64,000 bases of DNA, from positions 10,540 through 74,539 of the forward strand of contig JAFUIW010000122.1 in the NCBI GenBank assembly GCA_017473945.1, written 5' to 3'. Both the position numbers and the translations under genes were made by a program. The notes below the pieces were generated by a model. That model was not told the DNA's origin and made no database searches. It saw only the letters and a list, made by a program, of their open reading frames with translations. The first letter of the stretch is position 1. Every line of letters begins with the position of its first letter. This document shows positions 1 through 64,000 of this stretch, piece after piece. This DNA is from Methanobrevibacter sp. (GTDB lineage Archaea; Methanobacteriota; Methanobacteria; Methanobacteriales; Methanobacteriaceae).

Positions 1-388
1 AAAGTTCTTCAGGAGGTGTGCGTCTGAAACGCGCAATCATTTCCTCTTTAGTCTCTTCATCCTTGAATTTCTTGTTTGCATCAGCATCGGTGATTCTTAA
101 TGCCTCGCCAGTGTCCTGATTGTAGAATGTTGCTGCAAATTTACCATAATACATCTGTTTTAATGTTCTTTTACCCATGGAACAACCGGTAACTGACTGA
201 ACTGCATCGGACATGCACCTGTCGATTTCAAGAAATACAATCAAGTTTTTATGCCTTTCATTTAACGGCATTCCAAGAAGTTCAAGCCCATACATTGCAA
301 GCTTTGTACCTATTGCAATTCCACCACAGATATGTCCATGAAAATCACGTGCCTTTGCCAATTGTTCATCATAATCCTTTTCATTCAT
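1..388 (-). CDS. FmdE/FwdE-family domain protein (3' end cut by window edge)
   Basis: Own translation from ATG at 386-388 (minus): MNEKDYDEQLAKARDFHGHICGGIAIGTKLAMYGLELLG... It carries the FHGHxCxG motif typical of the formylmethanofuran dehydrogenase subunit E family. It is absent from the ORF track because there is no stop in the window. It starts 9 nt after the ABC ATPase stop. Confidence 0.7.
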   Translation of the reverse strand, partial: MNEKDYDEQLAKARDFHGHICGGIAIGTKLAMYGLELLGMPLNERHKNLIVFLEIDRCMSDAVQSVTGCSMGKRTLKQMYYGKFAATFYNQDTGEALRITDADANKKFKDEETKEEMIARFRRTPPEEL

Positions 389-397
389 CTTAACACC

Positions 398-1201
398 TCA
401 TAAATCTAATTTCAAATTTGTTTTCATAGGTACGCAGACCTTTCTGCCGTCACCCAATTTTATCAGCTCAACATCAATCGAATAAGCTTTTTTCAAGTTT
501 TCCTCATTTACAACATCATCAGGAGTTCCAAAATCAATGAATTTCTTATCTTTCATGATAGCCACTTTTGTTGAGCTCAAGAATGCATGATCCGGAAAGT
601 GTGAAGACATTATAATTGCCAAACCGCTTTTGGAGAGATTGTCGATAATTTCCAAAAGCTTTATCTGATTACCGAAATCCAAATGGGAAGTCGGCTCATC
701 CAATATTAATATATCCGGTTTTTGACATAATACTCTTGCTAAAAATACAAGCTGCCTTTCCCCTCCACTTAAATTTGTGTATTCCTTGTCTTTGAGATAT
801 TCAATTCCCAAAGTCTTCAATGCCTCTGAAGCTATTTCAACATCTTCCGCTTTAGGGGAATCAGTTAAATTAAGGTAAGGAGCTCTTCCCATCAAAACCA
901 CATCAAACACCTTGAAAGGAAATGACGGAACGTGAGATTGGGGAATGTAGCCGACATGTCTTGAAATCTCCTTGAATGACAGTTTTTTAATGTTTTTGCC
1001 GTTGATTAAAATGTCTCCAGAGTCAATGCCATGCAATCCGTTAAGGCATTTTATCAGGGTTGTCTTTCCTGTTCCATTAGGTCCCAAAATACATAAGACA
1101 TCCCCTTTATCAATAGAAAAGCTTATATTGTTGAATATTTCCTCACCATCATAGGAAAATGAAATATTTTTGACTTCAAACAATTTCGTATTTACGACCA
1201 T
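398..1201 (-). CDS. ABC transporter ATP-binding protein (FepC/BtuD-type iron-chelate/cobalamin importer)
   Basis: 267 aa. Walker A GPNGTGKTT, ABC signature LSGGERQ, Walker B ILILDEPTSHLD. Overlaps the permease stop by 10 nt. Confidence 0.9.
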   Translation of the reverse strand: MVVNTKLFEVKNISFSYDGEEIFNNISFSIDKGDVLCILGPNGTGKTTLIKCLNGLHGIDSGDILINGKNIKKLSFKEISRHVGYIPQSHVPSFPFKVFDVVLMGRAPYLNLTDSPKAEDVEIASEALKTLGIEYLKDKEYTNLSGGERQLVFLARVLCQKPDILILDEPTSHLDFGNQIKLLEIIDNLSKSGLAIIMSSHFPDHAFLSSTKVAIMKDKKFIDFGTPDDVVNEENLKKAYSIDVELIKLGDGRKVCVPMKTNLKLDL

Positions 1202-2205
1202 TCTGAATAACCCCTTTTAAGCAAGTATAAAAATATCGGAACTCCAATTATCGCAGTCAATATCCCTATTGGAATTTCAATGGCAATAACAGCTCGAGAA
1301 ATGTTATCAATCAATAATAAGAAACTTGCACCCAAACTAAGTGATGCTGGAAGTAGAATCCTGTTGTCCGGACCTACAATCATACGTGCCATGTGCGGAA
1401 TGATTAAACCTACCCAACCGACAATGCCACTTATTGAAACCGCAGCAGAGGTAAGCAATGTGCATCCTGCAATTATGAGCAATCTGATTCTTGACGGATT
1501 CAATCCTAAAGATTGGGCCTCCTCATCACCCATTGCAAGCAGATTCATGTGCCATCTGAGCATCAACAAAATGATTAATCCCATAATTACAGGAACAGCA
1601 ATCATAAGCAGCTCATCCATATTTATGGAAGCAAGACTGCCCATCAGCCAGTATACGATTTCAGGCAACTTGTCATCGGGATCGGCTATGAATTTAATAG
1701 CTGAAATCAATGAATTGAAAAATGCAGATATTGCCACCCCTGATAAAACCAGAACCAATATTCCTCCCGCTTTATAAGTTTTTGAAATCAAATATGTAAT
1801 TGATACTGAAATCAACCCGAAAATGAAAGCGAATATCTGAGTAACCACATTTGCACCGCTGATTAAAATTGCCAATGCTGCACCGAAACCTGCACCGTTA
1901 GAAACTCCAAGCAAATCAGAGGAAACCAACGGGTTTTTAAATATTGACTGGAATGCCGCACCTGAAATGGCCAGACATGCACCTACAACAATAGCCCCGA
2001 TTATTCTAGGAAGTCTGATTTCAAAAACTATAGTTGTAATTGTTGGCGAAACTTCAAGTTGCGGAAAAATCGGACATAAAATAGTCTTTATTACATCAAT
2101 TGGGCTGATTGGATATCTTCCAAGTAAAAATGAAGCGAAAAATAAAACAATAGGAAAAAAGATTAAAAGTATGATACTTATAATCTCTTTTGTTTCCTTA
2201 TCCAT
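1192..2205 (-). CDS. FecCD/BtuC-family ABC transporter permease
   Basis: 337 aa polytopic membrane protein with FecCD-like conserved stretches (LLGVSNGAGFGA, GIVGWVGLIIPH). Operonic with the ATPase and binding protein. Confidence 0.9.
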   Translation of the reverse strand: MDKETKEIISIILLIFFPIVLFFASFLLGRYPISPIDVIKTILCPIFPQLEVSPTITTIVFEIRLPRIIGAIVVGACLAISGAAFQSIFKNPLVSSDLLGVSNGAGFGAALAILISGANVVTQIFAFIFGLISVSITYLISKTYKAGGILVLVLSGVAISAFFNSLISAIKFIADPDDKLPEIVYWLMGSLASINMDELLMIAVPVIMGLIILLMLRWHMNLLAMGDEEAQSLGLNPSRIRLLIIAGCTLLTSAAVSISGIVGWVGLIIPHMARMIVGPDNRILLPASLSLGASFLLLIDNISRAVIAIEIPIGILTAIIGVPIFLYLLKRGYSEWS

Positions 2206-2214
2206 AGAATTCCC

Positions 2215-3321
2215 CTATAAGTTTGATTCCTTAAGTCCTGAATCCAATAACAGCTGTTTAGCATCACTGTCACTTAAGTCAATGTGATAGAAGTCAGTGT
2301 AAAATTCCTGAGTAGCTCCTACCATGTCAATGTCTTTGTATTGATCAGGATAAATTACCTTAGCTGTCCAAGGAACGCCAATAATCATGTTAGCTCCAAC
2401 AGGCCTGTCAAACCATTTGAACGGGGACTGTGGAGACAGGTATACCTCATGATTTTTAACAGCATCTATTTTTCCCCAGTTTGAATCTGAATAGACACTT
2501 GCATAAAACTCAGGGTCAGTTGTAATGATTACCTCAGGATTCCAGCTAATCACCTGCTCCATTGACACCTGAACGCCATTTGTTGTATTTCCTTGACCTG
2601 TCGCATCAGCGACATTGACACCACCAACCAAATCAATCAGCTGCCCATGTGTGGAGTGTGAAGGATTTGTCTGAAGTCCGTCATCACCCTGAGCATAGTA
2701 AACAGTTTTTTTATTACTGTCAGACAATTTTGATGATTTGTCATGAACAATATCAAGATACTTGTTATTGAAGTCATTTAACTTATTAGCATTGTCTTCA
2801 GCACCAACGACCTCACCCATAAAGAGTATTGATTCACCAATCTTTTCAATGTTTGTTGTATCCCTAACTGCAATTACCGGAATTGTTCCAAACTTTTCCT
2901 GACGTTCCTTGACTGTGGAGGCATCGCCGTCACCGCCCTCATCAATTGATTCTATGATGACATCAGGTTCTGTGGCTATGAATTCCTCATAGCTTCCGTC
3001 CTGTGTACCATACCAGCCACCTACATTAGGATAATTTGCATATTGACTAGGAACATACTTCAATTCATCGTCAGTCCACTGGAAATTAACCGCCTTGAGT
3101 TTATCAGGTGCAATCATGTACAAGACAGTAGTCATTGGAGGACTTGTTGCCACAACATTGCTAACAGAATTCGGAACTTCCACAGTCCTATTAATCATAT
3201 CAGTACTATTTTTAGAACCTTGACTTTCTACAGTCGAAGGAGATAAAAACAGGTGTGTAGCTATTCCTGCTACGACCAAAACAATCAACAACAGTATTAT
3301 TACTTTAATTTTCTTTTCCAT
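2215..3321 (-). CDS. ABC transporter substrate-binding protein (iron-siderophore/cobalamin class)
   Basis: The ORF runs to 3363, but ATG at 3321 (MEKKIKVIILLLIVLVVAGIA) gives a signal/anchor helix preceded by a G-rich SD. Position in the FecCD operon fits. Confidence 0.8.
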   Translation of the reverse strand: MEKKIKVIILLLIVLVVAGIATHLFLSPSTVESQGSKNSTDMINRTVEVPNSVSNVVATSPPMTTVLYMIAPDKLKAVNFQWTDDELKYVPSQYANYPNVGGWYGTQDGSYEEFIATEPDVIIESIDEGGDGDASTVKERQEKFGTIPVIAVRDTTNIEKIGESILFMGEVVGAEDNANKLNDFNNKYLDIVHDKSSKLSDSNKKTVYYAQGDDGLQTNPSHSTHGQLIDLVGGVNVADATGQGNTTNGVQVSMEQVISWNPEVIITTDPEFYASVYSDSNWGKIDAVKNHEVYLSPQSPFKWFDRPVGANMIIGVPWTAKVIYPDQYKDIDMVGATQEFYTDFYHIDLSDSDAKQLLLDSGLKESNL

Positions 3322-3646
3322 TATAAAACCCCAAACGAAATATCGATAAGAATATATATTCATTAAGTTATTAAATAATTTTTCTAAAATTTGATAGTTT
3401 AATATAAATAGGAATTTACTATGATAAATAGATATTTGAAAAAAATTATCATTTTATTATCCATAATAAATAAGTTAAATAATGATTTTAAAGTTAAAAG
3501 AAAATTTTAACGTAATGATTTTAATTACTAAAGATGAAAAATAATGATTAAATATTATAAATTAACGCTGGAATTTCAAACGATATGTGAATTAATACGT
3601 ATGGCGCTGAAAAAGATATATAACAGTCATAAACTAAAATAGTATT

Positions 3647-4048
3647 ATGAAGATGCCTGAAGAACTAGATTCAAAATTACTTGCCCCATGCGGAATAAAT
3701 TGCATAATCTGTGAAAGATATCAAAATCCCTGTGCAGGATGTTTAATCAGCAATGACGGTAAAAGCAAGGCCAGTTTAAAATGCAAGATAAAAACCTGTT
3801 TTGATTCTAAGAATTTCAGCTATTGTGGACGCTGCAGCGAGTTTCCATGTCCACTAATGAAAAAGCACTCAAAAAAATATGTCAAAAGGCATGACTTGAA
3901 TACATTGGATAGTGCTAAAAGAATAAAGACCACAGGTATCGGACGCATGATGAGCCAAGACCGTGAAAGATGGTTATGTCCTGAATGTGGTGGAGTTGTA
4001 AAATTCCAAACAAAAGCCTGTAGCGAGTGCGGTTTCAAGATTGATTAA
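3647..4048 (+). CDS. Cys-rich DUF3795-like protein
   Basis: 133 aa with an N-terminal CGINCIICERY...CAGC pattern and a C-terminal CPECGG...CSECG zinc-ribbon-like pair. Confidence 0.55.
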   Translation: MKMPEELDSKLLAPCGINCIICERYQNPCAGCLISNDGKSKASLKCKIKTCFDSKNFSYCGRCSEFPCPLMKKHSKKYVKRHDLNTLDSAKRIKTTGIGRMMSQDRERWLCPECGGVVKFQTKACSECGFKID

Positions 4049-4211
4049 ATGAAAAATTTGACCGATAATTTTGATAGTTATAATCCAAACCTACCATTTA
4101 AACAAAGCCAACACTAACATAAATATATCTTGTTTTAAAAATAAACCTAATAAATCTAGAAATTAATATGAAAAAATTAAAAAAAGAATAAATATGTAAA
4201 AAACATATTTA

Positions 4212-7200
4212 TCAAACTGGAATTTCACTTTGTGGAACTTCATATATTGAAGTGATTTTGAAAGTTCTGTATGTGGAATCAAGCAAAGATCCAACAGAAA
4301 TTTCAATGACATTATCTGCATCATTGTAGTTATTTGCATTGAATGCAAATGAACCTACGCCATTTACCACATTAAAGTTTACTTCAATTTCTTTAGCTGT
4401 CCCCCTGTTTAGTGTTGCATACATATCAAATTCAGGGAGGTTTGATGCAATTTCCCCATTTTTATAAAATTCAATACTGTACTTTCCAGAAGCATTGTAG
4501 GTCAAATTATCGAACTTGATTGCAGTAGTGCTGATTCTAGGACACATTGTTCCATATCCTACAACTCCAGTGTCGTAATCCCATGTTACAAGTGTATTTG
4601 TACCATACCAGTTTGGATCCAATTTAAGTCTTAAGGACTCATTCCATTGGCCAGGACCATAGATTCCTTCAGGATTAGCACTCATTTCACCTAAAATCAT
4701 CATACTTGGACCAACTGCATTTCTGTAGATTGCATTATCTGTTACAATCGGTTCAACAGCATTTTGAGCCAAATCATATCCTGCATTGAACCTGATTCCT
4801 TCAAGTACATTGTCGGTTATGGTGTTTTGAGTAATTACAATTCCGGTTGAGTAGTTTGCATCAAGGGAAACACCCAAGTGATTATTAGCTATGTGATTGT
4901 TATTTATTGTCACATTTACAGCAGAATTATTTAAGAATATTCCATATCCAGTTGGACCTTCCGGAACAGTCATGATGTACAAACCTGTTTGATGTGAAAT
5001 TTCATTGTTTACAATTTTAGTGTCTGCAACTCCAAATCCATATTTGACACCGTAGTTATTTTCTCTTAATGTGTTGTTGTCAATGAGTAAATCTGAAGAA
5101 TGTTCTGCGAAAATACCGCTTTCAAACAATGATATTTCATTTCCATACATCAATATTCCTGATGAATTTGAAATAGATATTCCGTATCCCGGCAAATTAA
5201 CGCTTCCATCAACATAGCTCTCGATTTTAGATTCATTCAAATGATTGACAATTGAATTATTGATCATATTTACATTATTTGAGTTAACAATGTCCACAGC
5301 ATCACTTGAATTTCCACAAATAATGAAATTAGTAATTGACACAGTATCTGCAACTATTTTTAATGTAGTACTATTTTTAGGAGCATTTAAAATTGTTCCA
5401 TCCTTAGAATAAATATTCAATCCTTGATTGATTGTTAATGAAATATCAAAGTAATAATCTCCTAAAAATTCAACATTAGACCAAACTGGCGCATTATCTA
5501 AAATATTTTGGATTTCTGAATTTGGCAATCCATCATCGACAAAAATTACTCCAGTCTCATCCAATATAGTAATTTTGCTTGTTGAAGAGCTTTCCTTATA
5601 CTTATCACTACCAGAATAATTGATGGTAATTTCAACAGATGATGGAACATTATTTTCAATATCCAATTTAATTTGACCATTCTCATCAGTTGTTTTAGAA
5701 TAATCTTCTCCACCAATAGCACAGGTTAATGTTTGATTAGCCAATGGATTCCCGGAAGCATCCTTAAGGAATATCCTATAATCCTTTTGTGAATCCCTGG
5801 AAAATGTCCTGTCATAACTTTCAATAGCAGTTTCCAATTTGGCAACATTTATTTTACCAGTAGCTTTTGAAGATTTATAGTAAGTATTTCCTGCATAATT
5901 TACATTAACACTATATGATTTTTCATCAGCAAATTTAACACTTACACTAGCTTGTCCTTTACTGTCAGTGGTTTTTGTGTAAGTTTTCCCGTTTACTTTA
6001 ATTGTTAATTTCTGTTTTGACAATGCTTTATTGTTTGCTTTCAATGTTACAGCGTATGTTTTTGCATCGTTTGGAAGAATTGAAACTGCAGGGGCAGTGA
6101 TTTTAGTAGTGATTTTAGCTACAATTATTTTGCCGATTGCTGATGCTTTCTTATAGATTTTACTTCCGGTGTAAGATGCAGAAACCTTATAAGTTTTTAA
6201 ACCAGAGAATTTTACCTTAATGTTCACCTGACCTTTTGAATTGGTCTTTTTATTGTATGTTTTTCCATTGATTTTGACTGTAACTTTTTGTTTAGAAATA
6301 CCTTTTCCGTTTCCATCTTTCAATGTAACAGCGTATGATTTAGATGTCTTTGGAGGAATTGTAATTTTAGGAGCAGTCAATTTAGCAATTTTGGATGAAT
6401 ATTTAACAATGATTTTGTTAGTTTTTGAAACCGCCTTGTATTGATTGGTTCCTTTAAAACTAATGGATATTTTATAGGTTTTTTTATTTTGAGAGAATTT
6501 TAACTGAACTTTTGCCACTCCTTTGCTGTTGGTTGTTTTTGTGCAAGTTTTACCGTTTACCTTAAATGTTACTTTTTGATTAGCAATGACATTGCCAGAA
6601 GCATCTTTTAGAGTTATTGAGTAATATTCTGCCATTTTTGGAATCATATTTATATTTGAGCTCACGATTTTTGCAGCAGTTTTCTTAACGACAACCTTTG
6701 CCTGTGCGCTGCTTGCTTCATAGTCAACTTCATCTCCAGAATAAACAGCATCAGCAGCATAGGTGCCCTCTTTTGAAATTGAAACTTTAAATATTGCATT
6801 ACCTTCCCCATCAGTTTCCTGCAAGTAGGTTACTGAGTTGAGTTTGAGTGTTACTGTTTCACCAACTACAGCATTTCCGTTGCTGTCTTTTAAACTAACA
6901 ACAAATTGTTGCTTTGAGTTAGGATAAGTGTTTAAGTTGGAAACAGATAATGTAGTATTTGTAGGTGTTCCCGGAATGGATGCATCATCAACTGCAAAAG
7001 TCTTGGATACCTTATCGTCAAAGTTAACACCATTTGTTGGAAGAACTGCTGTAATTACATTTCCATTTTCTGAAAATTCGTTTTGATAGAACCTTGCTGT
7101 TGCAGTACCGTTGACCATCATAACAGTTTTATAGATGTCTCCATCATCAGGTTTTACATGTTTTGTAGCCTTATTCAAGTAGAAAGTTACAGGAACAGAA

Positions 7201-8567
7201 CTCAGATCCTTTGCAATGTATCCGTTTTCATCAACGATTGAAATGGAATAGATTCCTTTCTTGACTTGTGTGATTTCACTTAACTGAAGCTCATAGTTAC
7301 CGCTCATGGACCATTGTACACCCTTGTCATATGTATAAAAGATTACAGGACAGTTTACATTTTTATTGATTTCAAATACATATCTTAAGAAAACAGCACC
7401 TTTGTTTGATACGTAATCTCCTTTCCCATCACCTACATATTTGTAAACGTCATTTGCTGAATCATATGCAAAATCACCTTTATTTGTACCCTTATAATCA
7501 TAGGTAATGCGGTAAACCGGTCTTTCTTCCTGAGCTCCTTCTAAACCCACCATATAATTGTTGTCAATGATTTCCAAGTCAGGATATCCGATTTTTAATT
7601 TGGAATTGACTAAATTCTTAACCCTATAATCATTCAGAACTTCATACATTTTATTCTGATTGAAGAAATTGCCTTTAATTTCAATTCGGGTAACATTGCA
7701 GTTAACATAGACTCCATGATAGTTGTTTGCTATATAGTTGCTTAAAATGTAGACATAGTTAGAAGAGGTCAGATTTACCCCAACACCATTGTTTGTAAGG
7801 TTATTGAAGACAATATTAGTATTTTTACTGGAACCTGATAGTGAAACCCCTGCGATTTCATTGTTTTTAATGTCTGAATTTTTAACTACCACATTACTGG
7901 AATCCTTAATATTCACTCCATAAACCGCATCGGCAATGCTACAATCCTCAATGGTTACTCCGTTGGCATTTTGTATCCTAATTGCATCTGCAACGCCAAT
8001 ATTGGAAAATGTACAGTTTCTGATTATCACATTTGAAGCTCCATTAATCAGGATAGCATAATCCCCACTGTTGTATAACATGCCATCTCCGATGAAGTTG
8101 AATCCATAAATAACTGTACTGCTGGCCTTTGAAGTCAAATAAAATATCCCATGATATCCAGAATCGGCTGAACTGGAACACGGACTTAGAGAAGTTCCAA
8201 CTTCACTTTTTATGACCAATTTTTTATCTATGGTCCTGTGAACATGTGCATATTCATTACCGTTAATGATAATGGTATCCCCGTCACTTGCACCGTCTAA
8301 TGCCTGTTTGATTGTTTTATCATCCATTTCATTATGATTTTCGCCAGCAACATCAACAGTTGTTGTCTTTGGAGATGCTCCCAACACATTTTCATCAATT
8401 GAAATACTTAAAGCATCATCAGCTATACTACTTAGCATATCGTTAGATGAATCTACAGTTAAATTATTATTATCAAGATTATTATCCTCAGTAGCTACAA
8501 CAGAACCCATAAAAATCATTACAACTAATAAAAAAGATAATAACACTAAAACTCTCTCAAATTTCAT
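4212..8567 (-). CDS. adhesin-like surface protein (ALP), parallel beta-helix plus tandem Ig-like modules
   Basis: 1451 aa. Signal peptide MKFERVLVLLSFLLVVMIFMGSVVA. Two blocks of NosD/pectate-lyase-like beta-helix repeats (N-rich I.NN..G periodicity). Central tandem Ig-like modules with a KVNGKTY.KTT.SKG core. Confidence 0.85.
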   Translation of the reverse strand: MKFERVLVLLSFLLVVMIFMGSVVATEDNNLDNNNLTVDSSNDMLSSIADDALSISIDENVLGASPKTTTVDVAGENHNEMDDKTIKQALDGASDGDTIIINGNEYAHVHRTIDKKLVIKSEVGTSLSPCSSSADSGYHGIFYLTSKASSTVIYGFNFIGDGMLYNSGDYAILINGASNVIIRNCTFSNIGVADAIRIQNANGVTIEDCSIADAVYGVNIKDSSNVVVKNSDIKNNEIAGVSLSGSSKNTNIVFNNLTNNGVGVNLTSSNYVYILSNYIANNYHGVYVNCNVTRIEIKGNFFNQNKMYEVLNDYRVKNLVNSKLKIGYPDLEIIDNNYMVGLEGAQEERPVYRITYDYKGTNKGDFAYDSANDVYKYVGDGKGDYVSNKGAVFLRYVFEINKNVNCPVIFYTYDKGVQWSMSGNYELQLSEITQVKKGIYSISIVDENGYIAKDLSSVPVTFYLNKATKHVKPDDGDIYKTVMMVNGTATARFYQNEFSENGNVITAVLPTNGVNFDDKVSKTFAVDDASIPGTPTNTTLSVSNLNTYPNSKQQFVVSLKDSNGNAVVGETVTLKLNSVTYLQETDGEGNAIFKVSISKEGTYAADAVYSGDEVDYEASSAQAKVVVKKTAAKIVSSNINMIPKMAEYYSITLKDASGNVIANQKVTFKVNGKTCTKTTNSKGVAKVQLKFSQNKKTYKISISFKGTNQYKAVSKTNKIIVKYSSKIAKLTAPKITIPPKTSKSYAVTLKDGNGKGISKQKVTVKINGKTYNKKTNSKGQVNIKVKFSGLKTYKVSASYTGSKIYKKASAIGKIIVAKITTKITAPAVSILPNDAKTYAVTLKANNKALSKQKLTIKVNGKTYTKTTDSKGQASVSVKFADEKSYSVNVNYAGNTYYKSSKATGKINVAKLETAIESYDRTFSRDSQKDYRIFLKDASGNPLANQTLTCAIGGEDYSKTTDENGQIKLDIENNVPSSVEITINYSGSDKYKESSSTSKITILDETGVIFVDDGLPNSEIQNILDNAPVWSNVEFLGDYYFDISLTINQGLNIYSKDGTILNAPKNSTTLKIVADTVSITNFIICGNSSDAVDIVNSNNVNMINNSIVNHLNESKIESYVDGSVNLPGYGISISNSSGILMYGNEISLFESGIFAEHSSDLLIDNNTLRENNYGVKYGFGVADTKIVNNEISHQTGLYIMTVPEGPTGYGIFLNNSAVNVTINNNHIANNHLGVSLDANYSTGIVITQNTITDNVLEGIRFNAGYDLAQNAVEPIVTDNAIYRNAVGPSMMILGEMSANPEGIYGPGQWNESLRLKLDPNWYGTNTLVTWDYDTGVVGYGTMCPRISTTAIKFDNLTYNASGKYSIEFYKNGEIASNLPEFDMYATLNRGTAKEIEVNFNVVNGVGSFAFNANNYNDADNVIEISVGSLLDSTYRTFKITSIYEVPQSEIPV
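5600..6960 (-). repeat. in-frame tandem repeats of about 88 codons (5-6 Ig-like modules) inside the ALP gene
   Basis: Repeated protein blocks: VTFKVNGKTCTKTTNSKGVAKV / VTVKINGKTYNKKTNSKGQVNI / LTIKVNGKTYTKTTDSKGQASV and others. Boundaries are approximate. Confidence 0.7.
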
Positions 8568-8750
8568 ATTTTTACCACAATTTTATTTTATAACAATTGA
8601 CATAATATCAATATGTAAATATATACTATCACTATAATTAATATATTTCTATTATTTTATAAAAAAATAACTAAATTATAAATTAAACCTATAATGAATT
8701 GAAGTAAACTACATATAGCGATTGCAATAAATAATTAAACATGCAAATTT

Positions 8751-10247
8751 ATGGGGGATTTGATTATTAAGACAAAAATAATGATTTTAAGCACATCAAT
8801 GCTCATTTTAATATCCATTTCTTGCGTTAATGCTACACAAATTAATGCAACAGAATCGGTTTCACATATATCCGATGATTCACTTTTAAATATTGATTCC
8901 AATGATTTTTCAAGTTTAAACAATGAAATAAATGCATCATCACAAAGTAAAGTATTGAACCTGACAAAGGACTATGCCTACAACTCACAAAAAGATCAGA
9001 AATTTTCTGATGGAATCAACATTGAAATTGATGATTTAATTATTGACGGACAGGGACATTCCATAAACGCCAATAAAGAAGCTAGAATTTTTAACATTAA
9101 GTCAAATAATGTTACCCTGAAGAATCTAGTGTTAATTAATGGAAATTCAGATTCAATGGGAGCATCAATTTATTGGAGTGGTGAAAACGGACAGGTCATC
9201 AATACAATTATAAAAAACAGCACTTCCATAAATTTAAAAAATACAAACACACTCAATATTGGCGGAGCAATATACTTTGAAAAACCCGCTACCATGATTA
9301 ATTCTAAATTTACAGACAATTATGCAACTTTTGGAGGAGCAGTTAATTTTGAAAGCAATGGAGTTATAAAAAACTGTGAATTTGAAAATAACTTTGCAAA
9401 ACTTCTTGGAGGAGGAGTGTTTTGTAATGGTGATGTCACTATCAACAATTCAACATTTACTCAAAATGAAGCATCGGATGGAGGGGCAGTTTGTATCTTC
9501 TCAAAAGGAATCGTTGAAAACACAATATTTGAGAGAAATATTGCCATTGGTTATGGGGGAGCCATCGAAAATGAAAATACAATTACAATAAAAAATTCAT
9601 CATTCATCAAAAATATTGGAGCATATGCCGGCGCAATCTATTTTAAAGGAGATGGAATCCTTGAAAATTCAATATTAACTGAAAATTCTGCAAAAATTGG
9701 TGGTGCAATATATTCAGCTACTTATGATGCTTCAACTAAAAATTGTGAATTCAACCATAATGATGCTGAGCAAGGAAAATCCCTCTTTATTTCAAACAAA
9801 TATATGCAAATTGAAAACTGCACATTCAACAATAACATATCCTATTTTGAATCTGAAATTTATATGGAATGCAACAATCCAACATTGACCAATTTAACCT
9901 ACAACAACATCACTAAAAAAACAGCTGTTGAAAATGCTACAAAAACCGTTACTACTAAAGTGACTAAGAAAAAAACTGCAATTACTGCCACATCAAAGAC
10001 ATTCAAGTTAAAAAATGTTAAAAAATACACAGTTACTTTAAAAACTGGAAAAAAGATTTTAAAAAATAAAAAAATATTCCTTAAATTAAAAAACAAAACA
10101 TACAGTGGAAAAACTAATTCAAAAGGAAAAGTTACATTTAAACTTAAAATTACAAAAAAAGGAACATTTAAAGCAACAATTAACTTTTATGGAGATAAAC
10201 TGTACAAAGTATCTAAAAAGACAGTTTATATAAAAATTAAAAAATAA
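8751..10247 (+). CDS. adhesin-like surface protein with PMP-type (GGAIY) repeats and Lys-rich C-terminal Ig-like module
   Basis: 498 aa. Signal peptide ...IMILSTSMLILISISCVNA. Repeats GGAIYF / GGAVNF / GGGVFC / GGAVCIF / GGAIEN. C-terminus KIFLKLKNKTYSGKTNSKGKVTFKL...IKIKK. Confidence 0.85.
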   Translation: MGDLIIKTKIMILSTSMLILISISCVNATQINATESVSHISDDSLLNIDSNDFSSLNNEINASSQSKVLNLTKDYAYNSQKDQKFSDGINIEIDDLIIDGQGHSINANKEARIFNIKSNNVTLKNLVLINGNSDSMGASIYWSGENGQVINTIIKNSTSINLKNTNTLNIGGAIYFEKPATMINSKFTDNYATFGGAVNFESNGVIKNCEFENNFAKLLGGGVFCNGDVTINNSTFTQNEASDGGAVCIFSKGIVENTIFERNIAIGYGGAIENENTITIKNSSFIKNIGAYAGAIYFKGDGILENSILTENSAKIGGAIYSATYDASTKNCEFNHNDAEQGKSLFISNKYMQIENCTFNNNISYFESEIYMECNNPTLTNLTYNNITKKTAVENATKTVTTKVTKKKTAITATSKTFKLKNVKKYTVTLKTGKKILKNKKIFLKLKNKTYSGKTNSKGKVTFKLKITKKGTFKATINFYGDKLYKVSKKTVYIKIKK

Positions 10248-10270
10248 TGATATTATTTATCCTTTTAATT

Positions 10271-13200
10271 CTATTTTTTAACTTTCAAATTGGTTTTTAC
10301 CTGGGAATTTAAGTATTTGACAATGACTGAATATTTTCCTACTTTCAGATTCTTGAAGTTGACTGTAGCCACACCTTTCTTATTTGTCTTAGCAGAATAA
10401 GTTTTTCCATTTATTTTAAATGTGATTTTTTTACCTGCAATAGCTTTTCCTTTACTGGATTTTAATGATGCACTATATTTAATCTTTTTAGATTTTTTCA
10501 CACTGGTACTTTTAGCCTTTAATACTTTATTAACAGTCAATGTGTTTTTAACAGTTGATCCCTTATAAGTTGCAGTTATTGTATATTTTCCAGGAGTTAA
10601 ACTGAATGCCTTTGAGGCATAGCCGTTCTTATCTGTTTTAACATTATATGTTTTTCCTGCAACTTTCATGACTACAACTTCATTTTTGCCAACAACCTTA
10701 CCATTCTTTCCAATGACTCTGACTTTAAATGTGATTTTACCGTCATAATCCTTAACTACATTTTTATTATAGGTAATCTTGGACGGATTTTTAACAGTAT
10801 TGAACGAAAAGCTTTGATTATTAGCTTTAAAGGTAATTGAATTTTTGGCAGGCACTGTTATTGATTTTGAAAGATGTCCTTCAGAAACGTACAAATCATT
10901 TCCACCTGTCAAGGCCACTTTAAATACAGGCAATAACTCCGAAGAATTTAACTTAGATACTGTTCCATTAGCGTTAGTTATCTGATTAAAACTGATATCA
11001 ACGGCCATAGTCTCATATTGCATCTGTTTACCAGTTGTCTTTAAGTCCATGAAAATCCAATCAAAATCATCGGAAATGTTGCCTGAAATTAATTCATTGA
11101 AATCAGGACTGTTTTCACCCCACCAGTTATCGGTCAAACTGCTGTTGTGATTGTTTAGATATATTGCATTCCCTTGTGAAGCCTTATTGGCAAATAATGC
11201 AGAATGAATTAAATTAATATCTTTTCTAGCAATAATTGCTCCACCCTCTTCTCCGGCAACATTGTTTTCAAAAACAGATCCAACAACATTCAATACATTA
11301 TTGTTATCTATAGCCCCTCCGTTTTTAGTCGCCGTGTTGTATGTGAAGTTGCATTTAATCAATGTAAGATTACCTCCATTGTCAATAGCTCCAGCACCGT
11401 AAGCCTGATTTTTATCGAATAGAGAATTGATTATTGTCAAATTCCCCGCATTGTCGATAGCTCCCCCATAACTTAATGCTGCATTAGATATGAATTGAGA
11501 ATTATTTATTAGAATAACCCCGTCAATGTTGAAAATAACACCGCCTTCATCAGAACCAGTGTTTGATTTAAAAATGGAGTCATAAATATCAACATTTCCT
11601 TTAAGTACTTGAATTATTCCCAAAGTATGGGTTACTTTATTATTTTCAAAACGGGAATCAAAAATTGAAAGTTTTTCACTTGTGAAAATCACTGCTGCCC
11701 TTTCAGCAGCGTTGTTATTGAAAATTGAATTTGAAACTGATGTAAATTTACCCTCATTATAAACTACACCACCAAGCTTTGCCTCATTTAAATTAAATTC
11801 AGATGAATAAATAGTTAAATCACCTAAATTATCAACAACACCACCATAGTTATTTGCCTTATTGTTTAAAAATTTTGAATCAGTTAAATTCAATCTTGCA
11901 ATATTATAAATAACTCCATTTTCCGCAAGATTGGAATTCATTTCGGAATTAATCATGTTTAAATTTGCTTCATTATAGATTACACCTGGACCAGCAACTG
12001 AATTGAAGCTTAAATCGGAATTTGTGATGTTCATGCAACCTTTATTATAAATTGCACCACCCATATTGGCATCATTATAATTTAAATTAAATGAATTGAA
12101 TGTTAAGTTTCCGACATTATAAATTGCACCACCTTCATTTGCAGAATTGTTAATTAACTGAACATCATTAAGACTGCCAATGACAGTTGCAAGATACAAT
12201 CCTCCACCTTTTGGTGAGGTATTGTTAGCTAAAATAACATTTTGAAGATTGCATGAAAATTTGACTCCTGCAATTGCATCTAAATAAGCTGATATTCCAC
12301 CACCGTTATCGCTAGCCATATTATTGGTTAAAATGCAGTTAGTTGCGAAAACATCTCCGGTACTGCTGCATAATCCACCACCCAAATTAGCATGATTGCC
12401 TGAAATTGTTGAATCTTCAATAATCAAAGTACCATATGAATCGGAGATTGCCCCACCGCCTTCTTCGGCAGAGTTATTGCAAATTGTGGTATTTATTACA
12501 GTCATTGTAAAGTCTGAAATGTAAGCTCCACCACCATATTGGCCAATATTTCCTCGAATATCACTGTCATAAATTTCACAGTATCCCCAGCTTTTTACTC
12601 CACCACCCAAATGGGAAGCGGTATTTGAGTAGAATTTAGAATTCTTTATAGTTAAAAATCCTCGGTTATTGTAAATTCCACCACCTCTTGTAGCGGAATT
12701 GTTAATGAAACTGGAATCTATTAATTGAATGTCGCTGAACCTATTGTAAATTGCTCCACCTTCATGAGCGTTATTATTTAAAAAAGTACAATTAATTATC
12801 CTTGTTGTGGTTTGATAAGAATCTATTGAAGACCCTCCACCTTCACCATAATTATTTTCAAATACTGAATTGTAAACCGTTAATGTAGAACCTGCATTTC
12901 CACGTATTGCACCATAATCCGCAGAATTACCTATGAATTTTGAATCACTTATTGTTAATATCCCATTACTTTCTATTGCAGCCCCATTTTCGTCTGTTTT
13001 TCCATTAGCAAAAGTAATTCCCTGAATATTGACTGTGACTTTTTTAGATATTAAAAAAATAGCAGATTTTGATTTTGCATTCAGTATTGTGCCGGATGAA
13101 TCAACGCCAAATATATTTATGTCTTTATCAATGCTTATTACTGAATCACTTACATCATAGGTTTTGTTTTCAAGATTAATTGTATCTCCGGGGTTTGCAG

Positions 13201-13303
13201 TGTCAATCAAAACTTGGATAGAATCAGAATTATCTCCAAAAGTTAAGCTTTCAGTGCCATTGTCTTCAGCATAAACTGCATTTACAATCAATAGCGAAAA
13301 CAA
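10271..13303 (-). CDS. adhesin-like surface protein with more than 20 PMP-type repeats; start codon uncertain (see findings)
   Basis: 1010 aa from TTG at 13303. Many GGAIYN / GGGIYN / GGAIDN repeats. C-terminal Ig-like modules (KVAGKTYNVKTDKNG, KINGKTYSAKTNKKG). The in-frame upstream extension to 13357 encodes the missing signal-peptide n-region. Confidence 0.8.
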   Translation of the reverse strand: MFSLLIVNAVYAEDNGTESLTFGDNSDSIQVLIDTANPGDTINLENKTYDVSDSVISIDKDINIFGVDSSGTILNAKSKSAIFLISKKVTVNIQGITFANGKTDENGAAIESNGILTISDSKFIGNSADYGAIRGNAGSTLTVYNSVFENNYGEGGGSSIDSYQTTTRIINCTFLNNNAHEGGAIYNRFSDIQLIDSSFINNSATRGGGIYNNRGFLTIKNSKFYSNTASHLGGGVKSWGYCEIYDSDIRGNIGQYGGGAYISDFTMTVINTTICNNSAEEGGGAISDSYGTLIIEDSTISGNHANLGGGLCSSTGDVFATNCILTNNMASDNGGGISAYLDAIAGVKFSCNLQNVILANNTSPKGGGLYLATVIGSLNDVQLINNSANEGGAIYNVGNLTFNSFNLNYNDANMGGAIYNKGCMNITNSDLSFNSVAGPGVIYNEANLNMINSEMNSNLAENGVIYNIARLNLTDSKFLNNKANNYGGVVDNLGDLTIYSSEFNLNEAKLGGVVYNEGKFTSVSNSIFNNNAAERAAVIFTSEKLSIFDSRFENNKVTHTLGIIQVLKGNVDIYDSIFKSNTGSDEGGVIFNIDGVILINNSQFISNAALSYGGAIDNAGNLTIINSLFDKNQAYGAGAIDNGGNLTLIKCNFTYNTATKNGGAIDNNNVLNVVGSVFENNVAGEEGGAIIARKDINLIHSALFANKASQGNAIYLNNHNSSLTDNWWGENSPDFNELISGNISDDFDWIFMDLKTTGKQMQYETMAVDISFNQITNANGTVSKLNSSELLPVFKVALTGGNDLYVSEGHLSKSITVPAKNSITFKANNQSFSFNTVKNPSKITYNKNVVKDYDGKITFKVRVIGKNGKVVGKNEVVVMKVAGKTYNVKTDKNGYASKAFSLTPGKYTITATYKGSTVKNTLTVNKVLKAKSTSVKKSKKIKYSASLKSSKGKAIAGKKITFKINGKTYSAKTNKKGVATVNFKNLKVGKYSVIVKYLNSQVKTNLKVKK

Positions 13304-13404
13304 TAGAATTAATAATAAGGAATTTAACTTTAATATTTTAATAAAATCTCCCCCTAAACCTTAAATTAATGTTATAAACAAAAAGATAATCTTAAAATAT
13401 GATA

Positions 13405-13449
13405 TGCAAAAAAAAAGAAGAAAAAAAATAAGTAATAAAATTATTACTT
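13405..13449 (-). terminator. hairpin plus T-tract terminator after ALP 13452..15248
   Basis: AAGTAATAA/TTATTACTT inverted repeat at 13430-13449, followed on the minus strand by a T8-containing tract. Confidence 0.6.
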
Positions 13450-13451
13450 AT

Positions 13452-15248
13452 CTATTTTACAGTGAATTTTACTGTTTTGGATGAAGATGCTTTGTAAGCA
13501 CTGTCACCAGCAAATTTGAAGGTTGCTTTGAAAGTACCTTTTTTAGCTATTTTTACACTGATAGTAGCTACACCTTTAGCGTTGGTAGTTGCTTTGAAGG
13601 TTTTACCGTTAACTTTAATGGTTACTTTTTTACCTTTAATAGCAGTTTTACCATTTTTCAAAGTTACTTTTACTTTAATAGCTTTTTTAACTTTAGCAGA
13701 TACTTTGGTTTTAGCAGCAGTTAAAGTGGTTGCTTTTTTGGATATGACAACTTTTGCAGTGTCAACAGCACCTTGGTATACGTTACCTTCACCTAAGAAT
13801 ACTGCAGTTACATATTTGGTTACAGCAGCGTTTTCAATAAATGGAATTTCAACACTACCATTGTTATCAGTGTATCCAGTGATATAATTATCAGCATAAG
13901 TGATAATCAATTGTTTGTTAAATAAACCTACACCGTTAGAATCTTTTAAAGTAATTACTATTTTTCCATTATCGCCAGCAAAAGCTTTAACGTCTTCTAC
14001 AGTTAAAGTGGTACCGTATAAAGTTTCATTACTGAAAACTTTGTTTGCATCTAAAGTAGTGTTTAAATAAGCATTTGAAGCGGAGAAGATTTCTTTTCCG
14101 TCAAAGTTGATTGAAACACCTTTAACATCAGAAGCTAAAACGTTGTTGGTTACATTGATAGGAGTGGTAATTTCTAAAGCAGAACTGTCTCTTACTAAAA
14201 CATGGAATAATGTGATGTTTTTAGCGTCATCATCTAATTTTTCTACTACATTACCAGTTACGTTAATGTTACCGATTTGGGTTGGGAAACCGTGAGCTTC
14301 GTTACCTTTTTCAGCAGCAATTAAAACATTGTTGTTAATAGCTTTGAAAGTGTTGTTATCAATGGTAATGTTATCGGATGATTTTTGGACACTGATAACT
14401 GGTAATCCAGACCAGTCTTTACCGTCAAGTTTGAATGAACCACAGTTTACGAAAGTGTTACCTTTGATTACAGAACCTGCAGTGGAAGCACCACCGAAGT
14501 AGATGGAGTAACAGTTACCTTCAAAGTAGTTGTCGATAACTTGGTTGGATCCACTACCTTGTGCAATGGACACACCGTCAAGAATAGGTCCGACAAAAGT
14601 GTTGTTTTTAACAGTTACTTGAGCGGATTGTCTGTAAATGTTTAAGGATTTGGAACCTTGTTCTTTATTTACAGTAGGGTCGTTAGCTAATAAAGTGGAG
14701 TATCCACCGTTGAATTTGTTGTTTTCAATGTCGAAACCAACAGTTTGCATTACAACAATACCACTGTTAAAATCTGTAAATTCACAGTCTTTTACAACAC
14801 CACCAGCAGCTGAAGAAGCACTAATACCCCATCCAGCAGTAGTTCCACCATAGGTGAAATTGTTTTTAGGGTTGGTGTCAATGAATTTAATTCCTTGAAT
14901 GGTTACGTTTTGTGCTTTAATAGCAATGAGGCCGTTACCGTCACCGTAACCTTTAATGGTTGTGGTACCTTTACCATCTACAGTAATTCCTGCAGTATTA
15001 ATTGTTACACCACTATCATTAAAATTATATTCTGCATTATTACTTATATCTACGATATCTCCAGTTTTAGCGGAATCAATTGCAGTTTGAACTGCATCAA
15101 CAGTTGCTGCAGCAGGTTGAATTGAATCTGTAGCAGCATCAGTTGCGTTTGCAGCAACAACATCAGATGCGTCAGCTGCAGAAACTGAACCGAGAGAGAT
15201 TGCAATTAAAACGACTAAAAGAAAAGACATTAATATCTTTTTATTCAT
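13452..15248 (-). CDS. adhesin-like surface protein (beta-helix plus Lys-rich C-terminal Ig-like module)
   Basis: 598 aa. Signal peptide MNKKILMSFLLVVLIAISLGSVSA. Beta-helix-like N/G/T-rich repeats. C-terminus KVTIKVNGKTFKATTNAKGVATISV...KFTVK. Visibly more C-ending codons than neighbouring genes. Confidence 0.85.
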   Translation of the reverse strand: MNKKILMSFLLVVLIAISLGSVSAADASDVVAANATDAATDSIQPAAATVDAVQTAIDSAKTGDIVDISNNAEYNFNDSGVTINTAGITVDGKGTTTIKGYGDGNGLIAIKAQNVTIQGIKFIDTNPKNNFTYGGTTAGWGISASSAAGGVVKDCEFTDFNSGIVVMQTVGFDIENNKFNGGYSTLLANDPTVNKEQGSKSLNIYRQSAQVTVKNNTFVGPILDGVSIAQGSGSNQVIDNYFEGNCYSIYFGGASTAGSVIKGNTFVNCGSFKLDGKDWSGLPVISVQKSSDNITIDNNTFKAINNNVLIAAEKGNEAHGFPTQIGNINVTGNVVEKLDDDAKNITLFHVLVRDSSALEITTPINVTNNVLASDVKGVSINFDGKEIFSASNAYLNTTLDANKVFSNETLYGTTLTVEDVKAFAGDNGKIVITLKDSNGVGLFNKQLIITYADNYITGYTDNNGSVEIPFIENAAVTKYVTAVFLGEGNVYQGAVDTAKVVISKKATTLTAAKTKVSAKVKKAIKVKVTLKNGKTAIKGKKVTIKVNGKTFKATTNAKGVATISVKIAKKGTFKATFKFAGDSAYKASSSKTVKFTVK

Positions 15249-15757
15249 GATTTTTTCTCCATTAATAATTTTTTGAAATGATACTAATATGAAATGAAAA
15301 TTATTGGATTTCGTCCAATAAATTAAATTAAATTCTATACTAGTAATAATATTTATGTAACGACATGCAATATAAATATTATCGTTTATTGATTTTACGT
15401 TTAATCGATTATTTTAATATATTAATAATATATATAGCTTAAATAATAAAAACTACTAAATAAATATTTTAAATTGAAAATAAATTTATTTAAATTTTGT
15501 TAAGATAAAAATAACCAAATAAAATAACAATTAATTAATGAAAATTATTTCACATTGAAAAAAATATAAATTTATCTATTAATTCATGAAAAAAGGCTAA
15601 ACAAAGATGTAATATAAATATAACTAATTATTTGTTAAAAAAAATAGTAATATGTTATGATTATAATTATATATCATTAAAAATAAAAATCTTTAATGTA
15701 GACAATCCTTTTATTCAAAAAAAGGAGGTGAAAAATATAAAAATAAAATATCTAGTA

Positions 15758-17302
15758 ATGCTTTCATTAATAATGGTTTTTGTAATCTCCATAACTGGAG
15801 TAACTGCAAATGAAAACACCACTGACACTATTGAATTAGCAAATCATCAAGTTTCATTAGCTACCAGTTATTATGAACCTCTCAAAGACTCATCATCATC
15901 TTTAGAAAATAAAATAGTCAACGCAGAAAACAATGACAAAATTACAATTCAACCTGGAGAATACAAGTTACATAACATCAATATTACTAAAAACATAACA
16001 ATTCAAGGAAAAGGTAATCCTCGCAATATCATTATCAACGGTGAGAATAAATCAAGCATTTTCCTCATAAGAAGTCCAGATGTGTACGTTACATTCAAAA
16101 ATATAACATTCATTAACGGATTAACAGACAATTTTGGTGGAGCAATATCGATAGAAACAGGACACGTCACTGTTGACAATTGCATTTTTGCCAACAACAC
16201 TGCATTAAACGATACCAATGCTGGAGGAATTTCCAACTACGGAACTAAGGCAGATAGAGGTTACTTATTAGTAAATAATTCATTATTCATAAACAACCAT
16301 GCAGACCATGACGGAGGAGCTATTACCACATGTTATGCTAATTCATATATTTATAACTGTGTTTTCATTGACAATTCTGCTCATCGGGATGGTGGTGCAA
16401 TAAGAGTTAGTGTTAAGGGATATGGAGATGTTCAGGACTGTATTTTTATGTTTAACCATGCAGATGAATGGGGCGGAGCATATTACAGCTGGTCAGGAAC
16501 TTCAGACATAAAAAGATGCATATTTTTAAACAATACTGCCGGAACAAACGGTGGAGCAGTAATGGTTTCAGGAGACCTTAACCTTCAGGAATCCATCATC
16601 ATGAACAACAACGGCAATGAAACTGGAGGATCATTTTACATCCAACAGCCGATGTACAACACAAAAACCGTGATAAATGTACATGACAACCTAATTACCA
16701 ACAACTCTTCCCCGTACGGTCAGGAAATATTCATTAAATGGAAAGATTCATATAATCTTTACACTCAATTTGACGATAACGATTGGGGAGATGAAAATCC
16801 TAATGATTCATCAGTAATTGACCCAGATAATGTTACACCTAGAAGCAAGGTATCCACAACAGCGAAATCAAATTTATTCAACAGATTGAATGTTGATTTG
16901 TTAGACAAGTATTCCGAGTTATTGAAAGATTATCTCCCTGACAACTCATTGAATGAGTTGAAAAGTCAATTTAAAAAACCTGAAAATAATCAAAATTCAA
17001 AAAAGGATACAAATATCCAAAAAACTGAAAATAACACTGAAAACACTGATAAAAACATTGTTAATGCAAACACTTCAACCCAAATTACCCAAAATTATGC
17101 TGCTCAAAATGCTGAAGCTGGAAATTCACCATCCTCGTCTTCAGTTGGTGAGACACAAAATGGTAAAAATGCATATGAACTGAATGAAGCACATTCAGTC
17201 TCAAAACAGGTTGAAGATAATCTAAAATATTTTATCATATTTTTAGTAATTGCAATCACACTATTTGCAATTGGATATAAAAGAAATTTAAAAAAAGAGT
17301 AA
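15758..17302 (+). CDS. adhesin-like surface protein with PMP-type repeats and C-terminal transmembrane anchor
   Basis: The ORF track starts at TTG 15632, but the signal peptide (MLSLIMVFVISITGVTA) begins at ATG 15758. GGAGGTG SD at 15724-15730; alternative starts are ATA 15737 or GTG 15728. Repeats GGAISI, GGAITT, GGAIRV, GGAVMV. C-terminal helix YFIIFLVIAITLFAIGY followed by KRNLKKE. Confidence 0.8.
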   Translation: MLSLIMVFVISITGVTANENTTDTIELANHQVSLATSYYEPLKDSSSSLENKIVNAENNDKITIQPGEYKLHNINITKNITIQGKGNPRNIIINGENKSSIFLIRSPDVYVTFKNITFINGLTDNFGGAISIETGHVTVDNCIFANNTALNDTNAGGISNYGTKADRGYLLVNNSLFINNHADHDGGAITTCYANSYIYNCVFIDNSAHRDGGAIRVSVKGYGDVQDCIFMFNHADEWGGAYYSWSGTSDIKRCIFLNNTAGTNGGAVMVSGDLNLQESIIMNNNGNETGGSFYIQQPMYNTKTVINVHDNLITNNSSPYGQEIFIKWKDSYNLYTQFDDNDWGDENPNDSSVIDPDNVTPRSKVSTTAKSNLFNRLNVDLLDKYSELLKDYLPDNSLNELKSQFKKPENNQNSKKDTNIQKTENNTENTDKNIVNANTSTQITQNYAAQNAEAGNSPSSSSVGETQNGKNAYELNEAHSVSKQVEDNLKYFIIFLVIAITLFAIGYKRNLKKE

Positions 17303-17317
17303 ATAGCTAAGCTATTT
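17301..17317. terminator. palindrome between convergent genes (possible bidirectional terminator)
   Basis: AAATAGCT-A-AGCTATTT, followed by a T-rich tract. Lies between stops at 17302 (+) and 17332 (-). Confidence 0.45.
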
Positions 17318-17331
17318 ACTTAAACTATTTT

Positions 17332-17754
17332 TTAATTTTTTAATTTATTGTTTAAGTCACGGGCAACCAAATAATAATAGATATAGAAACCGCACCATGA
17401 AACCGCTGCAAAAACACATGCTATTATTATCCACTCAACGATAATGGATAACCCCAAGTTAATTGGCATCCATTGAAGATAAATAGCTACAATGAATAGA
17501 ATTGTCATACCTATGCCCATTTGGAATGCTACTTGAAGAGGAAATGCAATATCCTCTCTTTCATAAATCAGCCCAGTTAAAGAAAATCCCCAACCGACAA
17601 CAATTGATCCTAAAAATGCATTAATTACAGTATTTCCATCAAATGATACATTTTGAGGACCATTCTGAAGGGAAATTAAAACCATAACAAACATGACAAT
17701 GAAACAACCAACAAAAGCGCCCATTGCCAATCTTTTAATTAAATCTACTTTCAT
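17332..17754 (-). CDS. DUF3021-like small integral membrane protein
   Basis: 140 aa with four predicted helices. Starts 8 nt downstream of the LytTR gene. This pairing is typical of Firmicutes LytTR modules. Confidence 0.6.
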   Translation of the reverse strand: MKVDLIKRLAMGAFVGCFIVMFVMVLISLQNGPQNVSFDGNTVINAFLGSIVVGWGFSLTGLIYEREDIAFPLQVAFQMGIGMTILFIVAIYLQWMPINLGLSIIVEWIIIACVFAAVSWCGFYIYYYLVARDLNNKLKN

Positions 17755-17762
17755 GTTTTCAC

Positions 17763-18203
17763 CTATAAATCCAAAGCCTGCTTAAAGTCAGGTAAATATT
17801 TTCTTGAGATATTATCCTTTAAACCATTCTTAAGTTCAATAAACATCATTCCTTTTAGGGATGGAGCTACTCTTTGAATCTTTTTCAAATTAACGATTGT
17901 AGTTTTGGAAATCCTTACAAAATCACTTCCTAAAGTCTCATCAACCTGATACAATGGCTTTTTAATTAGATATTCATTGTTTTCAGTATATACCTTAACT
18001 TGCTTATTTTCAACCCTGAACATATATACATCACCAAATTCCAGAAGTGCAATGTCAGATCCTTTCTTGACTGCCAACAGGTCATTTGAATCGTCACTTT
18101 CCAAAATTGACATTGCCTTTGATATGTTATCTGTCAACTCATTGGTGTGTATATCAGCATGAGGCTCTTCAATATCTCTTGAAACAAACAAATTTACCTT
18201 CAT
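17763..18203 (-). CDS. LytTR-family DNA-binding domain protein (no receiver domain)
   Basis: 146 aa. The C-terminal part (YLIKKPLYQVDETLGSDFVRISKTTIVNLKKIQRV...ISRKY) matches the LytTR pattern (F.R.H+S.IVN...I). Confidence 0.75.
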   Translation of the reverse strand: MKVNLFVSRDIEEPHADIHTNELTDNISKAMSILESDDSNDLLAVKKGSDIALLEFGDVYMFRVENKQVKVYTENNEYLIKKPLYQVDETLGSDFVRISKTTIVNLKKIQRVAPSLKGMMFIELKNGLKDNISRKYLPDFKQALDL

Positions 18204-18487
18204 GTTTTATTCCCTAATTTTTCCATTTCCTCTTGGATTTTTTTCTCACGATAGTCTTCACTATCAAATTTATCTGTTAAAACAAATGCTTTTAAAAAGT
18301 CCACAAATACACCTATTCCCCAGAAGAATACCGGAAACAGCACCCACCAAAACTCTGGAGTGCAAATCCAGTTAATCACCGCCAAAATTGCATTGACAAT
18401 TACATATGCATAGAGATTTTTGTAGAACTTGATTTTGGCATCTGCTCTTTTTTCTGCTCTTGCTCTTAAGCTACTCATTTTATTCAC
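18200..18487 (-). CDS. 2TM-domain membrane protein
   Basis: 95 aa. Basic N-terminus RAEKRADAKIKFYKNLYAYV followed by two helices. ATGA-type overlap with the LytTR gene. Confidence 0.6.
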   Translation of the reverse strand: MNKMSSLRARAEKRADAKIKFYKNLYAYVIVNAILAVINWICTPEFWWVLFPVFFWGIGVFVDFLKAFVLTDKFDSEDYREKKIQEEMEKLGNKT

Positions 18488-18746
18488 CCATTTTGGAAAG
18501 TTCTTTATTAATCATCTTTTCCCGGTAGTTTGGAGCAACCATTTCACCAAATGGATATGCCCTGAAAAAATCATGCAAAACACTAATGCCCCAAAACAGC
18601 ATTACAAAAAACAATAATGAAAAGCTATGTAAAAATACAAAACAAATCACTGCTATTATACTATTTACAATTAAGTATTTATATAAATTTTCTTCGAATT
18701 TAATCTTTGCATCAGCTCTTTTTTCTGCTTCGGCTCTAAAATCCAT
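18480..18746 (-). CDS. 2TM-domain membrane protein (paralog of 18200..18487)
   Basis: 88 aa. Shares AEKRADAKIKF..NLY.Y.IVN with its neighbour. The two genes overlap by 8 nt. Confidence 0.6.
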   Translation of the reverse strand: MDFRAEAEKRADAKIKFEENLYKYLIVNSIIAVICFVFLHSFSLLFFVMLFWGISVLHDFFRAYPFGEMVAPNYREKMINKELSKMGE

Positions 18747-18882
18747 ATTATCACCATTTGAATGTTCGTTAATATAACTTGGTGGAAGTTAATATAAATG
18801 GCTATTTGGCGATGTTTCCAAGATGCAAAAATAGGTTAGTGAAATACAAAAAATAGCTATTAAAAAAAATAAGTTGAAGTAG

Positions 18883-19587
18883 CTATAATACAGCTACCAA
18901 ATAATAAAGAATAGAAGTTACTGCAGGAACAGTTAAATTGTCTATTCCGCCATAACTGAATGCTTCACATACTGTTGCAACAGCAGAAATACCAATAATA
19001 TATACAATATTGAATTCAGGCATTGTACATCCAATTGATGCAAAAACCATCCATACAAATACACTCATTACAGTGGTTACTACAAACATAGTAAGTGATC
19101 CTTCAAGAGATTTTGTACCTCCGAATACTGTGTATTTAACTTTTCCGAATTTTTGACCAATCAATGCTGCAAAACCATCACCATAAACCATCGGAACAAT
19201 AGCTAATGCTACAATCCAAATGAAGAATTTAGGATCGTTTGCTGGTGCAATTGTTGTAAATACAGCAATTAAAATTGTCCAAATGCCCGCATAAAAGAAT
19301 AAACCTAATGCATGACCGGATTCTGTTACACTGTTTTCTATTTTAATTGGTGAGTATTCAGTCAAGAAGAATAATGCAATTGTAATCGGCAATGTTAAAA
19401 ACCAGACCATTACCCATGGATCTGAGAAAAATGGCATGGCAAATATCATGTTACCTACCATGATATGTAAAAACTTACGTGATACTTCAGGTCTTGTCTT
19501 TAAAACCAATTCAGCTACAACGAAAATGATAGCTACATAAATATATACAACAATTAATGCAAGGATGTCTGTGAATATCATCAGCAA
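18883..19587 (-). CDS. polyprenol/dolichol kinase-like membrane protein (SEC59/DGK1/VTE5, CTP-transferase-1 superfamily)
   Basis: 234 aa polytopic protein. SRKFLHIMVGN and YGDGFAALIGQKFGK motifs resemble the RK..H and GD..A..G..G signatures of this family. Confidence 0.55.
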   Translation of the reverse strand: MLMIFTDILALIVVYIYVAIIFVVAELVLKTRPEVSRKFLHIMVGNMIFAMPFFSDPWVMVWFLTLPITIALFFLTEYSPIKIENSVTESGHALGLFFYAGIWTILIAVFTTIAPANDPKFFIWIVALAIVPMVYGDGFAALIGQKFGKVKYTVFGGTKSLEGSLTMFVVTTVMSVFVWMVFASIGCTMPEFNIVYIIGISAVATVCEAFSYGGIDNLTVPAVTSILYYLVAVL

Positions 19588-20696
19588 TACTCTCCATATT
19601 CACAGCCTGCATTTTCAATTTTAACATGGTCAATCAAGGTTCCATCTTTCTTGTACAGCTTGATTTCACCCCAACCATTTCCACCATTCCATAAACGGTT
19701 GTGTCTTTTTTGACCGTCAGGAGCTTCATAGTTGAACAGCATCATTTCATCACGTTTGCAGTAAAGAACCAATTCCATTTTGGAATTCTTGTTGCTTGCA
19801 TTGATATGCCATGTGTGAACGTCTTCCCCTTCTTCAAAGTCGAAATCGATTTTAACAAGGTTCCAGAATCTTGCGAAGTTGTATTCATACATTGTACCTT
19901 CGTAGTAAAATCCGATTAGCAATTTACGTGGAATTTCAATTCCGAAAGCCTTTGGTCTTCCGCCACCCGCTTCGAATGCTGAATTTTTCAACTCCTTACC
20001 TGAAATTAAACTGGTTATTTTACATGATGAAATCCAAAGCCATGGTGATGTAAAGTCTCCTCCCCAGTTTTTATCGGCATATCCATATGACTTTTCAGGA
20101 ATCACTTCATACTCTTCGCCATCCAACCAGATAGTTCCGCTGTATTCTGTCTTAATTCCTTCAGCATGCCAGAACATTTCAAATGAATTTAATTTTCTGA
20201 AAAGTGAGTTAGCACCGTACCCAACGTTAAAAGTGATTTGTTTATCAATGTCCAAATCCCACATCATGTCTCCAGCGTCACTCATATATTCAGGGTGATC
20301 ACGAGCTTCCTCTTCAGATACTCTTGCAAATCCACTCATATGAGTTTCAGTTAAACTGCAGTCACCAACCTGAATGTTCAATTCATCATCAGGACAATCA
20401 AAGTATTTCATTGAGTAAAAATTATGAATTTGTTTTGGATTTTTACCCCATGTACCTGCTTTAATCATACAATAAGAAGGTTTTTTACCCGCTTTTTGGT
20501 TCTCAGGCAGTTGCCCAAGTGTAGGCTCTTCTTCAGCCAATGCTGGGTTACATACAAAATATTCTATAAAAAAAGGTCTTTCTTCACCTGTTTTTTTATT
20601 ATATGCAGTTAAGGAATGCCACCACCAGTCATAACCTTTTTTGGCCAGCGGTCCTTTGAGCATATAATAATCTCTTTTCAAATCACTTTTGTTCAT
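19581..20696 (-). CDS. tocopherol-cyclase/CrtC/AttH-like superfamily protein (tentative)
   Basis: 371 aa soluble protein. GYDWWWHS...FFIEYF near the N-terminus, and YGYADKNWGGDFTSPWLWISS resembling the GYIEKDWG.SFP..W.W motif of the tocopherol cyclase family. Overlaps the downstream kinase-like gene by 7 nt. Confidence 0.45.
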   Translation of the reverse strand: MNKSDLKRDYYMLKGPLAKKGYDWWWHSLTAYNKKTGEERPFFIEYFVCNPALAEEEPTLGQLPENQKAGKKPSYCMIKAGTWGKNPKQIHNFYSMKYFDCPDDELNIQVGDCSLTETHMSGFARVSEEEARDHPEYMSDAGDMMWDLDIDKQITFNVGYGANSLFRKLNSFEMFWHAEGIKTEYSGTIWLDGEEYEVIPEKSYGYADKNWGGDFTSPWLWISSCKITSLISGKELKNSAFEAGGGRPKAFGIEIPRKLLIGFYYEGTMYEYNFARFWNLVKIDFDFEEGEDVHTWHINASNKNSKMELVLYCKRDEMMLFNYEAPDGQKRHNRLWNGGNGWGEIKLYKKDGTLIDHVKIENAGCEYGEYC

Positions 20697-20794
20697 ATTA
20701 ATCCTCCAAAGGTAAGATAATATGATATTTATTAAAAATCGTTTAAATAATTTATTATAAAATTTGAGAAAAAAATAGTAAAAAAAGAAGATAA

Positions 20795-22861
20795 TTATCT
20801 TTTAGAATTCATTTCCTTAATGTCATCACGATAATAAAAACCAATTGTCAGTATTATCAGCAATATAATAAATGAAATTCCAGTGACTCTAAAGATATCA
20901 TCTTCATCAAGCAAAATTTGTTTAACAACAGATTTGGAACCTGCATTACCAGCACTACCACTACTGCCTGCAGAGGCACCTTGTGAAGCAGCATCTGAAG
21001 TTTCATAGTTTTGTGAAGCATCATTGACCTGATTGGTTCCGCTACTGCTTGGGTCTGAATTTTGACTGTGAGTGCTGTTTCCGGTATTGTCAGAACTTCC
21101 ATGATTTGAAGAACTTCCACTGCCAGAACCGTCACCGGTTCCATCACCATTTCCATCACCGCTGCCCCCATCAATTGATTCATATGGGATTTCTGGATAA
21201 TCATAGCTAGGTGTTACCCCATTAATCGGCTGAACAGATTTAGAATCAGAACTGTATGTATTATCCCGTTTAGAATTGTCAACAGTTGCTCTGATTAAGT
21301 CACCATCATTAGCATCTACAGTGAATACACCTGCCCCGCCACTAACAGTAATACTTACTTTATTTCCATTATTTGTAGTGTATGTCAGGATCCTGTCAGG
21401 AAGTAAACTTGCAACATTTCCATTGGAATCTAAAAACAATGCCTGAAATTGATTTGGACCTATTTGAGTTACAGTGAATTTGAGATTATTTGACCTGATT
21501 TTTGGACAAATGCCCGCAAAATCAGTATACCAGTTGTCACCCAGTTGTAATCTAGAACCGGTTTCCTGATAATATGTATCCTTAGCTTCAACATCCATTT
21601 TGATATTGTTATAAAGTGCATTATAGCTTATTTCCTGATGTTGAGGTTTTACATAACTATCAAAGAATTTAATACCATTAGCCCAGTTATCAGTCACCAC
21701 ATTAGATTGAATAGTGTTGCTTCCCACATGTGCCAGGGAAATTCCATTTCCCTTATTGGCAATGATGTTGTTGGATTTAATGTTCAAGTTATCTCCGGCA
21801 TAATTTATCAATATGCCGTCACCTTCATTGTTAGATATAGTATTTTTGTTGATTTGAACATTTTTTGGTTCTTCCCCATAGTTTACACCATTTGCATTTT
21901 TGGCAGATACAACCCCATTCTTTTTGTTGTATGTAATAGTATTTCCATGAATATAAACCTTATTTGATTTAGCCATCTCTATACCATTACCTCCATTTTT
22001 TGAAATTAGATTATTGAAAATATATGTAGAAGTAGTATTTCCTATAACTATTCCAGATTTTGAATTTTGAGTTATATCATTTTTGGTAATATTGAGATAT
22101 GTAGTACCAGTTGCAACAATACCATTACCTTTAGTGCTGATTTCATTGTCGACAACTCTAACCAAGTCTGAATCACAAATCAATATTCCATCACCATTGC
22201 CGGTGATTTTAAAACCTTTAATAATGGTTGAAGAAGCATTTTTACCCTTGACTGTGATTGTCGGGTTTGACGAACTTGATTTCAGTACAGTGTTTGAATT
22301 GGAAAGCAATGTCAAACGTTTGTTGACAACAAGATTGATATCAGAATAGCTTGAACCGGTAAATAATATGACATTTCTATCCTTTGCATCATCAATAATC
22401 TTTTGAATTTCTGAATTGGAAAGGCCTGAATCTACAACACGAGTATTGTTAACTGTGATTGTTGTAGTCTTTGAAGATGATCCATATTTGGAATCCCCCA
22501 AAAACTTTGTTGTAAGATTGTAGACACCATCATTTAGATTAATCTGAAGAATTGCAATTCCATTACCGTTTGCGGTTTTAGCATATGTAGTTTTGCCAAT
22601 AGTAAATGTGACTTTAGCATTTGAAACTGCATTTCCATCCTCATCAGAAATTTTTACCTTAAAATAGTCTCCGATTACATCAAATGTAGTGTTACTGACA
22701 ACATCTATTTGAGTTACACCGGATTCTTTTAAAATAACCGGATTATCATCACTGAGTGATACTGCATTATCATCCTCCTGAGAAATCAAATCTTCACTTG
22801 TTGAGTTATCAATTTCATGAGCCACACTGAAATTCAAGCTAACTAGAACCAACACAAGCAA
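20795..22861 (-). CDS. adhesin-like surface protein (Ig-like plus beta-helix) with G/S/D-rich linker and C-terminal TM anchor
   Basis: 688 aa from TTG 22861. Contains KVTFTIGKTTYAKTANGNGIAILQ, NosD-like repeats (GNGI..), the low-complexity stretch GGSGDGNGDGTGDGSGSGSSSNHGSS, and the terminal helix ISFIILLIILTIGFYY. The start is uncertain (see findings). Confidence 0.8.
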   Translation of the reverse strand: MLVLVLVSLNFSVAHEIDNSTSEDLISQEDDNAVSLSDDNPVILKESGVTQIDVVSNTTFDVIGDYFKVKISDEDGNAVSNAKVTFTIGKTTYAKTANGNGIAILQINLNDGVYNLTTKFLGDSKYGSSSKTTTITVNNTRVVDSGLSNSEIQKIIDDAKDRNVILFTGSSYSDINLVVNKRLTLLSNSNTVLKSSSSNPTITVKGKNASSTIIKGFKITGNGDGILICDSDLVRVVDNEISTKGNGIVATGTTYLNITKNDITQNSKSGIVIGNTTSTYIFNNLISKNGGNGIEMAKSNKVYIHGNTITYNKKNGVVSAKNANGVNYGEEPKNVQINKNTISNNEGDGILINYAGDNLNIKSNNIIANKGNGISLAHVGSNTIQSNVVTDNWANGIKFFDSYVKPQHQEISYNALYNNIKMDVEAKDTYYQETGSRLQLGDNWYTDFAGICPKIRSNNLKFTVTQIGPNQFQALFLDSNGNVASLLPDRILTYTTNNGNKVSITVSGGAGVFTVDANDGDLIRATVDNSKRDNTYSSDSKSVQPINGVTPSYDYPEIPYESIDGGSGDGNGDGTGDGSGSGSSSNHGSSDNTGNSTHSQNSDPSSSGTNQVNDASQNYETSDAASQGASAGSSGSAGNAGSKSVVKQILLDEDDIFRVTGISFIILLIILTIGFYYRDDIKEMNSKR

Positions 22862-23119
22862 TACAACAATAAAAGCCTTTTTCGTTTTTTCACCTCCTTA
22901 ACTATCGATTAGTAAGGAATTAATTATTGATAATTTTCCTTAGTTATATACTATATTTTTTATTAATATATATTATTGACTTTTTTAAGGTGTAAAAATA
23001 GATTTTTTAAAAATAATAATAATTATTTAATTTAACTAAAAATAACAGGATAACATTAAAAATTGAAAATTGAATGTTAAATAAAGTTACTATCAAAAAT
23101 AATAATAAAAAAAATGAAA

Positions 23120-24505
23120 TTACATTAAATCATGAATTTCATCTTTAATATAAACTATTACAATCACCAATGAGACAATAGCTAAAATTGCCATGACAAG
23201 AGATGTTTGACCGAATGCAAAAACGGAAACTGCATTACGGGCTATATTTCCACCAGCAAATGTTGCCATTAAAACTACCGCAACGGCAGAACCGATTGCA
23301 CCTATAATCTGTCTGACAGTATTGTTGATAGCTGTTGCATCTTCCACATCACCTGAAACGACTGCAATAGTCCATGTAACAGCAGGCATTAAACCTAAAC
23401 CTGCACCGATTGCACGAATGATTTGTGTGACAATCATATATTCTATGCTGCTGTCAACCCTATAAGTCATCATCAAAAGATAACCTACTATGGTGAAAAT
23501 ACAAGATAAAATCAATACTTTTCTAACACCAAATTTATTGGCCATTAGAGGACCTACAAAGTTAAATACAATCATAACCAGTGTTGCAGGAAGCAAGACT
23601 AATCCTGATACAGTTGCTGAGTGATATGCTACACTTTGAACAAACAGCGGCATGATAACATTCAATCCACACATTGTGAAGTAAAGCAGTGCTGAAAATA
23701 ATGTTCCAAAGAAGAAATATTTGTTTTTCAAAGCATGCAGATCAAGCAAAGGAGTTTTAATACCAAATTGCCTTTTGACAAACAGCACTAAAGAAATTGC
23801 TCCGATTACAATCGGCAATATTACCCATATTAAATCAAAGCCGTTTTCTGCAATGTTTGAAAATCCTAGCATTATTCCCACACATGCAAGTACACATAAT
23901 ATCAATGACAATATATCCAACGGATAATGTCCTGTTTCAAATTCAAGTTTAACTACAACTGACGCTATAACTATCAGCACCGCTATTGCAGCTGCAAATA
24001 TCAAAAAGATTGATCTCCAGCCGACATAATCAATAATCAAACCTCCTGCAGTAGGAGCAATAGCCGGCGCTATTCCAATAATAAATCCGAATAAACCCAT
24101 ATAAACCTGCCATTTTTCTTCAGGAACTACCTTGAAAAGCACAATTTGTGTTATCGGAAGCAGAACTCCAGAACCTATAGCCTGAATTACACGTGCCAAA
24201 ATCAATGTTTCGATATTCGGAGCGATGAAAGCTATCAAAGATCCGATTAAAAACAGTGCCAATGCTGCCAATAAAATTGTCTTAACTTTGAATCTGCGTG
24301 TAAAAAATGCTGATAATGGAATCATCACACCCAAAACAAGTAAAAATGAAGAGTAAATCCACTGCGCAGTTGTTGAAGATATGTTAAAATCAGCCATGAT
24401 GCCGGAAATCCCAGTTGTAACAACACTTTGAGCAGCACTCAATATCGCCGCAGCAATAATAAAAACTATTAATGTTGACATTCCTCTGTCCAAATTCTTA
24501 TTCAT
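23120..24505 (-). CDS. MFS transporter, DHA2 (EmrB/QacA-like, 14-TMS) drug:H+ antiporter type
   Basis: 461 aa and highly hydrophobic. The length and the LARVIQAIGSG-type motif fit DHA2 exporters. Confidence 0.75.
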   Translation of the reverse strand: MNKNLDRGMSTLIVFIIAAAILSAAQSVVTTGISGIMADFNISSTTAQWIYSSFLLVLGVMIPLSAFFTRRFKVKTILLAALALFLIGSLIAFIAPNIETLILARVIQAIGSGVLLPITQIVLFKVVPEEKWQVYMGLFGFIIGIAPAIAPTAGGLIIDYVGWRSIFLIFAAAIAVLIVIASVVVKLEFETGHYPLDILSLILCVLACVGIMLGFSNIAENGFDLIWVILPIVIGAISLVLFVKRQFGIKTPLLDLHALKNKYFFFGTLFSALLYFTMCGLNVIMPLFVQSVAYHSATVSGLVLLPATLVMIVFNFVGPLMANKFGVRKVLILSCIFTIVGYLLMMTYRVDSSIEYMIVTQIIRAIGAGLGLMPAVTWTIAVVSGDVEDATAINNTVRQIIGAIGSAVAVVLMATFAGGNIARNAVSVFAFGQTSLVMAILAIVSLVIVIVYIKDEIHDLM

Positions 24506-24717
24506 AAATATACACTCTAATAATTATTTAAAAATATATTGACCAAAAAAGTATATAAAATTAATTTATATAATATTTATTTAAATATTTAATCATAAAT
24601 TTGAACAAAAATATATAAAAATAGGACAATGGTAAATAAATGTTACCCCTTGAAAAAATCATCTAAAAAATTATAGTTAAAAAAAGTCATAAGGACATAA
24701 AAAATCATATGTAAAAA

Positions 24718-25155
24718 TCAAATATCATTATTTGAATTCATGACATCCAAAAGTCCCAAATCAAAAATTAGTCTTCGCAAATGTCTTTCAGAATAAGTGA
24801 CTCCAAATTCCTTTTGAATCTCTTCTCTAATCTCAGAAACATTGGACAATCCTTTTAAAACAATATTTTCCTTTAAAATATCAAACTGATAATCAGACAT
24901 TTTAGAAATTCTTCCGGAATTGCCTTTTCTAAATAAACCATCAAAGCCATTCTCATTCCAATCTTTTAGCCACTTATACCCAGTTTGAGGAGTTTTTCCA
25001 TGTTTTTCAATGGAATCTTTAACAGTTTCATCAGCGTATAAATCCTCTATAAATGAAACTTTCTCATATAAATGTACAAATTTCTCCAAATCACGTTTTA
25101 CTCTTCGAATTTCTGAAATAGGAATGTTTTTATTCACATAAGCTTGCCTACTCAT
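24718..25155 (-). CDS. stand-alone HTH protein resembling the N-terminal DNA-binding half of IS630-family transposases
   Basis: 145 aa. GYKWLKDWNENGFDGLFRKGNSGRISKMSDYQFDIL...IREEIQKEFGVTYSERHLRRL resembles the paired HTH/winged-helix region of IS630/Tc1-like transposases. No DDE domain follows. Confidence 0.5.
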   Translation of the reverse strand: MSRQAYVNKNIPISEIRRVKRDLEKFVHLYEKVSFIEDLYADETVKDSIEKHGKTPQTGYKWLKDWNENGFDGLFRKGNSGRISKMSDYQFDILKENIVLKGLSNVSEIREEIQKEFGVTYSERHLRRLIFDLGLLDVMNSNNDI

Positions 25156-25201
25156 AAATATAATTTTAAAATAAAATACTATAAAAATTTTATGTCAATC
25201 A

Positions 25202-25675
25202 TTAAATGTTAATTAAAATCAAACCGACCATACAAACAAAAAATCCAACCATTTGAGTGAGTGAAACGTTTTCTTTATAAAGCAAATAACCAACAACCAA
25301 AAGAACACAGGCAAGACCAATGTTTGCAACCACGCTGGCTGTACTTACTGCCCAACCTGCACGATAGACAAAAACATATCCCACCTCAAGGCCCACAATT
25401 GCTATCGCCAGGATTATTGAAGTCCAATTGATTTTGGACAATTCTACAACGACATTTGAAGGGCCAACCATGAAGACAAAAATCACTGCTGAAATTATTG
25501 CAGCCACAAAATAAGTAACCATCAATGCCCCAAACGGATTTACATCACTCGGCATTGACTTCATACAGATGTTATAAAAAGTATTTGCCAAAATAACCAT
25601 TAAAATTGGCCAGATAAGATTCCAATTCAAATTAATCACCGAAAAAATAAAAAAAGAAGTGAAGTCAAGCTTCAC
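25202..25675 (-). CDS. small EamA/DMT-like membrane protein
   Basis: Up to 157 aa with 4-5 helices. The GTG start overlaps the upp stop (TAGTG). An internal TTG giving MNWNLIWPIL is an alternative start. Confidence 0.55.
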   Translation of the reverse strand: MKLDFTSFFIFSVINLNWNLIWPILMVILANTFYNICMKSMPSDVNPFGALMVTYFVAAIISAVIFVFMVGPSNVVVELSKINWTSIILAIAIVGLEVGYVFVYRAGWAVSTASVVANIGLACVLLVVGYLLYKENVSLTQMVGFFVCMVGLILINI

Positions 25676-26301
25676 TATTTTGTTCCATATACTCTGTCTC
25701 CAGCGTCACCGAGACCCGGAAGAATATATGCATTTTCATTCAATTCCCTATCCACTGTTGCACAGAAGATTTCCACATCAGGATGGTCATCTTCAATAGT
25801 TTTAATTCCTTTAGGGGCTGCAACAATGCATAATAATTTAATTTTACTTACACCATCCTGCTTAAGACGTGAAATGGTTGCTGATGCGCTTCCACCTGTT
25901 GCAAGCATAGGATCAATTACTAGGACTTCTCTATTGTCAATTCCTTCAGGCATTTTATAGTAATATTCAACTGGTTCAAATGTTTCTTCGTCCCTGTAAA
26001 GTCCAATATGACCTATTTTTGCATTTGGGATGACATTCAATATTCCGTCAACCATACCCATTCCTGCTCTTAGGATTGGAACGATTGCATAGTTGTCCTC
26101 ATTCAACATGCCAGTATCCATTTTTTCAAGTGGGGTTTGAATGGTAGTTTCTTCGAGTTTTGCATCCCTCATTGCTTCATACATCAAAATTGTGGAAATT
26201 TCAGTGACTAATTCCCTAAATTCTTTGGTTCCTGTATTAATATCTCTTAAAATTGCAAGTTTATGAGTTATTAATGGATGATTCAATACAAATTCATTCA
26301 T
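25675..26301 (-). CDS. upp: uracil phosphoribosyltransferase
   Basis: 208 aa. The Upp family is recognisable throughout ([27 protein letters not shown] loop, [18 protein letters not shown]-terminus). Confidence 0.93.
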
Positions 26302-27585
26302 GTTTTTCCTCCGGTATACAAAGGTTTAAGATTACACCTACAATAGCTGCTAAAGACATTCCAGAAATGGAAATGGACAAGTCGCCATATACAAGTGATA
26401 ATGCTGCTCCACCTAAACCTAAAACAAGCATAGTAGCAGCTACAACAACATTTTTAGTGTTGTTAAAGTCAACTTGATTGTGAATTAAAATTTTAAGCCC
26501 ATTTACACATATAAATCCATATAACAATACTGAAATACCTCCTAAAACAGGTTGAGGTATAGCAGTTAAAAGTGCAGTCAAGTGTCCTGAAAATGCAAAT
26601 ATAATTGCAACAATTGCTGCAAGACCAATTACATAAGTGGATGCTACACGAGTCATTCCAACAACAGAAGTGTTTTCACCGTAAGTTGTATTTGCAGGAC
26701 CTCCTAAGAAGGCTGCTAGGAATGTTGCAAGACCGTCACCGAGCAATGTCCTTTGAAGACCTGGATCTTCAATCAAATCACGACCTATAATTTCACTTAA
26801 TACTTTGTGGTCACCAACGTGTTCAACCATTGTTACAAGGGCAATTGGAACAATTGTCAAGACTGCTGCAAAGTTTAAATTATAATGCATGAACGGCAAG
26901 TAGAATTTAGGTATTTCAATTACATTTGCAGCCATTGCAGCTGAAAAGTCAACCATACCCAGTGCAGCAGCTACGATATAACCTACAACAATACCTACTA
27001 AAAACGGAATAACTTGCAGGATTCCTCTTCCGCGAATTGCAACCAATGCAGTTACCAAAAATGAAATGAAAGCAACCGCCAAGTTAGTCCATGGAACAAC
27101 CGTTAAATCCAAACCAATTTCAGAAATAGCTGTTGGAGCAAGAGATAAACCTATAACCATAATCATCGGCCCCACTACAACAGGAGGCAACAATTTATTA
27201 ATCCATTCAGGACCAGTCATACGAATTATAAATGAAATAATTACATAAACTATACCAACAATCATTAATGCCGTAAATACACTTCCAGTACCTCCAATTG
27301 CATAACCTGCAATCATAGGAGCAATGAAAGCAAACGAACTTCCCAGATATACTGGGCTTCTATTACGAGTACAAATCAAATAGATTAATGTACCTAAACC
27401 AGATGAAACCAATGCTACAGGTATTGATAAGATGTCTGCACCAGCAGTGCTATTTACAACGATAGGAACTAGAATTGTAGCTCCAAACATTGCACACACA
27501 CATGCTGAATAGCAAGTAAAATCCACCTAAGAGTATTAGGCTTATCACCAGTACCCAGCAGCATATTACTATTTTCTTCTACCAT
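26294..27585 (-). pseudogene. uraA: uracil permease (NCS2 family), reading frame broken by +2 nt in a (TG)5 tract
   Basis: The track ORF 26294..27526 starts mid-protein (..CAMFGATILVP). ATG at 27585 with an upstream SD-less leader encodes MVEENSNMLLGTGDKPNTLRWILLAIQHV in another frame. The total span is 1292 nt, which is 3n+2. Removing one TG restores the UraA-like signature LLAIQHVCAMFGATILVP. Confidence 0.8.
27493..27502. repeat. (CA)5/(TG)5 dinucleotide tract at the uraA frameshift site
   Basis: Plus strand cacacacaca at 27493-27502. This is the site where the two uraA reading frames meet. Confidence 0.85.
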
Positions 27586-27821
27586 ATTATCACATATTTT
27601 CTAAAATTTAGAATATTTTTTTATGAATTTGATTAATTATTAAAAAAATACAAATGAATGATTTAATAATTAATTTAAAATTATCTAAAATTTGTAAAAC
27701 ATAACTATAAAATCGTTTTAACAAATTTTGATTAATAATATATATCTGAATAAAGTTATAAAATACTTTCTTATTTCTAACGTGAAATTAAAAAGAAAAA
27801 AGAATGAAAAAAATTCCAAAA

Positions 27822-29654
27822 TCATATCTGTGGAATTCTTTCATTGGTATTTTGGGCGGTCCATCCAGCACCGAAACTGGAATAAGTATTTTTCAATTGG
27901 GTTTTAGTAGATGATTTCAGGTTATATTTCAGTTTAACAACCAAACTTTGTGTATTATAGTTGTTGAACATGTTTTTCATATAGTTAACAGTTAACCAGT
28001 TTGTCGGAATGCTATGGCTTCCATGGTCATAATCCCCTGAAGGATTACCTACCAAAACCTTTTTGCCGTCTTTGCTGATATCCAAAATTGCCACATAATG
28101 ACCCCAAGTATGGAAAATTAAAGCACAACCGCCTTTTTTAAGTTGGTTTATAGCTTTATCATATGATGATTTATAAAAATAACTGCATTTGAAGTTAGAC
28201 TTTTCCAAACCTGCCTTAAGTAAATTAGCAAATGATCCGTCCCTGACAGTAGTTTTGGAGAGTTTTGCTAGCTGTTTTTCACAGATATAACTTTTCAGGA
28301 ATTGTGTGCACATGCTTGAAGATGTCGGACCACATGTATATCCCGTATTCTGCACATCCCTGACTTGAGGATATGTATAAGACTTTCCGCTTAATGAAAC
28401 TGTTATGGAGCCCGGCCAATAGTTGTTCTTATTGGCTTTAACGATTTTTATATTGATTGCCCGTTCTATAACGTTCCATTTTTCACGCACCAGAATATGC
28501 TGTAAATTTGGTTCAGATTTAGTTTTGAAATACACATATTTTGACAATTTTTTATTCAAATACAGGAAATAACTATCTCTTTTGATTGTTTGCTGGTATT
28601 GTGCTTTGAGAAGAGTGTATTTCATATCCTCATCAGCCATCACATAATTGGCAGGCATCACATCAATATCCGGAGAACCGTTTACCAATGGAATTTTTTG
28701 TTTTGTCGGATTTTTTACATCACCGACAATACAACTGACCTTTTTGGATGCCTTACTGGAAAATACAGTTGAAGTGCCTGCAAAAGTGGCAGTTATTTCG
28801 TAATCCCCTACTTTCATATTAGGTTTAAATACCACAATACCTTCAGTGTTAGTTGTTTTAGTAAATGTCTTGCTGCCTATTTTTACAGTGACTGTTTTTT
28901 TAGAAATTGCGGAAAATGTTGAGCTTTTTAAATAAACTCTCAAATGACCATTAGTCAATAATTTATTGTTGCCCACAACTATGGAGGTTACTGCGGGAAC
29001 AATCATGGATACTGTTTTTGAGGAGGAAGCATAATAATCATTTCCAGCATAAGAAACTGTCATTGAATATTTTGCATCTGCATTTAAGTTTATTTGAAGT
29101 CCAGCCCTGCCTTTATCGTTTGAAATTTTATTATAAGTCTTTCCATTAATATTGAATGAAACTGTTTTACCTGTTAAAGCATTACCAAAATTATCCTTCA
29201 AGTCAACATAAAAATAGTTACTTTTTAAAACAGTGGTATTAACCGGAGTGATAATGCTAGACAATTTTAAAACTTTTACGTTAAATATCTTATTGACTGG
29301 AGAATAAAGGTCATTTCCAGTAAAAATAACATTGAGATCATAAGAATTTGGTTTTAAATTCAAATTTAAACCAGCCACACCCTCATCGCCAGTATTGATC
29401 ACATGATTTTTATTGTTAATATTTGCGGTTAAATTCTGATTTGAAATAGGAGCATCATTTGAATCTTTTAAAGAAATTCCAATAGACTGACCCGTATAGA
29501 CATTTGAAGAATCAACTGATATTGTTGGAGTTTCCTTAATTAACTCCGTACTATTTGTATCGTCAGCAGTAGTATTATCACCGGCAGATACTGCTGCTAT
29601 GCAGAAAACTGATAAAATAATGCAAATAATTAAAAATTTTAACTTTTGATTCAT
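27822..29654 (-). CDS. adhesin-like surface protein with C-terminal papain/C39-like cysteine peptidase domain
   Basis: 610 aa. Signal peptide MNQKLKFLIICIILSVFCIAAVSA. Four Ig-like modules (FNINGKTYNKISNDKGRAG and others). C-terminal GYTCGPTSSSMC (Cys) and ALIFHTWGHYVAILD (His) motifs. Confidence 0.8.
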   Translation of the reverse strand: MNQKLKFLIICIILSVFCIAAVSAGDNTTADDTNSTELIKETPTISVDSSNVYTGQSIGISLKDSNDAPISNQNLTANINNKNHVINTGDEGVAGLNLNLKPNSYDLNVIFTGNDLYSPVNKIFNVKVLKLSSIITPVNTTVLKSNYFYVDLKDNFGNALTGKTVSFNINGKTYNKISNDKGRAGLQINLNADAKYSMTVSYAGNDYYASSSKTVSMIVPAVTSIVVGNNKLLTNGHLRVYLKSSTFSAISKKTVTVKIGSKTFTKTTNTEGIVVFKPNMKVGDYEITATFAGTSTVFSSKASKKVSCIVGDVKNPTKQKIPLVNGSPDIDVMPANYVMADEDMKYTLLKAQYQQTIKRDSYFLYLNKKLSKYVYFKTKSEPNLQHILVREKWNVIERAINIKIVKANKNNYWPGSITVSLSGKSYTYPQVRDVQNTGYTCGPTSSSMCTQFLKSYICEKQLAKLSKTTVRDGSFANLLKAGLEKSNFKCSYFYKSSYDKAINQLKKGGCALIFHTWGHYVAILDISKDGKKVLVGNPSGDYDHGSHSIPTNWLTVNYMKNMFNNYNTQSLVVKLKYNLKSSTKTQLKNTYSSFGAGWTAQNTNERIPQI

Positions 29655-29663
29655 GAATTCACC

Positions 29664-31517
29664 TTAACTTAGTCCTAATGTCGCATGAGTGTTATGTCTT
29701 GCCCAGTTTGCACCCATACTTTTATAAAAACAATCCACCTGATTTTTCGTTGAATTTGAAAGAGAATAGTTTAATTTTACAATCAAACTGTCATCATGAT
29801 TTTTAATAAATCGGGTTTTCATGTAATTAACTGTCAACCATTTGGTTGGTATGTTATAATAAGTTTTATAGGAGTTACTTACTAAAACTTTTTTGCCATT
29901 ATTACTTATATCTAAAATTGCCACATAATGGTTTTTAGTGTGAAAAATTAATGCACAACCTCCTTTTTTAAGTTCATCCAATGCTGTTTTAAAAGAATTT
30001 TTATAGAAATAAGTGCAGTTGAAATTATTGCCCAGCGCTTTTATCATACCATGACATGGAGTGCCTATAACTTCCTTGGAACCAGCTTTTTTAGCCAAAT
30101 ATTTTTCAGACATGTAATTTCTTAAAACCTGACTGCAGACACTTGCTGAAGTCGGTCCACAAGTATAATCTGTATTTTGCACATCACGAACCTCAGAGTA
30201 GGTATATGATTTTCCTTTCAGGGAAACTGAAATCTTGCTTGGCCAGTACTTGTATTTGTTTGCGTTAACTATTTTCACATTGATGGCCCTTTCAATAACA
30301 TTCCATTTTTCACGTTTTACTATGTGATTGGTGTTAGGATGAGATTTTGTCTTGAAGAATGTGAATTTGGATAGTTTATTATTTAAAAACAGACAATAAC
30401 TGTCCCGTTTAATAACCTCTTTGTATTGTGTTTTTGTTAGTGTGTATGTTGCGCTTCCATCTGCCATGACATAGTTTTTAGGCATCAAATCAATGTCCGG
30501 AACACCATTTTTTAAGGGAACAGATTCATTTAACGGATCTTTTACATTTCCTTTAATCCCATTGACCTTTTTGGAAGTCCAATATTTTCCATATTTTACC
30601 GTAACTTTATATTCCTTTGCATCCAGATTCGGTTTTAAGACAATGATACCTTCAGAATCTGTTTTTTTAGTGAATTTCTTATTAGCTATTTTGATTTTAA
30701 GAGTTTTATGGGAAATATCTGAAACTGAATAATCCTTTAAATAAATCCTCAAATATCCGTTGGTAAGTAATTTGGAATTGGCAATATCAATGTTGGTGTA
30801 ATGCATCACGCGCAGGTTAAACTTGATTTGAGATGACTTGTAATAATTATTTCCACCATATTTTAAAGCAACTGAGTAAGATGCTGGTGCCAATTTTATT
30901 TTAAATCCACAACGACCATTTTTATTTGTGGTTTTAAAGTAAGTTTTTCCGTTAATTTTAAATGCTATTTTTTTATTTGGAAGAGGATTGCCTATGTTTG
31001 ATAACTCAGCGTATAAGTATTTACCCCTCACTACAAAATTAGCATGATTTGTGAGTTTTGTATCCAATTTTGAAACTTTAATATTGAATTTTTTAGAAAC
31101 GGATTTATATTGGTCATCACATGCAAATGAAACAATCAGTTTATAAGTTTTTGCAGGAAGAGATAGGTTTAAACTAGCAATTCCATTGGAATTTGTGGAT
31201 GTGGAATATTTTTTACCGTTTATCAATAGAGTCAAATTTTTAGATTTAAGCAAACTGCCAGAACTGTTTTTCAGATAAACTGTTAGAGTGTCTTTAGCCT
31301 TCAGCTTTGTTGTTTTTACACTGACAACAGGACTTGTCTTGACAACTTCAACTGTTGAATTGTCTTCAGAACTACTGGACAAATTCACATCATCAAGATT
31401 TATGCCGCCATCTGTTTCATTAATCGTTGTTTCATTCAAATCGTCAGCTGAAACAAATGATACTGTGAAGATTATTAAAAACAGCAATATTATGAAAAAA
31501 GTTATTCTATTGAACAT
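29664..31517 (-). CDS. adhesin-like surface protein with C-terminal cysteine peptidase domain (tandem paralog)
   Basis: 617 aa with the same architecture as its neighbour. DYTCGPTSASVC and ALIFHTKNHYVAILD motifs. About 55-60% identity by eye over the C-terminal 300 aa. Confidence 0.8.
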   Translation of the reverse strand: MFNRITFFIILLFLIIFTVSFVSADDLNETTINETDGGINLDDVNLSSSSEDNSTVEVVKTSPVVSVKTTKLKAKDTLTVYLKNSSGSLLKSKNLTLLINGKKYSTSTNSNGIASLNLSLPAKTYKLIVSFACDDQYKSVSKKFNIKVSKLDTKLTNHANFVVRGKYLYAELSNIGNPLPNKKIAFKINGKTYFKTTNKNGRCGFKIKLAPASYSVALKYGGNNYYKSSQIKFNLRVMHYTNIDIANSKLLTNGYLRIYLKDYSVSDISHKTLKIKIANKKFTKKTDSEGIIVLKPNLDAKEYKVTVKYGKYWTSKKVNGIKGNVKDPLNESVPLKNGVPDIDLMPKNYVMADGSATYTLTKTQYKEVIKRDSYCLFLNNKLSKFTFFKTKSHPNTNHIVKREKWNVIERAINVKIVNANKYKYWPSKISVSLKGKSYTYSEVRDVQNTDYTCGPTSASVCSQVLRNYMSEKYLAKKAGSKEVIGTPCHGMIKALGNNFNCTYFYKNSFKTALDELKKGGCALIFHTKNHYVAILDISNNGKKVLVSNSYKTYYNIPTKWLTVNYMKTRFIKNHDDSLIVKLNYSLSNSTKNQVDCFYKSMGANWARHNTHATLGLS

Positions 31518-31572
31518 TATTTCACCACAAATATGGTGATATGTTTAAAAAACATTATTAAAAAAGTTTGCG

Positions 31573-31610
31573 AAAAAAAATAGTAAAAATAAGACATTTA
31601 AGTCTTATTT
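31573..31610 (-). terminator. hairpin plus T-tract terminator ending the eha/polyferredoxin/CBS transcription unit
   Basis: AAATAAGAC / GTCTTATTT stem (31587-31610), followed on the minus strand by TTTTTACTATTTTTTTT. Confidence 0.6.
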
Positions 31611-31669
31611 ACAAATTACCGTTAGTGTGGAAATATTACTAAGGTTTGTTTATAGTTAGTTACAGACAG

Positions 31670-32305
31670 TTATTTTCTTGCTTTTCCAACACGACGGGCA
31701 ATAACCATTTCTCCAACTGAGATTAAACCTGCAAAGAATTTTTCTAAACCTCCAGTTGACCAAATAGCTTCCCCAAATGTAGCACTCATAATATTTGCTT
31801 CATATTCTTCAGGAGTTATTTTTACACCGGTGGTCTTTTTGGATACCAATGCAGATGCAGCCATCAACTCTTCCCAGGTTACTCCTTTAAGCTGATTTTG
31901 CATTGCCTTATACAATTTTTCAACTTTAATATCGTAAAGTTCAGACAACAATGCTACAATGTCGCATGCACGAACCATACCCACAATCTGATTATCATCA
32001 TTGACAACAGGAACTGTTACAAATTTATTGTTTGCAGTTAAAATTACTGCTTTTCTTGCAGGATCATCTTCATGTACTGTTGAAACTTCTTCATAACCAC
32101 TCATGATTTCTGAGATTTTTTCATTTCCTTCCCTTAATCCTCGTGTAATGTCAAATGAGGTTATCCAACCTATTAATTGTTTATCATCATTTACAACAGG
32201 ACAGGTAAAACGTCTGATTTCTTCCATTACTTTTGATACTTCAACAACACTATCTTCGCTATTTAAATATACAAAGTTTTTATCCATTAATTCTTTTGCT
32301 CTCAT
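31670..32305 (-). CDS. CBS-domain pair protein
   Basis: About 211 aa from ATG 32305 (GAGGG SD 7 nt upstream). Two CBS motifs (PVVNDDKQLIGWITSFDI, PVVNDDNQIVGMVRACDI). Confidence 0.8.
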   Translation of the reverse strand: MRAKELMDKNFVYLNSEDSVVEVSKVMEEIRRFTCPVVNDDKQLIGWITSFDITRGLREGNEKISEIMSGYEEVSTVHEDDPARKAVILTANNKFVTVPVVNDDNQIVGMVRACDIVALLSELYDIKVEKLYKAMQNQLKGVTWEELMAASALVSKKTTGVKITPEEYEANIMSATFGEAIWSTGGLEKFFAGLISVGEMVIARRVGKARK

Positions 32306-32319
32306 AAACAACCCTCGTT

Positions 32320-33147
32320 TTATTCAATATCAACTCTTTTAAGTGCTCCTACAGGACAATGACGTGTACATTCAACACAGCGAATACACTTATCATTATC
32401 AAGAACCACTTCACCATCCACTAACTCTATAGCCCCAGTAGGGCAATTTTCCTCACATAAATAACAATTTACGCAAGCTTCATGATTCACATCAAGATTT
32501 CTGCTGTGAACAATTGGACCAACATACCTGTCCAATTCAATTGCATCGTCATTTTGTGAAATTTCTACACATGCGCTGCATCCAATACACATCTTTTCAT
32601 TAACGTAAGGATATAAGGTATCATCAGCCAACTCCATACCTAAATCCAAATTCAATTTATCGAAAAACTCTTTAAATTCCAGAGTGAATGCGTTTGTTGG
32701 ACATAAATTTGCACAATCATCCCAATTATTATCAACCGAATAATTAATTGAAATTTCATTCATTCTAACTACTCTGTGAGAACAGCTAACATTAGATAAA
32801 CTGTATTCAATGCAGTCTTGTTCATCGTCATTTTTATAGACAGCAGTATTATCTATTAATTTTATTGCGGAAACAGGACAGGTTTGAACGCAAATTTCAC
32901 ATTTTACACATTTATCAGTGATTTTAGCTATTCTGAATATATTAGCTGGTTCGATTGCACTAACTGGACATTCTCCAACGCAGGTGTTGCATCTTACACA
33001 TCTAGGGGCAACAGCTATAATCTCTTCATTTGAATTGAAATCTTCCAATTCAAATTGGAAATCATCACCATCATCATCTAAATCAACAGATTTCAATAGA
33101 ACTTCTCGCTCTAAGTTTTTCATCTGTTTTTGAAACGTTACATTCAT
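32320..33147 (-). CDS. polyferredoxin (multiple 4Fe-4S binding motifs)
   Basis: 275 aa with about five CxxCxxCxxxCP motifs (CVRCNTCVGECP, CVKCEICVQTCP, CVNCYLCEENCP, CIRCVECTRHCP and others). Confidence 0.85.
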   Translation of the reverse strand: MNVTFQKQMKNLEREVLLKSVDLDDDGDDFQFELEDFNSNEEIIAVAPRCVRCNTCVGECPVSAIEPANIFRIAKITDKCVKCEICVQTCPVSAIKLIDNTAVYKNDDEQDCIEYSLSNVSCSHRVVRMNEISINYSVDNNWDDCANLCPTNAFTLEFKEFFDKLNLDLGMELADDTLYPYVNEKMCIGCSACVEISQNDDAIELDRYVGPIVHSRNLDVNHEACVNCYLCEENCPTGAIELVDGEVVLDNDKCIRCVECTRHCPVGALKRVDIE

Positions 33148-33190
33148 AATATTACCAACTAACTATTTTATTATTTAAATAAACTTGATT

Positions 33191-34123
33191 TTAAAAGAAA
33201 TCCTCCAATTCTTTTAAAGATGGGAATTTCTCCATTCCGAATCCTTCAATAGCCTTACTGGCCACCCAATTTGCAATTCTGCAGGATTTTTCCAAATCGT
33301 ATCCTTTCAGATAGGAATATAAAAATCCGCTGTTAAAACTATCTCCAGCACCTGTTGTATCGACAACATCACAATTGAATGCTCCCACTTGACATTGTTT
33401 GGAATTATTTATTGCATAAACACCTTTTGAACCTTGTTTTACAACTATGGTTTCAATTCCCAAATCCAAGAAACCGACAACCAATTCATTAACGGGAGCA
33501 TCACTGTCATTGCATAACAATCTTAATTCTGATTCATTTATAAGCAGGACATTTGTTCTTTCAAGTATCGGTTTTAGTTCATGAAATCCCTTTTGAACAT
33601 ATAGCATTCCAGGATCAAAGCTTAAGACAGTATCATGACTTAACTTTTCCAACAATTCAATTTGAGTCTTAAATGAATCACCAACGAATGATGTATAATG
33701 CATTATTTTGCATCTCATAATATTCATTGGATTTATTTCATCAATTTGGATTTCATCGTTAACACCCGGATTGATATAAAGGCATCTTTCACCTTCATTG
33801 TCAACGAATCCTAAGCATTTTCCGGTTGACCCTGATTCGGAGTAAATTAAATTATTAGTGTATACTCCATTAATGGCCAAATTATATTCTATTAAGTCCC
33901 CATCCTCATCTTCAGCTATTTTTCCAATAATTGATGTATCTATACCTAGTCTGGCCAAGCCAACTATTGTGTTGGCCGCTGAACCACCAGGAGTTGAAGT
34001 TTCGCTTTTTATGAAACTCTCTTCATCAGCACCAACAATATTTTCTACAGAACATAGCTTATCCACATTCAAGGCACCGAATCCGATTACTTCAGCATTA
34101 AGATCATTATCAAGTATTTCCAT
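33191..34123 (-). CDS. ehaT: PfkB/ribokinase-family sugar kinase, last gene of the eha operon
   Basis: 310 aa. PGGSAANT and DTTGAGDSF motifs. The subunit letter is assigned by position, following the ehaA-T order described for Methanothermobacter. Confidence 0.7.
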   Translation of the reverse strand: MEILDNDLNAEVIGFGALNVDKLCSVENIVGADEESFIKSETSTPGGSAANTIVGLARLGIDTSIIGKIAEDEDGDLIEYNLAINGVYTNNLIYSESGSTGKCLGFVDNEGERCLYINPGVNDEIQIDEINPMNIMRCKIMHYTSFVGDSFKTQIELLEKLSHDTVLSFDPGMLYVQKGFHELKPILERTNVLLINESELRLLCNDSDAPVNELVVGFLDLGIETIVVKQGSKGVYAINNSKQCQVGAFNCDVVDTTGAGDSFNSGFLYSYLKGYDLEKSCRIANWVASKAIEGFGMEKFPSLKELEDFF

Positions 34124-34132
34124 ATTAAAACC

Positions 34133-35023
34133 CTACTTTAAGATATCCAATAAATTTATATTTTTATCTCCGAGTTTTCCATCAAAATTGCCTGCAGAGA
34201 TTTTAATAACTCCTTCAAATTCCAAAGCAGCATCAATACCTGCTTTGATAGCTTTATTCATTGATTCCTCATTAATTGCATTAACGACAATTTCTGGAAT
34301 GTAATTAACTCCTTCTGGAACTTTAGACTCATCACCTAAAGATTCCTTTAGTGAAGGACAGTAAACATGATTTGTGGTTGGTCCAATTTCAGGGAAGTTT
34401 GTTTCCGGTTTTGAAGCTGCTGAACAGACATCAAATGGTGCGGTTGCACCTTCAACACCCATTATCGCATCGATTATTGCATCACCTGCATCGATAACTG
34501 CCTCTGGAGTTTCACATAAATACCAGAAGTTTCCACCCATTATTCCATCGTTTATTTTGAATTTTTCTTCAATCTGAAAATCAGGAACCGCAATTGGAAC
34601 GTTTATCATCTTTCTTCCGTATTCCTCTACAATCCATTCATAACCATCTCCACAGTGTCCAACGATGTCCATCATTTCAATATATTCATCGCCCTCACTG
34701 TCGGAATAATCAAAGATACGTGTAAAAGGCTTGACCAAAACGTCCTGGCGAAGCCTGTAAGATAACTCGAATGCAAATTTTTCAACGTCATCGCCGCCTA
34801 ACCAGTATTGCACAACAGCACCAAATCTTCCGTCAGGAGTTTGGGATTCGTCTAAAAATCCTTCCACACCGCCTTCAACTCTGCCGATGACAGCACTTGG
34901 AGTTGAAGTTGAATCGTATGCTGCTCTTTTAACTATTTTTTCGTTAGGCCCCGTGATTAAAGCTCTTACGTATTTTCCTTCAAAAGCTTCAAAAAATGTA
35001 TCATCTACTTTATCATAACTCAT
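34133..35023 (-). CDS. ehaS: formylmethanofuran:tetrahydromethanopterin formyltransferase paralog
   Basis: 296 aa, collinear with Ftr ([17 protein letters not shown]..., [27 protein letters not shown]). Confidence 0.8.
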
Positions 35024-35042
35024 TTTTAATACCTTCCTTTAA

Positions 35043-36089
35043 TTAACCTAATCCTCCGATGTCCTCGCCTCTAATATTAGTTCGCATATATTTACTGTCT
35101 TTTAGAATTTCTTCATAATTTTCATCACAAATCAATTGTATAATCGGATAATTTTCATTTTTAAAAACATCAAAGAATTTTTCTTTTATTTCCAAATCTA
35201 TATTGTACTGATTGAATAGTTCTTTTAAATCATTTGAATCGTTGTAATCTGCTATGAATTTTAAAACCTTGCCTTTATCATTTTCAGCATAAATATTTGC
35301 TATTACTGCAGTTGCTATGGCACTCGGCGAAACTATTGCAATTTCAGCAACTTTTAAAGGGTATTCATTACCATTGAATGAAATGCTAACGCCATTATTT
35401 GCTCTTGCAAATTCCAAAGGCTCCACATCAGTAATGCTGTCGCCTATGTATAGCATATTATCTGAGTCAATTCCATCTCTTTCAATTATCTTATCGATAG
35501 CCAATTTTTTGCCTTGCCCTCCGACGACTTCAATTTCCATGATTTTTTCATAAATACTCATTTGAGAGATTTGTGTAAAGAAAATGTCATCGAATAGCTC
35601 ATAGTCATTAGGGTTTTCCAGAATTAATTTCTTAAATTCATTGATTTTTTTGATTTCATCATCATTTAAAGTTAAGCTATCTACATCAACATTTGTGTAA
35701 AATGTATTTTCAAATGGAACTTCCATATAATTAGAAACAGCTTCAATATATTGGCCGTAACTTGTACTAACTATATAAGTATTCATAGCATTCTTCAAGT
35801 ATTTCAATAGTAATTTTGAGTCGTTAACTGAATAAATATTGTTTTGTGAAAAGTCAACCATATCCTTATTTTTAAGGTTTTCACAGACAAAAAAAGGCAA
35901 GATTAGTTTTAACGTATTACCTGCCTTATAATTTTCCTTTTTAACTATATCTACCAAGTAATCATCATACAAACTAAGTATCTTGAATAATTCATCCCCT
36001 TTTTCGATGAATTTTGTCGCCAATTCAAAGGCATTGTCATTCAATGTCAACGGCCCTTCACAGTCCGTGATAAACGATTTTTCAAACAT
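35043..36089 (-). CDS. ehaR: Eha-associated hydrophilic protein with HAD-like features
   Basis: 348 aa. ITDCEGPLT near the N-terminus and YIGDSITDVEPL resemble HAD motifs I and IV. The subunit letter is assigned by position. Confidence 0.6.
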   Translation of the reverse strand: MFEKSFITDCEGPLTLNDNAFELATKFIEKGDELFKILSLYDDYLVDIVKKENYKAGNTLKLILPFFVCENLKNKDMVDFSQNNIYSVNDSKLLLKYLKNAMNTYIVSTSYGQYIEAVSNYMEVPFENTFYTNVDVDSLTLNDDEIKKINEFKKLILENPNDYELFDDIFFTQISQMSIYEKIMEIEVVGGQGKKLAIDKIIERDGIDSDNMLYIGDSITDVEPLEFARANNGVSISFNGNEYPLKVAEIAIVSPSAIATAVIANIYAENDKGKVLKFIADYNDSNDLKELFNQYNIDLEIKEKFFDVFKNENYPIIQLICDENYEEILKDSKYMRTNIRGEDIGGLG

Positions 36090-36092
36090 GAT

Positions 36093-37460
36093 TCACCTAA
36101 AGTTAACTATCCTTATTGCATCCAAAGGACATATTTCCTCACAATTTCTACAATAAATACATTTTTCGCTGTCAAATTCAATTTTATCATCATTCAATGA
36201 TAATGCTTCAACAGGACAATTTTTTACACAAATTACACATGCTTGACACTTTTCATCTGAAAGTGAAAAGTCACCTAATCTTTGATAATGTAAATAAGAT
36301 CTTGCATAGTACAAGTCAGTGTCCTTACTGTAGAAATAATCATCATATGCCCCAATTGCATCAAATTGACATTGTTCCACACATTTTCCACAATATATAC
36401 AATTATCATTAATTTTAATAGGATTTGGCCCATCCAATTCTATGGCTTTTACAGGACAAACGTTTAAACAGTCCCCGCAAGCAACACATTTTTTATCATA
36501 AACTTCAATGTTCCTATCCATCAGATATGATCCGAACAGCTTTGTGAACTTGGAAATTTCAATGTGAGAGTCCAAACTGAGCTTCAGCTCTTTTTCCATC
36601 ATGTCATTGACCTTGCATTCAATGAAATTTTCAAAGTTTTGGTCATTGAATTCCAATGCTATTGATTTTCCAACCTTCTCAAGAACCTTGTTTAAACTGA
36701 TTAAATCCAAGGACAGTCTTTTCATGTCATGGTCAACAATTTCAGACACGATATCAAATGACTTGATTTCACTGTACATTTTATAAGCTTTTTTACGTGA
36801 GGAATACTTGATTGCTGTTGACGGGCATGAATGCATGCACTCTTCACATCTTGCACAGTATCCAGGATTGATGTAAGGCAGCTTGTTGGTTCTTGCCACA
36901 TTGATTGCACCCATTGACGGACAAACCCTTGTACATGTCATACATCCGATACACTTATCCTGATTGACAACAATGGCCTTACCTCCCTTAACCGTTTTAG
37001 GAAGCAATTGACCGTATTTGATTGCATCGGTCGGACATACTCTGAAACAATATCCGCAACGTACACATGTGTCCTTATCAATCTCACTGTGAGGTGGCTG
37101 TTTTCCATCGGAAACAATGTGTATAGAACCGTTTTTACATGCCTGAACACATGCACCACAGGCCTTACATAATTTTACATTGATGTTTGGAACATTTTCC
37201 TTTATTGGAGGGTCCATATGCACATCAAGTGAAATTGCATCAAATGGACAAGCATTACGACACAATACACATCCAAAACAGGTATTTTTTAATTTAATAA
37301 GACCGTCATCGTCATCCATGTAGATTGCATCAATCGGACAGGACTGAAGACATGGTTTATCACTGCAATTTGCACATTTTGTTTGGTCAACCAAATAGTC
37401 AACGTCAACATGTCTCAATGGCCTTGGTGTTTTAGTATAACTATCAATCATAACACTCAC
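36093..37460 (-). CDS. ehaQ: Eha polyferredoxin, 10 x [4Fe-4S] motifs
   Basis: 455 aa. I count ten CxxCxxCxxxC(P) motifs, which matches the 10-cluster EhaQ. Confidence 0.85.
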   Translation of the reverse strand: MSVMIDSYTKTPRPLRHVDVDYLVDQTKCANCSDKPCLQSCPIDAIYMDDDDGLIKLKNTCFGCVLCRNACPFDAISLDVHMDPPIKENVPNINVKLCKACGACVQACKNGSIHIVSDGKQPPHSEIDKDTCVRCGYCFRVCPTDAIKYGQLLPKTVKGGKAIVVNQDKCIGCMTCTRVCPSMGAINVARTNKLPYINPGYCARCEECMHSCPSTAIKYSSRKKAYKMYSEIKSFDIVSEIVDHDMKRLSLDLISLNKVLEKVGKSIALEFNDQNFENFIECKVNDMMEKELKLSLDSHIEISKFTKLFGSYLMDRNIEVYDKKCVACGDCLNVCPVKAIELDGPNPIKINDNCIYCGKCVEQCQFDAIGAYDDYFYSKDTDLYYARSYLHYQRLGDFSLSDEKCQACVICVKNCPVEALSLNDDKIEFDSEKCIYCRNCEEICPLDAIRIVNFR

Positions 37461-38485
37461 TCCATGAAAATATCCTCATTTAAGTTAGATGCCTTTACGG
37501 TAGCATGAATGATTTCCTTGTCCTCCATTGAAAATTTGGCAATGAAATACTTGATTACTGAAAATGGACAAGTCTGGTAACATATGCTGCAACGTAAACA
37601 TCTACTTTTATCTCTCACAATTGTATCTTCCGCTTCATCAAAGGAAATGCAACCTGTAGGACAATCTGGAATACATAACTGACATTTTTCACATTTGGAT
37701 TTATCCCAATCGATGATTCTAATTTTAAGCCTGTTTACAGCATTGGATATTATTTCCAAAGCTATTTCCTCATCGGGAAGAATTTTCAACGCATCATCCC
37801 AAATATCTGAAATAGGAACATCATATTGCAATAGCTCGTCTGTTTCAAGAGCCCTCAAGTCATCTTCCTTATTGTTGATGTATTCTTCAAGATGGTTTAC
37901 TGTCAGCAAGATTAAATCCTTTTGGTCTTGCAGGTTTTCAACAAATACACCTTTCATTGCACCGTTAACAGGGCAAACTTCAAGACACTCACCACAGGAA
38001 ATGCATCTGAGCTGGTCAACAACAAGTTTCCCGTCTTCAAGATTGATTGCATCAACCGGACATTTTTTCATACACTTTTTACATTTGATACACAGATAAT
38101 CGTCAACAATGTACTGTCGTTTTGAAGGAATGATATTGAATTCCGGAAGTATTAAATGATTCAAACCGCATTCCAATGTCTTTGGGTCAGTCGGACAAAC
38201 TTCAGCACAAAAACCACATCGAATACATGCACCAGGATAAATTACAGGATATGTCAATCCTTCACCAGTTTCATCATCCTTTTCCCTCACGATTTTAATA
38301 GCATTTGGAGAAGGACATGATACTGTACATGCCCCGCAACCTATACAGTATTCCTTATTGACTTTTGGAAAATCCCTGAATCTTTCTGGTTTTTCTGCTA
38401 TTTCAGGTTCGGTGTGGGCATTTGCAAATGCGTCTGTCCATGCTTTTCTTGCGAAATCGTAAATGTACCACATTAGAGATGCCAT
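37457..38485 (-). CDS. ehaP: Eha polyferredoxin, 6 x [4Fe-4S] motifs
   Basis: 342 aa. Six CxxCxxCxxxCP motifs, which matches the 6-cluster EhaP. Confidence 0.85.
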   Translation of the reverse strand: MASLMWYIYDFARKAWTDAFANAHTEPEIAEKPERFRDFPKVNKEYCIGCGACTVSCPSPNAIKIVREKDDETGEGLTYPVIYPGACIRCGFCAEVCPTDPKTLECGLNHLILPEFNIIPSKRQYIVDDYLCIKCKKCMKKCPVDAINLEDGKLVVDQLRCISCGECLEVCPVNGAMKGVFVENLQDQKDLILLTVNHLEEYINNKEDDLRALETDELLQYDVPISDIWDDALKILPDEEIALEIISNAVNRLKIRIIDWDKSKCEKCQLCIPDCPTGCISFDEAEDTIVRDKSRCLRCSICYQTCPFSVIKYFIAKFSMEDKEIIHATVKASNLNEDIFME

Positions 38486-38486
38486 T

Positions 38487-39611
38487 TTATTTCACCTCAT
38501 AAAAATCTTTAACAGCAGTTTTTCCATACTCATTTGTTATAGCAACCCTTTCCGCACATGCAACGCAAGGGTCACTTGTAGCGTATGTTGCCACTGCATC
38601 TGCAACTGTTGGAACATCACGAATCATGTATTTTGCACAGGAGTCCATATTAGGAATACTTGGAGTCCTGATTGAAATATTCTTTATTAAGCTTCCATTG
38701 GTTTCAATCATGTAAGTAACTTCACCGCGAGGAGCTTCGTTTTTACGCATTGCATAACCTGATTTCAAATCAGCAGGAGTACGAACTTCACCATCAGGTA
38801 TATTCTCAATAGCTTGTCTAATTAAGCTAATAGATTCAGGTATTTCATCAAATCTTGTTAGAGTTCTTGCGTAATTATCTCCTTCAGTTCGTCTAATTAC
38901 TTTAAAGTCAAAATAATCATCATAAGTATAATGACCGTTTCTATAATCCTCTTTAACACCAGAAGCCCTTCCAATCGGACCTACAGCACGTCCTTTAATA
39001 GCTTCTTTTTTAGTCATTACACCAATCCCTTTACATCTCAAGGCAAGTGCAGGACCCTCAGCAAACAACGCTCTTGTTGTTTCAAACTCATCCTCAATTT
39101 TTTGAAGGTTTTCAAGTATCGGTTTGAAATGGCGTTCATCAGCATCCATTCTGACTCCACCGACAACATTCCAACCCATATTGACTCTATTTCCAGTTAA
39201 TAATTCGATTGAATCCATTGCATATTCCCTTAGCTCCAGCACTCTCATGAACAATGTTTCATGATCCATGGACTTGAAGAATGTGGAGTTTCCGAGAAGG
39301 TGACTTTGGATTCTGTCAAGTTCGTTTGTAATAACCCTTAAAAATTGGGCTCTTACAGGAACATCAACACCTGAAATTTGTTCAATGGTTTCTGCGAATG
39401 TTTGGGTGTGTTCATATGAACAGATACCACATACACGTTCTGAAAGATAAATTCCTTTCTGCCAAGTTTGTCCTTCAATTATCTTTTCAATGCCTCTGTG
39501 AACATAACCATATTCAATTTCCGCTTTAACGACTCTTTCCCCTTCAGTTTGAAGTTTAAGTCTAATAGGTTCTTTTAAAGCAGGATGAATTGGACCAATA
39601 GGCACTATCAT
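38487..39611 (-). CDS. ehaO: energy-converting [NiFe] hydrogenase A large subunit
   Basis: 374 aa. N-terminal [10 protein letters not shown] and C-terminal [10 protein letters not shown] Ni-Fe ligand motifs. Confidence 0.92.
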
Positions 39612-40057
39612 TTCTTTTCCCTCCCACGATCAGCAATAGCTTGTGGTCCGACAGCCAGAATGGCCTCCAATATTTCATTAGGCCTCGGCGGACAGCCTGG
39701 AATTGCCGCATCAACAGGTATGAAATTGGATGCAGGTGCATAAACATGACCTCCTTCCTGATTAAATACATCACCAGATTGCGGGCAGTTTCCAACCGCT
39801 ACCACTATTTTTGGTTCAGGAGCCTTATCATAAACTCTTTTTAAATTTGTAACCCATTGTTCGGTGACTGCGCCGGTCAACAATAGGACATCAGCTTCAC
39901 GAGGATTGTTGTGAACGTAAATACCATATTGCTCTAAATCATATCTTGGAGATAATAATGCGACACATTCTACGTCACATCCATTACATCCTCCGCAATT
40001 GACTATGCAGACGTGAATTGAGCTTTTCCTCACAACATCCTTAATAGCATTTAACAT
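39608..40057 (-). CDS. ehaN: energy-converting hydrogenase A small subunit (NuoB-like)
   Basis: 149 aa. CGGCNGC...GNCP...GCPPRP cluster-binding pattern. Confidence 0.9.
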
Positions 40058-40086
40058 TTGTACTCCCTCTTAAATTTTCATAAATA

Positions 40087-40491
40087 TTATAAACTTGATT
40101 TAAATTCCGCTTCTTTTTTTAATAATTTAAATAATTCTAATTTTCCTTCTTTCAAGGCTTCTTCGTAAGATTTACCATTTTTTATTTCATCAATTATATT
40201 CATTTTGAGTTTTTTGCCATCTTCGCGAGAGATTACCTCTAAAGTATCAATATACCAACATAAGCTCAAATCAGCATTTAACTTTTGATATAAACATATG
40301 TCCTGAGCTGATTCGAAAGTAGCATGTAACGCTTCAAGAGAAGACATGTCAAATAAATCAAAGAAAACTTCCTCAAGCTCATCAACAGTACAATCATAAT
40401 CTTTAGAAAATGGAATTATAATATCTCTTTGCCAAGCATAACTTTTGATAATTCTTTTCTGCATTAATTTTAATCTAGCATCATCATCCAT
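40087..40491 (-). CDS. ehaM: Eha hydrophilic subunit
   Basis: 134 aa acidic soluble protein. Assigned by position in the operon. Confidence 0.6.
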   Translation of the reverse strand: MDDDARLKLMQKRIIKSYAWQRDIIIPFSKDYDCTVDELEEVFFDLFDMSSLEALHATFESAQDICLYQKLNADLSLCWYIDTLEVISREDGKKLKMNIIDEIKNGKSYEEALKEGKLELFKLLKKEAEFKSSL

Positions 40492-40501
40492 TCAAATCAC
40501 A

Positions 40502-40804
40502 TCATACTGTCCATTTTAATAAGAAATATAAAATTACTGCAATAATCAATCCAACAGCAGTTTCTTTTCTGCCATATCCAGGTCTTTCCCCCATAACAAA
40601 ACCGCCTAGAAGAAAACCGATTGCTGATAAAATAACATTGCCTGAGTTAAAAGCCAAACACCATCCCAATATTGAAACAGCAGCAAAAAGCATGTTGAAC
40701 TCAGTTTCTGCAACAAATGGTTCACCGTGTTGTTTGTAACTGTAGACAAGACCCAATATCAATCCTGCTGCAAATGTAAGTAAATAAATCATATAATCTA
40801 ACAT
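40502..40804 (-). CDS. ehaL: Eha small membrane subunit
   Basis: 100 aa with three helices. Assigned by position. Confidence 0.6.
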   Translation of the reverse strand: MLDYMIYLLTFAAGLILGLVYSYKQHGEPFVAETEFNMLFAAVSILGWCLAFNSGNVILSAIGFLLGGFVMGERPGYGRKETAVGLIIAVILYFLLKWTV

Positions 40805-40812
40805 AATATCAC

Positions 40813-41067
40813 CTACATTGGTTTATAAAGCAATATAAATGAACAAATTATTGCTATAAATGTTACTATAAAACATAATTTCTCAATACTTTCTATTTTA
40901 TGTGTAAAATTGCCTTTAGACAATAATACAAACGCTGCCAAGATAATTCCAATAATAACTATTGGAGCAATAAGATATGAATGCAGTGCAGTTGTAAGCA
41001 ATCCTACAATTATTATTCCAAAAGCAACCAATGATGTTAAATATACAATTACATCCTCACTGTTCAT
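40813..41067 (-). CDS. ehaK: Eha small membrane subunit
   Basis: The ORF runs to 41112, but ATG at 41067 forms an ATGA overlap with the ehaJ stop ([16 protein letters not shown]...). Assigned by position. Confidence 0.6.
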
Positions 41068-41936
41068 GCTACCACTCCTGTAAATATCATCAATATTGTT
41101 CCAAAGAAGCAAATTGCACCTATTGTGATTTGAGTCATAACTGAATGATTTGGACTTAATATTGGAGTTGTCGCATTAATAAATCCTGTGACAAATGAAA
41201 TCACAATCATTCCTATAAGATATCCTACGGCATTTAATGGACCGAAGAATATTGTCAAGAATACCCAAAGCATCACATACCATGCAATAGATTCTGAAAA
41301 CAACATGAAACCTCTTAAAAATCCGAAGTGTTCTGTTTCAAAACCTGACACTAAAGCCTTATCTTTAGTAATTGCAAATGGAGAATATGGTGATTTTGTA
41401 ATAATCAACATGAAAAACATTAAAGCCGCAAGCGGAATTGTGAATACCAGTGGTCCATGAACAGACTGGTAAGCAATTATTTCCCCAATGTTCATTGTGC
41501 CTGTAATCAGGTAGACAAATACGATAGCAGCAAACAATGGAAGTTCGGTTGCCGCTGAAAGTACAGCCCTTACACAGCTTAACTTACCATATGGAGAACC
41601 GGAACTTGATCCGGAGTTATGTTCAACAATTTTATAAACCGCATAAACACCGAAGAGTATGAGCAATGAATCATGAGCTACCGGACCTGCAATTACCCCT
41701 ACAATCCATACTAACGCCAATATAAACACAATACCTATATAAAACACTTTTGAAACAGTTTTTGGAATTGCAGTTTCTTTAAAGAAAAATTTTAAAGAGT
41801 GTATCAAATGTTGGACAATAGGTGGTCCCGGACGTTTCTGAACACGTGCCATAACTTTTCTATGCAATCCGAGAAGCAGGCTTCCTGCCACGAATGCAAT
41901 AATAACATTAATTAAAATATCTGCCATTAAATTCAT
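41064..41936 (-). CDS. ehaJ: Eha membrane subunit, NuoH/HycD-like
   Basis: 290 aa. N-terminal [15 protein letters not shown] motif, as in NuoH-type subunits. Confidence 0.8.
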
Positions 41937-41945
41937 AATACCACT

Positions 41946-42170
41946 CTAATACCCAGTAAATGGTTCTTTCACCCTTTCTTCTTCATCTTCAGGTCTTGGT
42001 TTAGCCATTGTTAATAAACCTAATGACAATACCCATAATGGAATACCGAATATAGCCACAGTATAAACAATCCATGCCTCAAAGTCTATGACCAAGCAGG
42101 CAAGAATAGCTATTGTTGATAATGCCAATAATATACTACATATAATTTTTTGATTAACCATGCTCACCAC
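41946..42170 (-). CDS. ehaI: Eha small membrane subunit
   Basis: 74 aa with two helices. GTG start adjacent to the ehaH stop. Assigned by position. Confidence 0.6.
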   Translation of the reverse strand: MVSMVNQKIICSILLALSTIAILACLVIDFEAWIVYTVAIFGIPLWVLSLGLLTMAKPRPEDEEERVKEPFTGY

Positions 42171-42851
42171 TTACCACAATACCAATAATAAAATTTCAAC
42201 AGCTCTTACAATAATAAACAATGAACTTAAGTGAATAATAACAATGAACGGAGATCCTGCTGTCCTGAACATTTCCGCCTTACTTGCGAAAAACGGTGCC
42301 ACTCCGCTTTCACCTAAAATTCCGATCAACATTAAAACAGCACCGAAGACTACCATAGGACTTGCAGGCATCTGGGAAAGTACTGCCAAACTCAATGTTC
42401 CGGTTGCTGCAAGAATTATTGATGCACCACCGAATAACGGTAAACTGCACATCATAGCAATTAAACCATAATTGAATGCAGAATTTAAAACACTGGTCTG
42501 TTTAACGGCTGATACGATACCAATATTTAAAATACCCACTAACGCCATGAATAATGTGAAGTTAAATAAATCTCCAGTAATCATTGCGCCTGCTGATGCA
42601 ATACCACAGATGATTGATAGGAATCTCCTTTGCTTGAATTCCTTTGGACCCACTTTAACTTCAGTATTATTTAAATTGTGCATTGTAGCTTCGACTTGAG
42701 TTTCAGGTTTACTTAATGCTATCAATAAAGTAAATCCAAGTAAAACCGCAAAAAGGAACAAGTTAAATGGTGTAAGATACAGTACGATATCTCCAAGTGG
42801 AATTGTTCCAAGTAAATTTCCTCCAAGTGTAACAAAATCCATTCCAATCAC
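42171..42851 (-). CDS. ehaH: Eha membrane subunit (antiporter-like fragment)
   Basis: 226 aa polytopic protein. Assigned by position. Confidence 0.65.
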
Positions 42852-43547
42852 CTACTCCTTATCAATATCCTCTCTCATAAGCAGTCCAATGAGACCTACT
42901 TTTGAAGCTACTTTTAATAATAATCCACATGCTGCCAAGAATAAACTTAGTAACCAATATTGAGGTGCTACAAAGAATAATAAGAAACCTATAATCCATA
43001 AACACCATGCAATACCAGACACTCCAGCAATACCATCTAACATCAATACCGGGAGGCCCCTTGCCTTTTTGGACAATGCGTACAATACTATTCCCCCACC
43101 TGCTACGGCACCACCAGTAAATCCTGTTAAGAAAATACCATAACCAATCAATACCAATGCAATAAAGTTAGGAGCCGTATTTAAAATTTCCATGTTTAAT
43201 GCAAAAGGCTGTGGGAAAATTGAAGAAGTCTTTTGAAGATTTCTTCTTGGATTCTGCTCAATTTTACGCATTTCCCGAGTAAGCAATATTTCAGAAATTG
43301 CCAAAGTTTCCGCAAGTTCAACTACCAAACCAGGTAAAATCAATGCTTCAGCAAGGTCAGTTCCAACAGCAGACACCACAAAAATCATTGCAAGGCCAAC
43401 CAGATCTGTCAAGATAAGAATATGAATTTCCTCTCTTTTAAGGGCAATTGCCATTGTTGCTATAAAACCTACAATCAATCCCGCATAAATGGCCGGCAAA
43501 TACATTGTTAGGAATGCATCAGGAACATACGGAGGTATGAATACCAT
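42852..43547 (-). CDS. ehaG: Eha membrane subunit
   Basis: 231 aa polytopic protein, directly abutting ehaH. Assigned by position. Confidence 0.6.
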   Translation of the reverse strand: MVFIPPYVPDAFLTMYLPAIYAGLIVGFIATMAIALKREEIHILILTDLVGLAMIFVVSAVGTDLAEALILPGLVVELAETLAISEILLTREMRKIEQNPRRNLQKTSSIFPQPFALNMEILNTAPNFIALVLIGYGIFLTGFTGGAVAGGGIVLYALSKKARGLPVLMLDGIAGVSGIAWCLWIIGFLLFFVAPQYWLLSLFLAACGLLLKVASKVGLIGLLMREDIDKE

Positions 43548-44140
43548 CAGTTATCCCTCCTTAACTGTTTTGCTCTTGCCTTTGCATCATTTGCATTAAC
43601 TTCCCTAGCTACTTTTGCTGAATCAGATATAGCTTTTTTTACATCCTCCTTGATTTCAGATTCATCGTTTTTACGGTTCATGGTGTAATTGATGGATAAC
43701 CATGAAGCTATGATGAATGACATCATCAATATGCTGGATTCCAAAATTGTATCGAAACCTCTGGTATAATACAATATTTCATCTATAAGTCCTCCAGGAG
43801 ATGAATAAATTGAGGTACCAAAGTATGGGGAAATCGAAGATATCCACTGTGCCAATGGAGACATGTATCCGGTTATCATTCCCAAACTGGCTGCATTATC
43901 CGGATATTGTGGGCTAATAATGCCTGGCTGAGTTAATACTTCTCCTCCCCTATCATAAGGTGCGATAGCTAATCCGTCATCAATTTGCTCTTGAGGAGCT
44001 GGCCTAACATATAATTGATCAGGGTTTAATGCCATAGGGACTATTAAACCTATAATTAAAATTATTCCTAAAGAAAATGCAAACAAGCGAGGAATATTTT
44101 TAGGGTCTGCAAGTTTATTCCATAAAACTCCAATCCTCAT
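43547..44140 (-). CDS. ehaF: Eha subunit (membrane anchored)
   Basis: 197 aa with helices at the N-terminus and mid-protein. 1-nt overlap with ehaG. Assigned by position. Confidence 0.6.
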
Positions 44141-44397
44141 ACGTCTGCCCCCATTTCTTCTAAACGAATAATTGCTCTAAATAAGATTAAACTGATAATT
44201 ACTGTGGTTGCAAGCAATGTTAATAATGCTAAAACATGATTGTAACATAATAACACCAAACAAACGCCTATTGATGCAACTTCAGTATTGAATGTTCTTA
44301 CAATTGGGTCGTTTACTCCAGGACCCCATGCAGTTGCCAAACTTCCGATGATAGCTAGAAATATTCCAAAGTAAAAGAATAACGGCACACTAATCAT
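44137..44397 (-). CDS. ehaE: Eha small membrane subunit
   Basis: 86 aa. Overlapping start and stop codons. Assigned by position. Confidence 0.6.
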
Positions 44398-44659
44398 TTA
44401 TCTCACCACTTTCTAGCTTGTTTTTCCTAATTTCATTAATTTTCACAATGGCTAAAATAAATACCAATGTGGATAAGGGGTCTGCTAATGCCGCAAACAT
44501 TGCCACATCCAAATATTTAAATAATACAACGACTAAAACAAATCCTGCATCCAGTATTGTAAACATTATCACTTTATCCAATGGTTTTTTAAGAAATATA
44601 ATACCAAATGCTCCAATTACCATTAAAGCAATTGCAATTATTGACACGAAAAATTCCAT
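44390..44659 (-). CDS. ehaD: Eha small membrane subunit
   Basis: 89 aa with three helices. Assigned by position. Confidence 0.6.
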
Positions 44660-44665
44660 TTTGCA

Positions 44666-44929
44666 TCACTCCAATAGTATCTCATCATCTAGCCTATTTA
44701 ATGTGTACGCAATTGCATTAGCACTGATTGTAGAACAAATAAAGAATGCCGCTGCAACTATAAGAGCAAATGGAGTATTTATTACTAAAGCAATGAGTGC
44801 TGAAACTCCAAAACCTATGACATTTAAATATAATAATCTTTCAGCCCTATTTTTAGTAATCAATGCTCTTAATGCAACAAATATGACTATAATTCCTATT
44901 ATTTCAACATACATATTTAACACCCTCAA
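44666..44929 (-). CDS. ehaC: Eha small membrane subunit
   Basis: 87 aa with three helices. Assigned by position. Confidence 0.6.
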
Positions 44930-45417
44930 GCATGCCTATTGAATTTTTCAGCAATTTTGCCTAAAAGAATTGAAGCTCTCTTATGGTCAAGACCTTGAAT
45001 GGTCAATATTGCAATAACCATACCTACAATAAACATTTCCGGAGTGAATCCGACAAATGAACAGATGAAAATTATTAAAGTAGCTGTCAAGCTTCCAACA
45101 GTTCCGGCATAACCTGGATCCGCACATAATCTATTTCCTATAAACACAAAAAATGCGGCAATAATTCCTCCAGGAATTCCTAAAATCAAGTATCCAATAG
45201 CGGCGATTAAAGTACCAGCAGATGCATCCGGAGAACATACAATGTTTCCTTGGAATAACCCACCAGCAATATCTCCCCCTCTTTTTTCGACATTTTCACC
45301 AATTATCCTAGCCCCTTTAACACCAGGTTGCTCGGGAAGTCCGAAATATGTATCAACAATTACAAAATTCAACCAACATAGAATTGCAGCAATTATGATA
45401 CCAATTACTTCATTCAT
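44926..45417 (-). CDS. ehaB: Eha membrane subunit
   Basis: 163 aa polytopic protein. Assigned by position. Confidence 0.6.
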
Positions 45418-45800
45418 TATATATCCTCCCCCTCATCTCCATCCAAAGGCTTTGGAAATACAAAATCAAATAAATATTTCACAAATAATGCAGATAAAAT
45501 ACCAATAACAATAGCTAATACAATTCCATTATACATAAAAGTGTAATTCAAAACTAAAAATATAGAAAAAATACCAATAGCTATTATCGGAGTCGGATAT
45601 ATTGCACTAACATCAAAAGAATACCTATATGGTTTGCTAGGTAACAATGGGATTTTCAAAATTAACGCAAAGATTATTGAAACTAAAATAGTTACAATGT
45701 AAGCTAATAAAACATCAAATGAACTGATTGAAATATTGCTAAGCCCATAAATATTACCATAAGAAGCAAAAAATAGGGTATTATACATCAAATCAAACAT
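45417..45800 (-). CDS. ehaA: Eha membrane subunit, first gene of the operon
   Basis: 127 aa. AGAGGAG SD 9 nt upstream of ATG 45800. AT-rich promoter region at 45801-45914. Confidence 0.6.
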
Positions 45801-45914
45801 ATTATTAGACTCCTCTTAAATAATAATTATATTATATAAAAATATATAAATGTTGTTACTTAAAAATTAATATTAATAGCTTAAACATAATTAAAATTAC
45901 TAAATGGTGGCTTA

Positions 45915-46847
45915 ATGGATAATAAAAATATTTTAATAACTGGTGGACTAGGATTTATTGGTTCTCACATTGCAAATAAACTATTGGAGAACAATGAAGT
46001 TGTTATTCTTGATAATTTATCTACTGGAAACATTAACAACCTAGATAACCCTAATCATGAAAACTTGAAAATCATCAAACAGGACATTCGTAATACTAAT
46101 CTGGATGAATTGACATCAGATATAGATTACATTTTTCATCTTGCGGCAATGGCAAGTGTTCCATTAAGTATCGATAAACCAGTTGAATGCAATGACATCA
46201 ATCTAAATGCCACCGTAAAACTTCTAAAATCCTCTGTAGATAATGGCGTTGAAAAAATAGTGTTTTCATCATCATCTTCAGTTTATGGGCAAAACAAAAA
46301 CATGCCCCTAAAAGAAAGCGAACAGCCACAACCAATGTCACCATATGCCGCTTCCAAAGCTAGCTGCGAATTATACCTGCAATCTTTTTATGACAGCCAT
46401 GGACTAAATTACACTTCCCTTAGATATTTCAACGTATTTGGACCTGGACAAGATAAAAACTCACAATATGCTGCAGTTATACCAAATTTCATCAGTGCAC
46501 TTCTTGAAGGAAATCAACCTGAAATTTATGGTGATGGTGAGCAAACCAGAGACTTTGTTCACGTTAAAGACATTGTTCGTGCAAATATCAATGCTGCTGA
46601 ATCCAATTTCAATGGAATTGTCAACATTGCATCTGGTGAAAAATTAAGCATTAACCAATTATATGAAATTGTTAAAAATACACTTGAAAGCGATTTAGAA
46701 CCATTATATCTCCCTGAAAGGCAAGGAGACATAAAACATTCACTTGCAGACATTACCCAGATGAAAAAAATCAATTTAAAAATAGATACAACTGATTTTG
46801 AAAAACAGCTAACAGAAACTATTGAATGGTTTAAAACAATTTTATAG
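45915..46847 (+). CDS. NAD-dependent nucleotide-sugar epimerase/dehydratase (GalE/WbpP-like)
   Basis: 310 aa. Rossmann motif TGGLGFIGSH and catalytic YAASK. Confidence 0.85.
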   Translation: MDNKNILITGGLGFIGSHIANKLLENNEVVILDNLSTGNINNLDNPNHENLKIIKQDIRNTNLDELTSDIDYIFHLAAMASVPLSIDKPVECNDINLNATVKLLKSSVDNGVEKIVFSSSSSVYGQNKNMPLKESEQPQPMSPYAASKASCELYLQSFYDSHGLNYTSLRYFNVFGPGQDKNSQYAAVIPNFISALLEGNQPEIYGDGEQTRDFVHVKDIVRANINAAESNFNGIVNIASGEKLSINQLYEIVKNTLESDLEPLYLPERQGDIKHSLADITQMKKINLKIDTTDFEKQLTETIEWFKTIL

Positions 46848-46856
46848 GTTGAAAAT

Positions 46857-47666
46857 ATGGATAAAAGCATTAATGACTTCAATGTTCGTTTAAGGACTAT
46901 AAGAATTAGAGAGCTTATTTTAGGGATAATTATCAGTTTTATTCTTACAGGATTATTGATAGGAGTATTTCCGGAAATTTACGATAATGACGATTTAATG
47001 TTCGTTGTTTTATTATCATTTGTCTTGATATTTTTTGCATGGTGCTTGAAAGGCACAACCGGACTTGGAAATAATTTTAATAAACTATTTGTTAAAAAGA
47101 CCAGGAATGAAATTCTGTATGTATTTTTAATAAACATACTGTTTGCATTTTTATTCACCTGCATTGTAACTGGAATTGATTTGTTGATAGGATTTTATGA
47201 TCCAAGCTGGGTAACCGGATTTGACATAGATTCCGTTGACGTTACTGCTGGAACAGTACTGTTAAATGCCATTGGAGCGATTATTTTTGCACCATTAATT
47301 GAAGAGTTAGTTTTCAGAGGAGTTTTATTTAACAGATTGAAAATAAGAGTCGGTATTGTCCCTGCCATGCTTATTTCATCATTTTTATTTGGTATTGGCC
47401 ATGACTTCGGAGGGATAACCAGTGCATTCCTGTTCGGATTATGCATGTGCATATTATACATGAAAACAGACAACATTCTTGTTCCGATGAGCGTTCATTT
47501 CATTAACAACATTACTGCAACACTTCTGGAGCTAACACAAATCGATGCATTCATCGGACAGTTCCCATGGATAATTCCTGCAACAATTATTACATTGGTG
47601 GCGACAGTTCTTCTTGTTAAATACATAATACAGGAAACCAAACTGTTAAAAAAGAGTTATAGCTAA
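46857..47666 (+). CDS. CPBP-family intramembrane glutamic endopeptidase (CAAX protease-like)
   Basis: 269 aa. EELVFRG, FGIGH and HFINN motifs. Confidence 0.85.
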   Translation: MDKSINDFNVRLRTIRIRELILGIIISFILTGLLIGVFPEIYDNDDLMFVVLLSFVLIFFAWCLKGTTGLGNNFNKLFVKKTRNEILYVFLINILFAFLFTCIVTGIDLLIGFYDPSWVTGFDIDSVDVTAGTVLLNAIGAIIFAPLIEELVFRGVLFNRLKIRVGIVPAMLISSFLFGIGHDFGGITSAFLFGLCMCILYMKTDNILVPMSVHFINNITATLLELTQIDAFIGQFPWIIPATIITLVATVLLVKYIIQETKLLKKSYS

Positions 47667-47678
47667 AAAATTAAAGAA

Positions 47679-48050
47679 TTAGTGGAATCCGCATCCACTA
47701 CAAGTTTCACATTTTTCTTCTTCCAAAGGATCATATGTTTTATCTTCCTGCAAAGTAGCTGAGATGAAATATTGGTCGAATTCATCTTTATTTTTTAAAA
47801 CTGGAGAAAGACCTTTGAAATCACATTTGATATCGCCGGTTCCACCAATATCAACAATTATTGGCTCACCTAATTTGAATTTTTTAAAGTATCCTTCGAC
47901 ATCATTTATCAAATCTCCAGGCACTCTAAAATTGAAAGACAAAATATTGTTTTCCTTCATTTTCAAACCAACATATTTCTGGTCAATCTCATAGTTTAGA
48001 CCTAACTGCTTTTTGAAAATTATGTTAGTACCAATTTCATTAGATGACAT
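47679..48050 (-). CDS. hypothetical protein with C-terminal CETCSGCGFH tail
   Basis: 123 aa soluble ORF. I recognise no family. Coding status is inferred from its length and its isolation from neighbouring genes. Confidence 0.4.
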   Translation of the reverse strand: MSSNEIGTNIIFKKQLGLNYEIDQKYVGLKMKENNILSFNFRVPGDLINDVEGYFKKFKLGEPIIVDIGGTGDIKCDFKGLSPVLKNKDEFDQYFISATLQEDKTYDPLEEEKCETCSGCGFH

Positions 48051-48279
48051 TTTTATAATCTCCTTGAATAAATTATTATTAAAATTATAGTTTGAGATAT
48101 ATAAAACTTTCTCTCATCAATTGTACATATTTTGACAATTTAAAAAAATATTTTTGAATAAATTTATAACGAATTATCACGATTTTTAATAAGGTTTATA
48201 TAATTCGAAATTCAAAACATATAATATTATAATATATATTATAATGGAAAAAATCAATTAAAAAAATAAGGTGTTTATT

Positions 48280-48831
48280 TTGAATGAATACAACAAAGAC
48301 ATTGGAAATAGAATTAGAGAATTGAGAGAACTGTCAGATATTACAATTAATGAAATTGCATCTGAATTAAACATTACAGAAGAAACATACATTCAATATG
48401 AAAATGGAGAAGTAGACATCCCTGCAAGTTTCTTATACGAACTCGCACATATTTTTAAAGTTGATTTAGGATTATTATTGACCGGTGAAGAAAGCAGAAT
48501 GAGCATATTTGATGTTACACGTGCCAATAAAGGCGTTTCAATAGACCGTAGAAAGGAATATACACATCAAAACCTATGCACCAAATTCATTCATAAAAAG
48601 GCCGAAACATTCCTTGTGACAGTGGACCCTGAAAAGAACCCAGTGCCTTCACTTAACTCACACCCTGGTCAAGAATTCAATTACGTATTAGAAGGTTCCT
48701 TAAAAATTTATATTCACAATAACGAAATTATCTTAAACGAAGGAGACTGCATCTTCTTCGATTCAGCACACAGACATGCCATGGTGGCGCTTAACGACAA
48801 ACCCGCTAAATTTTTAGCAGTAATAATATAA
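48280..48831 (+). CDS. XRE-family HTH transcriptional regulator with C-terminal cupin domain
   Basis: The track starts at GTG 48271, but TTG 48280 lies 6 nt after the [47 protein letters not shown]. Cupin part [14 protein letters not shown]...[10 protein letters not shown]. Confidence 0.8.
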
Positions 48832-48850
48832 TATTTATGGAGATAATTAC

Positions 48851-50518
48851 ATGACATCATTAATAGGAAATTTTGTTGAAAGGGTTGATTTCAACTCTTA
48901 TGAAGACTTTTACGATAACTTCAAATTAACATATGAAGATGATTACAACTTCGGATTCGATGTAGTGGACAAATACGCTGAAATCGATCCTGAAAAGATA
49001 GCATTAATCTGGACAAACGATTATGATGAAGAACACATATTCACTTTTAAGGATATGAAAGAATATTCCAATAAAGCTGCAAACTTATTTAAAAAATTAG
49101 GAATTAAAAAAGGCGACCGTGTAATGCTTACCCTTAAAAACAGATATGAATTCTGGTTCTGCATGATAGCATTGCACAAAATAGGAGCAATACCTATTCC
49201 GGGAACACACATGCTGAAACTTCACGACATCGATTTCAGAATAAAAGAGGCAGATGTGAAGATGGTAGTTTCAGTGGAAGAAGATTCATTATTACCTGAT
49301 TACGAAGAAGCTGAAAAATCATTAGGCATTGACATACCAAAACTTGCAATTGAAACCGACAGGGACGGATGGATAAACTTCAATGAAGCTATAGAAAACG
49401 AAAGTCCAATATTCGAAAGGCCAACTGGTGAAGACAAAACCTATGCTGAAGAAATATCACTAATATATTTCACATCAGGAACCAGCGGACTTCCGAAAAT
49501 GGTTTCACACAAACATACCTATTCATTAGGACATATCCCTACTGCCAAATACTGGCATAATGTAGTAGAAGATGGAATCCACCACACCTCCGCAGATACC
49601 GGTTGGGGAAAAGCTGTATGGGGAAACCTTTACGGACAATGGATTGCAGGAACAGGAGTATTCATCTACGATTACGAAAGATTCAATGGATTAAAATTAC
49701 TTGAAAAGATTATCGAATATAAAGTGGACACATTCTGTGCACCTCCTACAATTTACAGATTCATAATTAAAGAAAATATAGAAGGATATGACCTTTCAAA
49801 CTTAAAATACGTTACAACTGCAGGAGAACCTTTACCTCCTGAAGTATCCGAAAAGTTCTTTGAACTTTCAGGACTTAGAATCAAAGAAGGATTCGGTCAA
49901 ACCGAAACAACTTTATCAATCGGTACATTCATCTGGCTGGATGCAAAAGTTGCTTCCATTGGTAAACCTTCCCCATTATTCAATTTGGAATTATTAGATG
50001 AAAACCACAACAAAGTGGAAATCGGAGAAGAAGGAGAACTTTGTTTCAAAATGAATGACGGACCTAATCCCGGATTATTCAAAGACTATGTGAACGATGA
50101 AGAAAAATACAAAAGGCAAATCCATCATGGATACTACCACTGTGGGGATACCGCATGGGTGGATGAAGACGGATATGTCCACTTTGTTGGAAGAAACGAC
50201 GACATCATCAAGTCTTCAGGTTACCGTATCGGACCGTATGAAGTAGAAAGTGCAGTATTGTCTCACGAGGCAGTTTCAAACTGCGCAATTACCGCTTATC
50301 CTGATGAAGTGAGAGGCCAAATCGTAAAGGCAACAATTATCTTACAACCTGGCTTTGAACCGTCAGATGCCTTGACCAAAGACATACAAAATCATGTTAA
50401 AAGAGTTACAGCTCCTTATAAATACCCAAGAATGATTGAATATGTGGATGAAATTCCAGAAACAATCAGCGGTAAAATAAGAAGAGTTGAAATCAGAGAA
50501 AACGATAATAAAAATTAA
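48851..50518 (+). CDS. AMP-forming acyl-CoA synthetase (medium/short-chain type)
   Basis: 555 aa. AMP-binding motif YFTSGTSGLPKMV, GYYHCGDTA, SGKIRR C-terminal lysine loop. Confidence 0.88.
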   Translation: MTSLIGNFVERVDFNSYEDFYDNFKLTYEDDYNFGFDVVDKYAEIDPEKIALIWTNDYDEEHIFTFKDMKEYSNKAANLFKKLGIKKGDRVMLTLKNRYEFWFCMIALHKIGAIPIPGTHMLKLHDIDFRIKEADVKMVVSVEEDSLLPDYEEAEKSLGIDIPKLAIETDRDGWINFNEAIENESPIFERPTGEDKTYAEEISLIYFTSGTSGLPKMVSHKHTYSLGHIPTAKYWHNVVEDGIHHTSADTGWGKAVWGNLYGQWIAGTGVFIYDYERFNGLKLLEKIIEYKVDTFCAPPTIYRFIIKENIEGYDLSNLKYVTTAGEPLPPEVSEKFFELSGLRIKEGFGQTETTLSIGTFIWLDAKVASIGKPSPLFNLELLDENHNKVEIGEEGELCFKMNDGPNPGLFKDYVNDEEKYKRQIHHGYYHCGDTAWVDEDGYVHFVGRNDDIIKSSGYRIGPYEVESAVLSHEAVSNCAITAYPDEVRGQIVKATIILQPGFEPSDALTKDIQNHVKRVTAPYKYPRMIEYVDEIPETISGKIRRVEIRENDNKN

Positions 50519-50530
50519 TCAGATGATATA

Positions 50531-50815
50531 ATGACAGAAGAGATATCTTATCCAGTTATCAATAAGGAGATTTGCAAAGGCTGTATGAGATGTATAGTCG
50601 GATGTCCTCAAAATGCAATATTACTATCAGAAGAAATGAACAACGCAGGATATCAATTTGCATATTATAGTGGAAATGGCTGTACCGGATGTAAAGACTG
50701 TTACTTTACATGCCCAGAGCCATTAGGATTAGAAGTACATCAAGTGAAAAATATTGTTAATGATTCAGTAGCAAAAATGATTAAAGCTAAAGCAGCTAAT
50801 CAAGGGGGAAACTAA
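50531..50815 (+). CDS. vorC: 2-oxoacid:ferredoxin oxidoreductase delta (2x[4Fe-4S] ferredoxin) subunit
   Basis: 94 aa. CKGCMRCIVGCP and CTGCKDCYFTCP motifs. Abuts the alpha subunit gene. The gene symbol is tentative. Confidence 0.7.
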   Translation: MTEEISYPVINKEICKGCMRCIVGCPQNAILLSEEMNNAGYQFAYYSGNGCTGCKDCYFTCPEPLGLEVHQVKNIVNDSVAKMIKAKAANQGGN

Positions 50816-51928
50816 ATGAGTAATCAAATGGTGAAAGGAAATACTGCTGTTATCATTGGTGCAATGTATGCGGGATGCGATTGTTTCTTTGGATACCCAA
50901 TCACACCTGCAAGTGAAATATTGCACGAAGCTTCAAAATATTTCCCAATGGTTGGAAGAAACTTTGTACAGGCTGAAAGTGAAGAAGCATCAATCAATAT
51001 GGTTTACGGTGCATCAGGTACAGGCCACAGGGTCATGACCGCATCATCAGGGCCAGGTATAAGCTTAATGCAGGAAGGATTCACATACCTTGCAGGTGCT
51101 GAACTGCCTGCAGTTATTGTTGACATTATGAGAGCAGGACCCGGACTTGGAAACATCGGACCCGAACAAGGAGACTACAATCAGATTGTCAAAGGCGGAG
51201 GTCACGGTAACTACAGAAATATAGTCCTGGCTCCAAACAGCGTTCAGGAAATGTGTGATTTGACCATGAAAGCATTTGAACTTGCAGACAAATGGAGAAA
51301 TCCTGTTGTTGTTTTGGCTGACGGTACACTAGGCCAGATGGCAGAACCTGTTGAGTTTCCAAAAGAAGCAATCAAACCTGAAATTGACGAATCATGGGCA
51401 GTAAGAGGAAATAAGGATACCATGGGAAACCTCATTACATCAATCTTCAATGACTTCAATGATTTGGAGGATTTCAACTTCAAGCTTCAGGAAAAATATG
51501 CTAAAATCGATGCTGAAGAGGTTATTGTTGACGAATATCAAGTTGACGATGCAGACATTGTCTTGGTTTCATATGGTATCAGCAGCCGTATCGCAAGATC
51601 TGCTGTTGACAAGAGCCGTGAAAAAGGCCTGAAAGTTGGACTCTTAAGACCTGTCACACTATCACCTTTCCCAACTGAAAGAATCAAGGAATTGGCTGAT
51701 AAGGGTGTTGAATTCATATCAGTTGAAATGAGTAACGGTCAGCTCCTTGCTGATGTTCAGTTTGCAGCATTAAGAAGAGACGGAACCCACCTTGTAAACA
51801 GGATGGGCGGAAATCTCATTGAACTTAAACATGTGCTTGCAAAAATTTATGAAATTGCAGGTCTGGACGAGAAAATAGATACTTCAAAAAGAAGTGAAGA
51901 AAAGGCTAGCCCGAATATAATTGATTAA
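50816..51928 (+). CDS. vorB: 2-oxoacid:ferredoxin oxidoreductase alpha subunit
   Basis: 370 aa. [10 protein letters not shown] and [10 protein letters not shown] motifs of the OFOR alpha subunit. Substrate specificity is not determinable from sequence alone. Confidence 0.8.
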
Positions 51929-51940
51929 GGATGTGGAAAA

Positions 51941-53380
51941 ATGAGTGAACAATTAAATAAAGATTATGAAGAACAAATACGTAGAAATCCACAATCCCTT
52001 TTAGAAGAGTATCCTAGAAAAGGAACCAATATTCAATCCACTCATTACTGTGCAGGTTGTGGACATGGTATCATACACAAATTGATTGCAGAATGTATGG
52101 ATGAGCTTGGAATCCAGGAAAGATGCGTTATGATTTCACCAGTGGGATGCTCAGTATATGCATACTTCTACTTCAACTGCGGAAACTTCCAGACCGCTCA
52201 CGGAAGAGCGCCTGCAGTGGCTACAGGCATTTCAAGAGCAGAAGACAATGCTATTGTTATGAGCTATCAGGGAGATGGGGACTTAGCCTCCATCGGTTTA
52301 AACGAAACATTACAAGCTGCAAACCGTGGTGAAAAGATTGCAGTATTTTTCGTGAACAACACCGTTTACGGTATGACCGGCGGACAGATGGCTCCAACAA
52401 CATTGATTGGTGAAAAAACAGTTACATGTCAAACTGGAAGAGACCCTGATTATGCAGGACACCCTACACACATGTGTGAGTTAATCAACACCCTAAAAGC
52501 ACCTGTATTCATTGAAAGGGTATCTCTTGCAAATCCATTGAAAATCAGACTTGCAAAATATGCAATCAAACAGGCACTTACAGTTCAAAAAGAAGGAAAA
52601 GGATATTCATTCGTTGAAATATTATCCCCTTGCCCTACAAACCTAAAACAGGATGTTAAACGTGCACAGGAATTCATTGAAAAACACATGGAAAAAGAGT
52701 TCCCTGTCAAAAACTTCAGAAACAACCTCTACAAAAAAGACCCTGTTGTCAGACCTGAAAGTGACTTTACCACAGAATCATTGGATAAAATATTCAATGT
52801 AAACAGAGGCGAAGGTTCAGGATATGTCGATGAGGACATTGAACCTGTAAGCATAAAAGTTTCCGGATTTGGTGGTCAGGGAGTCTTGAGTGCTGGCCTT
52901 ACAATTGCTGAAGCAGCATGTGCTGAGGGAAAACACGTTTCATGGTATCCTAGTTACGGACCTGAACAGAGAGGAGGAAAATCAAACTGTTCAGTAGTTA
53001 TTTCAAATGAAACCATTGGAACTCCTGTTGTTGATGACATTGACATTCTTATCGCATTGAACAAACCTTCACTTGAACAGTTCTCACAGGACGTTAAAGA
53101 AGGAGGAGTAATACTTTATGATTCACACATTGGTGAGTTCGAAACCGACAGGGACATTAAGGTCATTGCAATGCCTTGTGTCGATATTGCAGAGGAACAC
53201 GGCAATGTCAGAACTGCAAACACTGCGCTTTTAGGTGCATTGACTGAATTGACTGATGTCTTAAAACGTGAATCTTATGAAAACGCTATTCGTGAAATGT
53301 TTGCTGCCAAACCTAAAGTAATCGATGTAAACATCGATGTTTTGGAAGCTGGAGCAGAATGGATTAAAAACAACTCATAG
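51941..53380 (+). CDS. vorA: 2-oxoacid:ferredoxin oxidoreductase fused beta (TPP-binding) and gamma subunit
   Basis: 479 aa. The N-terminal half carries HYCAGCGHG and GDGD TPP motifs. The C-terminal half carries the gamma-type [11 protein letters not shown]...YGPEQRGG motif. This fusion is as described for the three-subunit VOR of Methanothermobacter. Confidence 0.75.
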
Positions 53381-53389
53381 TGTGATTTA

Positions 53390-54700
53390 ATGACATATAA
53401 AGAAAATGCTAACAAATATATAGAAAATTACGGCTTAAGTATAGGAGATACAATCAAAGTAAACAAAAAAGACATCTCCTATAAAGGAATTTTACTTGAC
53501 AGACCAGAAGATGCCGATGACGGATATCTTGTTATCAAATTATCAAGCGGATATAACATTGGAGTGGCTATTGAAGGCACTACAGCAGAGCTTATTGAAA
53601 AAGGAGACAAACCTAAAATAGGATATGATGCTGAAGAGATTCCAACAGATCCAAACAAGCAGAACATCTCAATCGTGTCTACCGGCGGAACAGTATCTTC
53701 TGTCATCGATTACAGAACAGGTGCAGTGCATCCTAAATTTACCGCTTCAGACCTTGTAAAGGCAAATCCAGAACTCTTGGATTATGCAAATTACAACGTA
53801 AAGGATTTATATAATATATTAAGTGAAGACATGAAGCCTGAATACTGGGTTAAAGCAGCAGAAGAAATAGCCAATGACATTTCAGACGGTGCTGACGGAG
53901 TAGTGATAGCTCATGGTACAGATACCATGCACTATACTTCAGCCGCATTGAGCTTCATGATTAAAACTCCAGTTCCAATTGTTATAACAGGAGCTCAAAG
54001 AAGTTCAGACAGACCTTCAAGTGACGCCAACATCAACCTGATTGATTCCGTTGTTGCTGCAAAATCAGACATTGCAGAGGTCTGTGTATGTATGCACGGA
54101 AGCTTGAATGACAAATACAATTACCTGCACAAAGGAACAAAAGTCAGAAAGATGCATACATCAAGAAGAGATACCTTCAGAAGCATCAACGCTCAGCCAA
54201 TAGCTAAGATTGAAAATAAACAGGTTGAGATCAATCCAGACTATGCATACACCAAACGTGGAGCCAATGAACTTGAACTGAACACATCCATTGAAGAGAA
54301 AGTAGGATTCATCAAAAGTTTCCCAGGCATTTCTGAAGAGTTCATTGAATATCACATCGACAAAGGTTACAAAGGACTTGTCATTGAGGGAACCGGTCTA
54401 GGACATGTACCAAACGAAATGATTGATTCATTTAGAAGAGCTCAAGATGAGAAAATCCCGGTAATCATGACTTCACAATGTCTTTACGGTAGAGTTAACA
54501 TGAACGTTTACTCAACAGGACGTAACATTCTGGATGCCGGAGTTATATCCGGCCGTGACATGACCCCTGAAACCACATACGTGAAATTATGCTGGGCATT
54601 AGGTCAAAGTGACGATTACAATAAAGTAAAAGAGATTATGCAAACCAATATTGCTGGAGAATTCTCTGAAAAATCCTCAATCAAGGATTTCTTAAACTAG
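53390..54700 (+). CDS. gatD: Glu-tRNA(Gln) amidotransferase subunit D
   Basis: 436 aa. Asparaginase-like core STGGTV...HGTDTM. Confidence 0.92.
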
Positions 54701-54709
54701 GTGGTTAAT

Positions 54710-56575
54710 ATGGATTACGAAAAATTAGGATTAAAAATGGGACTTGAGATTCACCAACAATTAAACAGCCAGCACAAACTGTTCTGCCCATGCAAAACAG
54801 AGCTTGTGGATGATGATTACTCAGAGCTTGTTCAAAGAAAATTAAGGCCAACACAGTCCGAACTTGGTGAAATCGACCGTGCAGCTTTACAGGAATCCCT
54901 AAGAGGATTGAACTTCAAGTATGAAAACTTTGAAAACCACACCTGCCTTGTTGAAAACGATGACGAACCACCTCACAGCCTGAATGAGGAAGCCTTAGAC
55001 ATCTGTATCACAATCGCTTGTCTTATGAACATGCACATTGTCGACGAATTCCACACAATGCGTAAACAGGTTATTGACGGAAGTAACACCGGAGGGTTCC
55101 AGAGGACAGGTATGGTTGCAACCGACGGATATCTTGACACACCATACGGAAAGGTTGTCATTGAAAGTCTTGGCCTTGAAGAAGACGCAGCAAGAAGAGT
55201 TGAAACCAAAGACGGATTTACCGAATTTAGATTAGACAGATTAGGTATACCATTAGCTGAAATAACAACAGATCCTTCAATGCACCATCCGGACCAGGTA
55301 AGGGAAGTTGCATACATGCTAGGTCAGATATTGAGAAGTACCAATGTTAAAAGAGGTCTTGGTACAATCAGACAGGACCTGAACATTTCCATTGCTGAAG
55401 GCGCACGTGTTGAAATTAAAGGTGTTCAGGACCTTGACTTAATGGCCGAAATCGTAAACCGTGAAGTAACAAGACAATTAGAATTAATTGATATTAAAAA
55501 ACAATTACAATCAAGAAACGCTGAAGTTCTAGAAGAGATTCATGACCTTGATGAGTTATTTACTGATACTGAATCAAAAATATTGAAATCAGCTGAAACA
55601 ATCAAAGCAGTTGTTTTAAAAGGATTTAACGGACAAATTGGTCGTGAAGTGCAACCTGGAAGAAGGTTCGGTACTGAAATTGCGAGTTATGCTAAAAAAC
55701 GTGGAGTTTCAGGAATATTCCATTCAGATGAATTGCCGGCTTATGGAATAACCCAAGAGGAAGTTGACAAGGTAAACGACTTTTTAAACATTGGCGAGGA
55801 AGATGCATTCATCATTGTAGCTCACGATGAGGATATTGCGATTTCCGCACTGGAAGAAGTCAAAAGAAGAGCAAACCTAGGTTTAGAAGGTGTTGTTGAA
55901 GAGACAAGAAAAGCTCTTGATGACGGCAACACAGAATACATGAGACCTCTTCCAACTGCAAACAGGATGTATCTTGAAACAGACATTCCATTATTCAAGA
56001 TCACTTCAGACAGAGTCGAGCCTATAGCTAACAACTTGCCTGAATTGCCTGACGTAAAACAGGCAAGGATTATTGAAGAATACAAGTTAAGTGAAGACCT
56101 GGCAACACAGCTTGTCAAAAGGCAGGAAGCTGACGTGTTTGAGGCAATTTTGGCTGACGTTGATGTTGATGCAACACCAGTCGCTTCACTTCTTGCTTAT
56201 GACCTTAGAGAAATCAAAAGGGAAGGTCATGACATTAACGTGTTAACCTTAGATCACTTTAAAGGAATTTTTACATTGCTTGCTGAAGGAAAAATAGCTA
56301 AGGACAGTATTCGTAAATTGGCTGTTGAAACCATCAACGCACCTGATAGCGATATTGCCGAAATCGCTGAGAAAAACAATCTTGTAATGATGAACGATGA
56401 AGAGGTTCAAAAGATTATTGCTGAAATTGTTTCAAACAATGAAGGAATGGTTAAAGAGCGTCAAATGGGTGCAATGGGTCCTTTGATGGGAATGTGCATG
56501 AAACAACTTAAAGGAAAAGCAGACGGAGGACTTGTAAATAAAATAGTCCGTGAAGAAATTCAAAAATTTATATAA
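54710..56575 (+). CDS. gatE: Glu-tRNA(Gln) amidotransferase subunit E
   Basis: [18 protein letters not shown]... from ATG 54710, with an AGGTGG SD inside the gatD stop region. The track ORF begins at GTG 54701. Confidence 0.92.
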
Positions 56576-56611
56576 GGAAACTCACACGAGTTTCCATTTA
56601 AACTCTTTTTT
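56576..56611 (+). terminator. gatE terminator hairpin plus T-tract
   Basis: GGAAACTC-ACAC-GAGTTTCC immediately after the TAA stop, then CTCTTTTTT. Confidence 0.7.
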
Positions 56612-56629
56612 AATACTGTAAAAAATATT

Positions 56630-56645
56630 TTTAGGAATACCTAAA
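56630..56645. promoter_or_regulatory. palindromic box TTTAGGAATACCTAAA (DtxR/IdeR-like iron-box candidate)
   Basis: Perfect 6-N4-6 inverted repeat, 11 nt upstream of the TATA at 56657. Confidence 0.5.
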
Positions 56646-56656
56646 AAATAGAAAAC

Positions 56657-56663
56657 TTTATAT
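56657..56663 (+). promoter_or_regulatory. TATA box candidate (TTTATAT) with A-rich BRE-like flank
   Basis: AAAACTTTATATGC. The geometry is conserved with copy 2 at 60412. Confidence 0.45.
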
Positions 56664-56687
56664 GCTACCTACAACAACATTATAATT

Positions 56688-56905
56688 GGTGATGAAATTT
56701 AGGTTAGCCTAAAATTCAAATCACATTATTAGTCAAATAAACACAAAAAACTCTCCAAAATTAGAAAAGTGTTGAATTAGATTTTCACAATTTCTCTAAT
56801 TTGATACAAGTCGTTGGAAAATTAAAAAAATCTGCCAAAAAATAATTTTCCTCAAAACATTCGGTGTTTAATTCGTCGGTTAAACACCCATTATCTCTCT
56901 TTTTT
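56688..56905 (+). ncRNA. candidate small non-coding RNA, copy 1 (predicted ends approximate)
   Basis: No ATG on the plus strand from 56714 to 56905. About 95 nt are nearly identical to 60513-60609. Ends in hairpin GGTGTTTAA-N8-TTAAACACC (56863-56888) plus a T6 tract (56900-56905). Confidence 0.35.
56698..56713. promoter_or_regulatory. palindromic box TTTAGGTTAGCCTAAA (DtxR/IdeR-like iron-box candidate)
   Basis: Perfect 6-N4-6 inverted repeat, 34 nt downstream of the TATA. This is the expected +5 to +25 region of a transcript. Confidence 0.5.
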
Positions 56906-57069
56906 AAAAAATGGATTTAAATTTAACTAATCACACTATTCTGATTACATTTCTAACCAACGATATTTTTAACTACATCCTTAGAATATTTAACTAAAAA
57001 AACTTATTTTAGACAAAATATATAGATTCCATTACTATTTGAAAAAAAGATGAATTTCTGGAGAACATC

Positions 57070-57207
57070 ATGATCGAGAAAGAATGCTACAACTGCAAAC
57101 ACATGGAATTTGATATCAGCCTTTGCACTCAATACTACTGCAGATTACACGAAAAATTAACTAAAATGGACGATACATGTGATGACTGGAGCGAATCATC
57201 AAATTAA
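57070..57207 (+). CDS. small Cys-rich protein (45 aa), below the ORF-track size cut-off
   Basis: Own translation: MIEKECYNCKHMEFDISLCTQYYCRLHEKLTKMDDTCDDWSESSN. GGAGAA SD 5 nt upstream of the ATG. Five Cys including one CxxC. Confidence 0.45.
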   Translation: MIEKECYNCKHMEFDISLCTQYYCRLHEKLTKMDDTCDDWSESSN

Positions 57208-57284
57208 GTTACACCTATTGATATCCCAATATAATTTGACTATGGTACAAATCCCGTGCACCTAATTAAAGTGAAAATCAGAGC

Positions 57285-57926
57285 TTATTCAACATCAAAA
57301 CCCTTTTGCTCCATACTGTTTTTAAGAATCTCCATAGCCTTAATTGTATCAGGCCCTGAAACCCTCTTAATCATACGATTGTTTTCATTAAACCTTCCAA
57401 CAAAATAATCCTGCTGTTCTTCACTTACAAGGTCAAGTCTAGTATAGTTTGTAAGGCATTCCAGAAGTGCAAACAGACCACGGTTTAAAGCCTTTGCACA
57501 TGGATTGTTTTTGACGATTTCTACAACATCACTGCTTATTATATAAGCTTCCCCATTTGATGTGACGTGGTCTTTAATAGGATCCATTTTTCTAATGTCT
57601 GTAACATCACAAATGACATATGCTTCTGCATTTTTCAATATTGCAATGTCCTCATCATCTGTAAACTCTTCAATATCCAGGTTTCCTATTGTTGAATTTG
57701 CAAAATTTATAGGGTCAAAAGTAATGTTTACAACATATTTTCGTGTTTCCATAATGTTTTTAAGAGTCTGTGTGCCGACAAATAGTCTGCATCCAAGTTT
57801 GTCCTTGCCTTTGCATACAATTCCTATCGGCGCTGCATTTTTTACACCACTTTTGCTCATGGTAGTGTAAATTCCTTCATATTTCTGTCCTTCTTCAATT
57901 CCTATATCAGTCAAATCCATAGACAT
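57285..57926 (-). CDS. DUF447-like (FMN-binding split-barrel-like) protein, tentative
   Basis: The ORF runs to TTG 57971, but ATG 57926 is preceded by a GGTGA SD. EGIYTT...KNAAPIGIV resembles the DUF447 N-terminal signature. Confidence 0.45.
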   Translation of the reverse strand: MSMDLTDIGIEEGQKYEGIYTTMSKSGVKNAAPIGIVCKGKDKLGCRLFVGTQTLKNIMETRKYVVNITFDPINFANSTIGNLDIEEFTDDEDIAILKNAEAYVICDVTDIRKMDPIKDHVTSNGEAYIISSDVVEIVKNNPCAKALNRGLFALLECLTNYTRLDLVSEEQQDYFVGRFNENNRMIKRVSGPDTIKAMEILKNSMEQKGFDVE

Positions 57927-58212
57927 TTTATCACCAGAATAATTTACCATTTCAATGATAATATCTATCAATCAATCTAATTAAAAATTTAGGTTAACAT
58001 CCCACATTTTGTTTGAAACTTGAATTTGAAAAGCAGTTAATGTACATGGGAAACTGAAAAACAAATTGGTTCTTAAAAACATTGCAGTTAATGAAATATA
58101 CATATAATTAAATCATGATTAAATACATTTCTTTAAATATAATTAACAGCAAAATAAATTATTTGATAGGCGATACCTATTGAGAAAAATAAATGGAATG
58201 CTGAAGTTGAAG

Positions 58213-60231
58213 CTAACCAAATCCAGCCAATAGCCCAATGTTATAAATTAAAAATGAAACTATATATGCAGTCACAATAGTGATGGCGCACATCGCCAAA
58301 GCCCATCTGTAACCGTTTGTTTCATGCTTGATTGCACCGATTGTACCGAAACATGGAGTATATAGCAAAGTGAACGCCATAAATGCATATGCAGACAATG
58401 GAGTAAATGTATCATGTATCAGATGAGTTATGCCTCTTTCATCGCCCTCTTCCATACCTCCAAGAGTACCGAAAGTTGATACGATTACTTCCTTAGCCGC
58501 CAATCCAGCAATGATGGACACAGCAGCCTGCCATGTGCCGAATCCCAATGGGGCGAAAATCGGAGCGATAAACTGACCGATCATTCCAAGGATACTGTCT
58601 GCAGATCCGTATTTTACACCCAGCGGGAAGATGCTTAATGCCCACAATACTATGGAACATGCAAGAATTACGGTTCCCGCCTTTCTTATGAATCCCTTAA
58701 CCTTTTCCCATGTATGCAGAAGCACACCTTTAAGGGAAGGAACCTTATATGACGGAAGCTCCATTACAAATGGAGTTGACAGTCCCTTAAACAATATCCT
58801 TTTAAGAATTGCCGCAACAATAAGTGCCACCAAGATTCCTAAAAGATAGATTGACAACAATATTAATGCATTATATTCTTTAAAGAATGCTGCAATGAAA
58901 ATTGCATAAATCGGAAGTCTTGCAGTACATGACATGAATGGAACAAGCATCATAGCAAGTTTACGGTCGTTTTCACTTTCCAAAACTCTTGTTGCCATAA
59001 TGGCAGGCACACCACAACCGAATCCTAAAATCATTGGGATAAATGCCTTGCCATGAAGGCCGACCAACTTATGCATGAATATGTCCATTGTAAATGCTGC
59101 CCTAGCAAGATATCCGCAATCCTCCAGAATGCTTAAGAATAAAAATATTATAACGATGATTGGCAGGAAAGAAATAACTCCTCCCACACCTCCGATGACC
59201 GCATCACATAAAAATGATGCAACATAATAATTCGGAATGAAGCTTGCCACAAATCCGGAAAGCATTGAAAAACCCTGTTCGATTAGCTCCTGAAAAGGGG
59301 ATCCCACAGCATAGGTTACTTGAAACATTATCAACATTACAATTACAAAAATAGGAATCGCCAGTATCCTGTTTGTAATAATTTTATCTATTTTATCACT
59401 GATGCTTTCACCTTCAACGGCAGGCCTTTCAACAGCTTCCGCCATCAGACCGTCGATGAAAGCATATCTTGCACCTGCAACAACCTCTTCCACACCTTCA
59501 CCGTAGATATCGTAAAGGTGTCTTGAAACCTTGTCGGTTTCTATGAAAATTGATGAGCTTTCAGATGACTTTTGAACTTTCTCAATGACAATTGTGTCCT
59601 TTTCAAGCAGTTTGATTGCGGTCCAGAGTGACGGCACATTGAGCAGGTTTTCATCTTTTTCAATCAATTTCTGCATATCTTCCAAGTGTTCCTTTAACTC
59701 TGCACCATATGCCAGTTTTTTACTTGAATCAACAGGTTTTGCCGCTTGCCTTTCCACAATGGTGAAGAGTTCATCGATTCCTTCACCAGTTTTGGCATTG
59801 ATTTCAACAACAGGAAATCCCAAAAGTTCACTCATCAAATCAATATCTATTATGTGACCTCTTCTTTTAGCATAATCGTTCATGTTAAGCGCCATGACCA
59901 GGTTTGCCCCAAGTTCCATCATCTGAACCGTGAGGTACAAGTTACGTTCAAGATTGGACGCATCGACCACATTGACAATAACGTCTGAATCATCATCGAC
60001 GATGAAGTCCCTTGACACTATCTCTTCCATAGTGTGGGCGCTCAATGCATAGTTTCCCGGCAAATCGATAATGTCATAATCATATTTACCATGTGAAAAG
60101 TGACCTTTTGCCTGTTCAACCGTTTTTCCAGGCCAGTTTCCAACATGCTGGTGCATACCAGTCAATTCGTTGAAAACCGTTGTTTTTCCAACGTTTGGAT
60201 TGCCCGCCAATCCAACTATCAATTTCACCAT
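58213..60231 (-). CDS. feoB: ferrous iron transporter B
   Basis: 672 aa. N-terminal G domain GNPNVGKTTVFNELTG, DLPG, NMND, followed by a polytopic permease domain. No feoA-like ORF is adjacent. Confidence 0.93.
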   Translation of the reverse strand: MVKLIVGLAGNPNVGKTTVFNELTGMHQHVGNWPGKTVEQAKGHFSHGKYDYDIIDLPGNYALSAHTMEEIVSRDFIVDDDSDVIVNVVDASNLERNLYLTVQMMELGANLVMALNMNDYAKRRGHIIDIDLMSELLGFPVVEINAKTGEGIDELFTIVERQAAKPVDSSKKLAYGAELKEHLEDMQKLIEKDENLLNVPSLWTAIKLLEKDTIVIEKVQKSSESSSIFIETDKVSRHLYDIYGEGVEEVVAGARYAFIDGLMAEAVERPAVEGESISDKIDKIITNRILAIPIFVIVMLIMFQVTYAVGSPFQELIEQGFSMLSGFVASFIPNYYVASFLCDAVIGGVGGVISFLPIIVIIFLFLSILEDCGYLARAAFTMDIFMHKLVGLHGKAFIPMILGFGCGVPAIMATRVLESENDRKLAMMLVPFMSCTARLPIYAIFIAAFFKEYNALILLSIYLLGILVALIVAAILKRILFKGLSTPFVMELPSYKVPSLKGVLLHTWEKVKGFIRKAGTVILACSIVLWALSIFPLGVKYGSADSILGMIGQFIAPIFAPLGFGTWQAAVSIIAGLAAKEVIVSTFGTLGGMEEGDERGITHLIHDTFTPLSAYAFMAFTLLYTPCFGTIGAIKHETNGYRWALAMCAITIVTAYIVSFLIYNIGLLAGFG

Positions 60232-60383
60232 TATAGCTCTCCAACTTATTAAATTTTATATTAAAGATTACAATCGTTTTGATTTTCTAAATCTTTCCTT
60301 AAAAAAATTAGTGTTCCTCAATTATGTTTATATTTTCTTCTTATTTTATTTAAATTATAGATATGAAGGTTGAAGGATTTTAA

Positions 60384-60399
60384 TTTAGGTTAGCCTAAA
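60384..60399. promoter_or_regulatory. palindromic box TTTAGGTTAGCCTAAA (iron-box candidate) on the feoB side of a shared TATA
   Basis: Identical to the box at 56698. Lies 12 nt from the TATA at 60412-60419, so it would sit near the TSS of a minus-strand (feoB) transcript. Confidence 0.5.
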
Positions 60400-60411
60400 T
60401 TTTTAGAAAGG

Positions 60412-60419
60412 TTTATATA
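60412..60419. promoter_or_regulatory. TATA box candidate TTTATATA (near-palindromic, possibly bidirectional)
   Basis: AGGTTTATATACT, flanked by the two boxes. Confidence 0.45.
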
Positions 60420-60442
60420 CTATGAAAACATACTTTAATACA

Positions 60443-60667
60443 AGTGACATATATTTAGGTAAACCTAAATATTCACTTTAAACAAGACATATTATTAGTC
60501 AATAAAACAAAACTCTCCAAAATTAGAAAAGTGTTGAATTAGATTTTTCACAATTTCTCTAATTTGATACAAGTCGTTGGAAAATTAAAAAAATCTGCCA
60601 AACAAAATTAATTTTCCTCAAAGCTGGTGTTTAATACGTCGGTTAAACACCAATTATCTCTCTTTTT
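60443..60667 (+). ncRNA. candidate small non-coding RNA, copy 2 (predicted ends approximate)
   Basis: No ATG from 60470 to 60667. The conserved core is shared with copy 1, apart from a T4/T5 indel. Hairpin GGTGTTTAA-N8-TTAAACACC (60626-60651) plus a T5 tract (60663-60667). Confidence 0.35.
60454..60469. promoter_or_regulatory. palindromic box TTTAGGTAAACCTAAA (iron-box candidate)
   Basis: Perfect 6-N4-6 inverted repeat, 34 nt downstream of the TATA. This is the same spacing as in copy 1. Confidence 0.5.
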
Positions 60668-60699
60668 GAAAATAATTTCCAAAAAAATTATTCAATACT

Positions 60700-60740
60700 A
60701 AAAATAAAAAAAGTAAATAACTGCCGAAGCAAGTTATTTT
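60700..60740 (-). terminator. strong hairpin (UUCG loop) plus T-tract terminator of ALP 60734..63340
   Basis: Minus strand AAATAACTTGC-TTCG-GCAGTTATTT, overlapping the TAA stop and followed by ACTTTTTTTATTTTT. Confidence 0.7.
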
Positions 60741-63340
60741 TTAATTTTAACAGTCTTTTTAACAGTATCTTTCAGGTAGGTAGCCTGATAGGTAACTTTC
60801 TTACCAACCTTCAGCTTTTTCAAGACACTTGAAGTAATGGTTGCCTTTGCAACACCTTTCTTATCTGTTTTTGCCTTGTAGGTTTTACCATTGAACTTGA
60901 AGGTTACTGTTTTCTTGGTTAAGTATTTGCCGTTTATTTTACCCAAAGTAGCTTGCAATACCAGTTTTTTAGCTGATTTTTTTACAGCTACTGACTTCAA
61001 GGTTACCAAATGATTAACAGTTATTGTTTTTGTTACTGATTTACCAAGTGCGGAAATGGTTATCTTGTAGGTTCCTGGAGCCTGTGTTACTTTAAACTTA
61101 GCGATACCATTTTTTGCTGTTAGTGTTTTTGATATTCCACCAGTTATTTGAACTGCACCATTTACAAGTTTTCCATCAGTTCTGGTAACTTTAATTATAT
61201 AATATGAACCTGAAGAATAAACAACCTTAACATTGGATGCAGTAATAACTGTAGCTACTGCAGGAGCCGCTTTAACTAAAGTTCCATCTCTTGCAAATGA
61301 TAAATATTTGTCATCTCCAGAGTATGTTATTGTGAACGGATAACTACCATAACTTAAATCAGGCATTTTAACAGTAATATTACCATTCTCAACAGCAAAA
61401 TCATATGAGTTACCATTGACATTTAGTGTAACAGTACCGGTTGCATCATTAGGCAAATTAATTGGAACTAAACTGCCACATGGAATTTTACCGAAAGTAG
61501 ATGGGAAATTAATAGCTATTTTAGGATTTTCTGTCTTATTATCAGTATTGGTTTTAATTACATTAAAAGTACCATTGGCTGAGAATGGGGAGTACTGTGC
61601 ATCTCCTGAGTAAGATATTACATATGGATAATCGCCATCATCTAAGTCAGGCAATCTAATTTTAGCAACACCGTTTACCATTTCTGATTTATAATCAGCG
61701 CCATTAATTGTTAGTGTAACGGTACCAGTAGCATCGCTAGGCAAATTAACCACAGCAGTTGGGTCGTCCAACAACCCATCAGAAGAAGGAATGATAAGTA
61801 CGGAACTGTTTGTAACATAAGTATAATTTGCTTTTTCATAAACTATCAGTTTGAATGAAGATCTTGAAGATTCATATTTTGAAGTTCCATCATAAACGAC
61901 AGAAATTGTATGAACTCCAGATTTTGATGGAGTGTAAGTCAATTCTGCAATACTCTCCTTAACATCTGCCTGACCTATTTTGGCATTATCATCAAAGAAA
62001 GTGACCGCACCTTCGTTAATTGTTTTGACACTGCTCACTGCTACAATTAAAGTTACTTTCTGACCTACAGTTGCATTTAAATCATGACCTCCCACACTAG
62101 TTGGGGCTTTGTTGACATGGATTTTTGCGGTTTTTGTTGCAGCATCATGATTTGCATCCTTAACTGTTGAAACAGTCAAAGTATGATTACCCATATCCAA
62201 GTTATTAGGAATCATTATTGTATTTCCAACCACACTAATATCTTTTCCATCAATATTGGCAGTGAACTTGACAGTTCCATCACTGTTTAATACAATATTC
62301 AAAGAACTTCCATATGTTAAATTGACATCCTTGACATTGCTTAAATAATCCGCTTTGTTGATATTTATGGTAGCTGTTTTGGTTACAGGATTGTGATTGG
62401 AATCCGGAACTGTTGTAACGGATAAAGTATGAGTGCCCACATTCAAGCCATAAGGAATCATTATTGTATTGTCTATTACCTCAACCTCTTTTCCATCGAT
62501 TTTTGCTGTGAATTCAGTAACGCCTTCGGTTGATACTGTGATATTGGAAGACATTCCATATTCAAAGTTAAAACTATCCTTAATGCCAATTAAAGAATCG
62601 ACTTTATTTACAGTTATTGTAGCTGTTTTAGTAGTAGCTACATGATTATCATCTGGAACTGTTGTAACAGATAAAGTATAATTTCCCACATTCAAAAGAG
62701 GAATTGAAATCACATTTCCACTAACATTAACTTCCTTGCCGTCAATTTCAGCAATGATTTTGGTTGCTCCGCTTGTATTAATTTTTATTGTAGAAGAATT
62801 ACCATAATTTAAAGTAATATCCTTAAGTTCCCTTAAAGATTCAGCCTTGGTAACTGTTATTGTTGCTGTTTTTGTAATCGGATTGTGATCATTATCAGGA
62901 ATGGTTGTGACTGATAATTTATGAGTACCGAGATTCAACTGAGGAATTGTAATTGTAAATCCATCAACATCAATAGGATTATCATCAATTTTAGCAGTAA
63001 TCCCTGTTGCTCCATTAGCTTGAACAGTAATACTTCCGATACTGCCATACTCCATATCAAAATCTCCAACGTTACTCAAAGATGAATCCTCCTTACTTAC
63101 AGACATATCATCATCATTTGAATTTAATGCATCATTCTCATCAGAAGACATAGCAACTGAATCCTCTGAGTTTATTTCATCATCTGATGCAGATAACGTA
63201 TCTGTATCTGATAAATTTAATTCTTGATTAATTTCATCACTTGCAACTACCGTTTGATTCACATCACCAGCACAAACGCTTGCAATGGTGAATAAACAGA
63301 TAATAAAGCAAATGAATATGAATAATTTTTTACATCCCAT
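60734..63340 (-). CDS. adhesin-like surface protein with tandem Ig-like repeats and Lys-rich C-terminal module
   Basis: 868 aa. Signal peptide MGCKKLFIFICFIICLFTIASVCA. Acidic S/D-rich linker. Four repeats of about 85 aa ending TKTATITVxKA. Two repeats with the ..LP.DATGTVTL..NG core (VVNLPSDATGTVTLTING, INLPNDATGTVTLNVNG). C-terminus VTFKFNGKTYKAKTDKKGVAKA...VKIKK. Confidence 0.85.
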   Translation of the reverse strand: MGCKKLFIFICFIICLFTIASVCAGDVNQTVVASDEINQELNLSDTDTLSASDDEINSEDSVAMSSDENDALNSNDDDMSVSKEDSSLSNVGDFDMEYGSIGSITVQANGATGITAKIDDNPIDVDGFTITIPQLNLGTHKLSVTTIPDNDHNPITKTATITVTKAESLRELKDITLNYGNSSTIKINTSGATKIIAEIDGKEVNVSGNVISIPLLNVGNYTLSVTTVPDDNHVATTKTATITVNKVDSLIGIKDSFNFEYGMSSNITVSTEGVTEFTAKIDGKEVEVIDNTIMIPYGLNVGTHTLSVTTVPDSNHNPVTKTATININKADYLSNVKDVNLTYGSSLNIVLNSDGTVKFTANIDGKDISVVGNTIMIPNNLDMGNHTLTVSTVKDANHDAATKTAKIHVNKAPTSVGGHDLNATVGQKVTLIVAVSSVKTINEGAVTFFDDNAKIGQADVKESIAELTYTPSKSGVHTISVVYDGTSKYESSRSSFKLIVYEKANYTYVTNSSVLIIPSSDGLLDDPTAVVNLPSDATGTVTLTINGADYKSEMVNGVAKIRLPDLDDGDYPYVISYSGDAQYSPFSANGTFNVIKTNTDNKTENPKIAINFPSTFGKIPCGSLVPINLPNDATGTVTLNVNGNSYDFAVENGNITVKMPDLSYGSYPFTITYSGDDKYLSFARDGTLVKAAPAVATVITASNVKVVYSSGSYYIIKVTRTDGKLVNGAVQITGGISKTLTAKNGIAKFKVTQAPGTYKITISALGKSVTKTITVNHLVTLKSVAVKKSAKKLVLQATLGKINGKYLTKKTVTFKFNGKTYKAKTDKKGVAKATITSSVLKKLKVGKKVTYQATYLKDTVKKTVKIKK
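62095..63055 (-). repeat. four in-frame tandem repeats of about 85 codons inside the ALP gene
   Basis: Repeated blocks: ..HKLSVTTIPDNDHNPITKTATITVTKA / ..YTLSVTTVPDDNHVATTKTATITVNKV / ..HTLSVTTVPDSNHNPVTKTATININKA / ..HTLTVSTVKDANHDAATKTAKIHVNKA. Confidence 0.7.
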
Positions 63341-63607
63341 ATTTTTACTCCAAAATTTTTATAATCATTTATACTTCTGTTAAAAATCTTATTTAATAGT
63401 TATGAACGAAATATGAAGAAATAATTAAAAATGCAAAAAGTTCATCAAACAGCAAACATGATGTAAAATATATTTTTCATTAACTCCAATATTATTTAAA
63501 AATATGGCAAATAAACTAGACACATGTCAAATCAATATGACAAAAAATGAATAGTTTTTTGTTGTTTTATGAACAAAAACGGCGAATAAAGTTGCAAATA
63601 TCCAACA

Positions 63608-63661
63608 TAACAGAACGTTCGTTCAGAATATCAATTTTTCTACTTAACAGAACATTTGTTC
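63608..63661. promoter_or_regulatory. two copies of TAACAGAAC-R-TT-Y-GTTC upstream of the TetR gene (candidate operators)
   Basis: taacagaacgttcgttc at 63608-63624 and taacagaacatttgttc at 63645-63661. The second contains the perfect palindrome AGAACA-TT-TGTTCT. A TATA-like TTTAAATA follows at about 63671. Confidence 0.45.
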
Positions 63662-63704
63662 TCTACATTATTTAAATAACAATAAAATATAATATCAATA
63701 GTAT

Positions 63705-64000
63705 ATGAACACTAAACAATTAATTTTAGAAAAAACTTTAAAATTAATGATAAAAAAGCAAAACTACCTCGTTTCAATTAGACAAATCAGTGATGCGACT
63801 GGAATTGCTACCGGCGGAATATACCATCATTTTTCAAACAAAGAAGAGATATATAATGAAATTACTGAAAGATACTTTATAAACTATGTCTCATTTGATA
63901 TGGACAAACTCAGGCAGATAAAGGGAAATACAAAAGAAAAAATCCATGATGTCATGACTGAAATTATTAAACAAAAGCAAACCGGAATCGAAATTGAAAC
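63705..64000 (+). CDS. TetR/AcrR-family transcriptional regulator (3' end beyond window)
   Basis: Own translation: MNTKQLILEKTLKLMIKKQNYLVSIRQISDATGIATGGIYHHFSNKEEIYNEI... This is a typical TetR N-terminal HTH. It is not in the ORF track because there is no stop in the window. Confidence 0.8.
   Translation, partial: MNTKQLILEKTLKLMIKKQNYLVSIRQISDATGIATGGIYHHFSNKEEIYNEITERYFINYVSFDMDKLRQIKGNTKEKIHDVMTEIIKQKQTGIEIE

Follow-up and report, generated by a model that had tools for sequence, protein, structure and literature searches.

The window analysed here, a 64 kb stretch of Methanobrevibacter DNA, carries in duplicate and on the plus strand (56689-56905 and 60444-60667) a small RNA unit that belongs to a previously undescribed RNA family, found only in Methanobrevibacter. 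We hold with high confidence that this family is real, that is, a selected, stand-alone structured RNA transcribed from behind an operator of the feoB type. With its two copies flanking feoB behind an iron-uptake operator, it makes a good candidate for the first RNA regulator described in archaea that responds to iron. A sequence-only reading of the same stretch had proposed a stand-alone non-coding structured RNA gene, and this proposal is now sustained by family-wide covariation, the lack of a conserved ORF, a terminator, downstream genes that are convergent or absent, and conservation that is sharply bounded.

Copy 1 (56689-56905, + strand) extends for about 217 nt from its predicted start at a conserved GTGA to a T6 run, and copy 2 (60444-60667, + strand) for about 224 nt, ending with a T-run at 60667. 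These two are the only matches in the window of R1, a covariance model built on a 30-unit alignment, which scores them at 56689-56907 (157 bits, E = 7e-27) and 60444-60670 (160 bits, E = 2e-27), respectively. The copies can be aligned end to end, promoter included, while their flanks diverge, and a core of about 95 nt, beginning at 56750 in copy 1 and at 60512 in copy 2, is identical save for a single T4/T5 indel, just as the sequence-only reading had noticed; the second copy, which that reading placed at 60470-60667, is indeed present and its limits are now refined to 60444-60667. The TATA box, palindrome, ATG-free stretch, hairpin and T6 run attributed to copy 1 were likewise recovered at or near the coordinates first given for them. 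The locus is anchored, in the window as across species, by feoB, here a gene for 672 aa on the minus strand (58213-60231) whose product contains the Pfam domains FeoB_N, Gate, FeoB_C and FeoB_Cyto, and from which copy 2 is divergent. Copy 1 lies downstream of gatD and gatE (53390-56575, + strand) and is followed by a 45-aa Cys-rich ORF (57070-57207, + strand) and a DUF447 gene (57285-57971, - strand), and copy 2 faces a convergent Big_3 adhesin-like gene of 868 aa (60734-63340).

Syntenic loci were gathered from genome assemblies by using FeoB as the query. In blastn comparisons, homologs of the unit were found in loci from about 20 Methanobrevibacter species, usually 200-300 nt upstream of, and divergent from, feoB; the nearest relatives of the window are uncultured Methanobrevibacter (M. 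millerae group), whose FeoB proteins are 95%, 92% and 88% identical to the one encoded here. With the R1 model, the window and 19 Methanobrevibacter genome loci together yielded 31 full-length copies, and bacterial feoB loci yielded none. A scan of metagenomes with a degenerate core pattern added 45 rumen and human-gut loci with 60 further matches, bringing the family to 85 copies, 75 of them distinct, of which 39 of the 85 are divergent from a feoB. Tandem or duplicate copies, like the pair that the first reading had noticed in the window, recur in the family, and reach three in M. intestini WWM1085 and in related human-gut contigs, where each copy has its own two-box promoter. That reading also knew of no equivalent, and none has emerged: Rfam 15 gives no match at gathering score in the whole window, scans by E-value return chance-level matches only, both over 56400-61000 (E up to 10) and in three loci of homologs (E up to 1), and the literature searched describes no iron-regulated sRNA in Methanobrevibacter or any other archaeon.

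The unit shows the marks of a non-coding gene with defined ends. Between 56714 and 56905 copy 1 is devoid of ATG and has stops in all three plus-strand frames, and no conserved ORF was found on either strand of the homologs, in which the longest sense-strand ORF has a median of 16 aa and is conserved neither in position nor in sequence. A small-protein gene was discarded on the grounds that no in-frame ORF is conserved among homologs and that the core carries indels. When the window is compared with its two closest relatives, identity amounts to 93-98% in the promoter and 92-95% in the RNA, and drops to 57-78% in the spacer towards feoB and to 47-50% just past the T-run, at which conservation ends sharply; copy 2 considered against its orthologs in loci L001 and L004 is 92-95% identical, against 47-50% just downstream. 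Archaeal C/D-box sRNAs, which measure about 50-70 nt and are recognised by a C box RUGAUGA close to the 5' end and a D box CUGA close to the 3' end, were also considered and rejected: the start GUGAUGA is found in copy 1 only, many homologs having GUGACAU, the 3' end is without a conserved CUGA, and the RNA is about 215 nt long. Matches to snoRNAs in Rfam are at chance level only.

On the plus strand the two copies fold more stably than shuffled sequence (z = -3.5 for copy 1 and -4.4 for copy 2); the minus strand, folded for copy 1 only, gives z = -2.2. Four hairpins, H1 to H4, are supported by covariation across the family, counted on the 75 distinct sequences with the same picture in the 31 genome copies. 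Standard pairs form in 95.7% of cells, compared with 90.5% in shuffles and 33-53% in slid controls, and 18 of the 35 pairs have changed on both sides, a figure that shuffles place at 8.0±1.3 (0/500 reach it) and slid controls at 2-8. The covariance-model search for structure-preserving substitutions that had been recommended as a check on the first reading has yielded them, in a family of 85 copies (75 distinct).

The first hairpin, H1, is the transcribed downstream operator (see below). In copy 1, H2 (GUGUUGAAUUAGA / loop UUUUCACAAUUUC / UCUAAUUUGAUAC, 56769-56807, + strand) comprises 12 pairs, paired in 98.4% of cases and with compensatory changes in 4 of the 12; its numerous G-U pairs fit the plus strand only, since the opposite strand would have A-C mismatches in their place, and its loop ACAAUU is at least 90% conserved. 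H3 (GGAAAAUUA / loop with a conserved CUGCC / UAAUUUUCC, 56816-56851, + strand) forms in 29 of 30 homologs folded singly and has compensatory changes in six of its seven pairs, with stem variants such as GGAAAAU/AUUUUCC, GGGAAAU/AUUUCCC, CAUGGAAAC/GUUUCCAUG and CAUGAAA/UUUCAUG. H4 (GGUGUUUAA / UUCGUCGG / UUAAACACC, + strand) is followed by the tail AUUAUCUCUCU and a U6 terminator, the whole covering 56863-56905; in the DNA the hairpin reads GGTGTTTAA / ttcgtcgg / TTAAACACC at 56863-56888 and the T6 run occupies 56900-56905. The sequence of the H4 stem is almost invariant across the family, and 35 of 67 members have a CU-rich H4 loop; the CUCCUCC loop of other clades is absent from the copies of the window clade. 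The corresponding hairpins of copy 2 are found at 60531-60570 (H2), 60579-60617 (H3) and 60626-60651 (H4). A possible extra AU hairpin of the family, AUUAUU-AGUC-AAUAAU, has one covarying pair only. The conserved unpaired elements are AUUAUUAGUCAAAUAA, (A/C)UCUCCAAAA, and the loops ACAAUU of H2 and CUGCC of H3. Among them the CU-rich (A/C)UCUCCAAAA is the best-conserved unpaired stretch, in agreement with the attention that the sequence-only reading had drawn to CU-rich motifs; it is represented by ACUCUCCAAAA at 56750-56760 in copy 1 (+ strand; family consensus aaUCUCCAAAA) and lies at 60512-60522 in copy 2, and the CTCCAAAA within it is at least 90% conserved among the 75 distinct sequences.

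In both copies the TATA box sits between two TTTAGGnnnnCCTAAA palindromes. In copy 1 the upstream operator box TTTAGGAATACCTAAA (56630-56645), whose position is kept in homologs, is followed by the TATA box TTTATATG (56657-56664, + strand), preceded by an A-rich, BRE-like tAGAAAac, and by the downstream operator box TTTAGGTTAGCCTAAA (56698-56713), at about +10 to +25, which doubles as the RNA hairpin H1. In copy 2 the upstream box is again TTTAGGTTAGCCTAAA (60384-60399), the TATA box is TTTATATA (60412-60419, + strand), and the second box with H1 lies at 60454-60469. The downstream palindrome of copy 1 is the one that the first reading had described, at the transcript start expected there; the second, upstream operator of each promoter had been overlooked. 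The 64 kb contain four occurrences of the motif TTAGGnnnnCCTAA, all at the two sRNA promoters, where 0.04 would be expected, and none of 100 shuffled windows reached four. Across loci the paired boxes are spaced 68-71 bp apart, and the 75 sequences keep only TTTAGG-N4-CCTAAA, with the 4-nt centre free; in the downstream box, too, the stem hardly varies and the 4 nt at its centre vary freely, as a protein-binding DNA site would show. The 5' ends are placed at about 56689 and 60444 because the conserved GTGA stands at the archaeal start distance from TTTATATA, a box nearly invariant in a 34-sequence alignment. Transcription most likely begins at this GTGA, about 25 nt 3' of the TATA box in both copies, rather than at the 5' end first claimed, about 25 nt too far downstream, and with the earlier start the downstream palindrome lies within the RNA. 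Between copy 2 and the start of the divergent feoB at 60231 there is no box other than the one at 60384-60399, which for this reason probably serves both; a third, feoB-specific box was sought in the window and none appeared at up to 2 mismatches. In many other species a box is found 70-110 nt upstream of feoB.

The same box outlines a regulon that points to iron. Boxes number 119 in 805 kb of Methanobrevibacter loci, where they are clustered at feoB, versus 1 in 333 kb of other loci, and the box sits at feoB even in species without the RNA. It also precedes second feoB paralogs, feoA (PF04023, E = 1e-21) and a gene for a 2x[4Fe-4S] ferredoxin of 55-59 aa, divergent from a small membrane protein. 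Since the box common to feoB paralogs, feoA and the ferredoxin gene is the one that brackets the TATA box of the RNA, the metal-box promoter recognized in the first reading is upheld, and control of this promoter by iron is well supported by the logic of the regulon. We propose that the two copies are separate genes, each for a non-coding RNA of about 215 nt that is made from a strong archaeal TATA box and governed by one operator upstream of this box and by another over +10 to +25. When iron is plentiful, an iron-loaded repressor would occupy both boxes and block TBP, TFB and RNA polymerase; when iron is scarce, the RNA would be made together with the Feo uptake system. This logic, in which the iron-loaded regulator represses and low iron induces the RNA along with Feo, is a well-supported expectation, given that the same operator precedes feoB, feoA and the small ferredoxin gene. 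The predicted transcript would consist of a 5' hairpin, which is the transcribed operator, the unpaired (A/C)UCUCCAAAA, two internal hairpins, a 3' hairpin and an oligo-U terminator.

As for what the RNA does, its CU-rich, anti-Shine-Dalgarno-like motifs hint that it might act in trans by pairing with the ribosome-binding regions of mRNAs, so adjusting their translation or stability during iron limitation, and an iron-sparing action through these motifs, by analogy with RyhB, is plausible. In the window, CUCUCCAA is perfectly complementary over 8 nt to the ribosome-binding site of feoB, TTGGAGAG. The start region of feoB ranks second of 55 in the window for the unpaired motif, which is generically anti-Shine-Dalgarno-like, and first in 6 of 14 usable loci of related species with predicted gene starts; ribosome-binding sites of the GGAGA type are present in 6 of the 57 window genes. 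When six conserved motifs and the whole RNA were compared with the 57 start regions of the window, only this Shine-Dalgarno-generic match to the feoB ribosome-binding site stood out, the other conserved motifs being at chance level. As a whole the target prediction did not reach significance, and turning feoB down when iron is short would be odd physiology. These points weaken the case for feoB as a target. The full model, a trans-acting sRNA of iron starvation, is the reading that we favour, with moderate confidence.

The same iron-controlled structured RNA could also work with no base pairing at all, by binding or sequestering a protein, such as an RNA-binding regulator, an Lsm/SmAP protein or a ribosomal or translation factor, or else by binding a ligand through its invariant loops and 3' stem. 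We judge this unlikely, and a protein-binding role is a serious rival nevertheless because the H4 stem and the loops are invariant: the stem GGUGUUUAA/UUAAACACC, like the loops ACAAUU and CUGCC, keeps its sequence well beyond the needs of pairing. The target scans produced no convincing mRNA, and copies in multiple or tandem arrangement are also seen in sponge-type RNAs. However, no partner protein is consistently encoded alongside, the conserved unpaired CU-rich stretch has the look of a pairing seed, and seed regions would show loop conservation equally.

A relative of the RNA, which we call type B, bears on the question of whether the unit is a gene in its own right or a leader. Type B elements are weak matches of R1 that have the same two-box promoter and the same stem of hairpin 2 (UUAUUAAAUUAG / CUAAUUUAAUA) with a different loop, as well as a CUCC in the 5' stretch, similar to the sRNA, and a neighbourhood in common with it. 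They run on into a second, different hairpin and a Cys-rich ORF of about 35 aa (CC...FFFGC(C/N)C), for example MGVRPSCCEAPKEETSKVKKNIKKVFNFFFGCCKNKK, often with a gene for a DUF4012 membrane protein 3' of them. The sRNA differs in having H3, H4 and a terminator and no ORF, H3 and H4 being missing from type B. The type B peptide gene, also found near feoB in Methanobacteriaceae loci without the sRNA, is absent from the window.

Since type B is truly the 5' leader of a gene for a Cys-rich peptide, the sRNA itself might be a cis-acting leader or attenuator, in which H4 would be a conditional terminator and the upstream AACAC an anti-terminator, together gating read-through. A cis role may apply in a minority of loci, namely L015, L016, L018 and L020, where the RNA is followed by a 3' fragment of type B and then by the DUF4012 gene (the intervening Cys-rich peptide ORF could be read only in L018), and L027, where 159 nt separate the RNA from a feoB that follows it on the same strand; moreover, 30 of 69 members have, immediately before H4, an AACAC that is able to pair with its 5' arm. 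For the family we nonetheless consider this improbable: AACAC is missing from more than half of the members, copy 2 included, and what lies 3' of the RNA speaks against it. Downstream of the 85 copies there is nothing within 150 nt in 31 cases, a convergent gene in 25 (often ending 1-10 nt past the terminator), a complete tandem copy with its own promoter in 15, a type B fragment in 7, a same-strand gene within 350 nt in 6 and the end of the contig in 1. In the window, copy 2 faces the convergent 868-aa gene, and the small ORF 3' of copy 1 has its own TATA box and no operator box. A leader, riboswitch or attenuator as the general role of the family was thus rejected, with a same-strand gene within 350 nt in only 6 of 85 copies; far from always forming the 5' UTR of a protein gene, the RNA mostly has a convergent gene, a tandem copy or empty sequence after it, and is best regarded as a stand-alone gene.

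The promoter might instead answer to Mn, Zn or some other signal, which would place the RNA in a different stress circuit. The regulator is a putative one, and metalloregulators of the DtxR family and others in archaea include Mn and Zn sensors. The sequence-only reading had put the RNA under a DtxR-like repressor, a label that neither the box nor the genes around it in the loci covered bear out. The DtxR/IdeR box is a 19-bp interrupted palindrome, TTAGGTTAGCCTAACCTAA, and the TTAGGTTAGCCTAA boxes at 56699 and 60385 coincide with the first 14 nt of this consensus, which probably prompted the label; the family box is a 6-4-6 palindrome, with nothing beyond TTTAGG-N4-CCTAAA kept in the 75 sequences, and a 19-bp DtxR/IdeR box was rejected accordingly. 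Searches by tblastn with the Corynebacterium diphtheriae DtxR gave matches in bacterial loci only, and neither the window nor the ±10 kb around feoB in the Methanobrevibacter loci yielded a homolog. Archaeal DtxR regulons have reportedly been the subject of a comparative study by Leyn and Rodionov in 2015. Many species, although not the window, keep a gene of the MarR family next to the locus, and its product is an alternative candidate regulator, a further point that would agree with a signal other than iron. Against such a signal, the box regulon is made up of feoB paralogs, feoA and a 4Fe-4S ferredoxin, and none of the genes seen beside a box encodes an Mn or Zn transporter, so that we find a non-iron signal quite doubtful and retain iron as the input of the RNA.

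The kinship with type B also suggests where the RNA came from: because type B shares its promoter and hairpin 2 with the sRNA, the latter probably arose from an mRNA leader, when the promoter and leader of an iron-box Cys-rich micropeptide gene were duplicated. That it is merely a decaying relic of this duplication, a promoter and leader common to type B up to hairpin 2 that lost its ORF and is now functionless, is very improbable in view of the 75 distinct sequences in many species with compensatory substitutions and sharp bounds of conservation, of H3 and H4, which are specific to the family, and of the core that the two window copies keep identical amid diverging flanks.

Among known systems, the closest likeness is with RyhB of Enterobacteria and PrrF1/PrrF2 of Pseudomonas, which are also stand-alone non-coding RNAs with their own terminator, with an operator of the iron-uptake regulon overlapping the promoter and a position beside iron-acquisition genes; PrrF1 and PrrF2, moreover, share with the Methanobrevibacter RNA the presence of duplicated or tandem copies. 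Unlike these, the RNA described here has no homology to them in sequence or structure, as judged from the lack of an Rfam match, measures about 215 nt as opposed to about 90-150 nt, and is driven by an archaeal TATA/TFB promoter with two operators and a regulator that is not Fur. IsrR of Staphylococcus, FsrA of Bacillus and MrsI of Mycobacterium resemble it in their C- or CU-rich unpaired motifs, suited to pairing with Shine-Dalgarno sequences, and in control by a metal repressor, which in Methanobrevibacter is predicted; MrsI is the precedent for a regulator of the DtxR family (IdeR) that drives an iron sRNA. They differ in being of unrelated sequence and from another domain of life, and in the box, 6-4-6 in Methanobrevibacter versus the 19-bp IdeR/DtxR box. 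The Methanobrevibacter RNA may therefore be seen as an analogous circuit to that of RyhB, PrrF, IsrR, FsrA and MrsI, in which the RNA is unrelated and the promoter is of archaeal design. In Archaea, sRNA154, sRNA162 and sRNA41 of Methanosarcina mazei and SHOxi of Haloferax are intergenic, structured and linked to stress, and pair with mRNAs, in some cases at ribosome-binding sites (PMC3510493, PMC8583180). These RNAs respond, however, to nitrogen or oxidative stress and have no sequence relation to the Methanobrevibacter RNA, and for none of them was control by an iron box found in the literature searched. We advance as a tentative possibility, with somewhat less assurance than a probable conclusion would call for, that this is the first iron-responsive riboregulator family of Archaea, multi-copy, co-induced with Feo, provided with anti-Shine-Dalgarno seeds and born from the leader of a micropeptide mRNA.

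Methanogens are packed with Fe-S enzymes, yet we know of no description of post-transcriptional iron control in them. Members of this RNA family are found in the methanogens that dominate the rumen and the human gut, environments in which iron is contested, and the family offers concrete objects for experiment: an RNA with a predicted structure, an archaeal promoter with two operators, and a small inferred regulon consisting of feoA, feoB, the ferredoxin gene and the Cys-rich micropeptide gene. An archaeal counterpart of the bacterial iron-sparing response thus becomes testable. If the proposed origin is true, the family would be an example of an sRNA that arose de novo from an mRNA leader and a clean case in which to study this kind of evolution; if the proposed function is true, the RNA would remodel translation in rumen and human-gut Methanobrevibacter alongside the induction of Feo.

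Directly upstream of the 3' hairpin that precedes the oligo-T terminator of the sRNA (window 56853-56862 and homologous positions), 30 of the 69 family members carry the motif AACAC, which can pair with the 5' arm of this hairpin and possibly generates an alternative structure of the RNA. Copy 1 has only the shorter form AACA, counted apart and found in 6/69 members, and in copy 2 neither form is present at this position.

The two-box promoter and the hairpin 2 stem of the sRNA are shared with a related element, here termed type B, which leads into an ORF for a Cys-rich peptide of ~35 aa with the motif CC...FFFGC(C/N)C, for which no match was found in Pfam. Among the loci compared, this element lies at L024:8307-8792 (–), L027:4593-5091 (+) and L047:158-622 (–), and is also present in L011, L013, L014, L023, L039 and L043; the window has none. 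The peptide ORF is often followed by a gene for a DUF4012 membrane protein, and the peptide gene is also found near feoB in Methanobacteriaceae loci devoid of the sRNA (L032-L034). Locus L023 (CAVDAS010000004.1) is labelled as part of a Bacteroidaceae bin, yet its feoB is of the Methanobrevibacter type (69% identical), and it also contains the sRNA in two complete copies, together with the type B/peptide unit; this contig was probably mis-binned.

In the window, 165 nt 3' of copy 1, a Cys-rich ORF of 45 aa (MIEKECYNCKHMEFDISLCTQYYCRLHEKLTKMDDTCDDWSESSN; 57070-57207, +) is preceded by a GGAGA-type ribosome binding site and by its own TATA-like sequence, without a box. It occupies the same position in the closest relatives, L001 and L004, with 84% conservation, and it has no Pfam match. 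The operon at 48851-53380 (+) encodes an AMP-binding acyl-CoA synthetase, a 4Fe-4S ferredoxin-like subunit, POR_N and TPP/POR-gamma subunits, which together are a 2-oxoacid:ferredoxin oxidoreductase system. Such an Fe-S enzyme might be a suitable target for an iron-sparing RNA, and no significant complementarity was found between this operon and the sRNA. Elsewhere in the window, an 868-aa Big_3 adhesin-like gene contains four tandem repeats of ~246 bp (62095-62938), and two neighbouring paralogous genes of 610 and 617 aa (28045-30314) share 71-76% identity in some segments.

In many Methanobrevibacter, feoB and the sRNA are adjoined by genes for a MarR-family regulator and a secreted Ig-like protein of ~160 aa (L017:382-852, –, and L017:907-1395, +, with equivalents in ~30 loci), both absent from the window. 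The 3' end of the secreted-protein gene lies 1-10 nt from the sRNA terminator, which may therefore be bidirectional, and the MarR-family protein is a candidate for the factor that binds the box.

The palindromic box also precedes further genes. In several species feoB is present as two neighbouring paralogs, in tandem (L002:12149, L007:4626, L021:7811) or on either side of the sRNA (L022:6324, L061:5294), and a box of its own precedes the start codon of each paralog by ~80-110 nt. A single box separates the divergent genes for a 2x[4Fe-4S] ferredoxin of 55-59 aa and a membrane protein of ~120 aa (L007:12727, L015:17937, L020:17941, L042:16581, L044:12421), and we therefore infer that both are further members of the regulon. 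Finally, at L029:12085-12566 and L037:2667-3124, and also at L024:12200-12710 and L023:3593-4101, a box downstream of feoB precedes genes for FeoA (77 aa; in L029 and L037) and for a four-Cys zinc-ribbon-like protein of 61-69 aa (MxCRMCGYEFDE...CPNCG); these two products may be accessory components of the Feo system.

What the first reader, a model, noticed from the sequence alone, without database searches (positions are those of the whole stretch)
60470..60667. Second copy of the candidate sRNA, transcribed divergently from feoB
This copy has the same architecture as copy 1: the conserved core, hairpin GGTGTTTAA-tacgtcgg-TTAAACACC (60626-60651) and a T5 run (60663-60667). The only thing downstream on the plus strand is the 3' end and terminator of a convergent ALP gene, so this copy cannot be a 5' leader of a protein gene. 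That supports a stand-alone RNA. The hairpin stems are identical in the two copies while the loops differ at one position. The flanks just 5' of the hairpin have diverged (aaacattc versus aagct).
Basis: partly seen in the sequence, partly recalled or inferred. Interest (0 to 1): 0.65.

Follow-up and report, generated by a model that had tools for sequence, protein, structure and literature searches.

The report
Metal-repressed archaeal small RNA gene
This is one of two copies of an undescribed, roughly 220-nt non-coding RNA gene of gut and rumen Methanobrevibacter; two DtxR-type metal-repressor sites bracket its promoter, which makes it a strong candidate for an archaeal counterpart of the bacterial iron-starvation small RNAs.

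Summary
The window holds exactly two copies (about 56689-56905 and 60444-60667, + strand), and all details given for copy 2 check out.

- **Organism:** an archaeon (gatE present, adhesin-like proteins, 34% GC; relatives are all Methanobrevibacter).
- **Promoter:** each copy has a BRE/TATA box (TTTATATA) bracketed at fixed spacing by two palindromes, TTTAGG-N4-CCTAAA. This matches the ChIP-seq motif of the Haloferax iron repressor TroR (DtxR family). These are the only four perfect boxes in the 64 kb.
- **Conservation:** the whole unit recurs in 29 distinct full-length copies from Methanobrevibacter MAGs and rumen/gut metagenomes. The RNA part is 85% identical where gatE third codon positions are 62%.
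- **Stand-alone status:** the downstream gene is usually convergent and not conserved, frame-breaking indels exclude a peptide, and Rfam has no match.
- **Strand:** G·U pairs, T-run distribution and promoter polarity point to the + strand.
- **Expression:** RNA-library contigs cover the family, but without strand information.

Best reading: a metal-repressed (probably iron) stand-alone sRNA, analogous to IsrR/RyhB. Targets are unknown.

Side findings: a methanogen virus carries a promoterless homologue, and the P2-P3 linker is an insertion hot spot.

The parts
60384..60399 (.). Operator box 1, TTTAGGTTAGCCTAAA (DtxR-family type palindrome), 13 nt upstream of the TATA box. It lies between the divergent sRNA and feoB promoters.
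   Evidence: only four perfect boxes in 64 kb; start-to-start spacing to the TATA box is 26-27 nt in all 13 genome copies. The motif equals the Hfx. volcanii TroR ChIP-seq motif TTTAGGC-NNN-CCTAAA (PMC10783522).
60405..60419 (+). Archaeal core promoter: purine-rich BRE-like AGAAAGG followed by the TATA box TTTATATA (60412-60419).
   Evidence: TTTATATA/G is invariant in position in all copies. The polarity (BRE 5' of TATA) points to the + strand. This rests on established knowledge of archaeal promoters.
60444..60667 (+). Predicted transcript of copy 2, about 224 nt. The start site is inferred at the conserved G about 24 nt after the TATA box; the 3' end is at the T5 run.
   Evidence: MFE -43.4 kcal/mol, z = -4.66. 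In L022 an RNA-library contig starts 12 nt after the homologous predicted start, with no coverage over the promoter. Homology of the viral copy begins at about this point.
60454..60469 (.). Operator box 2, TTTAGGTAAACCTAAA, at about +11 to +26 of the transcript. It also forms hairpin P1 in the RNA.
   Evidence: TATA-to-box-2 spacing is 41-43 nt in all 13 genome copies; helix 1 is 99.4% paired.
60512..60518 (+). Conserved single-stranded ACUCUCC, an anti-Shine-Dalgarno-like C/U-rich motif and candidate seed.
   Evidence: (A/C)TCTCC is nearly invariant in 29 copies and unpaired in the consensus and centroid folds.
60531..60570 (+). Hairpin P2: GUGUUGAAUUAGA / UCUAAUUUGAUAC, 13 bp with 3 G·U pairs and a 14-nt conserved loop UUUUUCACAAUUUC.
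   Evidence: one pair occurs as GU 18 / AU 9 / GC 2, and one pair shows a compensatory change. L029 has a different hairpin at this position. The G·U pairs would be mismatches on the minus strand.
60567..60575 (+). Linker AUACAAGUC between P2 and P3. In other genomes this is the point where insertions and truncations occur.
60579..60617 (+). Hairpin P3: GGAAAAUUAA / UUAAUUUUCC, with an invariant loop core AAUCUGCCAA (60592-60601).
   Evidence: 99.1% paired, with one compensatory GC->AU change in L002. The loop core is invariant in the 13 copies found without using it as a search term.
60626..60651 (+). Hairpin P4: GGUGUUUAA-N8-UUAAACACC. The stem is invariant and the loop varies.
   Evidence: invariant in the 13 copies found by a pattern that did not include it. 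In the metagenome set invariance is by construction.
60656..60667 (+). 3' tail AUCUCUCUUUUU: a second C/U-rich motif plus the oligo-T archaeal termination signal.
   Evidence: No T6+ run occurs inside the + strand of any of the 29 copies, against a mean of 1.66 per copy on the minus strand.
56630..56905 (+). Copy 1 of the same unit: box 1 at 56630-56645, TATA at 56657-56664, box 2 at 56698-56713, RNA at about 56689-56905, hairpin at 56863-56888, T6 at 56900-56905. It lies 56 nt downstream of gatE.
58213..60231 (-). feoB (ferrous iron transporter), divergent neighbour of copy 2. Its conserved TATA-like box TTTAAATA is at 60346-60353, and its start site is inferred at about 60324.
   Evidence: Pfam. 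(six-species alignment of the upstream region); an adaptor-capped RNA contig end at L022:5631.
60734..63340 (-). Convergent adhesin-like protein gene (Big_3_5 repeats), 67 nt after the T-run. Nothing downstream on the + strand could be served by a leader.

Best explanation
Copy 2 (like copy 1) is a stand-alone gene for a non-coding RNA of about 220 nt, belonging to a Methanobrevibacter-wide family.

**Transcription and control.** It is transcribed on the + strand from an archaeal BRE/TATA promoter. That promoter is bracketed by two operators of the DtxR-family type, one just upstream of the BRE and one at about +11 to +26. When metal is plentiful (most likely Fe2+), the repressor would occupy both sites and block TBP/TFB/RNA polymerase. 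When metal is scarce, the RNA is made and ends at the oligo-T after hairpin P4.

**The RNA.** It folds into four hairpins (P1-P4). These leave conserved C/U-rich stretches (ACUCUCC, CCUC, AUCUCUCU) and the loop AAUCUGCCAA single-stranded.

**Proposed action.** These stretches pair with purine-rich ribosome-binding regions of mRNAs and so adjust the proteome to metal shortage. This would be an iron-sparing riboregulator of the RyhB/IsrR kind.

**What is shown and what is inferred.**
- Shown: the anatomy, its conservation, purifying selection, and independence from neighbouring genes.
- Inferred from sequence: the strand and the start site.
- Inferred, not shown: the repressor, the metal, and the base-pairing mechanism.
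For: **Two copies only, with an exclusive operator motif.**
- The window has two copies and no more.
- The four perfect TTTAGG-N4-CCTAAA boxes are the only ones in 64 kb, two per copy.
- Every exact core box (TTAGG-N4-CCTAA) in the roughly 240 kb then held (window and loci L001-L030) lies within 120 nt of a copy.

**Fixed promoter geometry.** Box 1 to TATA is 26-27 nt and TATA to box 2 is 41-43 nt in all 13 genome copies.

**Regulator link.** The motif equals the ChIP-seq motif of the iron repressor TroR of Haloferax volcanii (PMC10783522).

**Conservation and selection.**
- 29 distinct full-length copies were found from two independent pattern scans.
- RNA identity is 85.5%, against 62% at gatE third codon positions in the same genomes.

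**Structure.** The four helices are 98.5% paired, with 3 compensatory pairs and one pair occurring as GU/AU/GC. Fold z = -4.66.

**Strand.**
- Three G·U pairs in P2 can form only on the + strand.
- There are 0 internal T6+ runs on the + strand against 1.66 per copy on the minus strand.
- BRE-TATA polarity points to the + strand.

**Independence from neighbours.**
- Downstream genes are convergent in 9 of 13 copies and not conserved.
- Frame-breaking indels occur, and copy 2 has no ATG on its + strand.

**Link to iron.** Copy-2-type genes sit divergently next to feoB in four species.

**Expression.**
- Rumen and faecal RNA-library contigs cover the family.
- In L022 coverage starts 12 nt after the predicted start site, with none over the promoter.
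- An L017-like copy lies on the deepest contig of its locus, 212 against about 100 for the neighbouring gene.

**Start-site support.** The viral homologue shares only the predicted transcribed part.

Against: - **No strand-specific reads.** All RNA data are unstranded assembled contigs at low depth, and some also cover flanks or the promoter. Read-through from neighbours or contaminating DNA is therefore not excluded.
- **No regulator gene found.** No DtxR-family gene lies in the window or in about 239 kb of related loci, so the regulator is assumed.
- **Metal not determined.** The sequence does not say whether the metal is Fe, Mn or Zn.
- **feoB link is weak.** feoB itself is not obviously under box control: box 1 lies about 60-73 nt upstream of its inferred start site, and the L014 lineage keeps feoB with only a degenerate box.
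- **No significant target.** The best hit in the window scored -23.3 kcal/mol, and 3.7% of shuffled seeds did as well. Pairing to the feoB leader is not conserved.
- **Unusual conservation pattern.** Conservation along nearly the full length, and an invariant P4 stem, are atypical for a purely seed-driven sRNA.
- **Possible early termination.** Copy 2 has a T5 in the P2 loop that could terminate some transcripts early.
Confidence: 0.55

Rival explanations
1. The gene and its metal-dependent control are as in the best explanation, but the RNA does not act by antisense pairing. It acts as a structured RNA that binds or sequesters a protein, or forms part of an RNP. The invariant P4 stem and the P3 loop would be the recognition elements.
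For: Conservation covers nearly the whole length (85.5% identity), not only short seeds. The P4 stem is invariant while its loop varies, even in copies found without using P4. Insertions are tolerated only in the P2-P3 linker. No significant mRNA target was found.
Against: No protein partner is known or encoded nearby. C/U-rich single-stranded motifs complementary to Shine-Dalgarno sequences are what base-pairing sRNAs of AT-rich genomes carry (PMC9410917). The target search covered only 56 genes.
Confidence: 0.2
2. It is a stand-alone regulated RNA, but the boxes serve a regulator for another signal. This could be a Mn2+ or Zn2+ paralogue of the DtxR family, or an unrelated dimeric transcription factor. 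The RNA would then belong to a different stress response and the feoB neighbourhood would be incidental.
For: Copy-1-type genes sit next to gatE, not next to an iron gene. The iron-type ABC transporter at 1-3363 has no box.
Against: The match to the experimentally defined iron-repressor motif of Haloferax TroR is almost exact. The divergent pairing with feoB recurs in several species.
Confidence: 0.15
3. The conserved block is mainly a DNA-level element. It would be a recombination or attachment site used by viruses and mobile elements (like tRNA genes), and transcription would be incidental.
For: Insertions and truncations occur exactly at ATACAAGTC in L001, L003, L021, L012 and L025. A 34-kb methanogen virus carries a homologue.
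Against: An att site does not need 200 nt under selection, a fixed BRE/TATA promoter with two operators, helices kept by G·U/A-U/G-C exchanges, or an oligo-T end. Genes that serve as att sites (tRNA, tmRNA) are functional RNAs in their own right. No integrase was detected in the virus or next to the half-copy.
Confidence: 0.05
4. It is a cis-acting 5' leader or riboswitch of a downstream gene, or a long feoB leader or antisense RNA transcribed on the minus strand.
For: Copy 1 is followed after 165 nt by a small Cys-rich ORF on the same strand in three related genomes. In L022 one copy is convergent with feoB, and RNA contigs join the two.
Against: Copy 2 and most homologues face a convergent gene. 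The small ORF is absent downstream of the copy-1-type genes of most other genomes (it is found only in the window, L007 and L008). The feoB promoter and start site lie between feoB and the element. The minus strand has T6+ terminator runs and cannot form P2. No Rfam riboswitch matches.
Confidence: 0.03
5. It encodes a very small protein.
For: A 14-15-codon frame, TTG ATA CAA GTC ... TAA, is open in both window copies (read directly from the sequence).
Against: The A-run inside that frame varies by 1, 2 and 3 nt among homologues. Inserts of 65-85 nt interrupt it in L001, L003 and L021. Copy 2 has no ATG on its + strand, and there is a 1-nt indel between the two window copies in the core.
Confidence: 0.01

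Closest known systems
IsrR of Staphylococcus (Fur-repressed iron-sparing sRNA; PMC9410917)
   Same: Stand-alone sRNA of similar size (174 nt against about 220 nt) in an AT-rich genome. Two metalloregulator operators sit in its promoter. It has three stem-loops plus a terminal hairpin with a U-run, and several conserved single-stranded C-rich motifs suited to pair with G-rich ribosome-binding sites. It is conserved together with its operators across a genus.
   Different: There is no sequence similarity (no Rfam hit). The host here is an archaeon, with a BRE/TATA promoter and oligo-T termination. The operators are of DtxR type, not Fur type. Regulation, targets and phenotype are untested here.
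RyhB / PrrF1-PrrF2 / FsrA / IsrR1-type bacterial iron-starvation sRNAs
   Same: An operator-controlled small RNA embedded in the iron regulon. It is duplicated in the genome, like PrrF1/PrrF2, and lies next to an iron-uptake gene.
   Different: Those RNAs are unrelated in sequence and structure, are Fur-controlled, and mostly depend on Hfq or other chaperones. Here the two copies are 3.7 kb apart and flank the feoB region rather than lying in tandem.
Regulator-controlled sRNAs of methanogens: Methanosarcina mazei sRNA154 (nitrogen, NrpR), sRNA41, sRNA162 (PMC3510493; the others from my own knowledge)
   Same: Archaeal trans-acting sRNAs whose promoters carry the operator of a global nutrient regulator and which pair at or near ribosome-binding sites.
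   Different: Those belong to a different order (Methanosarcinales), respond to a different signal (nitrogen), and have different sequences. None is reported to respond to metals.
DtxR-family iron regulon of archaea (Haloferax volcanii TroR, PMC10783522; FetR/MntR/ZntR regulons of Leyn & Rodionov 2015, from my own knowledge)
   Same: The operator sequence TTTAGG-N4-CCTAAA and its placement over the core promoter, and the association with feoB.
   Different: In the one regulon paper I could read, PMC10783522, a search for 'sRNA' and 'small RNA' found no occurrence; its reported targets are protein-coding genes. Here, within the DNA sampled, the operators are found only at the RNA gene.

Membership tests
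Any Rfam 15 family | Covariance-model match at or above the gathering score | tested here: not met
   There were 0 matches over the whole window at gathering thresholds. At E<=10 over 56400-61000 there were only four chance-level hits: a weak SNORD111 hit on the minus strand overlaps the 5' part of copy 1 (56725-56800, 19.5 bits against a gathering score of 46, E=8.7), and none lies within copy 2.
Metalloregulator-repressed iron-sparing sRNA (functional class: RyhB, PrrF, FsrA, IsrR) | Operator(s) of the metal regulator overlapping the sRNA promoter | tested here: met
   Two perfect TTTAGG-N4-CCTAAA boxes flank the BRE/TATA box and start site at fixed spacing in all copies. The motif equals the TroR ChIP-seq motif. 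Protein binding itself was not tested.
Metalloregulator-repressed iron-sparing sRNA (functional class: RyhB, PrrF, FsrA, IsrR) | Discrete small transcript, independent of neighbouring genes | tested here: inconclusive
   Comparative evidence is strong. RNA-library contigs cover the element, and in L022 they start near the predicted start site. They are unstranded, however, and sometimes run into the flanks.
Metalloregulator-repressed iron-sparing sRNA (functional class: RyhB, PrrF, FsrA, IsrR) | Induction by iron limitation | not testable with these tools
   No culture RNA-seq of a carrier strain under defined iron supply was available.
Metalloregulator-repressed iron-sparing sRNA (functional class: RyhB, PrrF, FsrA, IsrR) | Base pairing with mRNAs of iron-containing or iron-handling proteins | tested here: inconclusive
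   The best duplex among 56 start regions scored -23.3 kcal/mol, and 3.7% of shuffles did as well. Pairing with the feoB leader is not conserved. Only 64 kb of the genome was available.
Archaeal DtxR-family (TroR/FetR-type) regulon member | A DtxR-family regulator encoded in the genome and binding the site | not tested
   tblastn with DtxR and MntR found nothing in the window plus 239 kb of loci.
Cis-regulatory leader / riboswitch | A conserved downstream gene on the same strand whose expression it controls | tested here: not met
   The downstream gene is convergent in 9 of 13 copies. Where it lies on the same strand, the genes differ.
Small-protein gene | Reading frame preserved among homologues | tested here: not met
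   Indels of 1-2 nt and inserts of 65-85 nt lie inside every candidate frame.
Interspersed repeat / MITE | Many dispersed copies with terminal repeats and target duplications, in non-syntenic positions | tested here: not met
   There are 1-2 copies per locus, at syntenic positions after gatE or beside feoB. The MITE-like sequences are the inserts inside some copies, not the RNA gene itself.
Archaeal C/D-box or H/ACA guide RNA | C/D (RUGAUGA...CUGA) or H/ACA pocket architecture | tested here: not met
   No C/D-box or H/ACA family reaches threshold in Rfam. The only snoRNA-type hit is a far-sub-threshold SNORD111 match on the minus strand over copy 1 (19.5 bits against a gathering score of 46, E=8.7). 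By eye there is no D box at the 3' end and no internal pocket in P2.

The most novel reading that the evidence does not exclude
This is the first iron-starvation riboregulator of Archaea. It would be a DtxR-family-repressed sRNA, present in one or two copies in the dominant gut and rumen methanogens, that remodels the very iron-rich methanogenic proteome when iron is scarce. A methanogen virus has captured the transcribed part without its metal operators, so that infection could impose a false 'iron-starved' state on the host.
Probability: 0.3. Interest if true: 0.85.

Novelty: new variant of a known kind. Interest (0 to 1): 0.68.

Why it matters
Methanogens are among the most iron-demanding cells known, because their hydrogenases, polyferredoxins and ferredoxin oxidoreductases are rich in iron. 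How they ration iron is poorly understood. I found no report of a metal-responsive small RNA in any archaeon in the literature I could search.

A conserved RNA gene whose promoter carries the archaeal iron-repressor motif makes the question 'do archaea have a RyhB-like iron-sparing circuit?' directly testable. The organisms concerned, Methanobrevibacter, dominate enteric methane production. The same gene would also give a handle on their physiology in the rumen and gut, where iron is contested.

The virus-borne copy and the insertion hot spot inside the gene add a second angle: small RNA genes as targets, or as cargo, of archaeal mobile elements.

Tried and rejected
- **Rfam:** gathering thresholds over the whole window, and E<=10 over 56400-61000, found nothing relevant.
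- **Bacterial-type scan:** the sigma-70 promoter hits are not meaningful in an archaeon. The scan did list both hairpins as terminator-like.
- **Target prediction:** RNAduplex of the conserved single-stranded segments against 56 start regions of the window gave a best hit of -23.3 kcal/mol, at the start of ORF 18883-19581. This uses both the AUAUUAUUAGUCAA and ACUCUCC segments. However, 3.7% of shuffled seeds reach that score and copy 1 gives only -17.3, so I do not claim it.
- **Full-length duplex folding against feoB leaders:** it gave only artefactual long zippers. The local UUCCUCAA/UUGAGGAA match in the window and L007 is not conserved in L008, L022 or L014.
- **Regulator search:** tblastn with DtxR and MntR over 239 kb found no hit.
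- **Strand from public RNA data:** every run found is kept as unstranded contigs. Six of the seven lay-downs show presence, but neither direction nor clean ends, except at L022.
- **'Organism B' runs:** too shallow to say anything.
- **The 597-aa ORF next to the half-copy in L025:** no match in Pfam, PHROGs or PDB sequences, so calling it an integrase or transposase is unsupported.
- **Integrase in virus vir323:** Pfam on ten ORFs found none.
- **Literature:** Leyn & Rodionov 2015 could not be read. Searches for an iron-responsive sRNA in methanogens or Methanobrevibacter found nothing.
Full report
**1. The observation**

- the hairpin GGTGTTTAA-tacgtcgg-TTAAACACC at 60626-60651;
- a T5 run at 60663-60667;
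- feoB on the minus strand at 58213-60231, with Pfam FeoB_N, Gate, FeoB_C and FeoB_Cyto;
- an 868-aa convergent gene at 60734-63340 with Big_3_5 repeats, typical of methanogen adhesin-like proteins.

Copy 1 has the same stem, a loop that differs at one base, and a diverged flank 5' of the stem. A 31-mer from the core occurs exactly twice in the window, against 0 in 100 shuffles. A profile of the family finds no third copy.

**2. The organism and the promoter**

The gene just upstream of copy 1 is gatE, the archaeal Glu-tRNA(Gln) amidotransferase subunit E (called as GatB_N/GAD/GatB_Yqey). The window is 34% GC and holds Eha/Ehb-type hydrogenase genes and many adhesin-like proteins. All relatives found are Methanobrevibacter MAGs. 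The window matches a MAG contig, GCA_964296425.1, from a gut metagenome. Bacterial promoter logic therefore does not apply.

Upstream of both copies lies the same arrangement:
- a palindrome TTTAGG-N4-CCTAAA (box 1);
- 13 nt later a purine-rich BRE-like stretch and the TATA box TTTATATA/G;
- a second palindrome (box 2), starting 41-43 nt after the start of the TATA box.

In copy 2 these lie at 60384-60399, 60405-60419 and 60454-60469. In copy 1 they lie at 56630-56645, 56657-56664 and 56698-56713. These four are the only perfect boxes in the 64 kb. With two mismatches allowed, only three more sites appear, all inside genes, about the number expected by chance.

With the usual distance of about 24 nt from an archaeal TATA box to the start site, transcription would begin near 60444. 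A conserved G lies there in the motif G(T/A)GA. Box 2 would then cover about +11 to +26. One operator would abut the BRE and the other would lie under the polymerase footprint. This is an inference from established knowledge of archaeal repression.

**3. What the boxes are**

The motif is almost identical to the semi-palindromic motif TTTAGGC-NNN-CCTAAA. That motif was derived from ChIP-seq peaks of TroR, the DtxR-family iron repressor of Haloferax volcanii, which represses iron-uptake genes when iron is replete (PMC10783522). It also equals the first 14 bases of the classical DtxR consensus TTAGGTTAGCCTAACCTAA (my own knowledge).

Archaeal DtxR-family regulators for Fe, Mn and Zn were predicted to use related palindromes and to control feoAB, among other genes (Leyn & Rodionov 2015, my own knowledge; the paper could not be read). 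I found no DtxR-like gene in the window or in 239 kb of related loci. The regulator and its metal are therefore inferred.

**4. A conserved family**

Two independent exact-pattern scans were run:
- a 20-mer from the 3' arm of P2, against one genome per species (10 loci);
- the P3 loop plus the P4 stem, against metagenomes (19 loci).

Together with the window they gave 29 distinct full-length copies (alignment A4). All identifiable ones come from rumen or gut Methanobacteriales. In all 13 genome copies the spacings are fixed: box 1 to TATA 26-27 nt, and TATA to box 2 41-43 nt. All end with GGTGTTTAA-N7-9-TTAAACACC followed by (A)TCTCTCTTTTT.

Every exact core box (TTAGG-N4-CCTAA) in the roughly 240 kb then held (window and loci L001-L030) lies within 120 nt of a copy. 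Among genomes that share the gatE neighbour, the RNA region is 85.5% identical. Third codon positions of gatE are 62% identical and first plus second positions 93%. The RNA is therefore under purifying selection about as strong as that on protein sequence.

**5. Structure and strand**

The consensus fold has four helices:
- **P1:** the box 2 palindrome.
- **P2:** GUGUUGAAUUAGA/UCUAAUUUGAUAC, 13 bp, with a conserved loop.
- **P3:** GGAAAAUUAA/UUAAUUUUCC, with the invariant loop core AAUCUGCCAA.
- **P4:** the terminal hairpin.

On A4, 98.5% of cells are paired, against 33-56% when partners are slid by 1-3 columns. Three pairs show compensatory changes, and one P2 pair occurs as G·U (18), A-U (9) and G-C (2). 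Covariation is limited because the sequences are so similar. However, L029 has a different hairpin in place of P2, and L015 and L021 remodel P2 with compensating changes. Copy 2 folds to -43.4 kcal/mol, z = -4.66.

Four lines favour the + strand:
- BRE lies 5' of TATA.
- Three G·U pairs in P2 would be A·C mismatches on the other strand.
- The oligo-T follows P4 only on the + strand.
- No copy has an internal T6+ run on the + strand, whereas the minus strand has 1.66 per copy. Such runs terminate archaeal RNA polymerase (established knowledge).

One caveat applies. Copy 2 has a T5 in the P2 loop, where copy 1 has T4.

**6. Not a leader, not a peptide, not a known RNA**

In 9 of 13 genome copies the next gene is convergent, 11-380 nt away. 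Where it lies on the same strand, the genes are unrelated.

The position is syntenic on the upstream side:
- Copy-1-type genes follow gatE (window, L001, L005, L006, L009, L022, L027, L028, L029 and others).
- Copy-2-type genes are divergent from feoB (window, L007, L008, L022/L024).

The feoB promoter is separate. The six-species alignment shows an invariant TTTAAATA at 60346-60353. In L022 an RNA contig ends with an Illumina adaptor at 5631, 105 nt upstream of the feoB ATG. This maps to about 60324 in the window. A feoB leader therefore does not include the element.

Candidate reading frames are broken in three ways: a 1-nt indel between the two window copies, A-runs that differ by 1-3 nt, and inserts of 65-85 nt. 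Rfam has no family for it. I found no paper describing it.

**7. RNA evidence**

The window's own species has no RNA data. Rumen and faecal metatranscriptome assemblies contain contigs over the conserved core of related species and over L010, but at low depth and also over the flanks.

The most telling case is L022 in run X57. There is no coverage from 3080 to 3267, which spans the intergenic region, box 1 and the TATA box. A contig then begins at 3268, 12 nt after the predicted start site at 3256. In contrast, 'RNA?' runs that look like DNA cover the promoter continuously.

An L017-like copy lies on the deepest contig of its locus, 212 against about 100 for the upstream thi4-like gene. That contig also spans the promoter, so read-through from thi4 cannot be excluded.

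All of these are unstranded contigs. I count them as evidence of transcription in vivo, but not of strand or of exact ends.

**8. Mechanism**

The anatomy closely parallels bacterial iron-sparing sRNAs, above all IsrR of Staphylococcus. [quoted passage not shown]

The RNA here has C > G (16.7% against 10%). It also has conserved unpaired ACUCUCC, CCUC and AUCUCUCU motifs complementary to GGAGAG- or GAGG-type Shine-Dalgarno sequences. The feoB site, for example, is GGAGAG.

I therefore propose metal-dependent repression by a DtxR-family protein at two operators. Under iron shortage the gene would be derepressed, and the RNA would pair with start regions of mRNAs.

I could not establish targets. 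With only 56 genes available, the best duplex is not significant (3.7% of shuffles do as well), and pairing with the feoB leader is not conserved. The nearly full-length conservation and the invariant P4 stem keep a protein-binding mode open.

**9. Things found on the way**

(a) **A virus-borne homologue.** A 34-kb circular virus genome of Methanobacteriales carries a homologue that is 83-86% identical to host copies. This is Caudoviricetes sp. vir323, BK063679.1, the same virus as an IMG/VR contig (L031). The homologue lies in an unannotated gap between the prohead protease gene and a small ORF. Homology starts at a degenerate box 2, about at the predicted start site, and box 1 and the BRE/TATA box are replaced by viral sequence. 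No integrase was detected. It may be an auxiliary sRNA freed from metal control, or a region of homology used for integration.

(b) **An insertion hot spot.** The linker ATACAAGTC is a hot spot.
- L001 and L003 carry homologous inserts of 75-85 nt flanked by ACAAGTC repeats.
- L021 carries another insert.
- L012 and L025 retain only the part 3' of this site.
- In L025 the half-copy lies next to an inverted copy of the insert's terminal 13-mer and a 597-aa ORF with no detectable family.

(c) **Loss of copy 2.** The L010/L014 lineage has lost copy 2 and keeps only a degenerate box beside feoB.

**10. Verdict**

It is a new RNA family that works, as far as sequence can show, like a known kind of regulator, but in a domain of life and under a regulator family where none has been described. 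Confidence that it is a regulated stand-alone ncRNA gene is high. Confidence in iron as the signal is moderate, and confidence in the base-pairing mechanism is lower.

Noticed in passing
L033 (BK063679.1) 3369-3551, minus strand; same as L031 1284-1480: A circular 34-kb virus genome of Methanobacteriales (Caudoviricetes sp. vir323) carries a homologue of this sRNA, 83-86% identical to host copies. It sits in an unannotated gap of the head-morphogenesis module. Homology begins at about the predicted start site, and box 1 and the BRE/TATA box are missing. No integrase was found by Pfam in ten of its ORFs.
   Followed up: partly
L001 5577-5650; L003 2076-2160; L021 about 270-335; L012 3246-3360; L025 2090-2194 with ORF 251-2044 (window equivalent: linker 60567-60575): The linker ATACAAGTC between P2 and P3 is an insertion and truncation hot spot. 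There are homologous MITE-like inserts flanked by ACAAGTC repeats. There are also half-copies that start exactly there; one is preceded by an inverted copy of the insert's terminal 13-mer (TTAAGACATACCA) and a 597-aa ORF with no Pfam, PHROG or PDB match.
   Followed up: partly
window 57070-57207 (+): A 45-aa Cys-rich ORF (CxxC...C...C...C) lies 165 nt after copy 1, with its own TATA-like box and GGAG site. It is 84% conserved in L007 and L008 and was not called by the public gene caller. It has no Pfam match.
   Followed up: partly
window 60232-60353 (minus strand); L022 5527-5631: feoB stands alone, with no feoA next to it. It has a leader of about 93-105 nt and an invariant TTTAAATA box. Its RNA 5' end is seen as an adaptor-capped contig end in run X57. 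Box 1 lies about 60-73 nt upstream of this start, so direct repression of feoB by the box is doubtful.
   Followed up: partly
L014 700-980 (same species as L010): This lineage has only the gatE-linked copy. Beside feoB there remain a degenerate box (TTTAGGTATGCCTTAA) and a short remnant (GAAATTATTAGTTAAA), which suggests that copy 2 was lost.
   Followed up: yes
L015 4430-4700 (minus strand): This is the most divergent member. Box 1 and the TATA box are kept, box 2 is replaced by another palindrome (TGTGGAAAAACACA), P2 and P3 are shortened with compensating changes, and the ACAAGUC motif lies after P3 instead of before it.
   Followed up: no
L017 1132-1543 in runs X57/X58: In a faecal metatranscriptome, the contig carrying the 5' two-thirds of an L017-like copy has depth 212. 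The upstream thi4-like gene has about 100 and the downstream gene 26. This suggests strong expression in vivo. The contig also spans the promoter.
   Followed up: partly
window 1-3363 (minus strand) and 3364-3646: An FmdE-domain gene plus an ABC transporter of the iron/cobalamin type (ATPase, permease, Peripla_BP_2 binding protein) has no TTTAGG-N4-CCTAAA box in its upstream region.
   Followed up: partly
window 62095-62938 and 28045-30314: There are tandem repeats of about 246 nt inside the adhesin-like gene (Ig-like Big_3_5 units). Two adjacent paralogous adhesin-like genes share blocks that are 71-76% identical.
   Followed up: no
window 18883-19581 (minus strand), start region near 19581: The start region GGAGAGUAUUGCUGAUGAUAU of a 232-aa membrane-protein ORF (no Pfam match) is complementary to both conserved 5' segments of copy 2 (ACUCUCC and AUAUUAUUAGUCAAU), at -23.3 kcal/mol. 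This is not significant against shuffles (3.7%) and is weaker with copy 1.
   Followed up: partly
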